Below, piece by piece: positions 1 to 64,000 of a stretch of DNA of 64,000 nucleotides. The position numbers and the translations under genes were made by a program. Positions within the stretch are counted from its first letter, which is position 1. Each line of letters begins with the position of its first letter. The notes below the pieces were generated by a model. The model was not told where the DNA came from. It saw only the letters and a program-made list of their open reading frames with translations, and did no database searches. Location: assembly GCA_963666285.1 (NCBI GenBank), contig OY762711.1. The stretch is one strand, 5' to 3'. Source of the DNA: Sedimentisphaerales bacterium (lineage in GTDB: Bacteria > Planctomycetota > Phycisphaerae > Sedimentisphaerales > SM23-30).

Positions 1-2
1 CC

Positions 3-2372
3 TGGTTCGAAACTGCTATTTTGCATCAGCATAACTGGCAGGCTAAATGGCTGAATGATGGCAAAACTAACCCGGCTGTCGAAGAGGATTTCTTTAAATT
101 CGATCCGGCTCCATTATTCCGCAAGGATTTCACCCTGACCAAACCCGTCAGCCAGGCCCGTCTTTATATCACTGGCCTTGGCTATTATGAAGCTTCTCTA
201 AACGGCAAACGCATCGGCGACCATCTCCTCGATCCCGGCTGGACCGACTTCTCCAAAAGGATTTATTACAGTACATACGACCTCACCGACCGGCTGACAA
301 CAGGCGGCAATTGTCTAGGCGTCACACTTGGCAACGGCTGGTTTAACCCGCTCCCTCTACGCATGTGGGGGCATCTCAATATTAGAGAACACCTGACTGT
401 CGGTCGCCCTCAATTCATCGCCCAGCTCAAAATCACTTACAAAGATGGCTCTGAGCAGCTGATCACCAGCGACACCGGCTGGAAGGTCACAGAAGGCCCA
501 ATTATACGCAATAGCATCTACCTTGGCGAAATTTACGATGCTCGCAAGGAACTTGCCGCATGGAATATGCCCGGCTTTGACGATTCCGCCTGGCACAACG
601 CTGCTCTGGCTGATTCGCCCGCTCCAATCCTCCAGGCCCAGCCGCTCCTTCCGATCAGATCCACTGCCGTTATTAAGCCTGTTAGCGTAACAGAGATCAA
701 AGATGGTGTTTATATTGTCGATATGGGCTGCAATTTCGCCGGACTGGCATCTTTCAAATTTAATCTCAAAAAGTCCGCCATGGTTAAAATGCGATATGGC
801 GAACTCCTATATAATGACGGCACATTGAACCCAATGACCAGTGTCTGCGGTCAGATCAAGGGCAAGCGGAACGACTCCCTCCAGGCCAATCCCGGCCTCG
901 CCTGGCAGGAAGACATATATTTCGCCAAAGGCTCATCCCCGGAAATCTACACCCCGCGGTTTACTTTCCACGCCTTTCGCTATATCGAGATTACCGGGCT
1001 GCCCCAAAAACCCGAGCTCGATTCTATCACCGGCTACCGCTTAAATACAGACGTTACTCCTGTCGGCAGCTTTTCCTGCTCAAACGACCTTTTCAATTCC
1101 ATCCAGCAAATATGTCAGACATCTTTCCTCAGTAATATATTCAGTGTTCAGTCTGACTGCCCGCATCGCGAACGGTTCGGCTACGGCGGCGACCTGGTCA
1201 ATACCAATGAGGCCTTCATATACAATTATGATATGGCCAATTTCTATGCCAAGGCTGTTCAGGACTGGGACGACTGCAAGCTGGCCGACGGCATGCTCAC
1301 CGATACCGCTCCCTTCGTCGGCATCCAGTATTGCGGCGTAGGCTGGGCCATGGCACATCTACATACTCAGCTTGTCCTGTACCGCTATTATGGCGACCTT
1401 ACAATTCTTCAGCAGCAATATGATACCGCGGTCCGGTGGTTTGACCTCGTTATCAACAGCAATCCGGATTTCATCGTCAACCAGGGCCTGTCCGACCATG
1501 AAACTCTAACCGAAAATCCCGCTCCAACTCTGGTTACGCCTCTTTATTTTCAATGTGCCAATATGCTCGCACAAATCTCTGCAATACTCGGCAAAAACGA
1601 CAATCGAGACAAATACCTCACTCTCGCTGATAATATTATGACTGCCTATAACGGCAAATTCTTTGACACTGCTACCGGCAAATGCGGCTCCGGCACCCAA
1701 TCCAGCCAGTCTTTCGCTTTGTATTCTGATATTCTGCCTCAGGATTCTCAAAAAGCGGCATTTCAATACCTTCTCGATCGCATCAAAAAATGCGATAATC
1801 ATTTATCTACCGGCATTTTCGGCACAAACTACATGCTCGATATCCTCTCCCGCCAGGGCAGCGGCGAGCTCGCTTACACCATCGTCAACCAGCGAACATT
1901 TCCAGGATGGGGCCATATGCTCGAAAGCGGGGCAACCTCTCTATGGGAACACTGGCAGTTCAGCGACAATACCTACTCGCACAACCATCCGATGTTCGGC
2001 TCGGTCTCAAAATGGTTCTACAGCTCTCTCGGCGGCATAAAGCCTGATCCACAGGCCGTTGGCTTTGACAAAATTATTATCAACCCGCTCGTTCTAAAAC
2101 AGCTGCAATGGGTAAAATCCACCTACAACTCCGTCAGGGGGCCAATCACCTCGAACTGGCACAAATCTGATAATGAGATAACCTTCGATATTACTATCCC
2201 TGCCAATACTACTGCCACAGTATATCTGCCTTCCGATAAACTGCAAGCCATCAAAGAGGGCGGTAAACCAGTTACTGCCGTCAGTGATATCAAACTATCC
2301 ACCTGTAATAACGGCGTATCCGCCTGGAACATCGGTTCCGGCTCATACCACTTTACCATCCCGTGCAAATAG
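3..2372 (+). CDS. Alpha-L-rhamnosidase, glycoside hydrolase family 78 (5' end lies upstream of the window)
   Basis: GH78 motifs PAPLFRKDF, ARLYITGLGYYE, FTFHAFRY, SDCPHRERFGYGGD, GATSLWEHW and SHNHPMFGSV. The frame is open to the window edge (WFETAILHQ from nt 3), so the TTG at 21 is unlikely to be the true start. Confidence 0.93.
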   Translation, partial: WFETAILHQHNWQAKWLNDGKTNPAVEEDFFKFDPAPLFRKDFTLTKPVSQARLYITGLGYYEASLNGKRIGDHLLDPGWTDFSKRIYYSTYDLTDRLTTGGNCLGVTLGNGWFNPLPLRMWGHLNIREHLTVGRPQFIAQLKITYKDGSEQLITSDTGWKVTEGPIIRNSIYLGEIYDARKELAAWNMPGFDDSAWHNAALADSPAPILQAQPLLPIRSTAVIKPVSVTEIKDGVYIVDMGCNFAGLASFKFNLKKSAMVKMRYGELLYNDGTLNPMTSVCGQIKGKRNDSLQANPGLAWQEDIYFAKGSSPEIYTPRFTFHAFRYIEITGLPQKPELDSITGYRLNTDVTPVGSFSCSNDLFNSIQQICQTSFLSNIFSVQSDCPHRERFGYGGDLVNTNEAFIYNYDMANFYAKAVQDWDDCKLADGMLTDTAPFVGIQYCGVGWAMAHLHTQLVLYRYYGDLTILQQQYDTAVRWFDLVINSNPDFIVNQGLSDHETLTENPAPTLVTPLYFQCANMLAQISAILGKNDNRDKYLTLADNIMTAYNGKFFDTATGKCGSGTQSSQSFALYSDILPQDSQKAAFQYLLDRIKKCDNHLSTGIFGTNYMLDILSRQGSGELAYTIVNQRTFPGWGHMLESGATSLWEHWQFSDNTYSHNHPMFGSVSKWFYSSLGGIKPDPQAVGFDKIIINPLVLKQLQWVKSTYNSVRGPITSNWHKSDNEITFDITIPANTTATVYLPSDKLQAIKEGGKPVTAVSDIKLSTCNNGVSAWNIGSGSYHFTIPCK

Positions 2373-2455
2373 AGCAAGCAATATACAATATCCTACTCAT
2401 TGTATGACCGATTTTATCCTTTGGTTTCAATGAGCTTATAACTGCTGTATCCTTA

Positions 2456-2490
2456 CCGCCCGCTGCTCGCTGCTGGCCGCTGATTGCCTG
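2456..2490 (+). repeat. Degenerate 7-bp tandem repeat (CCGCCCG CTGCTCG CTGCTGG CCGCTGA TTGCCTG)
   Basis: Five imperfect heptamers read directly in the intergenic DNA. Confidence 0.45.
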
Positions 2491-2662
2491 TCTATTAATT
2501 ACTTTTGATTTACTCTCAATTTTTGCTATCATAAGTGTGTTATTTTGGAAAATTGATTAATGGCCGGGGATGCTGACTTTCTTTATCTCTTTGGCCTTAA
2601 ATGGTTTACTTATAATATTTTAAGGTTGTGTTTCGTATTTGGTCTCAAAGTTGTTTTTTTAC

Positions 2663-2690
2663 CTGAAACTTGAAACCTGGTCCCTGAACC
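2663..2690 (+). repeat. Degenerate 7-bp tandem repeat (CTGAAAC TTGAAAC CTGGTCC CTGAACC)
   Basis: Four imperfect heptamers just upstream of the RBS of the GLUG gene. Confidence 0.45.
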
Positions 2691-2710
2691 CTTAAATTAG
2701 GAAAGAGATT

Positions 2711-5299
2711 ATGAAAAAGTCTGGTCTGTTTGTATTTTTATTGGTTCTATTTACTAGTTCACTCACCATGGCCGCCAACGGCGACCTCGGCGTTTCCAGT
2801 GGTGCCGATGGCTCCGAATCCGATCCCTTCCTCATCGAAGACTTTACCGACTTCCAGGCATTCTGCGCCGACACCGCTAAATGGGCTTCCGGCGTCCACA
2901 CCCGCCTCGAAACCGACCTCGACCTTGCCCCCAATCTCCCTGGCAGACAAATCTATACCCAGGCACCAATTGCAGGCGATACCGACTCCGATTACACCTT
3001 TGACGGCACAGCCTTTGCGGGCAGCTTCAATGGCAATAATCATGTGATTAAAAATCTGGAAATCAATGGAGCATACTATTGTGGACTATTCGGTAAAACA
3101 GAGTCAGGTTGTGAGATAACCAATCTTGGTTTAGACAATATCGCTATCACTGGCGATTATTATACCGGCGGTCTTTGTGGTGAAAATCATGGTACTATCT
3201 CCAACTGTTATGCAACTGGTTCGGTTTTGGGCAATCATTCTATCGGCGGTCTTTGTGGTGAAAATCAAGGTACTATCTCCAACTGTTATGCAACTGGTTC
3301 GGTTTCGGGTGATCATTCTATCGGCGGTCTTTGTGGTGAAAATCAAGGTACTATCTCCAACTGTTATGCAACTGGATCAGTTTCGGGTGGTAGTCGCTCA
3401 TATACTCTCGGTGGTTTCTGTGGGTATAATCCATCTGGTACTATTATCAACTGTTTTCATTATTTTTATGGTGGACCCGATAATGGCTTTAGTTCTCCTC
3501 TTGACGATAATGAGTTGCAGACTAAAGCTAGTTTCATTGGTTTTGATTTTTCTGGCGATTCATCTGACGGTACTGATGATTATTGGTCTATTGAGGCTGG
3601 TTATATGCCGAGACTTTCATGGCAAATTTCATCCGGTTTTGAACCTCCGTATTTATTAAACACTTTAGTAACTTCACTTCCTGGCACAGGCTACTCTAAT
3701 GATCCGTTTATTATTACTGACTATGATGATATTTTAGAATTTAGAAATAACAGTTCACTTCGTATCGGGTATTATAGTCTGGTAGCAGATATTGACCTGG
3801 TTGGTATTACATATCCAGATGCATTTATACCGGAATATTTTTTGGGAACATTACTTGGTAATGGTCATGTAATATCAAATCTGGCGATTGATGGAGAGTC
3901 AGGCCTTGGCTTTTTTAAGATAGTGTATGGTTCTGTAACCAATCTTGGTTTAGACAATATCGCTATCACTGGCGATTATTATACCGGCGGTCTTTGTGGT
4001 GAAAATTGGGGTACTATCTCCAACTGTTATTCAACTGGTGATGTTTCGGGTGGACATATTTCGAATTTTACCGGCGGTCTTTGTGGTGAAAATTGGGGTA
4101 CTATCTCCAACTGTTATTCAACTGGTGATGTTTCGGGTGGACATATTTCGAATTATACTGGCGGGCTTTGTGGTGAAAATAGAGGTTCTATCTCTAATTG
4201 TTATTCAACTGGCTGTGTTTCGAGTGATTATTATTCGTATTATATCGGTGGGCTTTGTGGTGAAAATAGCGGCACTATCTCTAACTGTTATTCAACTGGC
4301 AGTGTTACCGGTGAACGTACAACCTATTACCTGGGTGGACTGTGCGGGGAGAATACTGGCGTAATAACTCATTGTTATTCAACTGGCAGTATAATCGGTC
4401 ATGATAATTGTTATCAACTTGGCGGCATCTGTGGGAAAAATGGTACACGAAATTTAGAAGGGATAATTTCCTATTGTCATTTTACCGGTAGCGTAACTGG
4501 TGAATTAGATTGCGGCGGTCTTGGTGGCTTATGTGGGGTTATTTATTCTGGCATAATAACCAACTGTTATTCAACTGGCAGCGTAACAGGCGGATTGTAT
4601 TGTCGTTACATCGGCGGATTCTGCGGGCAAAAAGCTTCAATTGAATTTAATGGCTTTTGGAATAGGATTTCTAATTGCTATTCAACTGTGAATGTTAACT
4701 GTGGAGATTATAGTAGTTCTATAGGTGGTTTCTGTGGAGCGAGTGGTAGCGGCGCATTAAGCAATTGCTATTCTACTGGGAATGTTAACTGTGGAGATTA
4801 TAGTAGTTCTATAGGTGGTTTCTGTGGAGCGAATGGTAGCGGAGTATTAAGCAATAGCTATTCTATCGGCAGCGTATCAGGTGGAGTTGAATGTACCTAC
4901 CTCGACGGATTCTGCGGATACATGACAAGGTCGTCACATAGTGATACCACCCTCGGTGACATTAGTAATTGTTTCTGGGATAATGAAACTTCAGGTATTT
5001 CGACAAACAACCATTATTACGACAAAACCACCGCCGAGATGCAAACCCAATCTACCTTCACCGATGCCGGCTGGGACTTCAACGTCGAATCCGACAACGG
5101 CACAGACGACCTCTGGCATATGCCGTACAACGCAGCCGGTTACCCAATACTCTACTTCCAGCGTGACATCCCCGGCGACCTCTCCGGCTCCTATGGCATA
5201 AACCTCTCCGACTTCAGCGAATTGTCCAATGGCTGGATGATTGATTTTGAATTTGCTGATTTGGAAGAACTGGCAGAATATTGGCTGGAAGGTAAATAA
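2711..5299 (+). CDS. Secreted GLUG-motif repeat protein with C-terminal dockerin-like domain
   Basis: Signal peptide; two 'G....PF.I....D' GLUG-family N-caps; more than 12 GGLCGEN.GTISNCYSTG repeats; TTAEMQ..STF..AGWDF; C-terminal GDL.G.YGINLSDF...WL. Confidence 0.88.
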   Translation: MKKSGLFVFLLVLFTSSLTMAANGDLGVSSGADGSESDPFLIEDFTDFQAFCADTAKWASGVHTRLETDLDLAPNLPGRQIYTQAPIAGDTDSDYTFDGTAFAGSFNGNNHVIKNLEINGAYYCGLFGKTESGCEITNLGLDNIAITGDYYTGGLCGENHGTISNCYATGSVLGNHSIGGLCGENQGTISNCYATGSVSGDHSIGGLCGENQGTISNCYATGSVSGGSRSYTLGGFCGYNPSGTIINCFHYFYGGPDNGFSSPLDDNELQTKASFIGFDFSGDSSDGTDDYWSIEAGYMPRLSWQISSGFEPPYLLNTLVTSLPGTGYSNDPFIITDYDDILEFRNNSSLRIGYYSLVADIDLVGITYPDAFIPEYFLGTLLGNGHVISNLAIDGESGLGFFKIVYGSVTNLGLDNIAITGDYYTGGLCGENWGTISNCYSTGDVSGGHISNFTGGLCGENWGTISNCYSTGDVSGGHISNYTGGLCGENRGSISNCYSTGCVSSDYYSYYIGGLCGENSGTISNCYSTGSVTGERTTYYLGGLCGENTGVITHCYSTGSIIGHDNCYQLGGICGKNGTRNLEGIISYCHFTGSVTGELDCGGLGGLCGVIYSGIITNCYSTGSVTGGLYCRYIGGFCGQKASIEFNGFWNRISNCYSTVNVNCGDYSSSIGGFCGASGSGALSNCYSTGNVNCGDYSSSIGGFCGANGSGVLSNSYSIGSVSGGVECTYLDGFCGYMTRSSHSDTTLGDISNCFWDNETSGISTNNHYYDKTTAEMQTQSTFTDAGWDFNVESDNGTDDLWHMPYNAAGYPILYFQRDIPGDLSGSYGINLSDFSELSNGWMIDFEFADLEELAEYWLEGK

Positions 5300-5384
5300 T
5301 AGCCGAATCATTCAGTGCCTTTGATAAATCGCCTAAAAGGGACTTACTGCAACGCTTTGAATTTAAACAAAATGTGAGACGATA

Positions 5385-5994
5385 GCGAATTATTCCTGAT
5401 GTCAACGTACATCGGGGCACCGGAATTTTTCATTTTTAATTTAGCAAAGCTCACCACTCTTCTTATTTTTTAGATTTCCAGATTTCAGACAGATACTACA
5501 ATTTTGACATAAACTGTACTCACGCGTCAGCTTTAAAATAGTCGTCCCGATGTATATCGGGACACCTCCTTTACAATTTTTATTTTACCCTTTACACTTC
5601 AGATGCCGCGAAGCGGCATCTGGTTGGCCCAGTGGTGAAAACCAGGCGGATAGGCTCATGGTAAATGTCTGCCGTTATGGCTCCGTGGCCCGCCGCGCAC
5701 CCTCCGGTGGCCGCCGCGCTATCGCCGTGCGGTCTCCGTAGGTATGCCGTAAGTTAAGAAGAGCTCTTCTCGCCGCCGCGCTAATCCGTTGCCCCTCCGT
5801 AAGCCGCCGTTGCCCGTCGCGCTGGCTCAATAGCCCGCCGTCGGTCGGCGTTCGCCGGGACGAGCCGCCGTTTCTCTTTTTAACGCCGCACTGCCTCCGC
5901 GCTGCCTCCGCGATACCTCCGTACACCCGCCGCGAGGTCTCCGCAAGTCGTCAATGGTGTTCCGCTGCCCGCGGCAGGCTTTCGCGCGAAATTA
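5385..5994 (-). repeat. ~600 bp non-coding element, copy A (inverted copy of 9546-10144), with a 10-11 bp phased RCGG(A/C)G array and palindromes
   Basis: The reverse complement aligns by eye over its full length with 9546-10144 (roughly 85-90% identical). GC-rich core at 5670-5975. Confidence 0.92.
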
Positions 5995-6107
5995 TATTAA
6001 ATATCAGGTAAAAACACGATCAGATAATAATCAAAGTACAAAAAATGGAAATAACCATATTTGGCAGGCTCATAAAGGTGGTCAAAACGTAGGCCCAAAT
6101 AGAAATA

Positions 6108-7664
6108 TTACTCAGAAATTGATAATGCACCGGTCGGGCAGGATTCAGCCAGATCAGCAGCCAGTTCGGCAGGCAGTTCGCCAAGATCCATGCCAAGCGG
6201 AGCAACCACCCTGGTATCATAGCCCCGACAACTGAACGTAAGTGCCTTATCTGGATTAAAGTTAGCAGATATTTGTACGCATATGCCGCACTTTATGCAC
6301 TTGCCTGGCTCATAGATGAGCCTATTACTCCCGGCATACTCTATTGTATATTCCTTACGCTGAGAATGTTTGTACGCTGTCGGCGAAGCATCCAGTAAGC
6401 TGCTGTATTTACGCAACTTACAATTGTCAACATCACGACAGTCACAATGCAGACAATCTGCTGCGGTTGGTTTTTCGCTGCTCTTTTCGCTCTTGCTATC
6501 CAGCATATCACGCAGCCGGGCTATCCGAAACAGCTCATCTTCGGTAAACTTGCCTATTCGAGTATTGAACGGTTTGGGCTCACCAGTTACAGGAACACCC
6601 GCCAGAAACTGGCAAATACTCACCGCCGCATATCGGCCCTGACCAACCGCACGAACTGCCATCCGCCCCGCCTGGTTGATTCCACCTGCGGTAAACACAT
6701 TCTTAAACTCTTCATTAACAGATACTTGCAAGGCAAGCTTATCAATTACCGGTTTTTCAGATTCTCCGGTAACCAGCCCCCATTGAACAAAAAACTCATC
6801 ACTTTTAGGGCCGGTTGCCAGCAGTACCGCATCATATTTACCCGTAAGCTCTGTCAGCGTTAAGTCTTTACCAAGCTCACTTTGTGAATATTCAGCTCCC
6901 ATCTCAAACGGCATAGCAGTTTCAGCCTTCAGAATATCAGCCGGCAGCTTCTCAGACTCTATCTGGAGCAGACCGCCGCCTGGTTCGGCTTGTTTATCAA
7001 ATACCGTAGCCTTATGCCCTGCAAGGGTTAAGTGCCACGCAGCAGACAGACCGGCAGGACCGGCACCGACAATTGACACACTCTTGCCCGTACTGGCAGC
7101 CGGTTTTGGTACAGCCATATTATTGATAATATAATAGCCGACATCTCCTTTAAGCTCACAGATCGGTATGGACCTACCTGTTTGCTTATGTCGGCATATT
7201 TTTTCGCATGGTGCCGGGCATATCGCCGCCAGAATTCCCGGTATCGGTATCGTCTGCCGCACAATTTCCGCGGCTCTCGGCATGTCACCGGCACTTATCG
7301 CTCGCAGCATATTGGGAATGTCCAGATCAGCCGGACACGCTACCTGACAAGGCCCCAGGCAGTCGCCCAGATGCTCGCTCAGCAGCAGTTCTAAAGCCTT
7401 ACGACGCAAGTGGATAACTTCCTCGGTCTCACTGTCGATTCGCATTTCATGTGTAACCTCGGTCGCACAGGAAGGAGCAAATCCGGCCCGGCCATGAATT
7501 TTCACCAGGCAGACCATACAGGTAGTATTCGGCTTGCACTTTTTGTTATAGCACAATACCGGAATCTCGATCCCGGCTTCTTTTGCAGCCTGATAAATCG
7601 TTTTACCAGCTTCAGTTACGATCTGTTTGCCGTCAATAGTAATTGTTATCTGCCTGCTGTCCAT
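6108..7664 (-). CDS. Fe-S flavoprotein: N-terminal NuoG/FdhA-like 2Fe-2S domain, GltD-like FAD/NAD(P) oxidoreductase core, C-terminal 4Fe-4S domain
   Basis: IPVLC..CxxC...PSC (2Fe-2S); PCQVACP...ICPAPCEKIC (GltD-type clusters); VGAGPAGLSAA dinucleotide fold; CLHCDC..C.LR; CIKCGICV...CPTGAL. Confidence 0.85.
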   Translation of the reverse strand: MDSRQITITIDGKQIVTEAGKTIYQAAKEAGIEIPVLCYNKKCKPNTTCMVCLVKIHGRAGFAPSCATEVTHEMRIDSETEEVIHLRRKALELLLSEHLGDCLGPCQVACPADLDIPNMLRAISAGDMPRAAEIVRQTIPIPGILAAICPAPCEKICRHKQTGRSIPICELKGDVGYYIINNMAVPKPAASTGKSVSIVGAGPAGLSAAWHLTLAGHKATVFDKQAEPGGGLLQIESEKLPADILKAETAMPFEMGAEYSQSELGKDLTLTELTGKYDAVLLATGPKSDEFFVQWGLVTGESEKPVIDKLALQVSVNEEFKNVFTAGGINQAGRMAVRAVGQGRYAAVSICQFLAGVPVTGEPKPFNTRIGKFTEDELFRIARLRDMLDSKSEKSSEKPTAADCLHCDCRDVDNCKLRKYSSLLDASPTAYKHSQRKEYTIEYAGSNRLIYEPGKCIKCGICVQISANFNPDKALTFSCRGYDTRVVAPLGMDLGELPAELAADLAESCPTGALSISE

Positions 7665-7817
7665 AAGTAATATAATATAGTGTTATTACAGGATTTATAC
7701 CAGAAATTTGTCGATAATAATAAAGTTGAAATTATTTTGCTTTGAATAATGAATAACTAGTGATATTATTATGTAACCGTATTTAATGGACTTACAATCA
7801 AAAACCTACCTGAAAAC

Positions 7818-8999
7818 ATGGATGCAGCTCAAGCGGACAACCTTTCATATATCTATATAGATTCCAACGAAGCAATAGCCGAAGTATGTGAAAAAATGCA
7901 GCATGCAGATGCCGTTGCTATCGATATCGAATGTGACAGTCTATACCATTATTATGAAAAAGTTTGCCTGCTTCAACTTTCATTTTCCGGTGTAAACTAT
8001 TTAATAGACACACTTTGTGGAATTGGCGTCGGTCAGGTACTGGATGTCTTATCACGTCAGAAGATCATCGTGCACTGCGGTGATTATGATTTCCGGATGC
8101 TGCGAAAATGCTATGGCTTTTTGCCCAGGGGCGAGGTTTTTGATTCCTGGATAGCTGCCCGGCTATTGGGATTTGAACGGGTTTCACTGTCAGATCTGGT
8201 TAGGACCATGCTGGATGTTGACCTGCCGAAAAGCTCACAGAAATCCGACTGGTCGCGCAGACCCTTGTCAGATAAGCAGATAGAATACGCAGTAAGAGAC
8301 ACCTGCTACCTGGAACAGCTGGCAGGCAAGCTATCAGATACGCTGGAGGCTAAGGGCCGCAGCCAATGGAACGAGCAAGGCGTCCAAGAGATGCTCCAGC
8401 GAGCCAGTTTTACCGAAGAGCAGGAAAACAATAACCCAGATAAAGTATGGCGTATAAAGGGTTTAAATAAATTATCCACCCGTCAGCTGGAATATGTCCG
8501 GCAGTTGTGGTTCTGGCGTGACATACTGGCCAGGAAGATGGACCGGCCACACTTTAAGGTGATGTCGAATTCAATGATAATAGATATCGCTATCTGGGCC
8601 TCCAAACACCATCACCATAGTAAACCGGTTACTGCCATCAAAGGCGTTAGAATGCCTAAGACCCTTAATGGAAAGCGTTTAGAAAGTTTTACCCGGGCAC
8701 TGAACCGAGGCCATAAAACAGCAGATGCCAAGCTGCCGCCAAGAAGACTGCCGGTGGATAACAGCGATTATGATGAGAATTATGCACTGCTGGACGTCGA
8801 ACCATATCAGAAGGCATGCTGCCAGGTAGCCGAGAAGCTTGGAATTGAGCCGCCAATACTGGTGACTCGCGCTCAATGGTATAAGATTCTGATCGAAATG
8901 CCGGGCGATATAGATGAGATTTTACAGAAAGCCGAGATACTTCCCTGGAAATATGAGTATATCAAGGAAATGCTCAACATGGTCGAATCCGGTAGCTAA
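7818..8999 (+). CDS. rnd: Ribonuclease D (DEDDy 3'-5' exonuclease plus HRDC domain)
   Basis: AIDIE, CLLQL, H...YD, SDWSRRPLS.KQIEYA..D; HRDC motif LWFWRD..AR..DRP.FKV. Confidence 0.9.
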   Translation: MDAAQADNLSYIYIDSNEAIAEVCEKMQHADAVAIDIECDSLYHYYEKVCLLQLSFSGVNYLIDTLCGIGVGQVLDVLSRQKIIVHCGDYDFRMLRKCYGFLPRGEVFDSWIAARLLGFERVSLSDLVRTMLDVDLPKSSQKSDWSRRPLSDKQIEYAVRDTCYLEQLAGKLSDTLEAKGRSQWNEQGVQEMLQRASFTEEQENNNPDKVWRIKGLNKLSTRQLEYVRQLWFWRDILARKMDRPHFKVMSNSMIIDIAIWASKHHHHSKPVTAIKGVRMPKTLNGKRLESFTRALNRGHKTADAKLPPRRLPVDNSDYDENYALLDVEPYQKACCQVAEKLGIEPPILVTRAQWYKILIEMPGDIDEILQKAEILPWKYEYIKEMLNMVESGS

Positions 9000-9030
9000 G
9001 TATATATAATAATGGAGCTTATGAGTTTTT

Positions 9031-9435
9031 ATGCACTTTAATAAAGGCAGACAAGACAAAGATGAAGGTCTGAATTTCACCGCTATGATAGATGTGGTGT
9101 TTCTGCTGCTGATATTCTTTATGTGTACAGCTTCGGTGCAGCTGCCCGAAAGTGAGATCAAGGCCGCCATTCCCGGCAGCTCCAATACCGTACCGGAGTT
9201 TCAGCCGGTGCGAATCGATATAAATACTGTTGGAGAAAATATTTCTGTAACTTGTGACGGCCGGCTCTGTGAAAATGACAGCACATTGAGCAGCCATATA
9301 TCCGCCCGTAGCCAGATAGCCGATCTGCCGGTTATCTTTTCTATTGATGACAATGTTGAGTTTGACGATATCGTGCATGTAATGGACATATGCCGACAAT
9401 CCGGCCTCAAAAAGCTTGCCATACCTACTAACTAG
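9031..9435 (+). CDS. exbD: ExbD/TolR family biopolymer transport protein (no exbB next to it)
   Basis: LNFTAMIDVVFLLLIFFM transmembrane motif; C-terminal D....F..IV.VMD.C..SG. Confidence 0.88.
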   Translation: MHFNKGRQDKDEGLNFTAMIDVVFLLLIFFMCTASVQLPESEIKAAIPGSSNTVPEFQPVRIDINTVGENISVTCDGRLCENDSTLSSHISARSQIADLPVIFSIDDNVEFDDIVHVMDICRQSGLKKLAIPTN

Positions 9436-9545
9436 CCCTATCCACCTGCTTTGGTACAACCAATTTTAAGCAAAACTGGTACTTCCATTTCTGTTTTTTG
9501 TCAGGTCGTTTTTACTTTCATGTTATCCCCTGAGGAATTGTGCAG

Positions 9546-10144
9546 TAATACGCGTGAAAACTTGCCGCGGGCAGCGAAACTCCATCGGCTACCTGCGGAG
9601 ACCTCGCGGCGGGTGTACGGAGGTATCGCGGCGGCAAGCGGCGGCAGCGCGGCGTTAAAAAGAGAAACGGCGGCTCGTCCCGGCGAACGTCGATCAACGG
9701 CGGGCTATTGAGACAGCGCGACGGTTAGCGGCGGCTTACGGAGGCCCAACGGATTAGCGCGGCGGCGAGAAGAGCTCTTCTTACCTTACGGCATACCTAC
9801 GGAGGCTACGCGGCGATAGTACGGCGGCCAACGGAGGGTACGCGGCGGGCCACGGAGCCATAACGGCGAATATTCACTCTGTGCCAATCCGCCGGATTTT
9901 CACCACTGGGCTGACCAGATGCCGCTCCGCGGCATCTGAAGTGTAAAGGGTAAAATAAAAAGAGTAAAGGAGGTGTCCCGATGTACATCGGGACGACTTA
10001 TTTTAAAGCTGACGCGTGAGTAAATTTTATATCAAAATTGCAGTATCTGTCTGAAATCTGAAAATTAAGAGGAGTGGTGAGCTACGCTAAATTAAAAATG
10101 AAAAATTAAGGTGTCCTGATGTACGTTGACCAGGAATAATTCGC
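9546..10144 (+). repeat. ~600 bp non-coding element, copy B (inverted copy of 5385-5994), with a 10-11 bp phased RCGG(A/C)G array and palindromes
   Basis: CGG cores at 9586, 9596, 9607, 9618, 9629, 9639, 9650; 9729, 9739, 9750, 9760; and 9789, 9800, 9811, 9822, 9832, 9843, 9853, 9864. Palindromes at 9768-9781, 9916-9938 and 9975-9994. Confidence 0.92.
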
Positions 10145-10970
10145 ATTTGCGGACAACTTGTTTTAAACGGCTACGCCTTATAAGAGAACCGCTGATGAAC
10201 ACCGATGCACACCGATAAAGAAAAGAAATGGAAAGCGATTGGCAGATGAGCAGTAGAACAGGAAAGTTGAAGTTCAAGTAATTTTGAAATGATTTATTTC
10301 TCGCAAAGACCGCGAAGCTCGCAAAGGATTTGAGCTGTGAATAATGAAATGGTAAATACTGACTAATACTGTCTGGGCAAAAAACGGTTGTAATTTTTTG
10401 GTAATTGGAATATGTTTTGGGGAGTGGGTATTAATTTGCGGGCAGATTGTTTTAAACGGCTACGCCTTATAAGAGAACCACTGATAAACACCGATGCACA
10501 CCGATAAAGAAAAGAAATGGAAAGCGATTGGCAGATGAGCAGTAGAGCAGGAAAAGGAAAGTTGAAGTTCAAGTAATTTTGAAATGATTTATCTCTCGCA
10601 GAGACCGCGAAGCTCGCAAAGGAATTGAGCTGTGAATAATGAAATGGTAAATACTGACTAATACTGTCAGGGCAAAAAACGGTTGTAATTTTTTGGTAAT
10701 TGGAATATGTTTTGGGGAGTGGGTATTAATATGCTGACAGTTTGTTTTAAGCGGCTACGCCTTATAAGCGAACCACTGATAAACACCGATGCACACCGAT
10801 AAAGAAAGAAAAAATGGAAATCGATTGGCAGATGAGCAGTAGAACAGGAAAAAGAAAGTTGAAGTTCAAGTAATTTTGAAATGATTTATCTCTTGCAGAG
10901 GATTTGAGCTGTAAATAATAAAACAGTAAATATTGGCTAATACTGTCTGTCAAAAAACGGTCGTATAAAA
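10145..10970 (+). repeat. Tandem repeat of ~290 bp, three copies (third partial)
   Basis: Units start at about 10145, 10434 and 10729 (periods 289 and 295 bp). Each contains TTGTTTTAARCGGCTACGCCTTATAAG, ACACCGATGCACACCGATAAAG and GATTGGCAGATGAGCAGTAGA. Confidence 0.93.
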
Positions 10971-11097
10971 ATGACAAATACCGGAGGCACTTGCGTCTTC
11001 ACCTTTGGCAACGACGCGACGGAGATGTGCCTATTTAAACCGCCTGTTGACGTAAATACCATTCCTGCAATTTTGCTGATGTTCGCAGATAATAATA

Positions 11098-12537
11098 TTA
11101 TTTTTGCCATAGCCAGTCAGCTGCAAATTGGGCGAGGTCGGCCAGGTCGATATTGTTATCGTTGTTGCTGTCGTGACGGTGGCGGTGTTCCATAGTGAAA
11201 GTATAATTACCGCCGGCCTGACCGTCATTGTCACCGTCGATTGAGTTGCCGGTTGCTGAACTTACAACGGAGTCTTTTACAATGATAGTGTATTTATCAT
11301 TGAGTAGAGTTTCGCCGAAAGCAATGATAAGAAATGAGCTACCGCTGCCGGTAACGCTAAGCGGAATGGTTTCGCCGGTTTCGTTAGTGATTTCAATATC
11401 ACTGTTGTTGAACTCTATGATATCGTTGAAGAACAGGGTTGCAGAATCTATACCGTTCTCGTTGGTATATACACCATCAGTTGGATTTTTCGGTTCGCGC
11501 ATGACAAATTCGGGGCCAATAGTTACAGCGTCAGCTTTATAGATATGCCATATGCCGTTAGCATCTGATACATACATATGCATACTGTCGTCGCTGACAG
11601 TTATTGACTCAATATTATAAAACCCCTTGGCAAATTCACTATCGGAACCATCCGGTTCAACTGCTTGAACCGCATTAGTATAGCGTTCGGTGACATATAA
11701 TTGTTGGCCAAACGAACCGCCATTGCTAAAGGCGAGGTCACGATATTGTCGACTGTTTGTATGGACAGGTGAATTTAACTCAGACCATACCCATTCAGTT
11801 TCAATATTATATAATTGATAGATTACACATTTTTGGTCATGGTTATAATCCCAATCTACCATAGTCAATCTTCCATTATATAACCCAGTTGAGTCGGTTT
11901 TCATACCCCAAATATCTAGGTCTGTTCTTCCTATTGGAAGTGAATTTTGAGATATCTTAGTCATGTTGAAACTAGTGTCTGCAATGTACAAGCTAGAACC
12001 ACCAGTAACATGTCCATCAACGAGAATTATATTAGCATTAGATGATTTATCGATAACAAAATCAAATATGCAACATAAATAATCAGAACTGTCTCCAAGA
12101 GCAGATTCAACTGTAAATTGATTCATTCCAGAAAGACGAATTAAATTAGTCCTATTTGTTTCATTATTATTATCGCTGTCGTATTGTACTGATATGAAAA
12201 GCTCACTACTAAACTGACCGGTCCAATCAAAACGAATTGAACGAACATCGCTAACATTCGGGTAGCCACTTTTAATTCCTATTGATGTTACAATTCCATT
12301 AGATATCCTAAAAACTTTAAGTATCCCATTATCAACACCAGCAGCAACTACACCTGTGCCATAAGCTGGATTTCTAACTGCTTCCAGTCTAGGTGTTTGG
12401 CCGTCCAGAGCAGATATGATATGTGTTACGACAAAATTTGTATCAGGATTGCCATCTGGTCCAACTACATATGGGTCAGCAAAAACTAAAGCAGGCAAGC
12501 AGAGAGTGATTGTTAAACTTAAAATAGTAGACTTCAT
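11098..12537 (-). CDS. Secreted protein with beta-propeller-like region, Ig-like domain and C-terminal dockerin-like motif
   Basis: Start moved to MKSTILSL (ATG 12537, GAGG RBS); signal peptide; L.NDKYTI.V.D.V....GNSIDGDNDG.AGGNY.F.F (Ig-like); DSNNDNNIDLADLAQFAADWL. Confidence 0.75.
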   Translation of the reverse strand: MKSTILSLTITLCLPALVFADPYVVGPDGNPDTNFVVTHIISALDGQTPRLEAVRNPAYGTGVVAAGVDNGILKVFRISNGIVTSIGIKSGYPNVSDVRSIRFDWTGQFSSELFISVQYDSDNNNETNRTNLIRLSGMNQFTVESALGDSSDYLCCIFDFVIDKSSNANIILVDGHVTGGSSLYIADTSFNMTKISQNSLPIGRTDLDIWGMKTDSTGLYNGRLTMVDWDYNHDQKCVIYQLYNIETEWVWSELNSPVHTNSRQYRDLAFSNGGSFGQQLYVTERYTNAVQAVEPDGSDSEFAKGFYNIESITVSDDSMHMYVSDANGIWHIYKADAVTIGPEFVMREPKNPTDGVYTNENGIDSATLFFNDIIEFNNSDIEITNETGETIPLSVTGSGSSFLIIAFGETLLNDKYTIIVKDSVVSSATGNSIDGDNDGQAGGNYTFTMEHRHRHDSNNDNNIDLADLAQFAADWLWQK

Positions 12538-13061
12538 TATATTGATCCTCAAATAAAATTTATCTTTATTCGTAACTTGAAGGTGAATTACAAGCGGGTA
12601 TAAAAGCAATTTCCAGAGGTCACCTAAATAATAAGCAACCATCAAAATTTACGTCCTATAACTGTGTATATGATAGCTGTCATTTTTTGAAAAAACAAGT
12701 ATTTGTAAATGATTTCATGATGGGAGCAGGGTTTGAGGTGGTTGTGTGTTTGGGTTATGTTTATTTTTTATAAGTATTTATGTGGATTTTGGTAATATGT
12801 TTTTGTGTAAAATTTATGCAATGGGTGAAAAAATGTAATTTATGCGGTTTTGGCGGGGTATAAGTAGTTGTGTAAGTAAAAGCGTTAAAAAATGTGATAA
12901 AAGATATGAGTGGCAACGGAGGTGAGACGATAGTAGTTGGGAGGTTTTACCGGTGTAGTTATTTTTATTGAGAATTACGATAATTGCCTGTATATTAAGG
13001 GTTTGTTGAAAGTTTTTATGCCGGAATGAAGGCGAGATTCAGAAAGATAAGGGTTTGAAAC

Positions 13062-15428
13062 TTGTACAAACGGTCGATTAACATATTGCTGCTGTTGCTA
13101 TTTTATGCCGGGATGGTTATGGGCCAGGTGGTGGTCAATGAAGTTGAGGAGAGCAAGATAGAGTCCGGTGTGGAAGTGTCGGTCAGCAGGTTAACCGTGG
13201 AAGAGCAGGTAGAGCAGTTGATACTGGATGCCTTTGGCGATACGGACGGTTATGTCGAGCTGCTTGATAAGGCGCAGGCTTTGGCGAAGGATATGCCCGA
13301 AGGAAAGTCAGGATTTTTCGAAGTGTATATTAACCAGAGCAAGCTTCGGATAGCGGCGTCCAAGGTTAGTGTAAGGCTGGAGAATGGCGAAGAGGGAGTA
13401 GAATTGTCGATGCAGGCGAGGCTGCTGGCGAAAGGGCTGGCGGAGTCTGCCGAACAGATGGAAGAGTTGAAAGCCGGGCTGAATAAGAAGCTTGAAGATA
13501 TCAAGATGTATAACCGTAAGCAGCGAGGGCGGATGCTGGGGTTGATAAGTCGCTGCGAATATAGTAACGGCTGGGTGTATTATTCGATATCGACAATAGC
13601 AGGAAACGGTTTGAAGGAGCATTTCTTAAGCGAGGCGGAGAAGATCTTTACGCGTTTTCTGGCGAAGGACTATCAGGCAGTGAATCTGCCGGTAATGGTG
13701 AACTGCCTGTATGGTAAGGGTCTGTGCCTGAGAGATTCCGGCAGGTATTATGATCTGCTGGTGATGCTGGATACGATGTCGGTGAGTGATTCCAATGCGG
13801 TAAAGTTTGCACGATTGCGGCTGGCGGCTTCGGTGAAGCTGAGTTTGAGTGTCGAGATATTGAGGGTGGTGCAGGAGTATTTTGAAGATGATGCAATTGA
13901 TAAGCGTCTGACGGGTGAGGAGCTGGAGATGCTGGTGAATTGTATCGAGGCGGGCGTCAGGCTGCTGGACAGGGATTTGCCGATAAAGATGAAAATGTCT
14001 TTGCGAAAGCAGCTGGTTAAGGCGATAGACCGTACAGAAGGTTACGGTCAGTACTGGCAGGACCGGGTGAGCGATTTACTGGGTGATCTGGATTTGAAGA
14101 GTCCTTATGTTAAGCTGCTGCAGGCTTACGATGAATCGGCTGACGGTCGAGACTACGAAAAGATATTCAGCCTGGCAGATGATGGTCTGAAGTTATGTGA
14201 TGAAAGTGAGCCGGAAAAGAAGAGTGAATTTTTGTATTTGAAGGTAATATCAAGCTGGAACTCGAAGAAATTTGACGATGCGTGGGGTTCGGCATATCTA
14301 TTTATGGAAGAGTTTCCCGGTAATGTTCATAGTGAGCAGGTGGCCGGGATATTATGCCAGGTTTCGATAAAGATAGTAGAGCAGGACCGGGCCAGGTTCA
14401 AGGAAGTTTACGGTAAATTGGCCGGTATGCTGGATAAGGGGCAGGTTGATAGCGAGGAGTATATGTGGACGAGCGGGTGTCTGCTAATTAATGCCGGGGA
14501 ATACAAGGAAGGGTATGAGTATTTCCACCAGGAGGAAGTGGTTGAAGTGCTGGAGGTAAAGAGCTATTACGGCATGCTGCTGGCGGTATTGCCGATGATG
14601 AGGGAGGGTGAGCTAACGGACCGCGAGGCAGTTGACAGTGTTGAGGAGTGCTGCAGGGAGTTTACCGCGAGTAATGGAAGTTTTGTGCAGACCAGCCACT
14701 TTGTCGAGGCGGCAGATATAATATGCGAGATAGCCAGTGAGCTTTTGGGCAGAGAGAAGTACGATCTTGCGGGGCGAATACTGGGTCTGGTAGAGTTTAT
14801 GCCGCATATTCGGGGTGAAATATTCGCAAAATATATGGGAGTAAATATATCTTATCGACTGGCGATGGGCGGCAGGCTGGATGAATTTATCGATGAGATA
14901 ACAAGTAAGAATCTGCATAATGATCCTAAGATATTTAACCTGCTGGTGAGTGAATCACGCAAACTTGAGATGGCGGCCGAGAAAGAAAATGAGCTGTTGA
15001 TACGGATATACCGGCTGCTGCTGAGCAGTAAGCTGCTGGATGATAAGAATGCGGTGGCGGTACGAATATACCTGGCACAATGTTATTACGGCAGCGGCGA
15101 TTACGTTCATTTTTTGAACCTGGCGGAGTCGATTGTAAAAAGTTACCCGATGCATGTTACTGTGGTTTTTTATCGCCAGATGGCGGTATCGTATCGAGAG
15201 GAGGGAGATTATGTCCGTTCGGCAGAATACTGGAATATGGTTTTACAGAATAGTGTCGAGATGAAAGAAGGCTGGAAAGAGGCTTTGTATAATAAGATTT
15301 TCTGTTATAATAAGGGCGGCGAGCGGGAGAAAGCAAGCCAGATCATGAATCTGGCGTTATTACGCAGGCCAGAGCTATTGGAGGAAGAGCGGTTTAAGAC
15401 ATTGAAGGGCGAGATGGGTAATGAGTAA
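13062..15428 (+). CDS. Large secreted alpha-helical (TPR-like) protein
   Basis: 788-aa ORF; signal peptide; helical repeats such as LYGKGLCL, YLAQCYY..GDY and W.EALYN...CY..GG..EKA. Confidence 0.65.
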   Translation: MYKRSINILLLLLFYAGMVMGQVVVNEVEESKIESGVEVSVSRLTVEEQVEQLILDAFGDTDGYVELLDKAQALAKDMPEGKSGFFEVYINQSKLRIAASKVSVRLENGEEGVELSMQARLLAKGLAESAEQMEELKAGLNKKLEDIKMYNRKQRGRMLGLISRCEYSNGWVYYSISTIAGNGLKEHFLSEAEKIFTRFLAKDYQAVNLPVMVNCLYGKGLCLRDSGRYYDLLVMLDTMSVSDSNAVKFARLRLAASVKLSLSVEILRVVQEYFEDDAIDKRLTGEELEMLVNCIEAGVRLLDRDLPIKMKMSLRKQLVKAIDRTEGYGQYWQDRVSDLLGDLDLKSPYVKLLQAYDESADGRDYEKIFSLADDGLKLCDESEPEKKSEFLYLKVISSWNSKKFDDAWGSAYLFMEEFPGNVHSEQVAGILCQVSIKIVEQDRARFKEVYGKLAGMLDKGQVDSEEYMWTSGCLLINAGEYKEGYEYFHQEEVVEVLEVKSYYGMLLAVLPMMREGELTDREAVDSVEECCREFTASNGSFVQTSHFVEAADIICEIASELLGREKYDLAGRILGLVEFMPHIRGEIFAKYMGVNISYRLAMGGRLDEFIDEITSKNLHNDPKIFNLLVSESRKLEMAAEKENELLIRIYRLLLSSKLLDDKNAVAVRIYLAQCYYGSGDYVHFLNLAESIVKSYPMHVTVVFYRQMAVSYREEGDYVRSAEYWNMVLQNSVEMKEGWKEALYNKIFCYNKGGEREKASQIMNLALLRRPELLEEERFKTLKGEMGNE

Positions 15429-15540
15429 TTGATGCCGGTTATGATCAGTGTTTTTTTGCATGGATAAAGGCAAAAGTTTGAATTTATTTGTGAAAATATT
15501 AATCAGGAGAGCGAAGTTTTAAGTTTTCGGAAATTGCATT

Positions 15541-18459
15541 ATGGCTGAGTGGAAGATTGTATACAAAATATTGAATATATCGACGGATAGAGAGCCCAAT
15601 GCCTGGGAGATACTTGGGGTCGATCGCAGAGAGAATGATCTTCGCAAGATATTGTCCGCGTTTGAAGAGCGCAAGCGTATACTGGCAGCCGGAGTTACGG
15701 GTCAGCGTCAAATGGTCCTGATACGCAAATTTCAGCAGGAAGTTCTGGTGCCGGCGTTTAATAAAGTATGTACCGAAGCCGAACGTGACGAAGTTGAGGA
15801 TCTGGAAGAGCCTGAAACAATCGAGGAAGAGATACCGGAAGTTGAAGAAGATGAATTTCGTTTGAAAGAAACAGATGACGATAATGTTTATTCGTTGGCA
15901 ACGGGAGATTATATAGATGCCGATGAATTTCTTAAACCGGACGAAAAGTCTGCTCCAGTTGAGGCGGAGGATGACGACAGAGGGGCAATTCCATTTTTGG
16001 AAGTAATGGAGGACAGCGTCAGTTCAGAGGCTATAGAAGCAAAAGCAGAACCTGACAGTAAGAAGTCCAATGATGATAGTGATGATTACCAGGTGCCTGT
16101 GCTGCTGGATGCGGATCAGTTTGTGCCGGAGCTTGAGTCTTCGCAGGAACTGCAGGCGTTGCAAAATGTGATGGATGACTCTAAGGTTGAGGAGCAGCTT
16201 GACAGTTTTGAAGAGTTGGGTGTGGCTGAAGAAGAAGAGGGAGAAGAACCGAAGAAACAGAAAAAGCAGCTTGGCCGAGAAAAGTACCTTCTGTATTTAA
16301 TTGCAATAATACCATTTATTGCGCTTGGAGTATTTGCAATTGTTTTGATGAATATGGATCCGGAAAAGGACGGTGGGGCTGATACGGTAGAAGTTGGGCA
16401 GGTGTCTGAAGTAGAAAGCGGGCAGGATACAGGTTTGGCGGCAGATGCGGGTGATGGAAGCATGGACCCAGATAAGCCGGACAAACAGGCATCGGTAACA
16501 GAGGCTGTATTGCCAGAGAATAAGAAGTTGTCGCTGGGAGTCAAGTCTGTCGAGGTGCCGGTAAGGTTTTCATTTTTGATCGACGAGGTGAGGGCGAGTT
16601 TCTCAGACGGTTCAAGTTCGGTAGAAATTCTTGAGGATATAGCTGTAATTCTGAAGGCGTGGCAAATAATAGTGCAGAATGCACCGGAGACCTCTGATTA
16701 TGTTTTAATGCTGCAGAATATGCGGCACAGGGGCAGAGCTGATAAAATTTTTGATTTGAAATCATCCGGGGTCGATTACCTCGATTCAATTTTAAGTAAG
16801 CCGGACAGTTCGATAGATTTTCCGATAGAGTTTTTCCGGGAAGAGTTTGATTCAGGAGATAAGGTCAGGATATGGCGGGCAATAGAGCTGGCGGGTATTT
16901 CCGGAAGTACTTCGCTGCAGGAATTTATTTTTGACGAACTGGATAAGAAGAAGGACCAGGAACTAGCCTGCAGGATGATCCGTGCGTTGTGTATCTGGTC
17001 ATCGGCAACAGAGCAACTGGCTATGCTGGATTTGCTGAAGCCGGGCAAGCGTGAATTGGCGAAGATGATGTTCGGTAACCTGCTGATACGTTATGAGATC
17101 GATCCGCTGTCGTCCGGTGCCTATGAAAGTCTGCTGCCCCATAGCTTTACAAGCCGGGATCTGGCCAGGACTATGGAATGGTGGCAGAATTATCTTTTGC
17201 GATTGTCGCCGTCGATGGCGGTAAGCAGTGGGTTGGTTTCCGGTAATATGGGTGTGTCAAGAGCTCAAGGGGCAGACAGGATAACAGAAACTTCATACCA
17301 GGGCAATGTCTTGGCGGTAATATGGAAGAATTCGATCGAGTTGAGTGCCGCGTTAAGAAGTACCCGCGGCATGCCTTTACTGTCGCCAGATATAGAGATT
17401 AATCCATCGATAACATATCCGGTCAGCCAGGTATTATTCAGAAGTGTAAAACAGCTTTCAGAGGGGCTGCTTGCGGTCATGTACGATGAATATTCGAAGG
17501 AGGATTTTTTAGAGGATCTGGATATTCTTCGTTTTCATGCGTTGGAGTATGAGTTTGGTGATGTTGATCTTCGCGCTCCGTATAAGGCTGAGGAAGTGTC
17601 AGTGTATTGCGACCTGATCTCCGGCGGTGAGTTTTCCGGAAAATTTAAGACAGCACAGCTAATTGAAGGGCAATCGCCATTGTTAGCAGTTCGCAAGAGC
17701 CTGTTCGAAGCAATGACAAAATATGCGGCAAGTTCGATAGTAGATTATAAGTCAGATTTTATAGGAGATGTATCATATTATATTGAACTTGACTTTGACT
17801 TTGAGTTGAATAACGAATATGAGCTGGTAAATGAATCGGAAGAGAAACTCAAGCAATTACTGGAGGAGTTTCGTTCGGAGCCGTTTTCGGTAGATAAATT
17901 TAACAAGGTTCGTACCGCGAGCAGCCAGGCGGATATGCAGGGTAAGGCCGGCCTAGCCTATTTACAGCTGGCGATAAAGGCGATGCAGTCGAATAATAAA
18001 AATGATGCAGGCGCGATGGCAATAGATTGTTTTAAGAATGCGATGAAATGGCCGGAGAGCCGTGCGATATTAAAAAGTTATACCCCTGGATTATTTGAAT
18101 CTCTATCGGAAGATCCAGATCACCGATGTTCTTATTGTGGAGATACCGGATATAGATTGTGTCCAGAATGTGACGGTATGATTTTTGTATTGTGCCAGGA
18201 ATGCAGGGGAAGCGGCGCTGTGACGGTGCGTCTGGAAGGTCGTGTGACCTGTCCGGATTGCGGAGGTTATGGTATAGTGCCATGCTGGGAATGTGCCGGA
18301 ACGGGAGTGGTTCCATGTATGGAATGTTATGATTACCTGACATCACAGGAACTGTTTTTGCCGGATGATGAAGTTTTGAAGGAACTGCAGCAGGAGATAA
18401 ACCTGGCTACATTGCAGATAAGGGTAGATGTAAAGCCTAAGACGACTTCAGGAAATTGA
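15541..18459 (+). CDS. Single-pass membrane protein: planctomycete-type N-terminal 'P..W/Y.ILGV' domain, acidic linker, TM helix, C-terminal DnaJ-type CxxCxGxG repeats
   Basis: YKILNI....PNAWEILGV; E/D-rich region; TM YLLYLIAIIPFIALGVFAIVLM; CSYCGDTG, CPECDG, CQECRGSG, CPDCGGYG, CWECAGTG, CMEC. Confidence 0.7.
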   Translation: MAEWKIVYKILNISTDREPNAWEILGVDRRENDLRKILSAFEERKRILAAGVTGQRQMVLIRKFQQEVLVPAFNKVCTEAERDEVEDLEEPETIEEEIPEVEEDEFRLKETDDDNVYSLATGDYIDADEFLKPDEKSAPVEAEDDDRGAIPFLEVMEDSVSSEAIEAKAEPDSKKSNDDSDDYQVPVLLDADQFVPELESSQELQALQNVMDDSKVEEQLDSFEELGVAEEEEGEEPKKQKKQLGREKYLLYLIAIIPFIALGVFAIVLMNMDPEKDGGADTVEVGQVSEVESGQDTGLAADAGDGSMDPDKPDKQASVTEAVLPENKKLSLGVKSVEVPVRFSFLIDEVRASFSDGSSSVEILEDIAVILKAWQIIVQNAPETSDYVLMLQNMRHRGRADKIFDLKSSGVDYLDSILSKPDSSIDFPIEFFREEFDSGDKVRIWRAIELAGISGSTSLQEFIFDELDKKKDQELACRMIRALCIWSSATEQLAMLDLLKPGKRELAKMMFGNLLIRYEIDPLSSGAYESLLPHSFTSRDLARTMEWWQNYLLRLSPSMAVSSGLVSGNMGVSRAQGADRITETSYQGNVLAVIWKNSIELSAALRSTRGMPLLSPDIEINPSITYPVSQVLFRSVKQLSEGLLAVMYDEYSKEDFLEDLDILRFHALEYEFGDVDLRAPYKAEEVSVYCDLISGGEFSGKFKTAQLIEGQSPLLAVRKSLFEAMTKYAASSIVDYKSDFIGDVSYYIELDFDFELNNEYELVNESEEKLKQLLEEFRSEPFSVDKFNKVRTASSQADMQGKAGLAYLQLAIKAMQSNNKNDAGAMAIDCFKNAMKWPESRAILKSYTPGLFESLSEDPDHRCSYCGDTGYRLCPECDGMIFVLCQECRGSGAVTVRLEGRVTCPDCGGYGIVPCWECAGTGVVPCMECYDYLTSQELFLPDDEVLKELQQEINLATLQIRVDVKPKTTSGN

Positions 18460-19273
18460 TTTTGAGTGAATACTTAGTTTTGGCGAATCCGGTATTATAC
18501 CTAAACCATGCGAAGGCAGCGGCAATAAGAATTAAGGGCCAAAACTGCCTGATAAATATATAGAGGGAATTGATTCTTTCATAACCTGCTAGAAACGGGA
18601 GTGCCGCAATAAGAATGAGTGTGATAATCCTGGCCGTTTTGCAGGTGTATATATGCGGCCTGAGATTGGGGTGTTTTTCTATGATAATCCAGGCCAGGTA
18701 TGCCGCGAGTATGCCGATGGCGGCCCCAGCGATAGTGTCGGAAGGGTAATGTTTGGATGCGAGAATTCTCAGTAGTGCGATGATAAATGCGGATGAATGC
18801 AGGACAGTTAGAGCGGCGAACCGGAATGCGGCGATGGAGCTGTTGGCTATGTATGGTGTAAGAGCAGTTGCGACGGCGTATGCTGTTGCTGTATCGCCGG
18901 AAGGGAAGGAAGATAACTGTCTGTCAAAGTGATGTTCTTTTTCAGGCTGGGCGGTAACAGCGATTTGGAATTCCGGTCGAGGTCTGGCGATAAAATATTT
19001 AGCCGGGTAAACAAAAGGGAAGATAAGCGGCATTGCGATAATGGCGACAAGAACCGGTTTTACCTGTCGAGTGGTAATGAGCCAGATAAGCAGAAGCCAT
19101 ATTGGTACCCATGCTTTTCCGAGTTGGCGGAATGCGTTTATCCAATGGTTAGTGCAAATGTTGGGCCGATATTTAAAAAGGAAAAAATAGACCTTGTCAT
19201 CCAGGAAGAAATAGCTGGCAGTAGTAAGTAGAGCCAGAGCAGATATAATAATGATTATGATATTACGTTTCAT
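18437..19273 (-). CDS. PAP2-family membrane phosphatase
   Basis: K....RPRP, SFPSGD(T) and R....KHYPSD..AG motifs; several TM segments. Confidence 0.85.
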   Translation of the reverse strand: MKRNIIIIIISALALLTTASYFFLDDKVYFFLFKYRPNICTNHWINAFRQLGKAWVPIWLLLIWLITTRQVKPVLVAIIAMPLIFPFVYPAKYFIARPRPEFQIAVTAQPEKEHHFDRQLSSFPSGDTATAYAVATALTPYIANSSIAAFRFAALTVLHSSAFIIALLRILASKHYPSDTIAGAAIGILAAYLAWIIIEKHPNLRPHIYTCKTARIITLILIAALPFLAGYERINSLYIFIRQFWPLILIAAAFAWFRYNTGFAKTKYSLKINFLKSS

Positions 19274-19435
19274 TACAGCAGTTTTTCTATTTTTATCGTC
19301 AATTCGATTCTACATAAAATAAAACAGGCATCAAGTTAAAATCCTGTTAGTCCTATTTTTGCTTGTCTGATAAATAATTTAGGTTATTATTTGTATTATA
19401 TGGAAAAGAAAGTTAAAAAAAAGAGGAATAAGAAA

Positions 19436-20206
19436 ATGCTTATATTGCGTTTTGTGATATTGCTGCTGGTGTTTGTCTGGCTGGCAGGCTGTGCGATTGA
19501 CAGGCAGATGTTTCCTTGCAGGCGTACATATGAAACATTGAGCGGCCTGGTTAAGCTGCCTGTTGATGATGGCAATCAAGTTGCATTGGTATATATCGAA
19601 AATTCTAAAGCGGAATTTACAGTATTATTTAATCATGGCAATTATGAGGATCTTGGCGTATTAGAGGAGTTTCTGGCAGATTATTCTCGCAAAGGATTTT
19701 CAATTATTGCCTGGGATTATCGAGGCTATGGAGCGAGCAGCGGCAGGCCAAAAGAAAAGAATGTATGTAGCGATGTACAGAAGGTATTTGATTATGCGGT
19801 TGAAGAGCTTGGATTGGATCCGGGTAAGATAATTGTCCATGGCCGTTCGATAGGCAGCGGTCCGTCATGTGAGCTTGCTGAGAATAATAAAGTTGGCGGG
19901 TTGATAGTAGAATCCGGATTTATGTCAGTTTTCAGTGTTATGCTGCCGTGGGCCGGCCTGCCAGGAGATAAGTTTGTGAATATTGATAAGATTGATAAGG
20001 TTGACTGCCCGGTTTTGGTATTGCATGGAAAGCATGACCGGACGATAAGTTTTGATCATGGTCAGAAACTTTACGGCCAGGCAAGGGAGCCGAAGAGCTG
20101 CCACTGGTTTGATGATGCCGGGCATAATGATATTTTGTATTTTGAAGCTGAATACTGGCAGGCGATAAAGGAATTCAAAAAGCAAAAGTTAGAAAATAAA
20201 CAATAG
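19436..20206 (+). CDS. Alpha/beta hydrolase (ABHD17-like), probable lipoprotein
   Basis: FNHGNYED, DYRGYGAS.G.P, GRSIG nucleophile elbow, HG..D and AGHND. ATG 19436 follows GAGGA; lipobox LAGC. Confidence 0.85.
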   Translation: MLILRFVILLLVFVWLAGCAIDRQMFPCRRTYETLSGLVKLPVDDGNQVALVYIENSKAEFTVLFNHGNYEDLGVLEEFLADYSRKGFSIIAWDYRGYGASSGRPKEKNVCSDVQKVFDYAVEELGLDPGKIIVHGRSIGSGPSCELAENNKVGGLIVESGFMSVFSVMLPWAGLPGDKFVNIDKIDKVDCPVLVLHGKHDRTISFDHGQKLYGQAREPKSCHWFDDAGHNDILYFEAEYWQAIKEFKKQKLENKQ

Positions 20207-20238
20207 TGAAGAGCTGGTTTAGAATATAGCAGTAAAAT

Positions 20239-20268
20239 AAAAAAGGCTTCGTATAGAAACGAAGCCTT
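20239..20268 (-). terminator. Intrinsic terminator between convergent genes
   Basis: AAGGCTTCGT-N6-ACGAAGCCTT hairpin with an A-run on its left (U-tract on the - strand). Confidence 0.7.
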
Positions 20269-20313
20269 ATGGTGATGATTATGTTTAGTTGAGCGAAAAG
20301 CTCAATTATGAAA

Positions 20314-20952
20314 TTAGTTCATGCGGCGATGAACTCTACCAACAATAGCAGTGCCGAAGCCTGCGAGTATGACAGCACCAGGAGCCGGTACTGTTGGGGC
20401 CGGTTCAGGAGCAGCCGGTTCAGCAAAGTTCAATTCAAGTCCGATTGCTGCTTTGGCAGCATTGTCACCGATTTTGTTGTATTGGACGATAATGTCAAAA
20501 GATGAATTGTTGACACAGTATTTAGTGTTATTTATGAATAGGTTTGTACCATCAAACATTATTGTATAAGACCTGCTGATATCCCACCATGCTGATTCAT
20601 CGATAACAGAATCTTTATTATGGTCATTGCTACAATCGCCATCCCAAATAATAACATTGTTTTCGTTTTTGATACAAAAGAAACCATAATAATTTTCACC
20701 ATTTATAGTGATATCAAGGTCGACTGCTTTGTTCGTTTCCAGTAAGAATTTGTAGCTTTTATCTGAACCGTAAAAATTGCCGGCATTTTCATATGTGAAA
20801 TTACTGCCATCAGAATATGAAAGTGAAGTTGTGACAGTTCCGGTTCCGCTTCCAATGTTTTCAGTCCATGATTCTGACCAGTCAGAGGTAATTCCTGCAA
20901 AGGTGCTACCGGCAAATAATGACAAAGCAATCAAAAAGGCAAATTTTTTCAT
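20314..20952 (-). CDS. PEP-CTERM (VPAPGA variant) sorting-domain protein
   Basis: Signal peptide; C-terminus VPAPGAVILAGFGTAIVGRVHRRMN (motif, hydrophobic helix, basic tail). Confidence 0.85.
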   Translation of the reverse strand: MKKFAFLIALSLFAGSTFAGITSDWSESWTENIGSGTGTVTTSLSYSDGSNFTYENAGNFYGSDKSYKFLLETNKAVDLDITINGENYYGFFCIKNENNVIIWDGDCSNDHNKDSVIDESAWWDISRSYTIMFDGTNLFINNTKYCVNNSSFDIIVQYNKIGDNAAKAAIGLELNFAEPAAPEPAPTVPAPGAVILAGFGTAIVGRVHRRMN

Positions 20953-21064
20953 TTTTCTCTCCTCAGAATTTTTAAATACAGTTACTCAATAAAAAATTAT
21001 TAAATTTTGGAAGGGAATGGTGGTGGGACCCAATTTTTCCCTTCTTCTCCGTTTGTGGAATTAC

Positions 21065-21093
21065 ATGATAGGAAATTAAAGCAGATGTGTCAA
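21065..21093 (-). promoter_or_regulatory. Sigma70-type promoter of the 20314-20952 gene
   Basis: - strand reads TTGACA-17 bp-TATCAT. Confidence 0.6.
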
Positions 21094-21232
21094 TATGATA
21101 TTAGGGATAAAGTTAAATATTCTCGCATTTTTTGGCAGAAAGCCGCTAATTTGGGTTATTTGGAAGATATAGTTGGTTTGTAGCAGGGGAGGTGGTTACG
21201 TTCTGTTAATTGTATAAGGCGATTTTTTATTG

Positions 21233-21269
21233 AAAAAAGGAGCCTGGCGTGTCAGCCAGACTCCTTTTT
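21233..21269 (-). terminator. Intrinsic terminator after the 21309-22151 gene
   Basis: AAAAAAGGAGCCTGGC-loop-GCCAGACTCCTTTTT hairpin with tracts on both sides. Confidence 0.75.
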
Positions 21270-21308
21270 GTTTTTTTGGGGTTATATAAAAAGGGAATAA
21301 AATAAGCT

Positions 21309-22151
21309 CTAGTTCATACGACGGCGAATTCTGCCAACGATAGCGGTACCGAAACCAGCGAGAAGTATAGCTCCAGGAGCAGGAACGGCCGCTGCGTTAT
21401 ATTCAACAGTTACGTTATCAAGAGCCAGTCCGTCGATATTATCATAGCATAACCAGCCATACCTATTTCCACCTACAACCGATGCGATGTCATCAGCAGT
21501 TGATCTAGTAACACTATAGATAAGTGTACCATTAGAGTCTAGTAGGTTGAAGTCAACAGCAAGTGAGCCTGCCAGATCGTAGTAAACACTTTCAAGAGTG
21601 TACCATCCAGAATCTGAAACAGTTGCATAATCCTGGCTATTTTCATTTAATAGTTTATAGGAGTTAAATGAATAGTCTGAGTTATTAGATGCATTAACAA
21701 TCAAATCTTCGTTAACAATACCAACATGCCAGATAAAGTCACGAAGGTGGCTACCGTCTTGTTTACTGATAGCGACAGACCAGTCAAAGCCATTTCCGTC
21801 ATCCCAGTTTGTGTCCAGATAAACATCCATAGAAACACTAAAACCGGTTCCGAAAGAATCAGAGTAGCCACCTAATCTAGTGTAAGGTGAGACAGCGCCA
21901 AGTGTAGGTGTGCCATAGACGTTACTCTGTTCAGAAAGGTTAGTAATGATGGCATGTGAGCTTCCATCAGCAGAGATGATACCATCTGTGCCAGAGGCTA
22001 CCTGAATGATATCGCCACCAGCATAATTTTGCCAATTGTTTGAGTCGGTGCCAGCTGTCCAGCCAGCATCTTCAAAACCTTCAAAATAGGTAACGTCAGC
22101 AGATGCAACACCAGCAATACAGAGAGCAAGTAACAATACAATCTTTTTCAT
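21309..22151 (-). CDS. PEP-CTERM (VPAPGA variant) sorting-domain protein
   Basis: Signal peptide MKKIVLLLALCIAGVASA; C-terminus VPAPGAILLAGFGTAIVGRIRRRMN. Confidence 0.87.
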   Translation of the reverse strand: MKKIVLLLALCIAGVASADVTYFEGFEDAGWTAGTDSNNWQNYAGGDIIQVASGTDGIISADGSSHAIITNLSEQSNVYGTPTLGAVSPYTRLGGYSDSFGTGFSVSMDVYLDTNWDDGNGFDWSVAISKQDGSHLRDFIWHVGIVNEDLIVNASNNSDYSFNSYKLLNENSQDYATVSDSGWYTLESVYYDLAGSLAVDFNLLDSNGTLIYSVTRSTADDIASVVGGNRYGWLCYDNIDGLALDNVTVEYNAAAVPAPGAILLAGFGTAIVGRIRRRMN

Positions 22152-22273
22152 TTTAGTTTTCTCCTTAGAAAATAAGTTATAAGAAATAAGGCCTTAGATT
22201 TTGTCAAATAAACCAGAATGGAATGTAAAATTGAAATTGACATTCTCTTTTTTTAAGCAATAACCTTAAATTC

Positions 22274-22302
22274 ATAATATAGTAGTAACAGGTGAAAGTC
22301 AA
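22274..22302 (-). promoter_or_regulatory. Sigma70-type promoter of the 21309-22151 gene
   Basis: - strand reads TTGACT-17 bp-TATTAT. Confidence 0.55.
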
Positions 22303-22416
22303 GATATTATCTAAGTCTGCAAACTGTTTATTTGAAGAGGTAATATTCTTATCAGTGTTAATAAAGGCTTTTTTCGCAAATGTTATTTTGGTGTTAGGAA
22401 TGTAAATCTAAAACTA

Positions 22417-23505
22417 TCAAGCTTTTGTAGTACTTTTGCGTTTGAAGCCTTTATCGTTGAGTTCGAAGACGTAAGCGAGTACTTCAGCGACCGCTTTGTA
22501 AAGTTCCGGCGGTACATAGTCGCCTACTTCGCAGCTTTTGAACAGGGCCCGTGCCAGCGGTTTTCGTTCAACGATAGGTACTCCTGAATCAAGAGCAATT
22601 CTCCTAATACGCTGTGCCATATATCCAGAACCTTTGGCAACCAGCTTCGGTGACGGCATAGTCTCAGGGTCGTATTTGAGAGCGAGAGCAAGTTCAGTAG
22701 GGTTGGTAACAATGACATCAGCTTTTGGAACAGCCTGCGCGGTACGCTGAGAAGCCAGCTGTCGAGCGACAGATCGTCGCCGCTGTTTCATGATTGGGTC
22801 ACCTTCCATCCTTTTCATTTCTTCTTTGACCTCTTCCTTGGTCATTTTCAGATCGTTATAGTGTTTGTATTTCTGGTAGCCATAGTCCATGAGAGCCAGT
22901 ATAAGCAGAACAGTTGCCATCCTGATGCCGAGTATAAATGTCATTTCACCTCCGGCAACAAGTATGTCAATAAAAGAAAGAGTTGAAAGAGATACAATTT
23001 TTTCCATAGAGTTGGTAATTGTAATACCAGCAACAGAACCAATAATACATACTTTCGCTAGAGATAAGGCCGCCTTGACCGCGCTTTGTGCAGAGAACAG
23101 GCGTTTAATACCGCTAAGAGGGGACAGTTTTTCAAAAGACGGAGTAATAGGTTTGGAAGTAATCATGAATCCAACCTGGAAGAGATTGGCGAGGTATGAA
23201 GCAAGAAACAGAAACAGAAATATTGGTCCAAGAATTCTAACGAGATATTTAATAACCATAGCCCCGCCTTGTTCAAAAGCGAGTTTTCCGGTAACCGCAA
23301 CGCGGTCGAGCTCGAAAGCCCAGTCAAATAGTTCCATAATAAGCTTAATCATGTCATCGATGAGAATATTAAGCGTAAAAAGGGCAGCCAGCAGGCATAA
23401 TGCAGCTGTAAGATCCATGCTTTTGGCAACCTGTCCTTTATCCCTGGCTTCCTGCAGCCGCCGAGCGGTAGGTGCCTCTGTTTTGTCTCCGGTATCTGAT
23501 GGCAT
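22417..23505 (-). CDS. flhB: Flagellar export apparatus protein FlhB
   Basis: DKTEAPT.RRL.EAR.KGQVAKS, LKMTKEEVKEE.K..EGDP, VIVTNPT(E), and P.LARAL...P.ELYKAVAEVLAYV. Confidence 0.96.
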   Translation of the reverse strand: MPSDTGDKTEAPTARRLQEARDKGQVAKSMDLTAALCLLAALFTLNILIDDMIKLIMELFDWAFELDRVAVTGKLAFEQGGAMVIKYLVRILGPIFLFLFLASYLANLFQVGFMITSKPITPSFEKLSPLSGIKRLFSAQSAVKAALSLAKVCIIGSVAGITITNSMEKIVSLSTLSFIDILVAGGEMTFILGIRMATVLLILALMDYGYQKYKHYNDLKMTKEEVKEEMKRMEGDPIMKQRRRSVARQLASQRTAQAVPKADVIVTNPTELALALKYDPETMPSPKLVAKGSGYMAQRIRRIALDSGVPIVERKPLARALFKSCEVGDYVPPELYKAVAEVLAYVFELNDKGFKRKSTTKA

Positions 23506-23537
23506 AAATAATGATTCAGCAGTGATTTAGTCAGCGT

Positions 23538-24320
23538 TTAGCTGGTTTGGTAGAAAAGTCCCCCGATTTCCCTGAAAGCAAGAACAATGTATTCATCAAA
23601 AATATCGAATGCCGCGCCAAGTGCAGTAATCATAATAAACATGGTCAGCAGTATTCGCATTGGGAACCCGGCAGCGAGAATATTGAGCTGCGGCATAGTT
23701 CTGGAAATGAAACCAAGGGCAATAGTCGCGAGAAAGACAGCAACGAGAACGGGCCCGGCAATTCTAATCCCAGCCTGAAATGCGAGAATGAGCACATTAA
23801 CCAGCGTTCTCATAATAGGTTCGGTAGAAATTGGAGCAGCTAAAGGTATAGTTTTGAAGGTATCGGCAATGGTATGAATGAGTACCAGGTGTCCGTTGAT
23901 AAGTATGTAGAAAGTTGTTAACAGCAGGCTGTAAATCTGCTGGATGAGTGTGACGTCCAAGCCGGATGCCGGGTCAACCATCTTTGACATGCTGAGCCCC
24001 ATTTGCTGGCTGATCATCTCGGCTCCCATTTTTATGCCGGTGAACATAAAAAGCAGAATTAGCCCCATGCCGGCACCGATGACCATTTCGCTGGTAACAG
24101 AAATAGTAAGTCCGATCCAGTTTTCCGGCTGGAAAACAATACCGGGTACCAGAGGCCATACAGCCATTGCAATAACGAACATGAACATGCCGCGGACAAT
24201 AACGGGGATTGAAGACAAGCCAAGGAGCGGGCCGAACATTGCCAGTCCGGATACGCGAAATAGAACCAGAATAAAAGCCGGTAGTCTTTCGTAGAGAGTC
24301 TCAACAGGTGTTAAGAACAT
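23538..24320 (-). CDS. fliR: Flagellar export apparatus protein FliR
   Basis: F.RVSG...P, E..IG...G, Q.MGLS, NGHL.LI and G.ISRT.PQLN....GFP; directly upstream of flhB. Confidence 0.93.
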   Translation of the reverse strand: MFLTPVETLYERLPAFILVLFRVSGLAMFGPLLGLSSIPVIVRGMFMFVIAMAVWPLVPGIVFQPENWIGLTISVTSEMVIGAGMGLILLFMFTGIKMGAEMISQQMGLSMSKMVDPASGLDVTLIQQIYSLLLTTFYILINGHLVLIHTIADTFKTIPLAAPISTEPIMRTLVNVLILAFQAGIRIAGPVLVAVFLATIALGFISRTMPQLNILAAGFPMRILLTMFIMITALGAAFDIFDEYIVLAFREIGGLFYQTS

Positions 24321-24323
24321 AAA

Positions 24324-24387
24324 TGCTTCCTTGCAAGTAGTTTACAGATGAAAATTTGTTTATTAAATCTGTATTGCCGTCCATGGC
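24324..24387 (-). promoter_or_regulatory. Two putative CsrA-type binding hairpins in the fliR leader
   Basis: - strand: GCC-AUGGAC-GGC (24376-24387) and UGC-AAGGAA-GCA (24324-24335, overlapping the RBS); both are ANGGAN hexaloops. Confidence 0.55.
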
Positions 24388-24783
24388 GTTATTTATAAAC
24401 TTCAGTAATTCCAATGAAACAGTTAGAGGTAAAAACATTAAAAAATTTCAAAAGAAAACCGAAGCTAAAAGTTCATTAACTCTATGCTAATGAACCATTT
24501 GGACAGTTTACACAGATTATGGCTAAATGTCAAAAAATTAAACCAATTTTATCGGAACTACCGATAGACTCGATTGAGAGGGTCTGTAGCCTTTCTTTTA
24601 TTTATCCCCGAAAGCTATGGACTTGTACAAGCGGTTGTGCAACCGACGGGCACGGAGTGTATGAATATATAATAAAATTACCCAAATTAACATTTGGTTT
24701 AAGTTTATTTTTTATAGATACTTATATATTTTTTCGGTCTAAATGATGAAGGGAAGTATAAAGCAAAGCAGGAATGTTGAACT

Positions 24784-25674
24784 ATGGGACTAGTATACAG
24801 TAATTTTCATTTCATTTATGATCAGAAGCGGGAACTGGGCCTGAAATTTGTAAATGGAATAACATTGGGCAGGCAGCAAATATTCCTGCGAGCCAGGGAA
24901 TATCAGCGTTTGTGTGATAAGTACGGTATAACCAGTAGGACGCTCCCGAAATTTGGAACATGTGATGATCAATTCCTTGAGAATGCATTTGGCTGCAGTA
25001 TAACATCAGCAGATTACAGTGATTATGAAGGGGCCGAACTGGTACATGATTTTAACAGGGCTTTGGATTCCAGCTGGTATGGTAAATATGATCTTGTAAT
25101 CGATGGCGGTACCCTGGAGCATGTCTTTAATTTTCCTCAGGCAATAGCCAATTGTATGAACCTACTGAAAAAAGACGGTCATTTATTTATATTTACCCCG
25201 GCCAACAATAACATGGGGCATGGTTTTTATCAGTTTAGTCCCGAATTGTTTTATCGAGTTTTGGATGATGAAAACGGTTTCCAGGTAAAAAGTATGGTTT
25301 TATGTGACAGCAAGTATCCCGGAGTAGAACTGGATGATAATTTAGGTCACTGGCGGGTAGCTGATCCAGTTAAGGTAGAATCGCGAGTAGGTCTGGTGTC
25401 GAATCGTCCGGCGTGGATAATGGTACATGCCGTAAAGACAGCAGATAAGCCGGTATTTGAGAAGTATCCTATACAATCAGACTATGCGACAACGTATGAG
25501 CAATGCAAGGTCGAAGGTAAGAACCCGGAATCAGCCAGGAAAACAAGCGGCAGGATAAAGGCTAAGGTTAAGGCCATATTGCCAGGAAAACTTCTGCGAG
25601 GCAGGATCGGCAAAGCACAACTGAATACGTATTCAGTAAAGAACAAGGAATTTTACGAAAAACTTGATTGGTAA
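24784..25674 (+). CDS. Class I SAM-dependent methyltransferase (glycan cluster)
   Basis: S.D.S.YEGA..VHDFN, YDLVIDGGTLEHVFNFPQA and NN..GHGFYQFSPELF. Confidence 0.75.
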   Translation: MGLVYSNFHFIYDQKRELGLKFVNGITLGRQQIFLRAREYQRLCDKYGITSRTLPKFGTCDDQFLENAFGCSITSADYSDYEGAELVHDFNRALDSSWYGKYDLVIDGGTLEHVFNFPQAIANCMNLLKKDGHLFIFTPANNNMGHGFYQFSPELFYRVLDDENGFQVKSMVLCDSKYPGVELDDNLGHWRVADPVKVESRVGLVSNRPAWIMVHAVKTADKPVFEKYPIQSDYATTYEQCKVEGKNPESARKTSGRIKAKVKAILPGKLLRGRIGKAQLNTYSVKNKEFYEKLDW

Positions 25675-25727
25675 AAGTGCGAAATTGATTTTTGAATAAG
25701 TTTCAGAAATAGAAACAGGCGAGGAAT

Positions 25728-26693
25728 ATGAAAGCATTAGTAACAGGCGGAGCAGGTTTTATTGGATCACATTTATGTGAGTCGCTACTGGCGGACGGTC
25801 ATGAAGTAATAGTAATTGATGATTTGTCTACAGGGCGGATAGAGAATTTATCAGCGGTGATAAAACACGAGAATCTCCAATTTGTACGAGATGATGTTCG
25901 GAACAATTTGACGATGAACCTGCTGGTGGAGAAGTGTGATATGGTGTTTCACCTGGCAGCTGCGGTGGGAGTGCAGCTGATCGTGGATGAGCCTGTTAGA
26001 ACCATAGAGACAAATATTCACGGTACCGAAATTGTTTTAGAGCTGGCAAACAAATACGGTAAAAAGATATTGCTGGCTTCAACAAGCGAGGTTTACGGCA
26101 AGTCAGAGAAAGTGCCGTTTTGTGAAGACGATGACACTGTTTTGGGCAGTACCCGTTTTAGTCGCTGGTCGTATGCCTGCAGCAAAGCGATAGACGAATT
26201 CCTGGGGCTGGCGTATTACCAGCAGTATGGTCTGCCGGTAGTGATAGCGAGATTTTTTAATACGGTAGGGCCTCGTCAGACAGGTCAGTACGGGATGGTG
26301 ATACCGAGATTTGTTGTACAGGCCTTGCAGGGTGAACCGGTAACGATATACGGCAGCGGCAAACAGTCAAGATGCTTTGGCTATGTAGGCGATGCGGTAA
26401 AAGCAGTTAGAAAGCTAATGGCATCGGAGACATCGCCGGGCAGAGTTTATAATATTGGTTCAACGGAAGAAGTTACGATAGAGACCCTGGCAGATAAGAT
26501 AATAGCCAAGACCGGCAGTTCCGGCGGTAAGAAGTATCTGAGCTATGAAGAAGCGTACGGCAGGTCTTTTGACGATATGATGCGTCGTGTCCCCTGCGTG
26601 GACAGGTTACGGGAAGAGATTGATTTTGTCCCGGAAACGGACTTAGATGAAATATTGAAGCAGGTAATTGCAGAAAAAAAACAAACGAGGTAA
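25728..26693 (+). CDS. NAD-dependent nucleotide-sugar epimerase/dehydratase (extended SDR)
   Basis: [33 protein letters not shown] and [10 protein letters not shown]. Confidence 0.9.
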
Positions 26694-26697
26694 TTCA

Positions 26698-27462
26698 ATG
26701 AGAGTACTAGTAACAGGCGGTGCAGGTTTTATCGGCAGTCACCTGGTTGAGCGTTTGCTGGCCAGAGGTGATTCAGTGATTGTACTGGATAATTTTCATA
26801 CCGGCCAGAGAGATAATCTTCGTCATCTGCTGAGTAATGATGAACTGGAGATATATCGCCAGGATGTAACAGATCCATTTAAGTATGAGGTGGATTATAT
26901 ATATAACCTGGCATGCCCGGCAAGCCCGATCCATTACCAGCGCAGCCCGGTAAAAACCGTTGTTACCTCAGTACAGGGTGCGATTAATTGTCTGAACCTG
27001 GCACATGAGATAAAGGCAAGGGTTTTGCAGGCGTCTACCAGTGAGGTTTACGGCGATCCGGCAATGCATCCGCAGATGGAGCATTACTGGGGAAATGTAA
27101 ATACTATAGGCCCGCGCAGCTGTTACGATGAGGGCAAACGGGTAGCAGAGACATTGATGTTTGATTATTATCGCGAATATGGAGTAGATATCCGGGTCGC
27201 GAGGATATTTAATACTTTTGGTCCCAGGATGAGCTGTAATGACGGGCGGGTAATCAGTAATTTTATTTTACAGGCATTGAGAGGTGAAGATATCTCGCTG
27301 TTTGGTGATGGCAGCCAGACCAGATCATTCTGTTTTGTAGATGACCTGGTTGAAGGTTTGCTAAGGCTGATGGATAATACCGAGACAGTTGGGCCGGTGA
27401 ACCTGGGCAACCCGATGGAACGGACGATACGTGAAGTTGCCGAGATAATTGTGCCGATATGA
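26698..27462 (+). pseudogene. uxs: UDP-glucuronate decarboxylase (Uxs), apparently C-terminally truncated
   Basis: [41 protein letters not shown] and GPVNLGNP. Stops at ~254 aa and lacks the usual C-terminal 'LP.DDP..R.PDI' segment. Confidence 0.7.
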
Positions 27463-27494
27463 ATGAAAAGCCAATAGTGAGTGAATTAAGCATA

Positions 27495-27551
27495 AAGGGC
27501 ACCTCTAAAAAATCATCTTTCGCAACAAAAGCAATTTCTAGGAGTACCCTT
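27495..27551. mobile_element. Small MITE-like or IS-end remnant (imperfect terminal inverted repeats)
   Basis: AAGGGCACCTCTAAAAA ... TTTCTAGGAGTACCCTT (reverse complement AAGGGTACTCCTAGAAA). Confidence 0.45.
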
Positions 27552-27580
27552 AAAGAGTTAACAGAAAAGGTGGAGTAATA

Positions 27581-29065
27581 TTGGTAACTGCAAGGCAGGT
27601 AATAAGAAACTCGATATGGTCGGCACTGGCATTTGGTATTAGTTTTGGAGTAAGTATACTCCTGGCTTTTATACTGCCGCATATGCTGGGTAAAGAGGAA
27701 TACGGCAGGTATGGCTATTATTTCAGGATTTTTTCGTGGATTAATGCTATATCAATATTGTTTGTTCCACCCGCCTTACTGCGATACGGTTCTGAATTAA
27801 GAGGATATAATAATACTTTACAATTACGCAAATTACTTCGCTGGGGCTATAAGTATCAGTTATGGATAAGCATAACGGTAACCTTCGGAGCGGTATTATA
27901 TTTATGGCAAACAGAATTTTCTGACAGCAGCTACCTGACAGCTTCAATATTGGTGTTGTTATCCGGATTTATCTCCGGTTTTCACCTGGTAGGGCGAAGT
28001 TACCTGGAGGCAAACCAGCGATTCAGGCTCTGCAGCAGGATAACGCTATGGAGCTCAATTGTAAAACTAACAGTTTTGGTATTATTGTTTTTTAGCGGAG
28101 CGCAGAAGGCGTATTGTTTTTTTTCGATAATACTTGCAGAGCATATTGTCCTCCTGGTTTTAACGTTATATGCAAACCTGTTATATAATAAAACCAAACA
28201 AGGAGAGATGTTAGAAGGTAAAAAACTGAACGCTTGCGAATTTTCCGGCAGGGTAAAAGATTATGGTTTAACGATGGGTGCAGCCGGTTTATTCTCAATG
28301 GTGGCATGGGGGTATATCGAAGTTTTTTTTATAAAGCAGCTGTATAGTAAAGAAGATATGCTGTCGGAGTTGTCATATTATTGCCTGGCAGTTTCAATAT
28401 CTACCTTGATGCTAAGAGTTTTAAATAATATCAATAAGCCTTTGTTGACATTTTTTGTTCATCATAAAGTAACAGACAGGGGTGATGTTGTAGAGAAAGG
28501 CTTTATGAAGAGCCTGATAATATTTACAATGACAGGCGGTGCCGGTTGTATCTTTTTATACTTATTCTCAGGTGAGCTGTTTGACCTGGTATTCCCGGTT
28601 GAAATGGCAAAAGCCCGGCTGCCGTTTATAATTTTGCTGGTGCCTTCATTTATATTGTGTATGCTCATGCCGCTGGGGCCATTGCAGCAGGCGTATGAAG
28701 CTCATAAGTTTCTGTTATGGATTAATGTTATAGCCGCGATATTGAATTTGACATTGGATATGTTATTGATACCGGAATATGGTGCGGTTGGTGCGGCGAT
28801 AGTAAACAGCGTGGTGCAGACATCGATAAGTATAGGTGGTGTAATCTACCTGCAGCATAAGAAAATACTGAAACTTCCGGTAGGTGGGATTTGCCGGCTG
28901 TTTTGCTGTTTTGCATTATTAATATTATCAGTTAATTGTCTAAAGAGTATTGTAAGCAGCCTGGTTTTGTTAGTTTTAGCGTTTCTAATGTACCCGGTGC
29001 TGCTGGTAATTTTTAATTGTGTCAGGTATAACCGCGCGTCGGGGAAAATAGTAGTTAATTATTAG
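27581..29065 (+). CDS. wzx: Polysaccharide flippase (Wzx family)
   Basis: RNSIW..., LG.EEYG.Y, many TM segments and NL.LD.LLIP.YGAVGAAI. Confidence 0.85.
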   Translation: MVTARQVIRNSIWSALAFGISFGVSILLAFILPHMLGKEEYGRYGYYFRIFSWINAISILFVPPALLRYGSELRGYNNTLQLRKLLRWGYKYQLWISITVTFGAVLYLWQTEFSDSSYLTASILVLLSGFISGFHLVGRSYLEANQRFRLCSRITLWSSIVKLTVLVLLFFSGAQKAYCFFSIILAEHIVLLVLTLYANLLYNKTKQGEMLEGKKLNACEFSGRVKDYGLTMGAAGLFSMVAWGYIEVFFIKQLYSKEDMLSELSYYCLAVSISTLMLRVLNNINKPLLTFFVHHKVTDRGDVVEKGFMKSLIIFTMTGGAGCIFLYLFSGELFDLVFPVEMAKARLPFIILLVPSFILCMLMPLGPLQQAYEAHKFLLWINVIAAILNLTLDMLLIPEYGAVGAAIVNSVVQTSISIGGVIYLQHKKILKLPVGGICRLFCCFALLILSVNCLKSIVSSLVLLVLAFLMYPVLLVIFNCVRYNRASGKIVVNY

Positions 29066-29093
29066 AAGTAAACTAAGAGATGAAGAAGAGATT

Positions 29094-30374
29094 ATGAGTT
29101 TAAAGTATAAACCAGCGTTTTTGACATTTGCCCGGATATTCAAGGATGAGCTTCCCTGGGGTGCGATTTCAATCCATAATTACCTAAAGCATAAGGGTGA
29201 AGATAGCGGACAGTTATTTAAGATAACGTCAGATGAAGACCTGGAACATGCTATCGGCGAGATGAAGCTGCAAGGGGTGAACCTGATAGGAATAAGTGCA
29301 ATGAATATAGAAGGAGATTTTGCACTAGAATCATATTCCAGGTTAAAGGGCAGGTTTCCTGATGCGAAATTTATTTTTGGCGGCGTTTTGTTTTCGACTA
29401 TGCCTGAGAAAGCCAGTAAAGATGCGATGGTTGTAGTCGGGCCGGGCGAAAAGACGGTTTATGACCTGCTGACAGGCAGAATTGAATACCAGGTCGGGAC
29501 AATTATTGGAGAGCACCTGGAGAAGTTTGACTTTAATCCGCTGCCGGCCAGGTCGATGGTGAGTAAATTCGGTAATAAGGAAATGGAAAATGAGGCAATT
29601 TTGCAGACATCGAGGGGGTGTCCGTTTCAGTGTACATTCTGTCTGAGCAAGGAACTGCGCAGGACAAAGATGTCATATTATGAGCTGGAAGATGTTGTTC
29701 AGCTGGCGAAAGATTATTATGAGTTATTTTCATTTAATCGTTTTTTCATATCTGATGATATTTTCTTCATGAATACAGAGCGGGTAAGCCTGTTCTGTGA
29801 TATGTTTGATGAACTTGGTTTGCCTTTTAAGTTTCGGGCAATGAGTCATGCAAAAATAGATGATATCGATATGTACAGGCGGGTTGCGGCAAGCGGTTTC
29901 TGGAAGGTGTCGATAGGGGCGGAATCCGGTGATAATGAAGTATTAAAAGCAATTGGTAAAAGAATAACAGTGGACGATATAGAGCGTTCAGTCGTTCAGA
30001 TAAAAGAGGCCGGTCTTCGGGCTGAGACATTATTTATAATAGGCCATCCGCAGGACACAAAAGAGACGATCGAAAAAACCATAGCGTTAGGTGTCAGGCT
30101 GAAACGGAAATATGGAGTGACATCATGGTTTTCTCTGGCACAGCCGTTTCCGGGTACTGAGTTTGGCAGGCAGTCGCAGGTAACGGGACAAATAATACCG
30201 AATACAGATAAAGAATGGTCGATCCGCGGCGTGTCGTATATCCCGGATGGTCTGACAGTTGACTATTTACTGGAGGCCAGGCGGCGTGGAATGTATATGT
30301 GTAACGCGAAGTTTGGCACGGTACGTTATTATCTGAATAAATGGATAAGCCCTGAGAAGCTGGAGATAGGCTAA
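29094..30374 (+). CDS. B12-binding radical SAM protein
   Basis: FIFGG, GPGE, TSRGCPFQCTFC, DDIF, GAESG, FIIGHP and QPFPGT. Confidence 0.9.
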   Translation: MSLKYKPAFLTFARIFKDELPWGAISIHNYLKHKGEDSGQLFKITSDEDLEHAIGEMKLQGVNLIGISAMNIEGDFALESYSRLKGRFPDAKFIFGGVLFSTMPEKASKDAMVVVGPGEKTVYDLLTGRIEYQVGTIIGEHLEKFDFNPLPARSMVSKFGNKEMENEAILQTSRGCPFQCTFCLSKELRRTKMSYYELEDVVQLAKDYYELFSFNRFFISDDIFFMNTERVSLFCDMFDELGLPFKFRAMSHAKIDDIDMYRRVAASGFWKVSIGAESGDNEVLKAIGKRITVDDIERSVVQIKEAGLRAETLFIIGHPQDTKETIEKTIALGVRLKRKYGVTSWFSLAQPFPGTEFGRQSQVTGQIIPNTDKEWSIRGVSYIPDGLTVDYLLEARRRGMYMCNAKFGTVRYYLNKWISPEKLEIG

Positions 30375-30393
30375 CGTTAAGTTCTGGATTGAT

Positions 30394-31518
30394 ATGAAAA
30401 TATGTTATGTATGTAATGAATATCCGCCGAACCCTCATGGAGGAATTGGTACCTATGTAAAAGATATTACCATGGGATTGGCTGCCAGGGGACATGAGAT
30501 TACAGTTGTCGGTATTGGCGTATCAGATAAGCAATGGACAGAAGAGGGCGTAAATGTTGTCGAGCTGGCAGCATCCGGACTGCCGACAAAAATACGAGGT
30601 CTGCACGACCGTTTTAAGATATATGGATATTTGAAACAGGCGGCCCGTGCGGGAAAATATGATTTAATAGAAGTACCAGACTACCAGGGCTGGCTGCCAT
30701 TTAAGTTTGACTATTGCCCGGTTATAGTAAGGCTTCATTTATCGGAGTGTGTGATCAGTAATTATCAGCAATCTCGAGTATCAAGGCAGATATCATGTTT
30801 TGAGCGGAAAACGCTGAGGCCAGACAGGGTTTGGGTAGGAGTTTCAAAATGGGCTTATGAAGAGACCGTTTCAGTTATAGGCAAAACACCTAATGAGAGT
30901 CGTGTAATATATTACCCTGTAACAACTTGTGAACCACACCGGTCATCAGTTGACGTTGACCGTTATGTTTTATATGCCGGGACAATCAGTGAGCGTAAAG
31001 GAGCATTGACACTTGCCAGAGCGGCCGATGTTTTTCTGGCAGAGAACCCTGATTTAAGCCTGGTTTATGCCGGGCCGCCTATTTCTGATAGTATTGAAGG
31101 TGAAATCAGGGGCATTATTGGAGAAGGATTGAGTGAGAGGGTTTACTTTACCGGCAGGGTTTCCCGTGGAGAGGTTATTTCATTGATGACTAATGCAAAG
31201 ATATTTGCGTTTCCGAGCCAACTTGAGACATTTGGCCTGGTAATTGCGGAAGCGATGTTATGCGGAGCTCCGACAATATGCTGTGATGCTGGTCCATGTC
31301 CTGAATTTGTCAGCAATGGTAAAACCGGGGTTTTAATTCCTGTTGACGATGATAAATCATTAGTAAAAGCAGTGTGTCAAATACTGAATGATGATGAATA
31401 TGCCCAAAGCCTGTCAGATAATGGCAGGGAATATATATCAGGCAATTTTTCGATAGATAAAGCAATTCAGGCCAACCTGGATTTATATACAAGTGTACTT
31501 GAGAAGAACTCAAACTGA
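30394..31518 (+). CDS. Glycosyltransferase family 4
   Basis: EYPP..HGGIGTY, YAG.I.ERKG and PSQLETFGLVIAEAM.CG. Confidence 0.9.
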   Translation: MKICYVCNEYPPNPHGGIGTYVKDITMGLAARGHEITVVGIGVSDKQWTEEGVNVVELAASGLPTKIRGLHDRFKIYGYLKQAARAGKYDLIEVPDYQGWLPFKFDYCPVIVRLHLSECVISNYQQSRVSRQISCFERKTLRPDRVWVGVSKWAYEETVSVIGKTPNESRVIYYPVTTCEPHRSSVDVDRYVLYAGTISERKGALTLARAADVFLAENPDLSLVYAGPPISDSIEGEIRGIIGEGLSERVYFTGRVSRGEVISLMTNAKIFAFPSQLETFGLVIAEAMLCGAPTICCDAGPCPEFVSNGKTGVLIPVDDDKSLVKAVCQILNDDEYAQSLSDNGREYISGNFSIDKAIQANLDLYTSVLEKNSN

Positions 31519-31598
31519 CAGGCAGTCGGTTTGATAAGTGTGGAGAAAACTGTGAAAGTAAACTGTGAGTATGGTAAAATAATATAAGAGGTGTGATT

Positions 31599-33038
31599 AT
31601 GTATTCAATCAAAACTCAGAAAAGAGCGGCAAGGTCATTATATTTATTAATATTTGTGATCCTCCTGGCTATGCCATTTCGGTATATTCATTTAATGCTT
31701 CACGATATGTCAGTGGTATATTTAACAGCAAAGTATATTGTTGTATCGTGCCTGGCATTTTTTCTGGCAGTCCTGCTTTTTGTGTATTTTATATTGACGC
31801 CAAAGCCGGAGCGTAAATTTGAATACAGTAGTTTTCGAGATATTGCAGTGCTGGCATTTGTAGTAGCAGTTATGGGTGTAATTGTCGGAATTGCCAACGG
31901 TAATCAGTTTTATTATCTTGTTGGCGATACGTTTCGTCATGTAAGCCCGTGGATATTTTTCTTTGTATTTTTATGGATGTTCCAGGTTCTTTTGGATTCT
32001 GGAAAAGTTCGTGTAATAGAAAGATTTCTGGCAATAATGGCGTTTGTCGGAGTTATTGAAGCGATATCTACTTTTGTTATGAAATACATTCAACCTGATT
32101 TGCGTATATCAACCGCCCTTTATCTATGGAGTATAATCTGGTGTTTATACCAGAAGAAATATCCATTTATTCTTATAATGCCGATATTACTGGTATGTTC
32201 ACTGGCATCGGTTGCATCTGGAAAACGAACACCAATAGTACTATTGTCAATTATAGTCGGGGTGTACATGATTTACTTATTAAGGCTGATCTTTGTAAAA
32301 AACCGGGACCATAAGGAATTTGTTCATAAATCAATAGAGCAATTCCTGGTAGTATTTCTGCTGATAATACTGGTGATTTCATTTTTGCCTGTTGCCAATA
32401 TTGCATTGAACAAGGCCGGTGATAATTATCTTGTTAAAACAGCTTATGCAACAGTAAACAATGTTTATGAGATATTTTCTGGTAAGACCGAAGACAAGTC
32501 CTGGAAGGGCAGATGGATAGAGTTGGATAATATTCTGGCATATATGCAGACCAGGCCGGAAACATGGTTATGGGGTGCCGGTTTTGGTTCAGAGATTGAC
32601 CAGCCAGAAAATGAGAAAGTGGTTTTGACTAAAGAAGGTAAAATGCATAATGTCCACCAGGCATGGTCCGCATATATATTCAGGAGCGGAGCGTTGGGTT
32701 TGATATTATTTGTACTTTTCTTTGCTAAAGTATTGTGGGTGTTTATACGGGGAGGCGGGCAGTATCTCAACTGGCAGTATTATACCTTGACTTTTGTGAT
32801 GTTCAGTATAGTTGCGAGTTTTAGTGCTAATGTTATGCTGGAGAGTTTTGGTGATGCCTTTTTCTGTGCATTACTGTATTCCCTGACCAAAAACAGATAT
32901 CCGGTTTCTCCGGTTATGCCTGTTCCGGTTTCAATGGAACCGGCAGCGATAGAAGATCCGTTAAATAAAATGCAGGATGAGTTTATAGAGTATGACAGAA
33001 TGAAGTCAGAGCAGAATGATTATGCCTCGATTAGATGA
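31599..33038 (+). CDS. wzy: O-antigen polymerase/ligase family membrane protein (Wzy-like)
   Basis: About 11 TM segments; SGKRT, S..GR..E, WG.GFG and H..W....FRSG..GL. ATG 31599 follows GAGGTG. Confidence 0.72.
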   Translation: MYSIKTQKRAARSLYLLIFVILLAMPFRYIHLMLHDMSVVYLTAKYIVVSCLAFFLAVLLFVYFILTPKPERKFEYSSFRDIAVLAFVVAVMGVIVGIANGNQFYYLVGDTFRHVSPWIFFFVFLWMFQVLLDSGKVRVIERFLAIMAFVGVIEAISTFVMKYIQPDLRISTALYLWSIIWCLYQKKYPFILIMPILLVCSLASVASGKRTPIVLLSIIVGVYMIYLLRLIFVKNRDHKEFVHKSIEQFLVVFLLIILVISFLPVANIALNKAGDNYLVKTAYATVNNVYEIFSGKTEDKSWKGRWIELDNILAYMQTRPETWLWGAGFGSEIDQPENEKVVLTKEGKMHNVHQAWSAYIFRSGALGLILFVLFFAKVLWVFIRGGGQYLNWQYYTLTFVMFSIVASFSANVMLESFGDAFFCALLYSLTKNRYPVSPVMPVPVSMEPAAIEDPLNKMQDEFIEYDRMKSEQNDYASIR

Positions 33039-33327
33039 AAATGATGGTGGGATCTGATGCAGAGGAGTTTGGAAGTCAGGAAATAATATTGAGTTCAGCA
33101 GCGGCATTATGCTGCAAAATAAAATACTCAAACTGACCGATGGCCAGTTTGAGAGGTATTAGGTATTAGTTATTTGGTATTAGGGAAGGTTTGCCGCAAA
33201 GCGGCAGGCTAATTAAATCATTAATGTAACAATTTGCATTGAATTGTGTTACAGCAATAAAAAATGTAAAATCGGTCACTTTGAGTAAAATATTATGTTT
33301 GCCTGATGGATGAGAAGAGAATAAAGC

Positions 33328-35199
33328 ATGTGCGGTATAAGCGGAATAATTAATTTTTCCCAGAAGCAGGTCGAAAGATCGCTGCTGGAGAAGATGACCG
33401 AGGTTTTGTCGTCGCGTGGACCTGACGATACCGGGTACTGGTACGATGACAGGGCCGGTTTTGGGCATAAGCGTTTATCTATAATCGATTTGTCGGATGC
33501 CGGACATCAACCGATGGTCGATGAAGATAGCGGCTGTGTGGTAGTGTATAATGGGGAGATATACAACCATAACTCAATTCGAAAGACCCTGGAAGACCAG
33601 GGCTACCAATTTCAGAGCAGGACAGATACAGAGGTTCTGTTGAAAGCGTATTTGCATTGGGGCAAAGGTTGCCTGGAGAAGTTTAATGGTATGTTTTCCT
33701 TTGCGATCTGGGACGGCAGGGAGAAAAAGCTGTTTGCCGGACGAGACCGGCTTGGTATAAAGCCATTTTACTATTATAACAGCGGTGAAACATTTGTGTT
33801 TGCCTCCCGTCCGAAGTCGGTGATGCAGCATCCTGAATGCCGGGTGAATCTGGATATGACAGCATTAGGATTGTACCTTGATGTTGGTTTTGTGCCGTGG
33901 CCCTGGTCGATGATAGAGGGTATAAAGAAGCTTGAAGCCGGTCACTGGCTGGAGATAGATGCAACCGGTCGCCAGGTAATTAGCCAATACTGGTCACTTT
34001 CAGATCAGTGGTGTAAAGAGAAGTATGAGATAACCGAGCAAAACGCCCGTGAGATGCTGACAGAGCTGTTGAGTGACTCTGTGAAATTACGCATGGTAGC
34101 AGATGTGCCGGTAGGAGCATTTTTATCAGGTGGAGTAGATTCGAGTGCTGTTGTTGCGCTGATTGGCGATCATGCGGACATGTCAAGAGTGAAGACATTC
34201 TGCGTGAATTTTAATGATGAGAATAATTGCGATGTCAAATATGCCCGCGGGCTGGCAGACTATCTCGGCTGCGACCACCGCGAATATGATTTCATGCCGG
34301 AAGAGCTTATATCACTGGTAGATAAACTACCGGAGATTTATGATGAGCCGATAGCTGATATATCGCTTTTGCCGGTGCTGGCTTTATCGGAATTTGCTCG
34401 AAAAGAAGTTACGGTATGCCTCAGCGGCGATGGCGGCGATGAGTTGTTTGGCGGCTATCCCAATTACAAACGTTTAAAATGGTTTGATAAAATTAACCGT
34501 ATGCCGGGTGTAGTGAAATGCCTGGCAACCCGTTTTTTGCGAATGAAAAAAAGTCATACCGGCCAATTAGCAGTTGAAGCGATGAAGCTGGAAAATACCG
34601 TTCGGGTAGCGGCATTTATGAGGACGATGCGAAAAGATCTCGGTTCCCGGCCGGTACGTGAAGGTTTGGATAATGAAATTGATTTTTATACCCTGGCAGA
34701 AGAGATGAGCTATCATGGCAAGTTAAAGTCATACCTGGATGAAGCGACCTGCCTGGATGCCTTGTATTTTTTGCAGGATGACAATCTGCAAAAGGTTGAT
34801 GTGGCATCAATGGCATATTCACTTGAGGTGCGTGTGCCATTGCTGGATCATCGGATAGTAGAGCTGGCCGGGCGGCTGCCGGATAAATTGAAAATAAACT
34901 GCGGAAACCAGAAATATATATTGAAGCAAGCGGTTGAAGCTAAGGTTCCAGTCAATTTTTTTGACCGTCCGAAAGCAGGTTTTGCCCCTCCGATTGATAA
35001 ATGGATAAAAAACGAGTTGAAGGACTGGGTGATGGCAGAGCTTTCAAAGGATAAGCTGGAAAGGCTAGGAATACTGGATCACGGCAGGGTAGCAAATATC
35101 CTGGAGCTCCACATGTCAGGTAAGCGGGTATATTCATCTTATATATGGCTGCTGGTAAACCTGGTGAGATGGCAGGAATATTATAAGGTTGGAATTTAA
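33328..35199 (+). CDS. asnB: Asparagine synthase (glutamine-hydrolysing) family amidotransferase
   Basis: N-terminal MCGI.G, RGPD, RLSIIDLS..GHQPM, FLSGGVDSS, LSGDGGDELFGGY and EVRVPLLD. Confidence 0.93.
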   Translation: MCGISGIINFSQKQVERSLLEKMTEVLSSRGPDDTGYWYDDRAGFGHKRLSIIDLSDAGHQPMVDEDSGCVVVYNGEIYNHNSIRKTLEDQGYQFQSRTDTEVLLKAYLHWGKGCLEKFNGMFSFAIWDGREKKLFAGRDRLGIKPFYYYNSGETFVFASRPKSVMQHPECRVNLDMTALGLYLDVGFVPWPWSMIEGIKKLEAGHWLEIDATGRQVISQYWSLSDQWCKEKYEITEQNAREMLTELLSDSVKLRMVADVPVGAFLSGGVDSSAVVALIGDHADMSRVKTFCVNFNDENNCDVKYARGLADYLGCDHREYDFMPEELISLVDKLPEIYDEPIADISLLPVLALSEFARKEVTVCLSGDGGDELFGGYPNYKRLKWFDKINRMPGVVKCLATRFLRMKKSHTGQLAVEAMKLENTVRVAAFMRTMRKDLGSRPVREGLDNEIDFYTLAEEMSYHGKLKSYLDEATCLDALYFLQDDNLQKVDVASMAYSLEVRVPLLDHRIVELAGRLPDKLKINCGNQKYILKQAVEAKVPVNFFDRPKAGFAPPIDKWIKNELKDWVMAELSKDKLERLGILDHGRVANILELHMSGKRVYSSYIWLLVNLVRWQEYYKVGI

Positions 35200-35208
35200 G
35201 ATTATATA

Positions 35209-36363
35209 ATGACCGGGAAAAGAGAGAAAATAAAAGTGCTACAGGTTTTGGGCGCGTTGGAAGTAGGCGGGCTGCAGAACTTTATCCTTGATGTTATCGA
35301 ACATATAGATAAGGACCGCTTCCAGGTCGATGTTTGTGAAATGGCAACTTCACCGGGTGAGCTGGCATATAAAGCTGAATCATTCGGAGCGAGAGTGTTT
35401 CAATGTTCTCAAAGGAGCAATCCGCTGACATTTGGAAGAAGGTTTTCAGAGATACTGAAAGAAGGCGGGTACCAGGTTGTAGAGGTTACCCGGGAAGGGA
35501 TGTCAGGTTTTCCAATAAAAATTGCGGCAAGATGCGGTGTTCCGGTGAGGATAACCCACTTTCAGAGTATGGACAGGGGGCCGGATAAGAAATTGAACAG
35601 GTCAATTACGGCTTTGAGTATGAAATATATTGATCGGTATTCAACAAAGATTACCGGATGCTCGAAAGGTGTAATAGAGTTTTATTTTGGAGAGGGTTGG
35701 GAAAAGAACGACAGGTTCGAGCCTATATATAACTCGCTTGGATTGCAGAAGTTTTTTGTAGGTGGTTCAGAGACCTCGCGGTTAAAGAAAGAGTTTAATA
35801 TACCGGAGAGCGGCTTTGTTGTCGGTACCTGTGCCCGGATTGACCCGATCAAGAATTATGAGTTGTGTGTTGAACTGGCGGCGAAGGTATTAGAAGAAGT
35901 GCCAGATATGTATTATCTCTGGATAGGCGGCGGCCCGGCAAAAGAAGCGGATATATTAAGGCGGAAAATTGCGGAATGTGGCTTAGAGAGTCGTTTTATT
36001 GTAACCGGCAATCGTCCTGATGTGCCGCGGCTGCTGAAATTACTGGATGTTTTTGTTTTATTATCAAAGTGGGAGGGTTTTGGTATTTCCGTGGCAGAAG
36101 CACAGGCGGCAGGGCTGGTGTGTATATCCTCAAATGCTAAGGCTTTTAGAGAGTCTATATGCCCGGAGATGCAGAAATACAGTTTTGATTTGAGTAATGG
36201 TATAGATCAAGCGGCAAAAGCCATAGTGGAATTAAGCAATAATAGCGAAGAACGAGAGAGGCTTGGCAATTGCGGCAGAGAATATGTAAAAATGTTTGAC
36301 ATAAAGCAAATAGTGAAGCAGGTTGAGAATATGTATCTGGAAGGGATGGCAGCGGCTGAGTAA
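35209..36363 (+). CDS. Glycosyltransferase family 4
   Basis: L..GGL, .ARI.P.KN, G.R.DVP.LL...DVFV..S.WEGFG....EAQA.G. Confidence 0.9.
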   Translation: MTGKREKIKVLQVLGALEVGGLQNFILDVIEHIDKDRFQVDVCEMATSPGELAYKAESFGARVFQCSQRSNPLTFGRRFSEILKEGGYQVVEVTREGMSGFPIKIAARCGVPVRITHFQSMDRGPDKKLNRSITALSMKYIDRYSTKITGCSKGVIEFYFGEGWEKNDRFEPIYNSLGLQKFFVGGSETSRLKKEFNIPESGFVVGTCARIDPIKNYELCVELAAKVLEEVPDMYYLWIGGGPAKEADILRRKIAECGLESRFIVTGNRPDVPRLLKLLDVFVLLSKWEGFGISVAEAQAAGLVCISSNAKAFRESICPEMQKYSFDLSNGIDQAAKAIVELSNNSEERERLGNCGREYVKMFDIKQIVKQVENMYLEGMAAAE

Positions 36364-36364
36364 A

Positions 36365-37279
36365 GTGGTAACTGTAACTTTGATATTGTGTACATGTGAC
36401 CGTCCGGAGATGATAAAGCGATTGTTAAGTTCGTTAGAGGAGCTGACAGTCAAGCCGGACCAGATAATAATTGTAGATGCCAGCGAAGGTGAAGCTACCT
36501 CTGAGGTAGTGGCAGGTTTTAGCGGTTTACAGATAGAATATTACCGCAGCAGCAAGGGGCTGACATATCAGAGGAATGTTGGGTTGACCAAGGCCAAGTG
36601 CGATGTGGCCGGGTTCCTTGATGATGATATTGTGCCGGACCGGGATTGCTTTGAACAGTTGAAGTCTGTTTTTTCAGACGATTCAATTTATGGTGTTGTG
36701 CCATATATTTATGAAAACAACGAACAGGTACTTTCGGGTTTTAACGGTTTTTGCTTCAGGATAACCAGTAAACTATGGGGCAGGAAGTATATAGCAAAGG
36801 CATTGGGCAAAAATTATGTTCCGGATGAGGTATTTTCCGGGATTGTTGATGATGTGGTTGCTAACGGCTGTTCATTTTATCGAAAAGCAGTATTTGAAGA
36901 ATTCAGCTTTGCAGACTGGATGGAGGGGTATTGCTATGGCGAAGATGCAGAATTTGGTTTAAGAGTAAGTAAGCAACATAAGATAATCGGAAGCGGAGAT
37001 GTCAGATTACATCACTGGCATACCGGTACCGGTAAAGGTAACCCGTTTGTCGTTTCTGAGATGAGTGTCTATAATTATGTACGGATTATTGGTATTTCAG
37101 GTCAGAATTATATTATAGCACGAAAAATGGATATTGTATTACGCAGATTCGCATGTACAGTATTTCATTTTATTATTTCTCTATTAAAACTAAGAATTAA
37201 ACCGGGCCTGCTTTCTCTGGCGGGAGGTGCTTATGGAGTAATCAGGTCGTTTCCGTGGATAATAAAAAGGCAGCTATGA
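36365..37279 (+). CDS. Glycosyltransferase family 2 (start uncertain; frame open from 36323)
   Basis: CT.DRP, IIIVDAS, GL..QRN.G, FLDDD and GED.EF. Confidence 0.85.
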   Translation: MVTVTLILCTCDRPEMIKRLLSSLEELTVKPDQIIIVDASEGEATSEVVAGFSGLQIEYYRSSKGLTYQRNVGLTKAKCDVAGFLDDDIVPDRDCFEQLKSVFSDDSIYGVVPYIYENNEQVLSGFNGFCFRITSKLWGRKYIAKALGKNYVPDEVFSGIVDDVVANGCSFYRKAVFEEFSFADWMEGYCYGEDAEFGLRVSKQHKIIGSGDVRLHHWHTGTGKGNPFVVSEMSVYNYVRIIGISGQNYIIARKMDIVLRRFACTVFHFIISLLKLRIKPGLLSLAGGAYGVIRSFPWIIKRQL

Positions 37280-38718
37280 AGAGCCTGAATATACTATTTA
37301 TATATTATGATGCAATAGAAGGTGACTGGGGTACCTATCATGAAGGTATTGCCACGATGGCGGCAATCTTGAAAGGCAAGGGGCATAGTGTCAGTCTGTT
37401 TCATATAGTAAATGATATGACGGCTGATGAGGTGGCTGATGTCTATAGTCGTCAATACAGTGATACGGATATTATCGCATGTTCAATAACAGAGCTGTCG
37501 CTTGGTTTTTATCGTGACTGCTTGAAGCGACTGCGAAGTGATTTCCAGATATATAGTGTTTGTGGCGGTCCGGTTGCCACTTTATGCCCGGAAAGAGTAA
37601 TGGCAGAGGAGTGTTTTGATGCTTTATGCAGGGGCGATGGCGAAGAGAGTTTTGCAGAGTTGTGTAGTCAGCTTGCAGAAGGTGTTCGGCCAACCGATAT
37701 TGCCGGATTCTGGTTTAAGGCAGGGGACGATATAATACAAAATCCGATCAGGCCGGTTATTAAGGAGATATCGAAATTTCCTATGCCTGACCGTTCCATA
37801 TTTGATATGGATAAAATCGAAGAGTATCGGTGTGATATTGTCCCGGTGATGGCAGCAAGGGGGTGTCCTTTCAATTGCAGTTTTTGCTGTAATCATGCAT
37901 TGAAAAATGTTCTTCCCAATAAAAAGGATTATATACGGTATAAAGATAAGGACAGGTTGGTTGAAGAGATCAAAATTGAGCTTGAGCGATGCAGAAAGCT
38001 TGGAAAGAAGATAAAAAGTATAAGATTTTATGATGATTTGCTGATAGCCAATAAAAAATGGTTTGCTGAATTTGCCGAAATTTACAGGCGAGAGATAGCT
38101 TTACCTTTCAGCTGTAATTGCCGTTTTGAGCTTCTGGATGATGAAATATTGCGAGAATTGAAAGATTCTGGCTGTTTTTCGATGCAGCTCGGACTGGAGA
38201 CCGGAAATGAAAAGCTGCGAAAGCAGGCACTGAATCGCAACCAGCCCAATGAGATGGTAATTGCCAAGTCAAAGCTGATTCATAAATGGGGTATAAAGTT
38301 TCATGTTTATACCATGGTTGGTATTCCGGAAGAGGATATGGCCAGTGCCCTGCAGACGGTGAAGTTTTCTGCCAGTATCCAGGCGGACAGTATGCAGGTT
38401 TCGGTATTGTATCCATTCTGGGGAACGGAGTTGGAGGCCGGCTGTGTTGAGAAAGGATATATAAAGAATAAAACAGTTGAAAATTATATGGAAGGTAAAT
38501 CAGTTTTAGAGCTGCCGACACTGACAAATAATCAGATTGGTCAGGTTCACAGTAATTTCCATCCGTTTTATAATTTATATAAGAGATTGTACCGAATGCC
38601 GGTTCTGGTTCATTATATTCCAGAAAAGATCCTGGATATTTTCTGGTATAATTATTCCGTTTCATGGCCGGTCAGGGTATTTTACAGATTTATGAGGCGA
38701 TTTAAGAGTTTGAGATAA
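37276..38718 (+). CDS. B12-binding radical SAM protein
   Basis: GGP.AT..PE, GDGE, ARGCPFNCSFC, F.DD, GLETGNE and YPF.GT; ATGA overlap with the upstream gene. Confidence 0.9.
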   Translation: MKSLNILFIYYDAIEGDWGTYHEGIATMAAILKGKGHSVSLFHIVNDMTADEVADVYSRQYSDTDIIACSITELSLGFYRDCLKRLRSDFQIYSVCGGPVATLCPERVMAEECFDALCRGDGEESFAELCSQLAEGVRPTDIAGFWFKAGDDIIQNPIRPVIKEISKFPMPDRSIFDMDKIEEYRCDIVPVMAARGCPFNCSFCCNHALKNVLPNKKDYIRYKDKDRLVEEIKIELERCRKLGKKIKSIRFYDDLLIANKKWFAEFAEIYRREIALPFSCNCRFELLDDEILRELKDSGCFSMQLGLETGNEKLRKQALNRNQPNEMVIAKSKLIHKWGIKFHVYTMVGIPEEDMASALQTVKFSASIQADSMQVSVLYPFWGTELEAGCVEKGYIKNKTVENYMEGKSVLELPTLTNNQIGQVHSNFHPFYNLYKRLYRMPVLVHYIPEKILDIFWYNYSVSWPVRVFYRFMRRFKSLR

Positions 38719-38719
38719 A

Positions 38720-39301
38720 ATGACAGACAATGATAATATAGGATTAAGAGATGAATCTGCGGGCGAGCGAGTGAACCCGTATAGTGTAATTCTGCTGATA
38801 GCAGTGTGGTCAATAGTTCGTGCGACATTGTTTCGCTATTCGCCGAAGCATTGTTATTTTTTTCGCAGATTTTTGTTAAGACTTTTTGGAGCTAAACTGG
38901 CATCCAGGGTATATATATATCCGAGTGTTCGAATAGAATATCCCTGGAAGCTGATAATGGAAGATTATACCAGTGTTGGTAGAGAAGCGTGGATCTATAA
39001 TCTCGAAACGGTCGAGGTTAAGAAGTTTGCGACAATATCACAGCGAGCTCATCTATGCGGCGGTACTCATGATTATCGCCTGAAGAACTTTCCCCTTGTG
39101 AGAAAGCCGATTGTAATAGGTGAGAACTGTTGGATTGCCGCAGAAGTGTTTATCGTACCGGGAGTTACAATTGGGAAAAACGCGGTGATAGGAGCGCGTT
39201 CGGTTGTGACTAAAGACATGCCCGCGGATATGATATGTGCGGGTAATCCATGCAAACCTATTAAGAAAAGGCTGGACAATCATCATGTGGGGTATAGCTG
39301 A
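38720..39301 (+). CDS. wcaF: WcaF-like hexapeptide-repeat acetyltransferase
   Basis: R.FLLRLFGA, I.YPWKL, ISQ.AHLC.GTHDY, PI.IG..CWI, GARSVV.KD.P and AGNP. Confidence 0.85.
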   Translation: MTDNDNIGLRDESAGERVNPYSVILLIAVWSIVRATLFRYSPKHCYFFRRFLLRLFGAKLASRVYIYPSVRIEYPWKLIMEDYTSVGREAWIYNLETVEVKKFATISQRAHLCGGTHDYRLKNFPLVRKPIVIGENCWIAAEVFIVPGVTIGKNAVIGARSVVTKDMPADMICAGNPCKPIKKRLDNHHVGYS

Positions 39302-40073
39302 TTCATCGCAGGTGTCGGAAGAGCGAGTTAGATACCTGTCAGGTCGTTTGACGAATTTTTACAGTTCTTATAGAGAGTATCCTGTATTTAACGAAACACC
39401 GGACCATACCGGGTGGTATATTAATTTTCTGGAATATATAAAACCCGGATATAGAGTTTTGGAGCTGGGTGCAGGAAAGACAGTCTTTGGCGATTTTGCC
39501 AAAGAGCATAAGCTCGATATTGAGTTTCATGCCCAGGATATTACAGATATCAATAGTCAGTGGCTTTCGGAACATTCTGACAGGGTCTGGCTGTGTGATA
39601 TAGATGAAATTAAAGGTGAGAAATATGATTTGATATTTTCCACTTATGTGATAGAGCACCTGGTTGACCCGGAAAATTTCCTGGAGCAAGTTGATAAATT
39701 ACTCAAGCCGGGCGGTATTCATATTATCTTAGGCCCTAACTATGATTACCCTGGATATTTATGTCCGTCGTTGAGACATCATGCTTTATTGAACAGGATT
39801 TTATTAACTGTGTATCTGCTATTTATTAACCTGTCCAGATTGTTCAGGAGGAGAGCTTTATTCCTGGTAAACTATGACCCGGCAGTATTGCATCAGAGCT
39901 GATATCGTGATGCCGATGCCTGTCATATTGTGTCCCGGTTGGGGATGAGGAAGTGGTTCAAGTCGAAAGGGTATCGTGTCAAGACGATGAAATTCAGCGG
40001 AAAAAGAATAATAGACAAGATATTCAGGATGTGCTTTGTCCTGAAGCTTGTTTGTATTAAGAAAAAGAGCTAA
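39285..40073 (+). pseudogene. Class I SAM methyltransferase interrupted by an in-frame TGA at 39900-39902
   Basis: VLELGAG, YDLIFS.YV.EH..DP and LKPGG. After the TGA the frame stays open for 56 codons (YRDADACHIVSR...) to TAA 40071-40073, filling the gap to the next gene. Confidence 0.7.
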
Positions 40074-40092
40074 TTCAGGAAATGCATCGAGG

Positions 40093-41217
40093 ATGAGAAT
40101 AACAATAGTAACCGGTTCACTATATCCGCTGCCTCCGGTTGGTATAGGGGCGGTGGAAAAACGATGGTACGATTGTGCCAGGTATTTTGCCGGCAAAGGT
40201 CATCAGGTTAAGATGCTAGCCTGTCGCGGCAAAGGTGAGTTGAGCTATGAAAAGGTTGACGGAGTTGAGATTTATCGTTCGACGAACTTTACCAGCAGCA
40301 GGAAGTTGATGGTAAATGTATTTTATGAGTTTTTATATTCGCTATGGACGTTGGGCAGGCTGCCGGAAGCAGATGTTACGGTGGTTAATTCGGTTTGGCT
40401 GCCGATTTTTGCCTGTTTGAGAAAAGGGAAGGCCGGCAAGATATTTTATAACCTGGCGAGATATCCGAAAGGGCATTTGTGGTTATATAAACATGTTGAC
40501 AGGATTTCGGCAGGAAGCAGGGCGGTATATAATGCCGCTATAGAACAGACCCCTGCGATTAAAGGTAAAATGACTATTATTCCGAATCCGATTAACACGG
40601 AGATATTTTATAAAGCCATAAGGCAGGAAACAGAAGCAGAGAAAATAGTAATCGTATATAGCGGTCGGATTCACCCGGAAAAAGGTATAGAGATATTGAT
40701 AGATGCTGCCAGAGAGATTTTTCGGACGAATTCTGAAATAATCCTGCGACTGATAGGTACATGGGATATTGATAAGAGTGGTGGGGGCGAGAAATATGCT
40801 GCCGAGCTGCGTGAAAGAGCCGGTGATTTGCCGATTGAATTTACAGGTGCGATATCTAAGCCGGTTGATCTGGCAGAAGAGCTCAGGGCCGGGCATATAT
40901 ATGTCTATCCTTCGGTAGCAGATAAGGGGGAGGCCTTTGGTATTGCTCCGCTGGAAGCTATGGCACTGGGGCTGCCGGTAATAGTTTCAGAGTTGGATTG
41001 TTTTAAGGATTTTGTAGAAGACGGTAAAACCGGTTTGATATTCGATCATAAAAGTGACAAACCGTCGGCTAAGCTGGCAGGATGTATAAACAGGTTGTTG
41101 ACTGATGCTGCTTTGCGGGCAGAGATAGCAGGAAATGCAGCAGAAGCGGCGAAAAGATTCAGTATAGATAATATTGCAGAGCAATACCTGGCAGAATTTC
41201 AATCTCTGTGTGGTTAA
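40093..41217 (+). CDS. Glycosyltransferase family 4
   Basis: P.PP...GAVEK, YSGRIHPEKG and YPS....GEAFG.APLEAMA.G; start at MRITIVTG. Confidence 0.9.
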   Translation: MRITIVTGSLYPLPPVGIGAVEKRWYDCARYFAGKGHQVKMLACRGKGELSYEKVDGVEIYRSTNFTSSRKLMVNVFYEFLYSLWTLGRLPEADVTVVNSVWLPIFACLRKGKAGKIFYNLARYPKGHLWLYKHVDRISAGSRAVYNAAIEQTPAIKGKMTIIPNPINTEIFYKAIRQETEAEKIVIVYSGRIHPEKGIEILIDAAREIFRTNSEIILRLIGTWDIDKSGGGEKYAAELRERAGDLPIEFTGAISKPVDLAEELRAGHIYVYPSVADKGEAFGIAPLEAMALGLPVIVSELDCFKDFVEDGKTGLIFDHKSDKPSAKLAGCINRLLTDAALRAEIAGNAAEAAKRFSIDNIAEQYLAEFQSLCG

Positions 41218-41261
41218 TATATGCAGAGCAAGTTGGAAAGAGCCTAAAACAAGAGTAAATT

Positions 41262-42422
41262 TTGAAAATTATCCAGATATCAGGTCCGCTTCGAATAAGT
41301 ACCGGAGGTCCGAGGTATACAATTCAACGACTGTGTAACCTGCTGGGCAACAGGCATGATGTTAGAATAAGATTTATCGGCAGTGCGTTAGATGATCCTA
41401 TCGAGTGGGAAAGTGGTAATATAGAGTATTGCCAGATACCGGCATCAAAAAATCCATTAACATTGTTACCGTATAAGAATCTGCCGGATGATATATTAGA
41501 CGGGGTAGAGATAATTCATTCACACGGTTTATGGCACAGGGCAAATTATGTTGCCGGTGTTTTAGCAAAAGATAAGGTCCATGTCATTACTCCGCGCGGT
41601 ATGCTGACCAGGTGGTCGTTTAATTATAACAGGTGGAAAAAACGTCTTGCCTGGTGGACATTTGAAAAGAAAATAGTGCAGAGGGCAAGCTGCCTGCATG
41701 CTACAAGTCTGGATGAGGCAAAAGATCTGCGTGATATGGGTTTAAGAAATCCGATAGCAGTGATACCAAATGGTATTGATGTGCCGGAAGGGAAGCCGGT
41801 TCCATCCCGTGAAATCCTTGAAGAGAGATGGCCGGTGCTGCGTGATAAGAAGATTATGCTGTTTATGTCCCGGATTCATAAGAAAAAAGGTCTGGATATG
41901 CTGGCTGAGATTTGGGGCGAACTGGCGAGTAAGTATAAAGACTGGCACCTGGTGATTGCCGGAACAGACAAGGATAATCACTGGCATGAAGTAGAAAAGA
42001 TATTGCTGAATAACGGAGCGATAAATTCTACTCTTTATGTTGGTTTGCAGCATGGCAGGGAAAAAGAAGCCTTGCTGGCATCGTGTGAATTTGCGGTACT
42101 GCCGACTTTTAGTGAAAACTTTGGGGTAGTGATTGGCGAGGTTTTGGCGTATGGCAGGCCGGTTGTAACAACAACGGGGGCGCCGTGGAAAGAAATAAAT
42201 GAACATGAATGCGGCTGGTGGATAGAGCCGGATAAGGATTGTGTTAGAGATGCCCTGACAGCTGCGTTGGAAACAGATTGTGAAGAGTTGTGCCAGATGG
42301 GGCTTCGGGGAAGAATACTGGTCAAGGAAAAATACGGATGGGATTCAATAGCAGAAGAGATACATAGTGTCTATAAATGGCTGCTGGAAGGAAGAGAAAA
42401 GCCTGGGTGTGTGTTAGAGTGA
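41262..42422 (+). CDS. Glycosyltransferase family 4
   Basis: GGP, HSHGLW, TPRGML, FMSRIH.KKG and PT.SENFG.VIGE.LA.G.PV.TT.GAPW. Confidence 0.9.
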   Translation: MKIIQISGPLRISTGGPRYTIQRLCNLLGNRHDVRIRFIGSALDDPIEWESGNIEYCQIPASKNPLTLLPYKNLPDDILDGVEIIHSHGLWHRANYVAGVLAKDKVHVITPRGMLTRWSFNYNRWKKRLAWWTFEKKIVQRASCLHATSLDEAKDLRDMGLRNPIAVIPNGIDVPEGKPVPSREILEERWPVLRDKKIMLFMSRIHKKKGLDMLAEIWGELASKYKDWHLVIAGTDKDNHWHEVEKILLNNGAINSTLYVGLQHGREKEALLASCEFAVLPTFSENFGVVIGEVLAYGRPVVTTTGAPWKEINEHECGWWIEPDKDCVRDALTAALETDCEELCQMGLRGRILVKEKYGWDSIAEEIHSVYKWLLEGREKPGCVLE

Positions 42423-42427
42423 ATGTA

Positions 42428-43417
42428 ATGAAAGATGCGATAATAAAATACATATTCCGTCATCCGGGTGTATTGGAAATTGTCAAGAGCATTCGGTCAA
42501 GCCAGGTTCATTATAATCCCCTGTTGCGTAATATTCTTTTACGCAAGATAAGGAGTAAATACTCCGGCTGTGAAGGAAAGATCAGGGGAGTGTGTATTGA
42601 GACTATCCTTACCTGTAATGCCAGGTGTGTTATGTGCCGCCATTCATTTGAGAAGATGACCGGCATAATGGATATGGATCTATTTAAAAAGATAATTGAT
42701 GATTGTGATGAGAACGGTATCAGGTTTATAGGGATGAGTATTTATGGTGAACCGATGCTGGATAAGTATTTTATAGAGCAGGTGGCGTATCTGCGAAAAT
42801 ACGGGATGGAATATTGTTTTTTTACAAATGGTTCGCTTATGACAGACGAGAAAGCCCGCCAGCTTGTAGAGATGGGTGGTCTGTCATTGATAAATTTCTC
42901 AATTAATGCTTATGACCCGGATGTATATAAAACGGTTGTCGGACTGGATCGGGAAACGACATATGAAAATATATTGAACTTTATCAGGCTCAAGCGAGAA
43001 TTGGGAGCGGATGATATGACAATATCTGTTTCTTATGTCAGGTGTAAGGAGAATCGTCACGATTTCAGGAGTTTTGTCAGATTCTGGAAGAGGCAAAAGG
43101 GTGTAGACCGGATAATTTTGACAGACCAGATAAAACTGCCGGACAGTTGTGACCCGGCGAAAGATAATTCTCGACCGGTTCTTAGCCGGAAGCTGCCATG
43201 CCGGTCTTTATGGGATTCTCTGAATATTTATTATGATGGCAAAGTAGCACCTTGCTGTGGTGATAATACTCGTACTCTTATTGTAGGTGACATGAATAAG
43301 CAGTCTTTGAAGGAGATAAACCAGGGAGAGAAGCAGGCATCGCTTTGCCGGATGCATCTGGCTGATCGCCGCAAAGAACACCCGGTGTGTTCCAGGTGTA
43401 GATTTGATGGTTTTTAG
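42428..43417 (+). CDS. Radical SAM protein with SPASM/twitch domain
   Basis: CNARCVMC, GEP.LD, TNG and PC..LW....I..DG.V.PCC ... C..C. Confidence 0.87.
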   Translation: MKDAIIKYIFRHPGVLEIVKSIRSSQVHYNPLLRNILLRKIRSKYSGCEGKIRGVCIETILTCNARCVMCRHSFEKMTGIMDMDLFKKIIDDCDENGIRFIGMSIYGEPMLDKYFIEQVAYLRKYGMEYCFFTNGSLMTDEKARQLVEMGGLSLINFSINAYDPDVYKTVVGLDRETTYENILNFIRLKRELGADDMTISVSYVRCKENRHDFRSFVRFWKRQKGVDRIILTDQIKLPDSCDPAKDNSRPVLSRKLPCRSLWDSLNIYYDGKVAPCCGDNTRTLIVGDMNKQSLKEINQGEKQASLCRMHLADRRKEHPVCSRCRFDGF

Positions 43418-43428
43418 GATGGTATAAA

Positions 43429-44289
43429 ATGAGAGATAGTAAAACAATAGAATATATACCGGTATCAGTTGTAGTGCCGGTGAAAAATGAGGAGAAGAAT
43501 ATTGCGCGATGCCTGGAGCAATTAAGTGAGTTTGATGATATTCAGGTAATCGATTCGGGAAGTACCGACAGGACTCCGGAAATTGCGGAAAGCTATCCGA
43601 ATGTCAGGGTTGTGCAATTTGAATGGAGCGGTAAATATCCTAAAAAGCGAAACTGGACCCTGGAGAACTGTGATTTTAAGTATGAGTGGGTTTTGTTTGT
43701 TGATGCAGATGAGTTTTTGTCAGAATCGTTTAAGCGTGAACTGGCAAAGGTGATTGCAACAACAACGCACAATGGCTTTTGGCTGCGGTTTACAAATTAT
43801 TTTATGGGTAAACAGTTGCGTTTCGGCGATATGTTTACCAAGATAGCTCTGGTGAAAAGGGGGTGCGGTCGTTATGAATATACCGAGGAAGATAAATGGT
43901 CGAAACTTGATATGGAAGTACACGAGCCATTGGTGATTGATGGTACGGTAGGTGTGATAAAGAGTAAGATTATTCATGAAGATAGAAAAGGTTTGAAGCA
44001 GTATATCGAGCAGCATAATGAGTATTCATCCTGGGAGACGCGGCAATATTATTCGATAAGAAAGGATCCGGAGATATGGTCAAAAGTATATTTCAGGCGT
44101 AAGCTGAAATATTACCTGCTGCATCAATGGTATTTTGCAATTCTACATTTTGTGTATTCTTATGTTTTCAAATTCGGATTTCTGGATGGTAGAAGAGGGT
44201 TGGTTTTTGCAGTTCTGAAGCTACATTATTATTTTCAGGTTTACTGCAAGGTGGTAGAGTATAAGATGAATTCAGATGAATTCAAATAA
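43429..44289 (+). CDS. Glycosyltransferase family 2
   Basis: SVVVP.KNEE.NI..CL, DSGSTDRT, KRNW.L, VDADE, VHE and GFLDG.RG. Confidence 0.9.
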   Translation: MRDSKTIEYIPVSVVVPVKNEEKNIARCLEQLSEFDDIQVIDSGSTDRTPEIAESYPNVRVVQFEWSGKYPKKRNWTLENCDFKYEWVLFVDADEFLSESFKRELAKVIATTTHNGFWLRFTNYFMGKQLRFGDMFTKIALVKRGCGRYEYTEEDKWSKLDMEVHEPLVIDGTVGVIKSKIIHEDRKGLKQYIEQHNEYSSWETRQYYSIRKDPEIWSKVYFRRKLKYYLLHQWYFAILHFVYSYVFKFGFLDGRRGLVFAVLKLHYYFQVYCKVVEYKMNSDEFK

Positions 44290-44315
44290 ACTAAGGACAC
44301 AATGGGGGTGTTATA

Positions 44316-45128
44316 ATGTTTAGAGGCATGGCGAATCAATTAACAAGGGGATTGGTATTAAAGAGAAAGCTGCCGCAAAGAGTTGGCGGGATATCGATAT
44401 TTGTTTCACCGGTTGCAGCTCTTAGCTATTTAAAATATGACATAGGTAATGTTAATACTATCCCTCAGTTGATAGATGCAGCTGATATGTTCGTAAAAGA
44501 AGGTGATGTAGTATGGGATATAGGGGCAAATGTTGGCATATTCTCTTATGTGTCAGCATGGAAGGCCGGCAGAAATGGTCGTGTGGTCGCTGTTGAGGCA
44601 GATACTTTTCTTGTTGAACTGATGCAGAAGACCAATGAGATACAGGATTATGGAAAAATATCTAAAGTTGATGTTATTCCCGCGGCAGTTTCCAGTAAAT
44701 GCGGGTTTGCCAGGTTAAGCATTGCCGGAAAGGGTAGAGGAGCTAATCACCTTGAAAATGTGAAAGGTTCAACCCAAACCGGTAGAATTCAGAGAAAGAA
44801 CTGGGTATGTGCTATTACTCTGGACAGCATATTGGAAGAGTTTCCTGCTCCAAATGTTATTAAGATTGATGTTGAAGGAGCAGAATATGAAGTCCTGCTT
44901 GGAGCTAAAAGGGTTTTAACTGAATACAAACCTTTGATGATTATCGAAGTTATGAGCGAATTTTCCGAGAAAGTTGCAGAGCTATTGAGGCCTTTTGGTT
45001 ATGTTTTTTACGATATGGACAATCCCGGTTCAGCGGCGGTAGAAATGCCGGCATATAATACAATAGCAGTTCCTTCAGATTTGGAACTGGATATAGAAAA
45101 TATAGCGAGCAACTACAAGCTGAACTGA
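44316..45128 (+). CDS. FkbM family methyltransferase
   Basis: VWDIGANVG, V.AVE, AAVS, TLD and IKIDVEGAE..VL.GA. Confidence 0.9.
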   Translation: MFRGMANQLTRGLVLKRKLPQRVGGISIFVSPVAALSYLKYDIGNVNTIPQLIDAADMFVKEGDVVWDIGANVGIFSYVSAWKAGRNGRVVAVEADTFLVELMQKTNEIQDYGKISKVDVIPAAVSSKCGFARLSIAGKGRGANHLENVKGSTQTGRIQRKNWVCAITLDSILEEFPAPNVIKIDVEGAEYEVLLGAKRVLTEYKPLMIIEVMSEFSEKVAELLRPFGYVFYDMDNPGSAAVEMPAYNTIAVPSDLELDIENIASNYKLN

Positions 45129-45151
45129 AAATGAAAAACTCAGGAATATAA

Positions 45152-46549
45152 GTGCAGAAAAAGACAAAAGCAGCATTAGTCAGGCCGGCAGCCACCTATG
45201 CCAACTGGTACAGACAGCCCTCTTTGGGGATTGTATATATTTGTGAAAATCTCGAGAAGGCCGGTTACCAGGTAAGGATATTTGATGCTTACTATAACGG
45301 CTGGAGTGATAAAGAACTGACAGATAAAATTCTCGAATACGGTCCGGATATACTAGGCGTTTCGGCAATGACTCATGAAGTGTCGAGAGTAGCTGAGTGT
45401 GCAGCAGAGATCAAGCAGCAGCTGGATATTCCCGTTGTTATCGGCGGCTGCCATGTTACAGCATTGCCGGTTGAAACCCTGGAGGAATTTTCTGTATTTG
45501 ATTTTGGTATTACCGGTGAAGGTGAGAAGGTAATCGTAGATCTGGCGGATGCAATAGTTTCCGGGGCAAAAGATTTTAGTAATGTTGACGGGGTTGTCTG
45601 GCGAGCAGGTTCAGGGATAGTGCAAAATAAAGCTCAAGCCTCTCTTTCGGGTGAGGACCTGGAGGAGATCCCGGTAAATGCATTGAGGCAGTATTACCCT
45701 GAAGGGAAAACAGCATTAGCGGCGAAAGAGAAATATTATGTAATATTTTCATCAAGAGGGTGTCCGTACTGTTGTGCTTTTTGTATGCATGTTCTGGGTA
45801 ATAATGTTCGATATCGATCAATTGCCAGTGTAATAGCGGAGATGAAATATGCAATAGAGCATTTTGGAGCCCATACATTTGATTTTTCAGATGAGGTTTT
45901 CTTATTCAATAATGACCGGACCAGGCAACTGCTTCAGGCGTTTATAGATGAAGGCCTGTCTGAAATAATAAGATGGTCCGGCCTTACCAGGGCTAACCTG
46001 GTAACAGATGACCTGATTGCTTTGGCAAAGAAAGCGGGTTGTTTTAAGCTGGAGATGGGAGTGGAGTCAGGTGATGAGCAGGTGTTGATAAATATCAACA
46101 AGAAGATCACTGTTGACCAGGTAAGGAATGCTGTCGGTATAATCAAGAAACATAATATTGACCTGGGGACGTATTATATCCTTGGACATCCCGGCGAAAC
46201 GAAGGAAACTATAAAGAAGACTGTTAATCTGGCAATAGAGCTAAATACAAATACTATAGCTGTAGGTATTATGGTGCCGTATCCGGGTACTAAAGTATAT
46301 AAGATGGCCTGCAATAAAGAGTATGGCTATGAGCTTGTGTCAAAAGACTGGTCAAAGTATGACAAATATGGCGGAAAGGCATTGGCGATAAAAGGCTTAT
46401 CATATGAGTTTATGGAGAAATGGCAGAAAAAGGCTTTGTTTCTGTTGTATTTGAAGAATTATCGTTATGGTGATCTTTTCAGCTATATATGGAAACGGAG
46501 GCAGGCGATAAAGTACTTTTTTAAGAGAAAAATATTTAATCAGCTTTAA
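45152..46549 (+). CDS. B12-binding radical SAM protein
   Basis: P.LG..YI, GGCHVTALP, GEGE, SRGCPYCCAFC, GVESG, ILGHPGET and PYPGT. Confidence 0.9.
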   Translation: MQKKTKAALVRPAATYANWYRQPSLGIVYICENLEKAGYQVRIFDAYYNGWSDKELTDKILEYGPDILGVSAMTHEVSRVAECAAEIKQQLDIPVVIGGCHVTALPVETLEEFSVFDFGITGEGEKVIVDLADAIVSGAKDFSNVDGVVWRAGSGIVQNKAQASLSGEDLEEIPVNALRQYYPEGKTALAAKEKYYVIFSSRGCPYCCAFCMHVLGNNVRYRSIASVIAEMKYAIEHFGAHTFDFSDEVFLFNNDRTRQLLQAFIDEGLSEIIRWSGLTRANLVTDDLIALAKKAGCFKLEMGVESGDEQVLININKKITVDQVRNAVGIIKKHNIDLGTYYILGHPGETKETIKKTVNLAIELNTNTIAVGIMVPYPGTKVYKMACNKEYGYELVSKDWSKYDKYGGKALAIKGLSYEFMEKWQKKALFLLYLKNYRYGDLFSYIWKRRQAIKYFFKRKIFNQL

Positions 46550-46630
46550 AAGTGTAAATTCTTTGCCTATATATAAAGGTAGATAGAGCAAAAGGCTATT
46601 AAATAAAACTAAGAACAGATTTGAATTAAT

Positions 46631-47056
46631 ATGGATGCAATAAAAGAATTTTTTGAGCTGAATGATAAATTTGGCCAGTATATCGGAGTTGAAATAGTTG
46701 AGGTATCCGAGGGCTGCTGTATAGCCCGTATGCCGGTAAAATATTGTCATCTCAATGGAGCAAAAGTCGTGCATGGCGGGGTAATATTTACTCTTGCCGA
46801 TCTGGCATTTGCCGCAGCGGTAAATGCCCACGGCCGAGTAGCGGTAGCTGCCAGTGCCAGCATAACATTTGTAAATGGTGCCAAGCTTGATGACGTATTG
46901 ACTGCCAAAGCGGTTGAGAATCATTTGGGCCACAAAATGGCAAGTTATGAAGTAAAAGTTACTGATCAGGATGATAACTTGATTGCAACTTTTAATGGGC
47001 TGGCATACCGAAAAGAGATAACCCTGAAACAGTTCCTGGAAAAGGGGAAATCGTAA
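46631..47056 (+). CDS. PaaI-family hotdog thioesterase
   Basis: HLNG..VVHGGVIFTLADLAFA.A.N. Confidence 0.9.
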   Translation: MDAIKEFFELNDKFGQYIGVEIVEVSEGCCIARMPVKYCHLNGAKVVHGGVIFTLADLAFAAAVNAHGRVAVAASASITFVNGAKLDDVLTAKAVENHLGHKMASYEVKVTDQDDNLIATFNGLAYRKEITLKQFLEKGKS

Positions 47057-47144
47057 ATGATGATGTCAGTTCCTTATATCTCCGATCAGGTTGAACTGGA
47101 TTTGTGATATAAGTATTTATTAAATAATAGTTTACGTAATAAGG

Positions 47145-47179
47145 GGGCGTGTTCTTATGTAAAGAATACGCCCTTTTTT
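47145..47179 (+). terminator. Intrinsic terminator at the end of the glycan cluster
   Basis: GGGCGTGTTCTT-loop-AAGAATACGCCC followed by TTTTTT. Confidence 0.8.
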
Positions 47180-47457
47180 GTATTATTTGGCCAATAGTAA
47201 GTGTGTTTATAGCCGAAGAGTAAGATGGTATGTTTGTTTCTTTATTAAAATAATATTGTATATTTTACCGGAGGTACAGGTGTGGTATTGCTGTGGTAAA
47301 TTGTGAATATACATGGTTTTACGCGAAATTTATTAGTAGGGGCTTCTAAAAAGCGATATTTTTTTTGATTTTAGGGTACATTATTTCCCGGATAGCGCAG
47401 TTAATATTAGAGAAGAAACATCAATCTATTGATTATTTGGACTATTAGATATTTTTT

Positions 47458-47979
47458 ATGCAAAATGATCACGATAAATTTTTAAGATTGCTAATGGCTA
47501 ATCGTAACCGGATTTTCAGCTATATCCTGAAAATGGTTCCAAACTGGAATGACGCAGAGGATATCATGCAGAATACAAGTTCTGTAATCTGGAAAAAGAT
47601 TGACCAGTATAGAGAAGGTCAGGATTTTGCATCCTGGGGTTGCGGCATTGCAAGATATGAAATTTTATCATTTTTGCGTAAAAAGAAGAACAGCCGTCTG
47701 ATATTTGATGAAGATCTGATGAACCAGATCGAGCAGAATACAGATCGTAAAGATGGAACTAATATAGAAGAGATTAGCAATGCCGCCAGAGATTGTGTTA
47801 AGAAATTAAATTTAACCGATCAAAAAATAGTTCAGTTGCGGTATGATGAAGAGTTGTCGGTCAAGCAGATTTCAAGTCGTTTAAGTCGTTCAGTTCGTGG
47901 ATTATATAAGAGTCTGGCAAGGATTCATGACAACCTGTTAAGTTGCGTAGAGCTAAAAATTGCACAGGAGCGTCAATAA
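47458..47979 (+). CDS. ECF RNA polymerase sigma factor (planctomycete/verrucomicrobial type)
   Basis: DAEDIMQ, F..W...IARY, C..KL and Y..L.RI...L..C; TAATG overlap with the anti-sigma gene. Confidence 0.9.
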   Translation: MQNDHDKFLRLLMANRNRIFSYILKMVPNWNDAEDIMQNTSSVIWKKIDQYREGQDFASWGCGIARYEILSFLRKKKNSRLIFDEDLMNQIEQNTDRKDGTNIEEISNAARDCVKKLNLTDQKIVQLRYDEELSVKQISSRLSRSVRGLYKSLARIHDNLLSCVELKIAQERQ

Positions 47980-49670
47980 TGGATTCATTTGACAGAATAA
48001 GACTAAACGAACTGATTGTGGCCTCAATTGATAATGATATTACGTCCGAGCAGTTTGCTGAATTAAAGGAATGTCTGAGAAATGATCCGCAGGCGCAGGA
48101 TTATTATTCAAAAATAATTAAACTATTTGTTGTTCTCAAGGAAAATCGAGCTGTTCTGGCAGAGCAGAATGTAGACGATGAGATATCCCAGTTTTTCCAT
48201 GAAATTATCAATGACGGTTTGGCAATTCCTGCAATCAGGGATGAAATGATTCTTGACAAGTCAGATCTTGATGAATCAGAGGAACAGTCCCCGAAGAGCC
48301 GTCATCGTGAGATAAACAGGAAAACACTGGTTTCTAATTTATATAAATTTGCCGCGATCATGGTAGTCTTCTTTTCGATATATATAGTTGACTACTGGCT
48401 TAGAAACCAAAAGGGAATAGATGGGAAGCAATATTTAGGCAAGCTTAGCCGAGTAGTTGATGCTCAGTGGGACAATGTTTCCGGACCGATAGGTGCCGGT
48501 AGTGATTTATATGCCGGTCCTATGAGCCTGAAGAAAGGTTTGGCTGAGATAGTCCTCAGTAACGGAGCAGAGGTTATTGTAGAAGGGCCATGTGAATTTA
48601 AGCTGGAAAGTGACTTTCAGATTTACCTTGATTACGGTTCGCTGGTTGCCAATATAGAAAACACCCTAAAGAAACGTCTGGTTGTAAGGACCGGTAATGC
48701 GACTGTTGTTGATTATGGCACAGAGTTTGGTGTTTCTGTTGACCTTACAGGTAATACCACTACCCAGGTTTTTCAGGGGTGTGTAGAATTGCGTCAGGGA
48801 TCAGATCCATTCAAATATGAAAAGACCCTCAGGCTGGAAAAAGATCAGGGTGGTCAGGTTAACCCATACGGTAACATTTATAATGTTCAATCGAATCATT
48901 ATGAGTTTGTCCGTAAAGAGCAGTTTAATGTAGAAGTTAAGGCAGCTGAAGGCTCAGCATATTATAAATGGAAGGCATACAGTTACAGGTTGAGAAGCAG
49001 GCAGGACCTGGTTGCGTATTATACTTTTGAAGACGATGGTACCGGAATTTTGCATAATATTGCCGGCTCAACTCAAGGTAAATATGATGGCACTTTTATG
49101 AGCATGCTGGATAATAATTCGCTGCCGGAATGGATCCCCGGCAGATGGTCAAGAAAGACTGCTATGAGATTTGATTCACAAGCTAAGCAGTATATTGTTG
49201 CTAAAGCAGATGAAAAATTAAATATAAATGGAACAGTCACCCTTGCAGCCTGGATTAAACTGGATACAGAAACAGACGGCGGTCATATTTTATCAAATCG
49301 TATCCAAAAAGGTTCAATTAATTACCAGTTGGCTTATAACGTCAGATCTTATAGAGACAAGATACAGTTTTTGAGATATGACCAGCAAAAACAACGGGTA
49401 ACCCCAAAAGATTTAAAGATTTCTACATCAGATTGGCATTTGCTGACAGTAACCCATGATAATCAACAGATCAAGTTTTATGTTGATGGAGAACTGCTGG
49501 ATGTAAGAGATTATCAGTTCAAAACATCTCCAATAGGAGGAGATCTTTATATCGGTTCCGATAGGACAGACGTAGATATGTTTCAAGGTGTAATAGGAGA
49601 GGTTGCAATCTTCAACAGCGTACTTCGTGATGCCGAGATTGCAGAAATGTATGAAAAAGGACGTCCGTAA
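47979..49670 (+). CDS. FecR-like anti-sigma factor with C-terminal LamG/ConA-like domain
   Basis: N-terminal 'L...L..DP.A..YY', TM helix, GA.VIVEGP.EF, VVD.GTEFGV, LVAYYTF, WH...VT and F.G.I.EV.IFN..L...EI. Confidence 0.85.
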   Translation: MDSFDRIRLNELIVASIDNDITSEQFAELKECLRNDPQAQDYYSKIIKLFVVLKENRAVLAEQNVDDEISQFFHEIINDGLAIPAIRDEMILDKSDLDESEEQSPKSRHREINRKTLVSNLYKFAAIMVVFFSIYIVDYWLRNQKGIDGKQYLGKLSRVVDAQWDNVSGPIGAGSDLYAGPMSLKKGLAEIVLSNGAEVIVEGPCEFKLESDFQIYLDYGSLVANIENTLKKRLVVRTGNATVVDYGTEFGVSVDLTGNTTTQVFQGCVELRQGSDPFKYEKTLRLEKDQGGQVNPYGNIYNVQSNHYEFVRKEQFNVEVKAAEGSAYYKWKAYSYRLRSRQDLVAYYTFEDDGTGILHNIAGSTQGKYDGTFMSMLDNNSLPEWIPGRWSRKTAMRFDSQAKQYIVAKADEKLNINGTVTLAAWIKLDTETDGGHILSNRIQKGSINYQLAYNVRSYRDKIQFLRYDQQKQRVTPKDLKISTSDWHLLTVTHDNQQIKFYVDGELLDVRDYQFKTSPIGGDLYIGSDRTDVDMFQGVIGEVAIFNSVLRDAEIAEMYEKGRP

Positions 49671-49948
49671 TTCTTATATGCAGAGAATATGCTGCAGCGA
49701 GAAAAACGAGATGAAGTCTTATAATATTGTGCAGAATATGTAAAGAATTTGCAGGTATTAGTTTGATTTTCAAGTGATATTATTATTTTGTATTGTAAAC
49801 AGCTGTAAGTTCAGCTGAGAATTTCCGGGGCCGATTAGTAAAGGTTTAGGCAAAGGAATTTATAGTAAGAGTTATTGTTGTTGGAGTGCGTGGCTCCATA
49901 ATAACCGTTCAAGTTTAGTTGTTATTTTTCAAAGAGGAGTATTGACAA

Positions 49949-51958
49949 ATGAAAAAGGTTTTTGCAATTAAATTGTTTATGTTGTTGACTTTGATTGGGG
50001 CGCCGATGGCGACTTATGGGGCTGATGCGACTGTAGATGATCTCTATAATGCCGTTACAGAACTTATTGGTCCTGATTCTTATGTGTATTTTGACCATAC
50101 CGGCACTCAATATGAGGTTGATGGTTATAGGGCCAAATCATTTGGAGTTAATGGCGATTTGACAGATTCCGGCGGCGGTCATGGCTGGACAGAGAATGCA
50201 GAGTTTGCAGAATCTCTTACCGGTCTAATGGGATCAGCAGAATATAACCTGTATGTGATTGCCATTGGAAGAAGTGATAGTGATGGCTGGGGAGTAAGGG
50301 TAGGTTTTGAATCATTAAATTACTCATTGTCAGCTCTTGATATTGGCCATGATGATACTTTGACCAAGTATAACCTGGGTCTATACCAAAATGCTGATGA
50401 AGCATATCCTTTCAGAGAAAATTCCGGTTCCAGTACACAAGCCTGTATGCATGCTGTATATGTAGGAACATTTACAGCAGATGCCAGTGGTAATGCAACT
50501 ATTTATGTAGATAATGTAAATGAAGTTCAGATTGGCGATGTTATTGGTGACCGTACCATGTATGATGGTTTACTGGTAGCTCCAGTGCAGGCATCTGATC
50601 CAGTACCGGCTAATGAAGCAACTTATGTTGAGCTTGATACAGATCTTAGCTGGACATCACCAGGCGAAGGCTATGCTTTTGATGTATATTTTGGCACAGA
50701 AGAGCCTAATGCAATGCAGACAAATTATGGTCCAACCTTTACTAAGGTAACCAGTGTACCGCAGACAGAGACAACAGTAGAAATCCCAACAGCTTTGGAT
50801 TATTCTACCGATTACTATTGGGTAGTTGAAACTTATGCACCAGGAAGCACAGAAGTATTGGCTTCAAATTACTGGATGTTTACAACTGAGCCATATGATA
50901 GTGCACCAGCAGTAACAGCAGGCAGCAGCTATATTACCTGGCTTGACAATCTGGCACAGGGTGTAGATGCCGTAGTTGATGACAATGGTGAAAATGATGT
51001 TGCTGATTCTGATGTAGTATGGACAATTGATACTTATGCCGGTGATCCGGTTTCAGGCTCTGGAAGGGCATTTGATCGCGGCATGACCAGTGCTAATGCA
51101 GTAACATTAAGTGAACAGGGTTACGATCCGAATATTTTATCTGATTGGGTAGGTTGTGATGCTCGTACTGACAATAAAGGTAATCCAATTGTATTTGTTA
51201 TAAGTGGTCTTCCTGCCGGTGAATATACCTGGACATCAATGCATCACGATTACAATGATCAGACAGGCCTGTTTGATGTATATGTTGATGGTGCATTAGC
51301 AGCCGCTGACGTTGATATGACTTCAGGAACTCAAACTCCAGCAGAATTTACTACTACAATAACTTCAGATGGTTCTACTCCAGTTAAGGTTCTGTTTAAG
51401 GAAGTTAGTATTACTGGTAGCGGAATTGGTATTTTTGGTATCAATGCATTAAAATTATCAGATGATAATAATGCTCTAAATATTGATTTTGGTACAGCTG
51501 CATCAAGTGTTGCAGTTGGATATGAAGCTTATACAGCTGCTGATAAAGATCTGGCTTCGTTCTCTGCCCAGGACTTTGCCTTTGGTTCTGCTACTGTAAC
51601 AATAGACGCGGAATTTGGTCCATTAGCGGCCGGTTGGATTGATGCAAGCATTACTAAGACAAGTACAGATCCTCTGGCACCAACAGCTACATTTACTACC
51701 AACTATCCAGGAACATACGTTCTTAAGGTGTCAGCTACAGATGATACTGTCTTTGGTCCGGAAGCATTGGTCGGATCAGCTACTCTTGAAGTTCAGGTTG
51801 CTGAAGATGCTTGTGCTGCAGCACAGCTGTCAGATAACTGGGACGGTTTCGACTTCTATGATGTTGATTCAAACTGTGTTATCAATGTAAGTGATTTCGC
51901 AGCATTTGCAGCAACATGGCTAGACTTTACAAGTATGACAGAAGCTGAAGCTTACTAA
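49949..51958 (+). CDS. Secreted multidomain protein (FN3-like and PKD-like domains, C-terminal dockerin-like motif)
   Basis: Signal peptide; P.PAN.A..V.....LSW, FDVYFGT, YYW.V and W.FTT; PGTYVL.VSATD; DVDSNCVINVSDFAAFAATWL. Confidence 0.75.
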   Translation: MKKVFAIKLFMLLTLIGAPMATYGADATVDDLYNAVTELIGPDSYVYFDHTGTQYEVDGYRAKSFGVNGDLTDSGGGHGWTENAEFAESLTGLMGSAEYNLYVIAIGRSDSDGWGVRVGFESLNYSLSALDIGHDDTLTKYNLGLYQNADEAYPFRENSGSSTQACMHAVYVGTFTADASGNATIYVDNVNEVQIGDVIGDRTMYDGLLVAPVQASDPVPANEATYVELDTDLSWTSPGEGYAFDVYFGTEEPNAMQTNYGPTFTKVTSVPQTETTVEIPTALDYSTDYYWVVETYAPGSTEVLASNYWMFTTEPYDSAPAVTAGSSYITWLDNLAQGVDAVVDDNGENDVADSDVVWTIDTYAGDPVSGSGRAFDRGMTSANAVTLSEQGYDPNILSDWVGCDARTDNKGNPIVFVISGLPAGEYTWTSMHHDYNDQTGLFDVYVDGALAAADVDMTSGTQTPAEFTTTITSDGSTPVKVLFKEVSITGSGIGIFGINALKLSDDNNALNIDFGTAASSVAVGYEAYTAADKDLASFSAQDFAFGSATVTIDAEFGPLAAGWIDASITKTSTDPLAPTATFTTNYPGTYVLKVSATDDTVFGPEALVGSATLEVQVAEDACAAAQLSDNWDGFDFYDVDSNCVINVSDFAAFAATWLDFTSMTEAEAY

Positions 51959-51990
51959 GATTGACAGTATAGTCATACAATTAAATTATG

Positions 51991-52027
51991 AAATACCCTT
52001 TCGCATTAGCGGGAGGGTATTTTTTTT
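51991..52027 (+). terminator. Intrinsic terminator between convergent genes
   Basis: AAATACCCTTTCGC-ATTA-GCGGGAGGGTATTT followed by a T-run. Confidence 0.8.
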
Positions 52028-52034
52028 GGTGTCC

Positions 52035-52637
52035 TTATTCGGCTATAAGCCTGGTGTTGTGTGCATGTATTTTATTGAAAAGGAAGAACGCTGATATTCC
52101 ACCGATTAAGCCCCCGGTATGCGACATGGTGACAGGTATACCTACATATCCCAGGTGGCAGGATTGGAAGAGCAGGTTTCCCGTGAGTGATTCCAGCAGG
52201 CATTTGCAGATTATAATTGTTGTTATCACTATACCAGCTTTCCTCATTTCCTTATCTCCATAGATTAATTCCAGCCCTACGATTGCCATTAGTCCGTGAT
52301 CTATGCCGGACAGACCGCAATATGAGCTGATATTCAATAGCGGCAGCTGAATATTTACTGCTATCAGGCTGAATATGCCGCAGGATATAACGTATAGGAG
52401 GCGTTTGACGGAAGATTCCTGGTTTAACTGGTGATAAAGCATAAGGAACGCCGAGGCGTCAATGAGCATGTGATAAACGCTGTTGTGAGCGAAGGGGTGG
52501 GTGAAGAGTCTCCATAACTGTCCGTTGCAAACAGCTTCGAGTGAATATGCCATTGGCTCAATTGTAAAACCGATAAACAAAGGCAGATTGATGGTGATGA
52601 TTATCAGGGTAAAAATTATCATTTCCAGTTTTTTCAT
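52035..52637 (-). CDS. rrtA: Rhombosortase (rhomboid protease for GlyGly-CTERM targets)
   Basis: GQLWRLFT..F.H....H, YCGLSG..HGL (catalytic Ser) and H..G..GG (catalytic His); adjacent to a GlyGly-CTERM gene. Confidence 0.85.
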   Translation of the reverse strand: MKKLEMIIFTLIIITINLPLFIGFTIEPMAYSLEAVCNGQLWRLFTHPFAHNSVYHMLIDASAFLMLYHQLNQESSVKRLLYVISCGIFSLIAVNIQLPLLNISSYCGLSGIDHGLMAIVGLELIYGDKEMRKAGIVITTIIICKCLLESLTGNLLFQSCHLGYVGIPVTMSHTGGLIGGISAFFLFNKIHAHNTRLIAE

Positions 52638-52711
52638 GATACGCCCCAGGCAAGTTTTTGTACCGGCTGCCAGTACGACAGCCGGTACGTTTTACGGAAT
52701 TATGTAAAGTA

Positions 52712-54820
52712 TTATTTTTCGGACTGTTTTTTGTTTCTATTCCGTTTGTTCCAAAGCAGCAATCCCAGCATAATCGGGCCAACAGGTCCGCCGCCGCCAC
52801 CGCCGAAACCAGGGGCCGGCCGGTTATTGAACGATCCGTTATTGTTGTTACCGTTACCAGAGTTGTTGTCAGTGCGGTAGCTTTTAACCGGTTGTGACTG
52901 TTTTTTCTGCTGGGCGGTTCTTTCTTTGTTAACACGTCCTGCATTGCTGCGTTGTATGCCTTCGTTTTCGAATTGCTCTTCTGACATGACGATCATAGAT
53001 GTGTAGTCTGTTACCAGTGAGTATTCCTGACCAAGGTTAACGATTTTAGCTCTCAAGGTTTCATTTTCGCCGAAATCTCTGATTTCCTGCATATAATTAT
53101 CTATATGAGACAGGGCCCACATTCTTTCAAGTTCCGGGTTATCTGTATCCTGTTCTGGCAGGAATGCTTTACATTGCCATGATTTGTTTTCGCCTGATAT
53201 TTTGGCTTTTAATTCCAGCTCAACGATGCCCGTTCCTTTGTATTTGCCAAATACAACCAGCTGCTGGCCCTGGTAAAGGCCGGTTGGCTTAGCAGGTGAA
53301 ATGTCATATACTTTTTCACCATGAAATTTTAGTTCAACGTCGTGCATGTTCTGGTAGAGTACCTTGGCTTTAGCCTGCATGATTCTTCCGACAATATCAT
53401 CGTTGTTGGAGATATTCATAGCGAAACCGCCGGATACCTGGGCAAGTCTTTCCATAAGCGGCTGGTTGACACTATTGCCGATAACAAAGGTGAAGAGCCT
53501 TACATCGTATTTATCAAGCAGGTCAATAAAGGCTCGGTGTGCGGTTTCTCCAACGTTTGCAACACCGTCGGTTACAAGTATTAAGTTTGTTGTGCGGTCA
53601 TCATCAAGTCTGTTATACCCCATCTTCAATCCTTCATATAGATTTGTTCCGTTATTGGCGACGATGGAATTTATTGATGCTATTGTCTGGTTTATGTTTT
53701 CTTTTGTAGCCTGTATATAGCCGGAAGTGAAATCATTGGCGGTATTGTTAAAAGTGATTATTCGATATCGGTCATTACTATTCATTTTACCTAATACTTT
53801 TGATACGCCACCGGTAAGAGTCTGGATTTTTCCACCGCTCATGCTGCCGGATTTATCAAGGATAAATACCCAGTCTATACCTTCTGTGATGGGTTTGAGG
53901 TCTGCTGCAGGGGTGATGACGGCCATAAGTGTTCCCTCGCTGTTTTTGTCTTCACGATATGGGATAAGTTCAATTCGGGCAGGTACATCATCGGCGAGAC
54001 GGTAATAAAAGACTATATCCTGTGATAGGCTGAATTGGCCATTGTTAGTAATTTCGGCGGTATAATGATTGCTGTATGATTGAGTTTCAGCATTTTCAAC
54101 TTCATTCTTCGCAGTAGAATCATCAGACAGCGGATTCTGGGAGTTTATTACAGCCTTATTCATGTATCCCGGCATCCGAACATCGATAACAGGAAAGGCT
54201 GATTTAAGCTCAAGGTTGAACGAGAATTCTTCTTCAACAGTATTATTAACTGACCAGAACTGGATGTTTTCATCGTCAGTACCGCCTTCTTCAAGAGGGT
54301 AAACGTATCTGCCGATGTTGGAATCAATTTCTATCGGCTGGTAGTAAACAAGTCTGATCCTGGTATCTTCGTTTGCCTTTACCGGATAAACAGAAACTTC
54401 GAAAGAAAAGTAGTCGTTTTTTTCTGCGAGGGCGGTTTTGTTACCCATATCTTTCTGGTCCTGATAGACCTTTGCGGCTCTTTCTTTTTCCAGTACTTCT
54501 CCGATAACCTCGTTTCCATCAATCCAAAGTGATACTTCAGAAAGGCTTGCCTGTTTAGGAATTGGAAAGGAATATATAGCTTCAAGGTCCTGACTTCCAC
54601 GATTAGCGAATAACTGATCAACCTCGGTTCTGGCGAATCCGTTATTTATTGTTACGTTGACCTTATGGCTTTTCATGTATACATAATCTTTATCGGAGGA
54701 ATTGGTTGGCTGAAGCAAACCGGCTGCCTGGCAAAAGGAAGAAATAGAAAGAAATGAAATTAAGCTAAATAGAAATAATGAAATGTGAAAAGATTTGTTG
54801 TTTGTTTTTTCTGAATACAT
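52712..54820 (-). CDS. VIT and vWA domain protein with C-terminal GlyGly-CTERM signal
   Basis: VIT (ART.V.Q.F.N...LEA.Y.FP.P); vWA MIDAS DKSGSM, LVTDG and LVT.YTS; tail GGGGGGPVGPIMLGLLLW followed by basic residues. Confidence 0.88.
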   Translation of the reverse strand: MYSEKTNNKSFHISLFLFSLISFLSISSFCQAAGLLQPTNSSDKDYVYMKSHKVNVTINNGFARTEVDQLFANRGSQDLEAIYSFPIPKQASLSEVSLWIDGNEVIGEVLEKERAAKVYQDQKDMGNKTALAEKNDYFSFEVSVYPVKANEDTRIRLVYYQPIEIDSNIGRYVYPLEEGGTDDENIQFWSVNNTVEEEFSFNLELKSAFPVIDVRMPGYMNKAVINSQNPLSDDSTAKNEVENAETQSYSNHYTAEITNNGQFSLSQDIVFYYRLADDVPARIELIPYREDKNSEGTLMAVITPAADLKPITEGIDWVFILDKSGSMSGGKIQTLTGGVSKVLGKMNSNDRYRIITFNNTANDFTSGYIQATKENINQTIASINSIVANNGTNLYEGLKMGYNRLDDDRTTNLILVTDGVANVGETAHRAFIDLLDKYDVRLFTFVIGNSVNQPLMERLAQVSGGFAMNISNNDDIVGRIMQAKAKVLYQNMHDVELKFHGEKVYDISPAKPTGLYQGQQLVVFGKYKGTGIVELELKAKISGENKSWQCKAFLPEQDTDNPELERMWALSHIDNYMQEIRDFGENETLRAKIVNLGQEYSLVTDYTSMIVMSEEQFENEGIQRSNAGRVNKERTAQQKKQSQPVKSYRTDNNSGNGNNNNGSFNNRPAPGFGGGGGGPVGPIMLGLLLWNKRNRNKKQSEK

Positions 54821-54872
54821 TTTGTGTCTCCTTGTTTAGATGTCTTTGTTCAAGTAATAACAAAATGTATTT

Positions 54873-54889
54873 AACAATCGGCGTGCCAA
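54873..54889 (-). promoter_or_regulatory. Sigma54 (-24/-12) promoter of the VIT-vWA/rhombosortase pair
   Basis: - strand TTGGCACG-CCGA-TTGTT versus consensus TGGCACG-N4-TTGCW; about 50 bp upstream of the ATG. Confidence 0.7.
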
Positions 54890-55022
54890 TTGCAGTAACT
54901 AGCTGTAAGTCTATGTTTGATAGTGCTTTATGTGTTTTTGTTTTTCTGCGTGTGATTGCGGTTTGGGTTTTTGATGTACCAGTAGTGAATGTGCTGTATA
55001 CTTTAATTGTACATTTGGGAAT

Positions 55023-55052
55023 AAAAAAAGCAGGCCAATCTGACCTGCTTTT
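55023..55052 (-). terminator. Intrinsic terminator after the 55082-57139 gene
   Basis: AAAAAAAGCAGG-loop-CCTGCTTTT. Confidence 0.75.
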
Positions 55053-55081
55053 ATATGTATTTATTCAGTTATCTGTTGGTT

Positions 55082-57139
55082 TTACTTATGCAGTTGGTGC
55101 TCTTTTTGTATTTGTTCCGATCTGCTAAGTGGCGGTACCATACTCTTGATAACTCTAAGCTCCTTGTTGGCTATGCCCGGCTTGATCTTATTTGCTGCCT
55201 GCCACTTTGAATGTGCCATTTGCAAAATACTGTTTCTTGTTTCCGGGTCTTTTTTGCAGTTAGCCAGGCGGAACAGGGCATTGCCCCAGCTATGCAGTGT
55301 GTTAGATTTATCAGGTTTTAATTTTATGGCTTCTTCGAATTTTTCACAGGCCTTTTGAAGAAGTGATTCCTGTAGTGTGCCGCTGCGATAGCGAGCCTGG
55401 ATAATCAAAGCATTGCCCCAATTGCTTAAAGCTTCGTGGTTTGAAGGATTAAGACTGATTGAAGTTTCAAATTTTCTGCGTGCCAGAGCAAGTGTTTTTT
55501 CAGCTTCATGAGTGTTAGAGTAAGTAAGTGCCAGGTTTTTCAGAATGATACCCCAGTTATTAAATATTTTGTAATTACTGCTGTCGAGTATAGAAGCTTT
55601 ATGCATTTTTTTGTTAGCCAGCTTCAACAGTTCTGTGCCTTCATTACCTTTTATGTCGGCTGCGTGCCTGGCAAGCATTTGCCCCCAAGTATCATATATT
55701 TCAGCATCAGCAGGTTTGATCTCTGCAAGCTGGCTGCAAATTTCTGCGCCATCAGCGAAGTTATGCCATTTTTGAGCATGTTCAAGTTTCTTCAGCAGTT
55801 TGCTTTCATCTATATCTTTGTCCTGATTTTGTGTGTTAGTAATTGATTTTGCTTTAGGTGTTTCCTTGACAATTTCCTCAGTTATGGATTCCAGGTCAAC
55901 TTCTTTAGGCATTACAGCGTTGTTCTGTGTTAATGGTTTTTCCTGTTTATCATTTTCTATTTTTGGTTTTATTACCGGTTGTTCAGTTTTGTTGTTTTTG
56001 AGCAGGTTGCTGCTTTTTAGTCCGTCCATAAAGCTGCTTAGACTATTCGAGCTGCTTTCAGAAGGCATGTTCATGGATTTATGCTGATTCAGGATAGCCT
56101 TTTGTCTTTCGATTGACTCGCGAAGCATAGCTGCGTGATCTAATGCTGTAGTAGAGTGACTTGGTTTGTTTGAACTTGTCACGGCTGTTTTATTAGTCTC
56201 AGCCTTGATGATATCCATCCAGTTTTGTTGAGGTTTTGGAGCAGAATTTAATCCGGCAGCTTGAGTAGCAGTTAATCCTGACGAGTTTGTATTAGAATTG
56301 ATTGAGGTCATTATCCCGGTCTGTTTTTCTGATAATGCTCTAATTTGTTCTGAGGCGATATCTTTTATGTTTCTGACACCATCAGCAACAGTCTGGTTAA
56401 GCTGGTTTTCAAGTTCGTGGACCTGGTTAGCTAAGGATTTGCTTAGTTCTTTATTGGCTCTTTTGAGGATATCAAGTGATTTTTTATTAAGTTCAATTGA
56501 GGTATTTATACTTGTGTCGATGTGGTTCCTCTGAGCTTTAGCTGAATCAACCGCAGCTTCCAAAGCATCGATATGTTCGGATATTTCACTAATGTGGCTG
56601 TAGTGATTTTCCAGTTCCCATTCTTTTATATTATTCTGGAGATCGCTGATATCATTAATAAGCTGAGAAGCTTTAAGAGCAGCGTGGTGATTTCGTTTTA
56701 GCTCTTTTTTAACCATTATCAGCAGCACTCCACTGACTATCAGGGCACCAAAGCCTGGCAGCCAGGCATAAAATACTGACTGGAAAGATTCTGAAGGTTG
56801 CGGAGTAGCGGCAGCAGGCTGAATATCTGTAGTTTTTTGATCGACAGCATTTTGAGTATTTGTAAGACCGCTGTCTATCTGGCTGCTTGAAAGTACTTCC
56901 GATGCCATATTTTTAGAAATAGGTTTTTCCTGCTTGTTAAGCAGTAAATCAGCCTCTTTCAACAGGAGTCTGGTTTCTTCATCCGTAGCATTTTTAGACC
57001 AGGCGGGCTGTGTGTGTGTGCCGGGAACCTGCTGCATTTGTACTTGGTTTTGAGAAGAGCCGGTTGTTTGCTGGGCATAGACAGGTATGGAAACAAGAAT
57101 AATGAAAATGGCTATCAGCGTATTGATTTTCTTCAACAT
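55082..57139 (-). CDS. Membrane-anchored coiled-coil protein with C-terminal TPR repeats
   Basis: Signal peptide; TM helix at about aa 120-141; coiled coil; repeats of the type 'A.NNWG..L...A' and 'A.EKFE.A..L.PD'. Confidence 0.7.
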   Translation of the reverse strand: MLKKINTLIAIFIILVSIPVYAQQTTGSSQNQVQMQQVPGTHTQPAWSKNATDEETRLLLKEADLLLNKQEKPISKNMASEVLSSSQIDSGLTNTQNAVDQKTTDIQPAAATPQPSESFQSVFYAWLPGFGALIVSGVLLIMVKKELKRNHHAALKASQLINDISDLQNNIKEWELENHYSHISEISEHIDALEAAVDSAKAQRNHIDTSINTSIELNKKSLDILKRANKELSKSLANQVHELENQLNQTVADGVRNIKDIASEQIRALSEKQTGIMTSINSNTNSSGLTATQAAGLNSAPKPQQNWMDIIKAETNKTAVTSSNKPSHSTTALDHAAMLRESIERQKAILNQHKSMNMPSESSSNSLSSFMDGLKSSNLLKNNKTEQPVIKPKIENDKQEKPLTQNNAVMPKEVDLESITEEIVKETPKAKSITNTQNQDKDIDESKLLKKLEHAQKWHNFADGAEICSQLAEIKPADAEIYDTWGQMLARHAADIKGNEGTELLKLANKKMHKASILDSSNYKIFNNWGIILKNLALTYSNTHEAEKTLALARRKFETSISLNPSNHEALSNWGNALIIQARYRSGTLQESLLQKACEKFEEAIKLKPDKSNTLHSWGNALFRLANCKKDPETRNSILQMAHSKWQAANKIKPGIANKELRVIKSMVPPLSRSEQIQKEHQLHK

Positions 57140-57267
57140 GGTTTCGCCTCGATTTTATTGCATTGTTACCGAGTTGTCCATCCATGGCGTATCGATAACC
57201 GAAATAATCTTTGCGATGGCGTAATCAATCGCCATCAATTATATATGTCAAGCATTTGTGAATGCTT

Positions 57268-58503
57268 TTATGGCTGCAATTTGACCTGCCTTGGTCCGAT
57301 TGAGCTGAGTGAGAAATCTGCTGCAGGGTTATTCCTGGCATATTCAATTAACTCATCAAGTGTAACGCTATTGATAGCGTTTTCAATTTCTTCCAGTGTG
57401 CGGGTATTTTTTAGATGATAGTAATCGTTGGCAAGGGATCTGGAGCGAGCGCTGCTGGATTCTCCCTGCATGATCAATGATGCTCTAAGCCCGGTTTTGG
57501 CTCTGTCAAGTTCATCTTGGGAAATTCCATCGCCAAGTTTATTGAGTTCATCAATAATTACCGAAACAGCTTCTTGTGATTTTTCCGGAGAGCTGCCGAC
57601 ATAAGCCATCATTGCGCCTTTATTGTCTATTAGAGAGAGGTTTGCTCCTACCGCATAGCAAAGTCCGCGTTTTTCCCTGACTTCTGTAAAGAGGCGGCTT
57701 CCCATTCCTCCCGAAAGGACATTAGCGAGAAGAACCGCTTTGTAGTAGTCTTTATGGCTTATGTGTATCGAAGGCCATGCCAGGCTGATATGAGTTTGTG
57801 AACCTTCATTGGCAATGTGGGAATTTCCTGCATTGAATTCCACCTCGGGTAATGGCTGATTTTCACTTCCTTGCCAGCAGCCGAAGTATTTTTCGATCAT
57901 GTTTTTTGCCTGGTCGAATTCAATTCCTCCTGCGATACTGATAATAGCATCGACAGGGGTATAGTTCTGCTGCCAGTAAGCTTTAACATCAGCACATGTA
58001 ACTTTTTCTACTTCATCCATTTTACCCATCGAAGGTCTGTTCATTGGATGATTCAAAAATGTCTCCTTTGCCAGTATCGATACTTTCTGGCGAGGGTCAT
58101 CTTCAATAGATGCAATTGATTGAAGAGCAAGTGCCTGTGAATTGACAAACTCATTATCGTTCAGGTGAGGCCTGAGTATAATATCAGCGATTAATGCCAG
58201 TGCCTGATCCAGGTTGGAATTAGTTAAAACGCCGGAGAAGCTCGAAGTGAAAATCCCTGCAGAATTATGGTAGTGTAATCCAAGTCTGTCCAGTGCCTGA
58301 TTTAGTTCGATGTTGCTATAATTTCCGGCTCCTCGAAATATATGTTCCGATAATATGTTTGCCGTACCGTTCAGACCGTCATTATCGCGTGCAGAACCAG
58401 ATTTTATTATTATATCAAATGATGCAGATATTCGTTCTGACATCTGTTCTGTTACCAATGTAAGGCCATTGGAAAAATTATGTATATTTATTCTGTTAAG
58501 CAT
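57268..58503 (-). CDS. M16B (pitrilysin-like) peptidase homologue, probably the non-catalytic subunit
   Basis: F.NGL.LV, GS..D, GGMGSRLF.EVREKRGLCY and EL.RAK; HxxEH is replaced by NILSE. Confidence 0.85.
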   Translation of the reverse strand: MLNRINIHNFSNGLTLVTEQMSERISASFDIIIKSGSARDNDGLNGTANILSEHIFRGAGNYSNIELNQALDRLGLHYHNSAGIFTSSFSGVLTNSNLDQALALIADIILRPHLNDNEFVNSQALALQSIASIEDDPRQKVSILAKETFLNHPMNRPSMGKMDEVEKVTCADVKAYWQQNYTPVDAIISIAGGIEFDQAKNMIEKYFGCWQGSENQPLPEVEFNAGNSHIANEGSQTHISLAWPSIHISHKDYYKAVLLANVLSGGMGSRLFTEVREKRGLCYAVGANLSLIDNKGAMMAYVGSSPEKSQEAVSVIIDELNKLGDGISQDELDRAKTGLRASLIMQGESSSARSRSLANDYYHLKNTRTLEEIENAINSVTLDELIEYARNNPAADFSLSSIGPRQVKLQP

Positions 58504-58746
58504 TTTATGTCTCTATTGCCAAAAAAAAAATTATACTTTTATTTATCTTATTTCGCCAAAAAGTCCGAATTTTCTTCAAATTTATCATTTTTTATCTAAA
58601 ATTTACCGCTCATTTGACGATTAATCTAGTTAGCAGTAAATTTTGGTGGAAAATTCAATTTTTATATGCGAATAAGGAATAGAGTATTTTGGAACTATAG
58701 CACTATGAATTGTATAATTTTTATGGAATTGCAATAAAAATAATTC

Positions 58747-58774
58747 TTGACGATAGTGTTTTTTATTCTATACT
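58747..58774 (+). promoter_or_regulatory. Sigma70-type promoter of the dksA-like gene
   Basis: TTGACG-16 bp-TATACT. Confidence 0.55.
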
Positions 58775-58837
58775 TTTGCAGTCGCAAAATCGTTTTGCGA
58801 AGGATATATGGAAAGATTTTTACGGAAATAATCAGTT

Positions 58838-59320
58838 ATGACTACTGAAAGAAAAAGTAAAACACCGACAAGGGCGAGACGCAGGAAGAGTGCCCCTGCA
58901 ATAGAAAAGCCTTTAAGTTCGGAAGAAATAGAAGGTTATAGAGAAAAATTGTTGGACATACGTCGTGATCTTCTCGGTGATATGGGTAAGATGGAAAACG
59001 ATGCTTTTGATAAGAATTCCAATGGTGAACTATCCAGTATGCCTGTTCATATGGCTGATATTGGTACCGATAACTATGAGCAGGAATTTACCCTGGGTCT
59101 ATTGGATTCAGAACGAAAAATGCTCAAGGAAGTCGATCACGCACTGGAAAAGATAGCTGAAGGCACCTATGGCGTGTGTGAAGGAACAGGAAAACAGATT
59201 GGCCGAGCTCGTCTGAATGCTAAGCCTTATGCCAGGTATAGTGTTGAATTCAGAACTCTTTTGGAAAAAGGGCTGGTTGATGAGCCAAATGAAAATGAAG
59301 GGCAAGCTGAGTCTGCTTAA
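58838..59320 (+). CDS. dksA: TraR/DksA family transcription factor (degenerate Zn finger)
   Basis: HMAD.GTD..EQE, L.E...AL.KI..GTYG.CE.TG..I...RL.A.P.AR.S. Confidence 0.85.
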   Translation: MTTERKSKTPTRARRRKSAPAIEKPLSSEEIEGYREKLLDIRRDLLGDMGKMENDAFDKNSNGELSSMPVHMADIGTDNYEQEFTLGLLDSERKMLKEVDHALEKIAEGTYGVCEGTGKQIGRARLNAKPYARYSVEFRTLLEKGLVDEPNENEGQAESA

Positions 59321-59346
59321 ATTGCTCAAATAATTTGTAATCAATT

Positions 59347-59385
59347 AAAGCATCGCAAAATATAATGTTGAGCGATGCTTTTTTT
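59347..59385 (+). terminator. Intrinsic terminator
   Basis: AAAGCATCGC-loop-GCGATGCTTT followed by a T-run. Confidence 0.75.
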
Positions 59386-59564
59386 ATTGATATTTGTCTA
59401 TGTGGATAGTCTTTGTTACGTTAAAAAGATAAATAAAAAGTTTGTAACTATCTGGTAAATTTCTATTATAAAAGGGTGCCAGGAATTCCTTAGTTGAATT
59501 CATTTACATGTAAACCGAGCTTACCCCTCGATTCGGCTGCAACAGAAAATTATTAAAGAATAAA

Positions 59565-60134
59565 ATGACAAATAAATTAGAAAAGAAAGAAATTGCTCTA
59601 TTTAACCCATTGCCGCATATTATTTTATGGGTAATATTTGCTATTGGTCTGGCAATAGACCTGGTTTCAAAAAAAATGGTTTTAGAGCATATTGGTACGC
59701 CTGAAAATCAAAAGCCGATAGAAATTGTTGAAGGCTGGCTCAGGTTCAGTACAGTCTTAAATCCTGGCGCTGTATGGGGATCATTCGCAAATAAAACATT
59801 TTTTCTGCTGGGAGTTTCTTTTGTCGCAGTTATATTTATTTTCTGGCTATTCTCAACCTCAAACAAAAAGGCATGGCATGTCCATCTGTCGTGCGGCATG
59901 ATACTGGCAGGTGCGTGCGGCAATATTCATGACAGGCTATTCAATGAAGGGCATGTAGTTGACTTTATAGAGGTTAATTTACATTTTTGGCCTGCTAACC
60001 CTTGGCCTACATTTAATATTGCTGACAGTCTCCTTTGTGTTGGCGTTCCAATTTTGGTAATACCAATGCTGATTACTGATATTGCAGCTATTTCAAAACA
60101 TAAAAAGAAAAATTGTAACGAGCTCAATGCCTGA
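59565..60134 (+). CDS. lspA: Signal peptidase II (lipoprotein signal peptidase)
   Basis: D..SK, N.GA.WG, GA.GN..DR, V.DFI and WPTFNIAD. Confidence 0.95.
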   Translation: MTNKLEKKEIALFNPLPHIILWVIFAIGLAIDLVSKKMVLEHIGTPENQKPIEIVEGWLRFSTVLNPGAVWGSFANKTFFLLGVSFVAVIFIFWLFSTSNKKAWHVHLSCGMILAGACGNIHDRLFNEGHVVDFIEVNLHFWPANPWPTFNIADSLLCVGVPILVIPMLITDIAAISKHKKKNCNELNA

Positions 60135-60213
60135 TTATTTAAACATCTGTAAAGTATTGATTTAGGCTGTTTTTTGTTTTTTTACAGTTCGTGAAAAAAA
60201 GTTCACAAACAGC

Positions 60214-60242
60214 TTGATATGCTAAAAATCATATGATATAAT
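60214..60242 (+). promoter_or_regulatory. Sigma70 promoter of tRNA-Tyr
   Basis: TTGATA-17 bp-TATAAT. Confidence 0.7.
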
Positions 60243-60289
60243 ACTGGTCTTTGACAAAGCTCATCTATGATCTTTGTTAAAACTTTGCC

Positions 60290-60372
60290 GGGTCGATGCC
60301 CGAGTGGCTAAAGGGGACGGGCTGTAAACCCGTTGGCGAAAGCCTTCGATGGTTCGAATCCATCTCGGCCCA
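60290..60372 (+). tRNA. tRNA-Tyr (GTA), CCA not encoded
   Basis: Acceptor stem GGGTCGA/TCGGCCC; anticodon arm ACGGG-CTGTAAA-CCCGT; long variable arm GGC-GAAA-GCC; T-loop GGTTCGAATCC. Confidence 0.96.
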
Positions 60373-60375
60373 TAT

Positions 60376-60410
60376 AACCTGCATTTCTTTTAGGATGTGC
60401 AGGTTTTTTT
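60376..60410 (+). terminator. Intrinsic terminator after tRNA-Tyr
   Basis: AACCTGCATTTC-loop-GGATGTGCAGGTT followed by a T-run. Confidence 0.8.
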
Positions 60411-60574
60411 ATGCGCATACAAAATGTGAGTTTTTATGAGATGAATTTTGTTTAGCAGCAGTCATTAATATATACAGGTATTTTTTTGTATTTTGCCTGG
60501 ATTTGATAGGAATCCGGTATTTACCCGTGAATGTCTTATGTTGTACCGGGAGTTTTGTAAAGCAGGGCTTGAGA

Positions 60575-63151
60575 ATGAAAACACATATTGCCGGATTTAT
60601 AACTAAATATTGCCGGTTGCTCTCGGTATTAACATTATTATCTCTTGTCATACCGCTAATGCAGTTTCCAAAGGTATCTGTTCATAATTCAGTTGAAATG
60701 TGGCTGTCACCTGATCAGCCTGCCTTTAATTCATACAAGAAGTTTCTAAATAGATATGGTTCCGAACAGTTTATAGTACTGGCATCACGATGGGATGACC
60801 CGCTGGCTGATGAGGCACTTGATCTTCAGGTGGGTCTTGCACGTGATATTCAGAGAATACCTTCTGTGCAAAGTGTTTTTGATTTTGGTACAATTGCACG
60901 GCATGTAGAGGCTTCTCAAGTGAGTATGCAGGAAGTGTTAAGGGCAGGAGGGCAGTTATTTCAGGCTAAAGACACTATAGAAAGTGAAGCGTCTGAATCA
61001 CCTGCTAGCAGTGCAACTCCCTCAGCCCCTAAATCAGTTCTTTCAGGCAGTGTATTAGAGAATGTAAGTGATTTATATATGGCGATGCATTCTCTCGGCG
61101 TAAGTTTCAATGATTTTCGTGTTGCAGCTGATAATGTGTCTAATGCTTGTGTGGTGTTTGGGGATGAAATAGAAAGATATTTTAATGCAGTAACCAAAGA
61201 ATATTCCGGCAGCTACACGATACCGTCCTTTCTCTATTGTGCTTGTAGAGAACTTGCATACTCATATGTTGAATTATCTAATGAATTTTCCCGTTTGAAT
61301 ATTGATGACTATGCGAGGTTTGTTGGTATTAATCGCCCGGATTGGCGAACTTTTATGCGAACAGAGCCGTTGTTTAAGAATTTTATTATTGGCCCTGACG
61401 GTCACACTGTAGGAATGATAATTACAATTGATAATAAACTGCCAATTACAGAAACTGTGGAAGCTGTTAACAATGCTATTGGTAATTCAGGCATAAGTCA
61501 AAACAATGTTTTCCTGGCAGGAACACCTTTGATAAATATTGAGTTTGATAGAGGTTCCAAATTGGTTTCGATAAGATTTTTACCAGTTGCAATAGGGATT
61601 GGGACAATAGCTTTAATAGTTATTATACGCAATATCGTGGGTTGCATAGCCATAACAGTTACCCTGGTATCTTCGATGATCTGGACTATAGGTTTGCTGA
61701 TTATGTCAGGTCGGAGCATGAATATGGTGACTATAACTCTTCCGGCTTTACTTATATGTCTTGCTTTAGCGGGAAATATTCATATTGTTACTCATTATTT
61801 CTACCTGATGACCTCCGGAGTAAAATCTTATGATGCACTAAAAAGAACTGTCAGCACAATGCTTTTTCCAGTATTTATGACAAGCCTGACAACCGCGGTA
61901 GGTTTTGCTTCTGTGATGGTTTCCGTTATCAGGCCGATACAGGACTTTGGTTTGTTTGCTGCTATAGGTATAATGATTTCCGGTCTATTCAATTTTATTT
62001 TACTTCCCGGTATATTATCTTTTAATCAAGTTATTCCACGATCTGAGCAATTTAGCTCGCAGCACTGGACGCATAGGTTTATTGTTTTATTTTCTTTACG
62101 CAGACTTGTTTTTTTTACTGCCGTTATATTATTTGGTTTTGGACTTTTCTTTGCGGTGAAAGTTAAGGCAAACAGTGATACTGTTTCGTTTTTGCCTTCA
62201 GACAGCAAAGTTACAAAGGACTATTATGCTATAATGAATAACTTGACAGGTCTGTACTCAATTGAGGTTGATATCGAATCTACCGGAGCCAATCGAGAGA
62301 ATACGCTTAAAGCGATACATACTATAGCAGCAAAGCTGGATGAAAATCCTCTTGTTGCCAAGGTATTGTATCCGGGGCAGTTTAAGTCTTTTATATCTCG
62401 TCTAGGTTTGCCGGCAATTGTTTCATTTTATTCAGACCCAAACAAGGATAAGTTTCTCGGGATGCTGAAACGTTTCCAGGCTAAAGATTACACAAGCAAC
62501 CATTGGCGTTTGACTATATTTTCTCGAGCTCAGGGATCAGCGGGCTGCCAGGAACTTCAGTCGCAGATTCAGGATGAGTTAAAAGTTTTGGATTCAATCG
62601 CAGAATATTCAGTTACCGGGCTGGTGCCATTACTGAATGAATCGCAAAATGCTATTGTGCATACACAGATTCGCAGCTTTTCCATTGCTGTTGTTGTAAT
62701 TATGCTATTGATAGGTATTTTTATGAGGTCTTTCAAGGCACTTCTGGCAGCGATTGTGCCAAATGCACTTCCAATAGTGACACTATTTGCCTTTATGGCG
62801 GTTTGTGGCATCAATCTCGATGTTGCTACTGTTATGATTGCCGGTATTGCAACCGGAATTGCCGCGGATGATACTATACATTTTCTTGCATGCTATCAGA
62901 CTCTCAGGCCCCGGCATTCATCGTCAAAGAGTGCATTAATCGCGGTATATGATCAGACAGGGCGGAGTATTACCTGGACATCAATAATTGCAGCATGCGG
63001 GTTCTCAATTCTGCTTTTGGCACCATTTAAGCCGCTGCAATATTTTGGCTTGCTCGGATCGGTTACTATGTTGACAGCATGGCTATGTGACATAATAGTT
63101 TTGCCGGCATGCATCAATTTACTGAATTTATGGGAGCCGACAGGTAAATAA
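60575..63151 (+). CDS. MMPL/RND family transporter
   Basis: Two 1+5 TM repeats; PVFMTSLTTAVGF.S, PI.DFG, I..GIA.DDTIHF and GF..L....F.P...FG.L; start at MKTHIAG. Confidence 0.9.
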   Translation: MKTHIAGFITKYCRLLSVLTLLSLVIPLMQFPKVSVHNSVEMWLSPDQPAFNSYKKFLNRYGSEQFIVLASRWDDPLADEALDLQVGLARDIQRIPSVQSVFDFGTIARHVEASQVSMQEVLRAGGQLFQAKDTIESEASESPASSATPSAPKSVLSGSVLENVSDLYMAMHSLGVSFNDFRVAADNVSNACVVFGDEIERYFNAVTKEYSGSYTIPSFLYCACRELAYSYVELSNEFSRLNIDDYARFVGINRPDWRTFMRTEPLFKNFIIGPDGHTVGMIITIDNKLPITETVEAVNNAIGNSGISQNNVFLAGTPLINIEFDRGSKLVSIRFLPVAIGIGTIALIVIIRNIVGCIAITVTLVSSMIWTIGLLIMSGRSMNMVTITLPALLICLALAGNIHIVTHYFYLMTSGVKSYDALKRTVSTMLFPVFMTSLTTAVGFASVMVSVIRPIQDFGLFAAIGIMISGLFNFILLPGILSFNQVIPRSEQFSSQHWTHRFIVLFSLRRLVFFTAVILFGFGLFFAVKVKANSDTVSFLPSDSKVTKDYYAIMNNLTGLYSIEVDIESTGANRENTLKAIHTIAAKLDENPLVAKVLYPGQFKSFISRLGLPAIVSFYSDPNKDKFLGMLKRFQAKDYTSNHWRLTIFSRAQGSAGCQELQSQIQDELKVLDSIAEYSVTGLVPLLNESQNAIVHTQIRSFSIAVVVIMLLIGIFMRSFKALLAAIVPNALPIVTLFAFMAVCGINLDVATVMIAGIATGIAADDTIHFLACYQTLRPRHSSSKSALIAVYDQTGRSITWTSIIAACGFSILLLAPFKPLQYFGLLGSVTMLTAWLCDIIVLPACINLLNLWEPTGK

Positions 63152-63330
63152 TAGCAGGATAATCCCGATGTTATGACTTTTGGCCTTAAGTTGTTACTTT
63201 GTAGTCATTTACAGTGTAGGTAGGGTTGGTTTGCTGTTAATTTATGGTCAGTTTCTATGAGGAATATGATGGTTTTAGACCAATATTTTTAAAACATTAT
63301 TAAATTTATAAATTTTTATTATTTAATCAG

Positions 63331-63358
63331 TTGACACATCTTCTTAAGTAGCTATAAT
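63331..63358 (+). promoter_or_regulatory. rRNA operon promoter (rrn P1-like) with AT-rich UP region
   Basis: Perfect TTGACA-16 bp-TATAAT preceded by A/T tracts. Confidence 0.85.
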
Positions 63359-63365
63359 TATGCGT

Positions 63366-63417
63366 CTCAACATTGGGCGAGTAAGTCAGATGTTGAGAGC
63401 AAAAAGTTCTTTGACAA
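63366..63417 (+). promoter_or_regulatory. rrn leader antitermination boxB-like hairpin and boxA
   Basis: CTCAACAT...ATGTTGAG hairpin (63366-63397) followed by GTTCTTTGACAA (63406-63417). Confidence 0.65.
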
Positions 63418-63642
63418 TTAAACAGTGACATATGCTTTATAGCGAGAATGTGATCTTTTACCGGGAACTATGAGTCCTGGTAAGAGTTAAACAAATAGCG
63501 GGTTACGACCCCGCATTTGGTGTAAAAAAATTGGTAACTTTCCTACCCGGGAAGGTTACTATTCAACATTCTCAATCATAGGTGAGTTTTTGTTGAGCCA
63601 TCAATCGTAAATATCATAACTTCGGTTATGACAACGATAAAT

Positions 63643-64000
63643 CAATTGAAGAGTTTGATCCTGGCTCAGAACGAACGCTGGCGGCGTGGCTAAGACATGC
63701 AAGTCGAACGAACTGAGAGAATTTCGGTTTTCAAAGTTAGTGGCGGATGGATGAGTAATGCATAAATAACGTACCCTTGACTCTGGGATAGCTGCGGGTT
63801 TTACCCTTTAGCGAAAGTGCAGGTAATACCGGATAACATTCCGATATCGTATGGTAATGGAATCAAAGAATTTTGGTCAGGGAGCGGTTTATGTCGTATC
63901 AGTTAGTTGGTGGGGTAAAGGCCTACCAAGACTTCGACGCGTAGCGGGACTGAGAGGTTGGCCCGCCATATCGGGACTGAGACACTGCCCGGACCTCCAC
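63643..64000 (+). rRNA. rrs: 16S rRNA gene, 5' part (continues past the window)
   Basis: AGAGTTTGATCCTGGCTCAG at 63650, AACGCTGGCGGC, CATGCAAGTCGAACG, and the planctomycete-like GGGACTGAGACACTGCCC. Confidence 0.98.

What the first reader, a model, noticed from the sequence alone, without database searches (positions are those of the whole stretch)
5300..12960. GC-skew polarity switch straddled by the paired elements: candidate non-canonical replication origin
Seen (hand-counted sample lines, not a full scan): left of the elements the + strand is C-rich even inside a + strand gene (601-660: 26 C, 12 G). To the right it is G-rich in non-coding DNA (12721-12780: 20 G, 1 C) and even inside a - strand gene (18841-18900: 22 G, 10 C), and it stays G-rich in lines sampled out to ~58 kb. 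Established: a C-rich to G-rich switch on the + strand is the polarity of oriC, not of the terminus. The rRNA operon ~55 kb to the right is co-directional with the predicted fork. The G-rich strand of each 600-bp element lies on the predicted leading strand and points outward, and the genes between the elements diverge at 7664/7818. No dnaA, dnaN, gyrB, gidA or parAB gene and no perfect DnaA box was seen. Inference: an origin region flanked by two outward-facing phased protein-binding arrays (initiator, helicase or SMC loading, or segregation sites). An inversion breakpoint or a misassembly at the repeat is the alternative.
Basis: partly seen in the sequence, partly recalled or inferred. Interest (0 to 1): 0.82.

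Follow-up and report, generated by a model that had tools for sequence, protein, structure and literature searches.

The report
Polar repeat arrays imposing strand bias
This is not the chromosome's replication origin, which lies far away; it is one of dozens of one-way repeat arrays, each followed by tens of kilobases in which one DNA strand has become purine-rich whichever way the genes point, the trace of an unexplained process that starts at the arrays.

Summary
The C-to-G switch and the paired 600-bp elements are real. The origin reading is wrong: canonical oriC (global skew minimum, gyrB-dciA-dnaN | parB, DnaA boxes, two parS) lies 1.5 Mb away.

The pair are 2 of 58 intergenic arrays of RCGG repeated every 10-11 nt. 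On the array strand, silent sites in the next 10 kb have GC skew +0.29 (null 0.006±0.034; 52 of 58 positive), for genes on either strand and on both replichores, fading over 30-50 kb. The signature is purine gain (G, A); oriC's G+T signature persists beneath it, so these are not local replichores.

Congener G003 has a stronger saw-tooth anchored on a different phased element: 7 of 7 predicted sites switch, its oriC does not.

Best guess (35%): tandem RNA-polymerase pause/loading sites for the genome's single UpxY-like NusG paralogue, which sits inside a switch in G000 and G003. No RNA evidence exists. Auxiliary origins, a DNA-tracking motor, or passenger repeats remain open. I found no description in nine searches. 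The scan noted similar saw-tooth skews on other DNA (giant virus, archaeon, plasmid).

The parts
5385..5988 (-). Left ~600-bp element (type-A subfamily), facing outward
   Evidence: blastn 88.3% over 605 nt to the right element; alignment
5672..5972 (-). RCGG array, 29 units, spacing mostly 10-11 nt
5619..5631 (-). Conserved anchor TGG-N5-CCAGA, overlapping hairpin 1 (5600-5622)
   Evidence: the anchor follows 23 of 58 arrays within 160 nt
5544..5563 (-). Hairpin 2 followed by a T-rich tract (terminator-like)
6108..7664 (-). Fe-S / FAD oxidoreductase gene in the core between the elements (4-fold skew -0.26)
   Evidence: Pfam
7818..8999 (+). RNase D-like gene (3'-5' exonuclease + HRDC) in the core (4-fold skew -0.10)
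9031..9435 (+). ExbD/TolR gene, reads into the right element
9551..10145 (+). Right ~600-bp element, facing outward
9567..9866 (+). RCGG array, 31 units; includes the palindrome GAAGAGCTCTTC at 9769-9780; folds worse than shuffles as RNA (z +2.33)
9907..9938 (+). Anchor TGG-N5-CCAGA and hairpin 1; anchor-to-anchor distance of this pair is 4276 bp
9974..10005 (+). Hairpin 2 plus T-rich tract (terminator-like module)
10145..10960 (+). Three tandem ~295-bp copies of purine-rich modules that also occur elsewhere in the genome
11098..46549 (+). Right domain: + strand G/A-rich at silent sites in genes of both orientations (per-gene +0.08 to +0.66)
1..5299 (-). Left domain: minus strand G-rich at silent sites of two + strand genes (rhamnosidase, GLUG-repeat protein); fades within about 10 kb

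Best explanation
Shown: each element is a polar entry site, and a strand-asymmetric force acts on the 30-50 kb downstream of it, favouring G and A over C and T on the array strand regardless of genes. An outward-facing pair therefore mimics an origin. Inferred: the tracking machine is RNA polymerase. CGG every 10 or 11 nt puts a G at -10 of each following C-G step, making a tandem of consensus pauses (G-10, Y-1, G+1). The pauses would give time to load the genome's single UpxY/RfaH-like NusG paralogue. The hairpin + T-tract module just downstream would stop unmodified polymerase. Modified polymerase would run on through genes of either orientation, and the untranslated RNA would be selected (or mutated) towards low C and U, the composition that escapes Rho.
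For: Polarity: 52 of 58 arrays are followed by positive skew, 25 of 29 against the replichore; single type-B arrays have upstream skew about 0. Pause geometry: G at -10 in 69% of CGG; RCGG spacings 10/11 = 193/285 against 9/12 = 3/3; GG-N8-YGG 393 against 134±9 in shuffles and 1 on the other strand; with one representative of each of 14 subfamilies, 44/45 against 3/2. The consensus is from PMC5423485 (passages); ops is itself a consensus pause (10.1101/2023.06.26.546588, passages). G003's unrelated element also chains R-Y-G at 10-11 nt. Hairpin + T-tract modules: 89 of 89 inside domains are on the array strand, and 33 of 58 arrays have one within 400 nt. The signature matches the Rho target score, excess C plus T-richness (PMC13323073, passages); rho is present. 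The only NusG paralogue lies inside pair 0; in G003 it lies in a -0.6/+0.6 switch, and in G001 near a weaker one. Of 9 G003 switch cores, only this gene and its dedA neighbour map to a G000 pair. Two complete relatives in which the paralogue was not found show no domains (rms 0.05 and 0.06, against 0.22 in G000).
Against: No transcript data. About half of the genes in the domains face the array, so the RNA would be antisense to whole operons for tens of kb (100-150 kb in G003), with no evident benefit. A 10/11 spacing is equally what a protein filament on one face of DNA needs. G003's element is not enriched for GG-N8-YG (21 against 22±4), nor is G030's domain start (8 against 7±2), and that start is single-copy. 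The paralogue is at or inside a strong domain in only 2 of 10 more distant relatives; G027, G029 and G023 carry it with weak skew. The two paralogue-free genomes are one family. It scores below the NCBIfam UpxY cut-off (71.5 against 100). Pair 2 shows no switch, and 8 of 20 sharp switches have no array within 10 kb. The model does not explain the near-fixed pair spacing.
Confidence: 0.35

Rival explanations
1. Auxiliary replication start zones. The arrays bind an initiator or load helicase, and forks leave the 3-4-kb core in both directions in some cell cycles, giving an N-domain-like saw-tooth beside a normal oriC.
For: Sharp upward jumps with gradual decline (G003: jumps at 3816 and 4122 kb; G000: 20 sharp C-to-G against 7 G-to-C switches). 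All 5 close pairs are divergent. Repeats in helical phase beside AT-rich tracts resemble iteron origins (recalled). G003's oriC shows no silent-site switch.
Against: The domain term has A>T (+0.16) whereas the oriC term has T>A (-0.06), and the oriC term persists inside domains (-0.043, 95% interval -0.063 to -0.025). Genes in domains that oppose oriC forks still follow oriC (190 of 306, 62%, against 63% outside). One DnaE and one chromosomal DnaB. Single arrays act on one side only.
Confidence: 0.2
2. A DNA-level loading array for a sequence-specific protein filament plus a tracking motor (SMC, ParB-like clamp, helicase or translocase) that organises the chromosome or exposes one strand.
For: Phasing of 10-11 nt is kept while the motif changes from RCGG to RTGT between congeners. 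The array is unstructured as RNA. Anchor-to-anchor distances are 4275, 4276, 3860, 3878 and 5023 bp around unrelated genes, and the widest pair is the one without a switch.
Against: No candidate protein was identified. Canonical parS sites exist only at oriC. Phase coherence at 10.5 bp is weak beyond 25 nt (0.03-0.09). I know no such motor that biases base composition (recalled).
Confidence: 0.2
3. Passenger repeats. The domains are made by an unidentified process, and mobile REP/MITE-like repeats insert or survive at domain starts in one orientation.
For: 8 of 20 sharp switches lack an array, and pair 2 lacks a switch. Type-B copies are 77-89% identical to the seed copy, which may be too young to have reshaped silent sites. 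IS copies cluster in the same places. In G003 the switch midpoint lies 2-3 kb upstream of the element and the other side has no recognisable element.
Against: 14 sequence-unrelated subfamilies keep the same spacing rule and all 14 are followed by positive skew. 12 of 20 switches carry an array within 10 kb, against 3.7±1.7 expected. Skew rises abruptly at the arrays.
Confidence: 0.2
4. The chromosome's own (non-canonical) origin.
For: Correct polarity and a strong local switch.
Against: Global minimum at C1:5,742,437 and maximum at 2,697,613, half a chromosome apart. gyrB-dciA-dnaN and parB flank a 2.7-kb gap with six relaxed DnaA boxes (one perfect) and two perfect parS. Four similar pairs lie elsewhere.
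Confidence: 0.01
5. Misassembly or a recent inversion at the repeat.
For: No public contig spans either element to its outer flank. Partners within a pair are usually each other's closest copy, which suggests recombination between them.
Against: Collinearity with G003 across the right element. One contig covers 5916-9623 and enters both elements. Flipping the core cannot create the flanking skew. The same pattern recurs at dozens of sites and in other genomes.
Confidence: 0.02

Closest known systems
ops/RfaH and opsX/UpxY processive antitermination (10.1101/2023.06.26.546588; 10.1101/2024.06.21.599965; passages read)
   Same: Consensus-type pause in a leader, a hairpin nearby, and a NusG paralogue of the UpxY/RfaH/LoaP group in the genome.
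   Different: Known sites are single pauses in the leader of a co-oriented operon. Here there are 9-33 units per array at 58 sites, the downstream genes face either way, and silent sites are remodelled for tens of kb.
Rho-avoidance purine bias of runaway transcription (PMC13323073; passages read)
   Same: Low C and low T on one strand, with altered codon usage.
   Different: There the bias follows the sense strand of each gene; here it follows position and overrides gene strand.
Bacterial oriC GC-skew switch
   Same: C-rich to G-rich polarity.
   Different: Local and repeated, with purine rather than keto bias; no DnaA-box cluster, parS, dnaN or gyrB; the real oriC exists elsewhere.
Skew N-domains of mammalian genomes (PMC4319821, PMC3794905: search listing only; details recalled)
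   Same: Upward jumps with gradual decline between them.
   Different: A bacterial chromosome with a single-oriC signature still visible, and jumps tied to discrete repeat elements.
Intergenic heptamer repeats such as TAACTGA (PMC4679880; abstract and passages read) and REP/MITE-like hairpin repeats (recalled)
   Same: Heptamer runs and GC-rich hairpins make up the 3' part of the element and recur through the domains.
   Different: That paper ties orientation to nearby start codons and the word 'skew' does not occur in it. Here 127 of 145 period 7-10 arrays inside domains follow the upstream RCGG array.
Iteron origins and parC-type centromeres with 10-11-bp repeats (recalled)
   Same: Direct repeats in helical phase.
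   Different: Only a 4-nt word is conserved, there is no adjacent rep or par gene, and there are dozens of chromosomal copies.

Membership tests
Chromosomal oriC | At the global cumulative GC-skew minimum | tested here: not met
   Minimum at C1:5,742,437; the window is at 1.12-1.18 Mb
Chromosomal oriC | DnaA-box cluster, parS, dnaN/gyrB/parB nearby | tested here: not met
   All found at 5.735-5.743 Mb; four scattered relaxed boxes and no perfect one in 5300-12960
Chromosomal oriC | One per chromosome | tested here: not met
   5 divergent pairs, 58 arrays
Secondary replication origin | Flanks carry the replisome's strand signature and replace the oriC signature | tested here: not met
   Opposite A/T sign; the oriC term persists inside domains
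Secondary replication origin | Coverage peak or Okazaki strand switch | not testable with these tools
   Only contig depths were available
ops/opsX antitermination leader | Consensus pause G-10 Y-1 G+1 on the non-template strand | tested here: met
   1260 against 869±19 in shuffles; GG-N8-YGG 393 against 134±9; sequence match only
ops/opsX antitermination leader | Cognate NusG paralogue encoded | tested here: inconclusive
   One paralogue, best hit UpxY but below its cut-off; cognacy not shown
ops/opsX antitermination leader | Leads a co-oriented operon | tested here: not met
   First downstream gene co-oriented in 33 of 58; both window elements face a convergent gene
ops/opsX antitermination leader | Pausing and factor-dependent read-through | not testable with these tools
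   Needs NET-seq or in vitro transcription
Known structured RNA | Rfam match or stable fold | tested here: not met
   No Rfam hit on the elements; core z +2.33
Composite transposon / MITE pair | Same cargo or a transposase between the repeats | tested here: not met
   The five cores hold unrelated ordinary genes; target-site duplications were not examined
REP/RAYT repeats | Short palindromes mobilised by a Y1 transposase | not tested
   Hairpin modules are present; no RAYT search was made

The most novel reading that the evidence does not exclude
Some Sedimentisphaerales divide their chromosome into 10-60 polar domains, each opened at a species-specific phased array by a processive machine other than the oriC replisome (antiterminated RNA polymerase, auxiliary forks or a motor). 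The machine runs 30-150 kb through genes of either orientation and rewrites silent sites about five times more strongly than replication, enough to hide oriC in skew plots.
Probability: 0.6. Interest if true: 0.9.

Novelty: categorically new. Interest (0 to 1): 0.8.

Why it matters
Strand bias in bacteria is normally explained by the two replichores plus the sense strand of genes. Here a third, positional force is much stronger than replication (regression coefficient about 0.20 against 0.04), covers roughly a quarter of the chromosome, starts at identifiable cis-elements, and sets the codon usage of orthologous genes by where they sit. It gives named sites and a named candidate protein for testing either chromosome-scale processive transcription or multiple start sites in a bacterium. 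It also warns that local skew switches can mislead origin prediction and assembly checks: in G003 the dnaN/parS origin shows no silent-site switch.

Tried and rejected
Origin at the pair: rejected. Origin at the dnaA copy 1.6 kb past the window end: it has three relaxed boxes but no C-to-G switch (+0.19 left, -0.06 right).

Structured RNA: no support. Sigma-70 promoter scan: 13 sites against 9.3±3.1 expected, uninformative.

The RCGG element in relatives: blastn 0 of 30 genomes. The phased pattern gave 100 hits in G000 and 0-6 in each of 40 relatives, about the level of the reversed control. One narrow metagenome pattern gave 2 hits, both chance matches in GC-rich coding DNA.

A driving k-mer in domain genes: effects at most 0.24 log2, RCGG not enriched. 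Mutation spectrum: IS copies are 98-100% identical and uninformative. Rare variants in 30 type-B copies lean towards G (A>G 0.25 against T>C 0.10; C>G 0.18 against G>C 0.06), but on 7-32 events per class.

Sequencing runs: no RNA holder listed. Contig depth in run X1 is 7.4 between the elements and 17-21 on the flanks. This is a trough, not a peak, but it is one figure per contig, may reflect library loss at an inverted repeat, and X1 may be the source sample, so I do not count it.

A second replisome: not found. G030's domain start as a repeat: single copy. An ops-like 12-mer (pattern recalled, from no call): 11 of 53 genomic matches lie in arrays, one per window element; a lead only.

Literature: nine searches listed no paper describing such domains. 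The library lacks most subscription papers and I read no supplements.
Full report
Setting. The window is G000:C1:1,120,001-1,184,000 of a 6.15-Mb contig. Records for the two closest loci of its NusG paralogue are labelled Sedimentisphaerales. Gene calls are my own greedy ORF calls. '4-fold skew' means (G-C)/(G+C) at third positions of four-fold codon boxes in ORFs of 450 nt or more.

The observation. The two elements are 88% identical and face outward. It is the second-strongest switch on the chromosome. The left arm fades within about 10 kb and the right arm lasts about 35 kb.

It is not oriC. Cumulative skew has its minimum at 5,742,437 and maximum at 2,697,613. At the minimum, gyrB-dciA-dnaN and parB flank a 2.7-kb gap with six relaxed DnaA boxes and two perfect parS sites (box and parS patterns recalled). 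This is 1.5 Mb from the window if the contig is circular. The two dnaA genes lie at 6.147 and 1.186 Mb; neither is at oriC and neither shows a C-to-G switch.

It is a family. The core is an array of RCGG. A scan for intergenic, strand-exclusive runs of 9 or more units gave 60 arrays, 58 after merging neighbours. None of the phased pattern occurs on the three small contigs. They fall into 14 sequence subfamilies of 30, 11, 4, 3 and ten single members, and 29 of 58 point along the leading strand. Typical order: array, anchor TGG-N5-CCARA (23 of 58), hairpin, purine-rich heptamers, hairpin + T-tract (33 of 58). Five close pairs exist and all are divergent; four were listed and pair 4 was measured. 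Anchor distances are 4275, 4276, 5023, 3860 and 3878 bp around unrelated genes. Four of the five pairs show a switch; pair 2, the widest, does not.

The domains. In the 10 kb downstream, 4-fold skew on the array strand is +0.29, against 0.006±0.034 (maximum 0.098) for 300 sets of random intergenic sites matched for strand and replichore. 52 of 58 arrays are positive, including 25 of 29 that oppose the replichore. Overlapping domains make the arrays less than fully independent, but all 14 subfamilies are positive. Genes that face the array are affected as much as co-oriented ones. G and A rise while C and T fall, and synonymous codon use shifts accordingly. A regression on 3181 genes gives a best decay length of 30-50 kb and raises explained variance from 0.07 to 0.27 for G-C and from 0.15 to 0.32 for A-T. 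Windows of 30 kb downstream of arrays cover 27% of the chromosome. 12 of the 20 sharpest switches have an array within 10 kb (3.7±1.7 expected) and 8 do not. Inside domains, 127 of 145 period 7-10 tandem repeats and 89 of 89 hairpin + T-tract modules lie on the array strand.

Not local replichores. The oriC term is G+T on the leading strand (G-C +0.04, A-T -0.06). The domain term is G+A (+0.19, +0.16). The oriC term persists inside domains with intervals that exclude zero. Gene orientation in domains that oppose oriC forks is unchanged, 62% against 63%. There is one DnaE and one chromosomal DnaB.

Relatives. The RCGG element was not found in 30-40 relatives, but the domains were. In congener G003, whose oriC is near 46 kb, 450 kb of adjoining loci show jumps from about -0.6 to +0.5 at 3816 and 4122 kb, with a gradual decline between them. 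A ~170-nt element with RTGT phased at 10-11 nt sits at both jumps and has 7 further long copies (of 21 hits, 9 long and 1 short were examined, 11 short ones were not). All 7 sit at C-to-G switches; for one of them I had already seen the left side. The short copy lies inside a domain without a switch, and oriC shows no switch. Silent skew of 224 orthologue pairs is uncorrelated between G003 and G000 (rho -0.09). The genes at window 13062 and 15541 are +0.51 and +0.44 here and -0.56 and -0.51 in G003. Sign-changing skew also appears along single contigs of G030 and G017; G032 shows a decaying domain; G001 is modest; G027, G029 and G023 are weak. G025 and G037 are flat (7 and 9 scorable bins of 10 each). 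G003 loci were partly chosen near elements, so its rms is not comparable.

Mechanism. Shown: polarity, spacing rule, signature, reach, and independence from genes and from oriC. Inferred: the identity of the machine. I favour RNA polymerase. Spacings of exactly 10 and 11 keep a G at -10 of the next C-G step, which is the published consensus pause (PMC5423485, passages), and spacings 9 and 12 are almost absent. A terminator-like module follows the array. The composition matches Rho avoidance (PMC13323073, 12 of 19 passages; I did not see how that paper classes planctomycetes). The single NusG paralogue, found in 35 of 41 genomes searched, lies inside a switch in G000 and G003 and was not found in the two flat genomes. 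Against this stand the lack of RNA data, the long antisense reach, the weak link in distant relatives (2 of 10), and the unexplained 3.9-4.3-kb pair spacing. Helical phasing explains the 10/11 rule equally well. I give this reading 35%, and about 20% each to auxiliary forks, a DNA-tracking motor and passenger repeats.

Comparison and novelty. It works most like an ops/opsX leader (PMC4499132 passages) joined to a Rho-avoidance code, but it fails the test of leading a co-oriented operon. It looks like oriC or an N-domain border but fails the position, signature and uniqueness tests. Nine searches listed no description of it; subscription papers and all supplements were unseen. Earlier scan notes describe the heptamer and hairpin modules of this genome and saw-tooth skews in a giant virus, an archaeon and a plasmid; I did not test the latter.

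Noticed in passing
window 63643-64000 and L007:1-3000: The 16S gene is not followed by 23S; a second dnaA (minus strand) ends about 400 nt after it and has three relaxed DnaA boxes upstream. Neither dnaA copy is at oriC.
   Followed up: partly
L003 (C1:5,739,570-5,742,252): Canonical oriC between dnaN and parB, with two perfect parS and no dnaA or parA gene beside it; an RCGG array lies 3.6 kb to its right.
   Followed up: yes
C1:248,402-252,677 and window 5631-9907: Anchor-to-anchor distances of two pairs with unrelated cargo differ by 1 bp (4275 and 4276); two others are 3860 and 3878.
   Followed up: partly
C1, nine copies each of an IS3-like and an IS110-like element (families assigned by eye): Near-identical IS copies cluster in the domains, often just behind arrays; 6 of 9 are co-oriented with the domain in each family.
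   Followed up: partly
C1:5,266,394 and 5,273,547: Two copies of the same group II intron-like piece flank pair 5.
   Followed up: no
C1, nine full four-helix-bundle (PF05635) genes checked: 8 of 9 lie on the locally G-rich strand.
   Followed up: partly
window 5916-9623: Contig depth between the elements is 2-3 times lower than on the flanks in run X1.
   Followed up: no
L051:8900-9060 and eight more G003 copies: G003's entry element is built from TGTACA/TGTATATA palindromes, and G000's anchor is a TGG-N5-CCA palindrome; both recall GntR-family operators (recalled, untested).
   Followed up: no
window 11098-12645: A secreted-looking protein with no Pfam match, absent from the collinear G003 locus, inserted behind the right element.
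   Followed up: no
window 2711-5299: GLUG-repeat protein whose Gly-rich repeats mask the C-rich silent sites in all-base skew (3001-5000 reads positive).
   Followed up: yes

What the first reader, a model, noticed from the sequence alone, without database searches (positions are those of the whole stretch)
9586..9869. Helically phased RCGG(A/C)G array with a 10-11 bp period
Seen: in copy B the CGG cores fall at 9586, 9596, 9607, 9618, 9629, 9639, 9650; 9729, 9739, 9750, 9760; and 9789, 9800, 9811, 9822, 9832, 9843, 9853, 9864. In copy A (CCG on the + strand) they fall at 5672, 5683, 5693, 5704, 5714, 5725, 5736, 5747; 5776, 5786, 5797, 5807; and 5886, 5897, 5908, 5919, 5930, 5941. Within blocks every step is 10 or 11 bp (mean ~10.7). 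Spacer bases differ from unit to unit, so this is not a simple tandem repeat. Differences between the copies fall mainly in spacers or toggle ACGG/GCGG and CGGAG/CGGCG, while nearly all CGG cores are kept. Established: B-DNA has ~10.5 bp per turn, and iteron and parC-type centromere arrays use one-turn phasing. Inference: a strand-polarised platform for cooperative binding on one helix face. The alternative is a CsrB/RsmZ-like protein-sponge RNA, but over half the motifs are GGC rather than GGA and canonical hairpins are poor.
Basis: seen in the sequence. Interest (0 to 1): 0.88.

Follow-up and report, generated by a model that had tools for sequence, protein, structure and literature searches.

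The report
Phased arrays marking one-way skew domains
The helically spaced CGG repeat is one of about 70 to 85 such sites spread over this bacterium's chromosome, and each marks the start of a one-directional stretch of roughly 80 kb whose two DNA strands have mutated differently, which suggests an undescribed way of copying or repairing the chromosome from many one-way sites.

Summary
The phasing is real (0 of 2000 shuffles). The two copies belong to a chromosome-wide family: 72 loci in the main list plus about 11 arrays mostly inside genes, one a 93-bp in-frame insert in panE. RCGGMG units are strand-polar and phase-locked (10.6-10.7 bp) to an anchor, TGGRYNNWCCAGAY. Each array marks a one-way step in base composition. 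Purine skew at fourfold sites rises from 0 to about +0.2, starting 1-4.5 kb upstream and fading by about 90 kb downstream. It holds for 68 of 72 loci, on either replichore and either gene strand. Arrays avoid each other's downstream zones. In the window the skew flips between the two copies. Best reading: protein-binding platforms that launch one-way, error-prone DNA synthesis, like auxiliary run-off origins. A Chi-like polar stop fits almost as well. No binding protein was found. A genus mate has similar domains without these arrays. A CsrB-like RNA is not supported. The scan's earlier notes did not hold this.

The parts
9586..9869 (+). Copy B phased RCGGMG array (subfamily II); blocks 9586-9654, 9729-9765, 9789-9868
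9768..9781 (.). Perfect 14-bp palindrome AGAAGAGCTCTTCT between blocks, seen in most subfamily II copies
9907..9920 (+). Anchor TGGRYNNWCCAGAY of copy B; RCGG units lie 44, 55, 65, 76, 86, 97, 108, 119 bp upstream
9921..10960 (+). Train of small hairpins, purine-rich heptamer repeats and three ~290-bp repeats downstream of anchor B
9551..10145 (+). Whole stretch of copy B that is homologous to copy A (88%)
5670..5944 (-). Copy A phased array, sister of copy B, pointing the other way
5618..5631 (-). Anchor of copy A
5385..5617 (-). Hairpin/heptamer train downstream of anchor A
6108..9435 (.). Ordinary genes between the back-to-back pair (Fe-S/FAD oxidoreductase on -, RNase D-like exonuclease with HRDC domain, ExbD); the strand skew changes sign here (-0.10, then +0.12)
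9870..64000 (+). Purine-skew domain downstream of copy B: +0.14 to +0.46 per gene to about 44.3 kb, falling to about 0-0.15 by 50-63 kb
1..5669 (-). Mirror-image domain downstream of copy A; it continues to the left of the window (20 of 20 genes examined have negative + strand skew)
9436..13061 (.). DNA absent between exbD and the TPR-like gene in genus mate G003, where the two are adjacent; holds copy B, its cassettes and a 515-aa gene with no Pfam match

Best explanation
The array is a polar, cis-acting DNA platform. A sequence-specific protein binds RCGGMG units head to tail on one face of the helix (inferred). The complex starts an occasional one-directional episode of strand-asymmetric DNA synthesis, separate from oriC replication. 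It begins 1-4.5 kb behind the array, passes through it and runs off over 20-90 kb (inferred from the footprint). Over time the array-bearing strand has gained G and lost T and C (shown). About 70-85 such sites tile the chromosome: back-to-back pairs such as the one in this window act as two-way centres, and sites are rare inside another site's downstream zone (shown). It works like an iteron-type unidirectional run-off origin multiplied across a chromosome. The initiator and the polymerase are unidentified.
For: Phasing and polarity. Phase lock to an anchor across unrelated subfamilies, R=0.61 at 10.6-10.7 bp, n=258 units; 53 of 72 loci have the strict anchor and 53 of 61 non-coding anchors have an array. 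Element-oriented GC skew at fourfold sites goes from about -0.03 to +0.29/+0.30 and back to 0.02 by 60-70 kb; for loci facing against oriC forks from -0.15 to +0.26; gene orientation stays near 0.5. 68 of 72 loci positive, mean 0.204 vs null 0 +/- 0.020, highest of 5000 nulls 0.073. Onset -4.5 to -1 kb, plateau to +20 kb, near-linear decay to ~90 kb. The element model gives r=0.73 over 10-kb windows. 11 further arrays chosen by motif score alone, mostly in ORFs: 10 of 11 show a step the right way, mean 0.17-0.20; reversed-motif controls 0.01, 0.04 and -0.17. 93-bp in-frame array insert in panE, absent in 3 of 3 genus mates. Neighbour gaps: back-to-back median 32 kb, same direction 69 and 79 kb, facing 120 kb; 0 of 20000 strand permutations. 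Within 50 kb downstream, 7 neighbours vs 31 expected. The signature differs from the host leading-strand signature (T +0.03 there, -0.07 to -0.09 here). Near-perfect 10-11-bp CGGAG repeats occur in several of 11 viral loci, in settings that look like initiator genes or origins (my reading).
Against: No initiator, helicase or extra polymerase was found: one dnaE, one polA and one chromosomal dnaB, the same counts as in genus mates; no Rep3_N. DnaA2 has the same recognition helix in genomes without arrays. Genus mate G003 has equally strong or stronger domains but no RCGG or other phased array in 1.2 Mb examined, so this motif is not needed for the process in general. 26 of 68 upward steps have no main-list array within 9 kb, and about half of those have no candidate at all. 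Array size does not predict step size (rho -0.06). The start model fits only slightly better than a stop model (R2 0.42 vs 0.41 with the 72 loci). The onset lies upstream of the array, which a classical iteron origin does not predict. Single RCGGMG words are 2.1-fold enriched on the purine strand of the domains, so the process itself tends to make the motif. No clear AT-rich unwinding element was shown. All evidence is compositional and from one genome.
Confidence: 0.5

Rival explanations
1. Polar stop (Chi-like or protein roadblock). A resecting helicase-nuclease such as AddAB enters at a break downstream and is stopped or switched at the array, and mutagenic repair synthesis refills the tract. 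Random break positions give the linear decay; overshoot or D-loop length gives the upstream ramp.
For: The stop model gives R2 0.40-0.41 vs 0.42 for the start model (72 loci). AddA-like (1270 aa) and AddB (1165 aa) proteins and a Y-family polymerase are encoded. In E. coli, break-coupled DinB mutagenesis decays over ~60 kb (PMC3607216, abstract seen). The B. subtilis Chi AGCGG resembles the motif (recalled).
Against: Chi is read on single-stranded DNA, which gives no reason for strict 10/11-bp phasing (established knowledge). No replichore polarity: 38 of 72 loci leading; dispersed RCGGMG leading/lagging ratio 1.04. AddAB and the Y polymerase are also in G001, whose 400-kb sample is much flatter. 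The fit falls for ranges above 80 kb.
Confidence: 0.2
2. The arrays are products or passengers. Another, unseen signal starts the one-way process; its G-biased mutation and slippage build RCGG arrays near the start, and repeat families accumulate there.
For: G003 has the domains and co-oriented repeat cassettes without arrays. The onset precedes the array. RCGGMG is enriched on the purine strand throughout domains. Heptamer tandems follow the same strand, 63 of 63 within 3 kb and 27 of 29 at 3-10 kb. Unit number does not predict step size.
Against: Gives no reason for 10/11-bp spacing with unrelated spacers, phase lock to an anchor, or a tolerated 31-codon insert in panE. Arrays found by motif alone predict position and direction of steps. 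Subfamily I (31 copies, 83-91% alike, sharp 5' edge in unrelated flanks) was copied as a unit, and 30 of 31 copies have the step; this is hard to explain unless the element carries the signal.
Confidence: 0.14
3. Start sites for DNA transfer: oriT-like sites for single-strand export, or pac-like sites for headful packaging by the resident ~65-kb phages or a gene-transfer agent. The array then spreads because it lies inside the tract it mobilises.
For: One-way range of the same order as the 65-66-kb phage contigs. An upstream start would carry the array with homology on both sides. Pile-up of neighbours at 76-92 kb, 19 vs 9.9 expected. Phased terminase binding at pac sites is recalled for SPP1.
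Against: No array in contigs C2-C4. No PF02534 coupling protein in 5 of 5 genomes searched (other coupling and relaxase families not searched). Packaging double-stranded DNA gives no strand asymmetry. The decay is gradual, not a headful cut-off.
Confidence: 0.1
4. CsrB/RsmZ-like protein-sponge RNA or another structured ncRNA.
For: One CsrA gene is present. ACGGAG fits ANGGA (recalled consensus).
Against: Only 33% of 581 distinct units have A after CGG. The copy B transcript folds worse than 100 of 100 shuffles, z=+2.3. No Rfam match at E<=5. Arrays also lie inside ORFs. An RNA sponge does not explain 80-kb polar domains.
Confidence: 0.02

Closest known systems
Iteron-type origins of plasmids, phages and satellites (P4 ori/crr, SaPI ori; recalled)
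   Same: Short direct repeats one helical turn apart, strand-polar, at a fixed phase to a neighbouring site. Near-perfect CGGAG 10-11-mers were seen in viral loci.
   Different: Here units are degenerate, there are 70-85 loci on a chromosome with a normal oriC, some lie inside housekeeping ORFs, no initiator gene is adjacent, and the footprint starts kilobases upstream.
Bartonella run-off replication (PMC2697382, passages read)
   Same: Extra chromosomal replication with a gradient falling away from a start site.
   Different: Bartonella has one phage-derived origin at a helicase gene, acting both ways over a ~461-kb region and tied to a gene-transfer agent. Here there are many one-way sites, no helicase gene at the sites, and the evidence is mutational, not copy number.
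Chi sites with RecBCD/AddAB, and break-coupled mutation hotspots (PMC3607216, abstract)
   Same: Polar short motif; mutation gradient over tens of kb; AddAB present.
   Different: Chi is not helically phased and follows the replichores (recalled); these arrays are phased and do not.
Skew N-domains of mammalian genomes (recalled, no call)
   Same: Saw-tooth compositional skew with upward jumps and linear decline.
   Different: Those come from two-way origins in eukaryotes with no defined motif. Here jumps are one-way, tied to a motif, and laid over a bacterial two-replichore skew.
Intergenic heptamer direct repeats (MacGregor 2015, PMC4679880, passages read)
   Same: The cassettes downstream of the anchors are heptamer tandems of this general class.
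   Different: The passages seen relate repeat orientation to start codons; the word 'skew' has 0 occurrences. Here orientation follows the array's strand and fades with distance.
parC/parS centromeres
   Same: parC-type arrays are one-turn phased (recalled).
   Different: Loci are spread over the whole chromosome, and canonical parS palindromes sit separately at oriC.

Membership tests
Iteron origin | Direct repeats in helical phase | tested here: met
Iteron origin | Cognate initiator gene next to the repeats | tested here: not met
   59 neighbour proteins of 19 regions scanned with Pfam and 15 with NCBIfam: no Rep or primase match; no Rep3_N in 4 of 4 genomes
Iteron origin | Adjacent AT-rich unwinding element | tested here: inconclusive
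   only a short T-rich run before most anchors and A-rich heptamers after them
Iteron origin | Initiates replication | not testable with these tools
   the skew step is compatible; no copy-number or nascent-strand data
Chi site | Oriented with the replichores | tested here: not met
   38 of 72 leading; dispersed motif ratio 1.04
Chi site | AddAB or RecBCD encoded | tested here: met
Chi site | Attenuates the nuclease in a polar way | not testable with these tools
   needs biochemistry or end mapping
CsrB/RsmZ RNA | Many GGA motifs in hairpin loops | tested here: not met
   33% GGA; fold z=+2.3; no Rfam hit
CsrB/RsmZ RNA | Discrete abundant transcript | not testable with these tools
   needs stranded RNA data
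parS/parC centromere | Near oriC or beside par genes | tested here: not met
   72 loci genome-wide; two TGTTTCACGTGAAACA palindromes (parS consensus recalled) at oriC
Phage pac site | Present in the cognate phage genome | tested here: not met
   best array score 4.4 in C2-C4, below the cut-off of 5; none seen on reading the top candidates
MITE / REP-type dispersed repeat | Multi-copy unit with a sharp boundary in unrelated flanks | tested here: met
   subfamily I 5' edge, 18 of 31 copies aligned
MITE / REP-type dispersed repeat | Terminal inverted repeats and target-site duplication | not tested
   3' ends are blurred by cassettes; no empty sites from a close strain
Bartonella-type run-off origin | Phage-derived helicase gene at the origin | tested here: not met
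   neighbours are ordinary genes; the only extra DnaB is on phage contig C4

The most novel reading that the evidence does not exclude
This bacterium has a second, chromosome-wide mode of DNA synthesis. A protein reads phased RCGGMG arrays at about 100 polar sites that selection or exclusion has tiled at ~80-kb intervals, even by recoding or inserting into housekeeping genes. Each site launches one-way, error-prone copying that has rewritten codon and amino-acid usage across the genome and set the orientation of heptamer repeats. Related lineages run the same process with other signals.
Probability: 0.45. Interest if true: 0.97.

Novelty: categorically new. Interest (0 to 1): 0.92.

Why it matters
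Bacterial chromosomes are taught to have one origin and one two-armed skew. Here a second, stronger skew (about 0.3 against 0.06-0.08 for GC skew at fourfold sites) is laid down in roughly 80-kb one-way domains, each tied to a short defined DNA signal. If the sites are starts, this gives a direct handle on the long-standing question of extra origins on bacterial chromosomes. If they are stops, it is a new polar signal for break repair with a genome-wide mutational record. Either way the motif, anchor, direction, onset and range are now specified, so pull-down, transplant and nascent-strand tests can be designed at once. It also offers an explanation for the orientation of the unexplained intergenic heptamer repeats.

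Tried and rejected
Homologues elsewhere. 401 genomes of the order: G000 106 matches vs 22 control; next G017 20 vs 2, which are near-perfect CACGGAAAGA-type tandems, a different thing; G084 16 vs 8, G010 10 vs 3. DNA search of 41 genomes gave only 28-38-bp hits outside G000. Viral anchor scan: 1 hit, in an ORF. Metagenome scans: 0 hits and 9 hits without arrays.

Sequencing runs: no RNA holder listed. Three runs were contigs only: nothing on inversion of the segment between the copies. The inner contig had lower depth (7.4 vs 21.4; 19.9 vs 27.7), but left-flank contigs were low too, so no finding.

Other ideas dropped: invertible segment or composite transposon (the genes inside the five pairs examined are unrelated and ordinary; one of six pairs is non-homologous); long-range 80-kb lattice (no periodogram or Rayleigh peak); copy-to-80-kb mechanism (neighbours at ~80 kb are often of different subfamilies); histone-type wrapping (no PF00808); integron (the nearby integrase scores as XerD-like); loss of mismatch repair (MutS in 3 of 4 genomes).

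A single T>G mechanism (8-oxo-dGTP, or uracil-derived abasic sites as in 10.64898/2026.08.21.746158, abstract seen) is not established. In 27 of 31 subfamily I copies T>G was 0.11 per column vs A>C 0.10, while A>G was 0.26 vs T>C 0.10; twofold and Ile codons show A>G and T/C>A components.

A G003 motif search used a mistyped pattern and is uninformative. PMC10945688 (passages) was not relevant. No supplements were read.

Full report
1. Observation. The listed positions are correct. Copy B has 16 RCGGM pairs at 10/11 bp against 0.36 in dinucleotide shuffles (0 of 2000) and 4.5 with random placement (0 of 5000); copy A has 13. In non-coding DNA of the whole chromosome, RCGGMG pairs peak at 10/11, 21, 31/32 and 41-43 bp, with 1 pair at 9 and 7 at 12. 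The window lies on a 6.15-Mb chromosome with three 65-66-kb extra contigs.

2. A family. A scan for linked RCGG units outside long ORFs gave 70 loci; a second scorer added 2 and missed 3 of the 70. They fall into subfamilies of 31, 12 (the window's), 7, 5 and 3 copies, plus 12 singletons in the first 70. Over 581 distinct units the base before CGG is a purine in 97%, the next is C 43% or A 33%, then G 60%; CGG outnumbers CCG 1214 to 110. Units were selected for 10/11 links, so spacing claims rest. Downstream lies an anchor, TGGRYNNWCCAGAY: 53 of 72 loci have it and 53 of 61 non-coding anchors have an array. Units sit about 43/44, 53-55, 65, 76, 86, 97, 108 and 119 bp before it, best period 10.6-10.7 bp; copies within a subfamily are not independent, but representatives of II, V and two singletons share the phase, while III drifts and IV is offset by 1-3 bp. 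After the anchor come hairpins and heptamer repeats, already noted in this genome (e1-2078251). Neighbouring genes are ordinary and varied; one array sits between rnfD- and rnfG-like genes. In genus mate G003 exbD is followed directly by the TPR-like gene, so window 9436-13061 with copy B splits an adjacency kept there.

3. Polar spacing. Six pairs lie back to back 3.3-4.4 kb apart; five are sister copies and one is not. With all 72 loci, 11 gaps are under 30 kb against 21.4 expected (13 of 20000). Gap medians: back to back 32 kb (n=21), same direction 69 and 79 kb (n=16, 14), facing 120 kb (n=21); Kruskal-Wallis p=1.5e-6; 0 of 20000 strand permutations. Within 50 kb downstream there are 7 neighbours against 31 expected, with an excess at 76-92 kb (19 vs 9.9; this bin was chosen after seeing the data). 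There is no strand preference by replichore (38 of 72). oriC is at about 5.74 Mb by skew, dnaN/gyrB, DnaA-box-like words and parS-like palindromes.

4. The footprint. The window's GC skew jumps after copy B, which prompted an oriented metaplot. At fourfold sites GC skew on the array strand goes from about -0.03 to +0.29/+0.30 and returns to 0.02 by 60-70 kb; A exceeds T in parallel; intergenic DNA shows it too; gene orientation does not change; loci opposing the oriC fork go from -0.15 to +0.26. After correcting for gene strand and replichore, 68 of 72 loci are positive (mean 0.204; null 0 +/- 0.020). The effect starts 4.5-1 kb upstream of the array, holds at 0.15-0.23 to +20 kb and fades to 0.02 at 80-100 kb (the printed errors assume independent sites and are too small). 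Net change on the array strand: G +0.09, T -0.07 to -0.09, C -0.02 to -0.04, A +0.01 to +0.03; the host leading strand has T +0.03, A -0.03. Twofold sites show an A>G component (G share 0.498 vs 0.378) and Ile codons a T/C>A component, so one T>G mechanism is not shown. The model explains the chromosome's saw-tooth with r=0.73 in 10-kb windows. In the window, 20 of 20 genes left of copy A are negative, genes right of copy B are +0.14 to +0.46 out to 44.3 kb, and the sign flips between the copies. Heptamer tandems put their purine strand on the array strand in 63 of 63 cases within 3 kb, 27 of 29 at 3-10 kb, 38 of 46 at 10-25 kb and 34 of 52 at 25-45 kb.

5. Predictive test. Of 68 upward steps, 42 have a main-list array within 9 kb (about 13 expected by my arithmetic). 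Taking all other arrays by motif score alone: 11 with score 5 or more, 10 with a step in the right direction, means 0.17 and 0.20; 16 weaker ones 0.06; reversed-motif controls 0.013 (n=24), 0.044 (n=3), -0.17 (n=1). I had already seen seven of the 11, but the selection rule did not use skew. Most lie inside ORFs. In panE the array includes a 31-codon in-frame insert missing from 3 of 3 genus mates; in a Mur ligase it coincides with a diverged stretch.

6. Relatives. No array family was found in the other 400 genomes of the order searched, many of them incomplete, including two near-complete genus mates. G001 is nearly flat over 400 kb (sd 0.09, lag-1 0.25). G003 has strong domains (sd 0.25, lag-1 0.89) with sharp upward steps and co-oriented cassettes, but no phased array or anchor-with-array in the 1.2 of 4.6 Mb examined; only a weak 10-11-bp signal for TGG/CAG-type words. 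So the process is probably older than this motif. This is the main result against a simple reading.

7. Mechanism. Shown: phasing, polarity, anchor, polar spacing, one-way compositional domains. Inferred: protein binding on duplex DNA and episodic one-way synthesis. Start and stop models fit almost equally (R2 0.42 vs 0.41 on 2-kb bins with the 72 loci; 0.49 vs 0.48 with 14 added loci, some of which were picked from steps, so that figure is partly circular). Facing arrays 30-37 kb apart cancel, so tracts run past opposing sites. I favour starts because helical phasing points to duplex binding and the motif ignores the replichores. No trans-acting factor was identified: one dnaE, one polA, one chromosomal dnaB, MutS, AddAB, no PF02534 coupling protein, no Rep3_N. 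Two DnaA paralogues are present; DnaA2 has an altered recognition helix, identical in all 4 genomes, so it remains only a weak candidate. The proteome was not scanned whole.

8. Known systems and novelty. It works most like iteron origins and Bartonella run-off replication (PMC2697382, passages) and next like Chi with break-coupled mutagenesis (PMC3607216, abstract), but fails membership tests for each. Ten literature searches (all but the five papers named in this report seen as listings only) showed nothing describing motif-anchored one-way skew domains on a bacterial chromosome. The library lacks most subscription journals, so this is not proof of absence. The scan's own notes held nothing on it.

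9. Verdict. Interest 0.92; categorically new as far as could be checked; mechanism confidence 0.5.

Noticed in passing
G003:C1 500-1300 kb and 2100-2500 kb (L209-L228, L283-L322): Very strong purine-skew domains (down to -0.57, up to +0.50 per 10 kb) with sharp upward steps, for example at 673, 721, 2270 and 2426 kb, and co-oriented repeat cassettes clustered after the steps, without RCGG arrays.
   Followed up: partly
G001:C1 about 680300-680390 (near the L237/L238 boundary): One array of seven TGG units at 10/11-bp spacing in an otherwise nearly flat 400-kb sample; possibly a related signal.
   Followed up: no
L259:2159-3175 (-), panE-like gene: 93-bp in-frame insertion made of the phased array, absent in three genus mates.
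   Followed up: yes
L336:2073-3470 (-), just beyond the window's end: Second DnaA paralogue (466-aa frame) with an altered recognition helix, conserved in all four genus genomes.
   Followed up: partly
window 10145-10960: Three ~290-bp direct repeats with 9-10-bp internal tandems; further copies lie beside the sister array at 252.9 kb.
   Followed up: no
G000:C1 subfamily I 5' ends, for example 300-350 bp upstream of the arrays at 781266 and 2207703: Sharp element edge with a TTATGTTAAA-like word (resembles an XerD arm, recalled) followed by an inverted repeat GACGAA-GTT-TTCGTC.
   Followed up: no
L060:5639-6682 and other loci: Near-identical 348-aa IS110 transposase genes lie 300-1200 bp downstream of six arrays, and IS3-type pairs downstream of several others; the anchors' downstream side looks like an insertion hot spot.
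   Followed up: no
G000:C2 33620-33720, C3 930-1030, C4 59300-59380: 23-24-bp spaced repeats in the three ~65-kb contigs, likely their own origins; unlike the chromosomal arrays. C4 also encodes a DnaB helicase.
   Followed up: partly
L031 about 1400-1750 and L039-L041 about 1500: Viral contigs with near-perfect 10-11-bp CGGAG repeats, in origin-like non-coding DNA (L031) or inside ORFs that look like initiator genes.
   Followed up: no
L258:4570-7254: Probable oriC region: DnaA-box-like words and two perfect TGTTTCACGTGAAACA palindromes upstream of a parB-like ORF start, with no dnaA next to dnaN.
   Followed up: partly
window 2711-5299 and 11098-12645: A secreted GLUG-repeat protein and a 515-aa protein with no Pfam match face the two arrays from downstream; large secreted repeat proteins recur next to many loci.
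   Followed up: no
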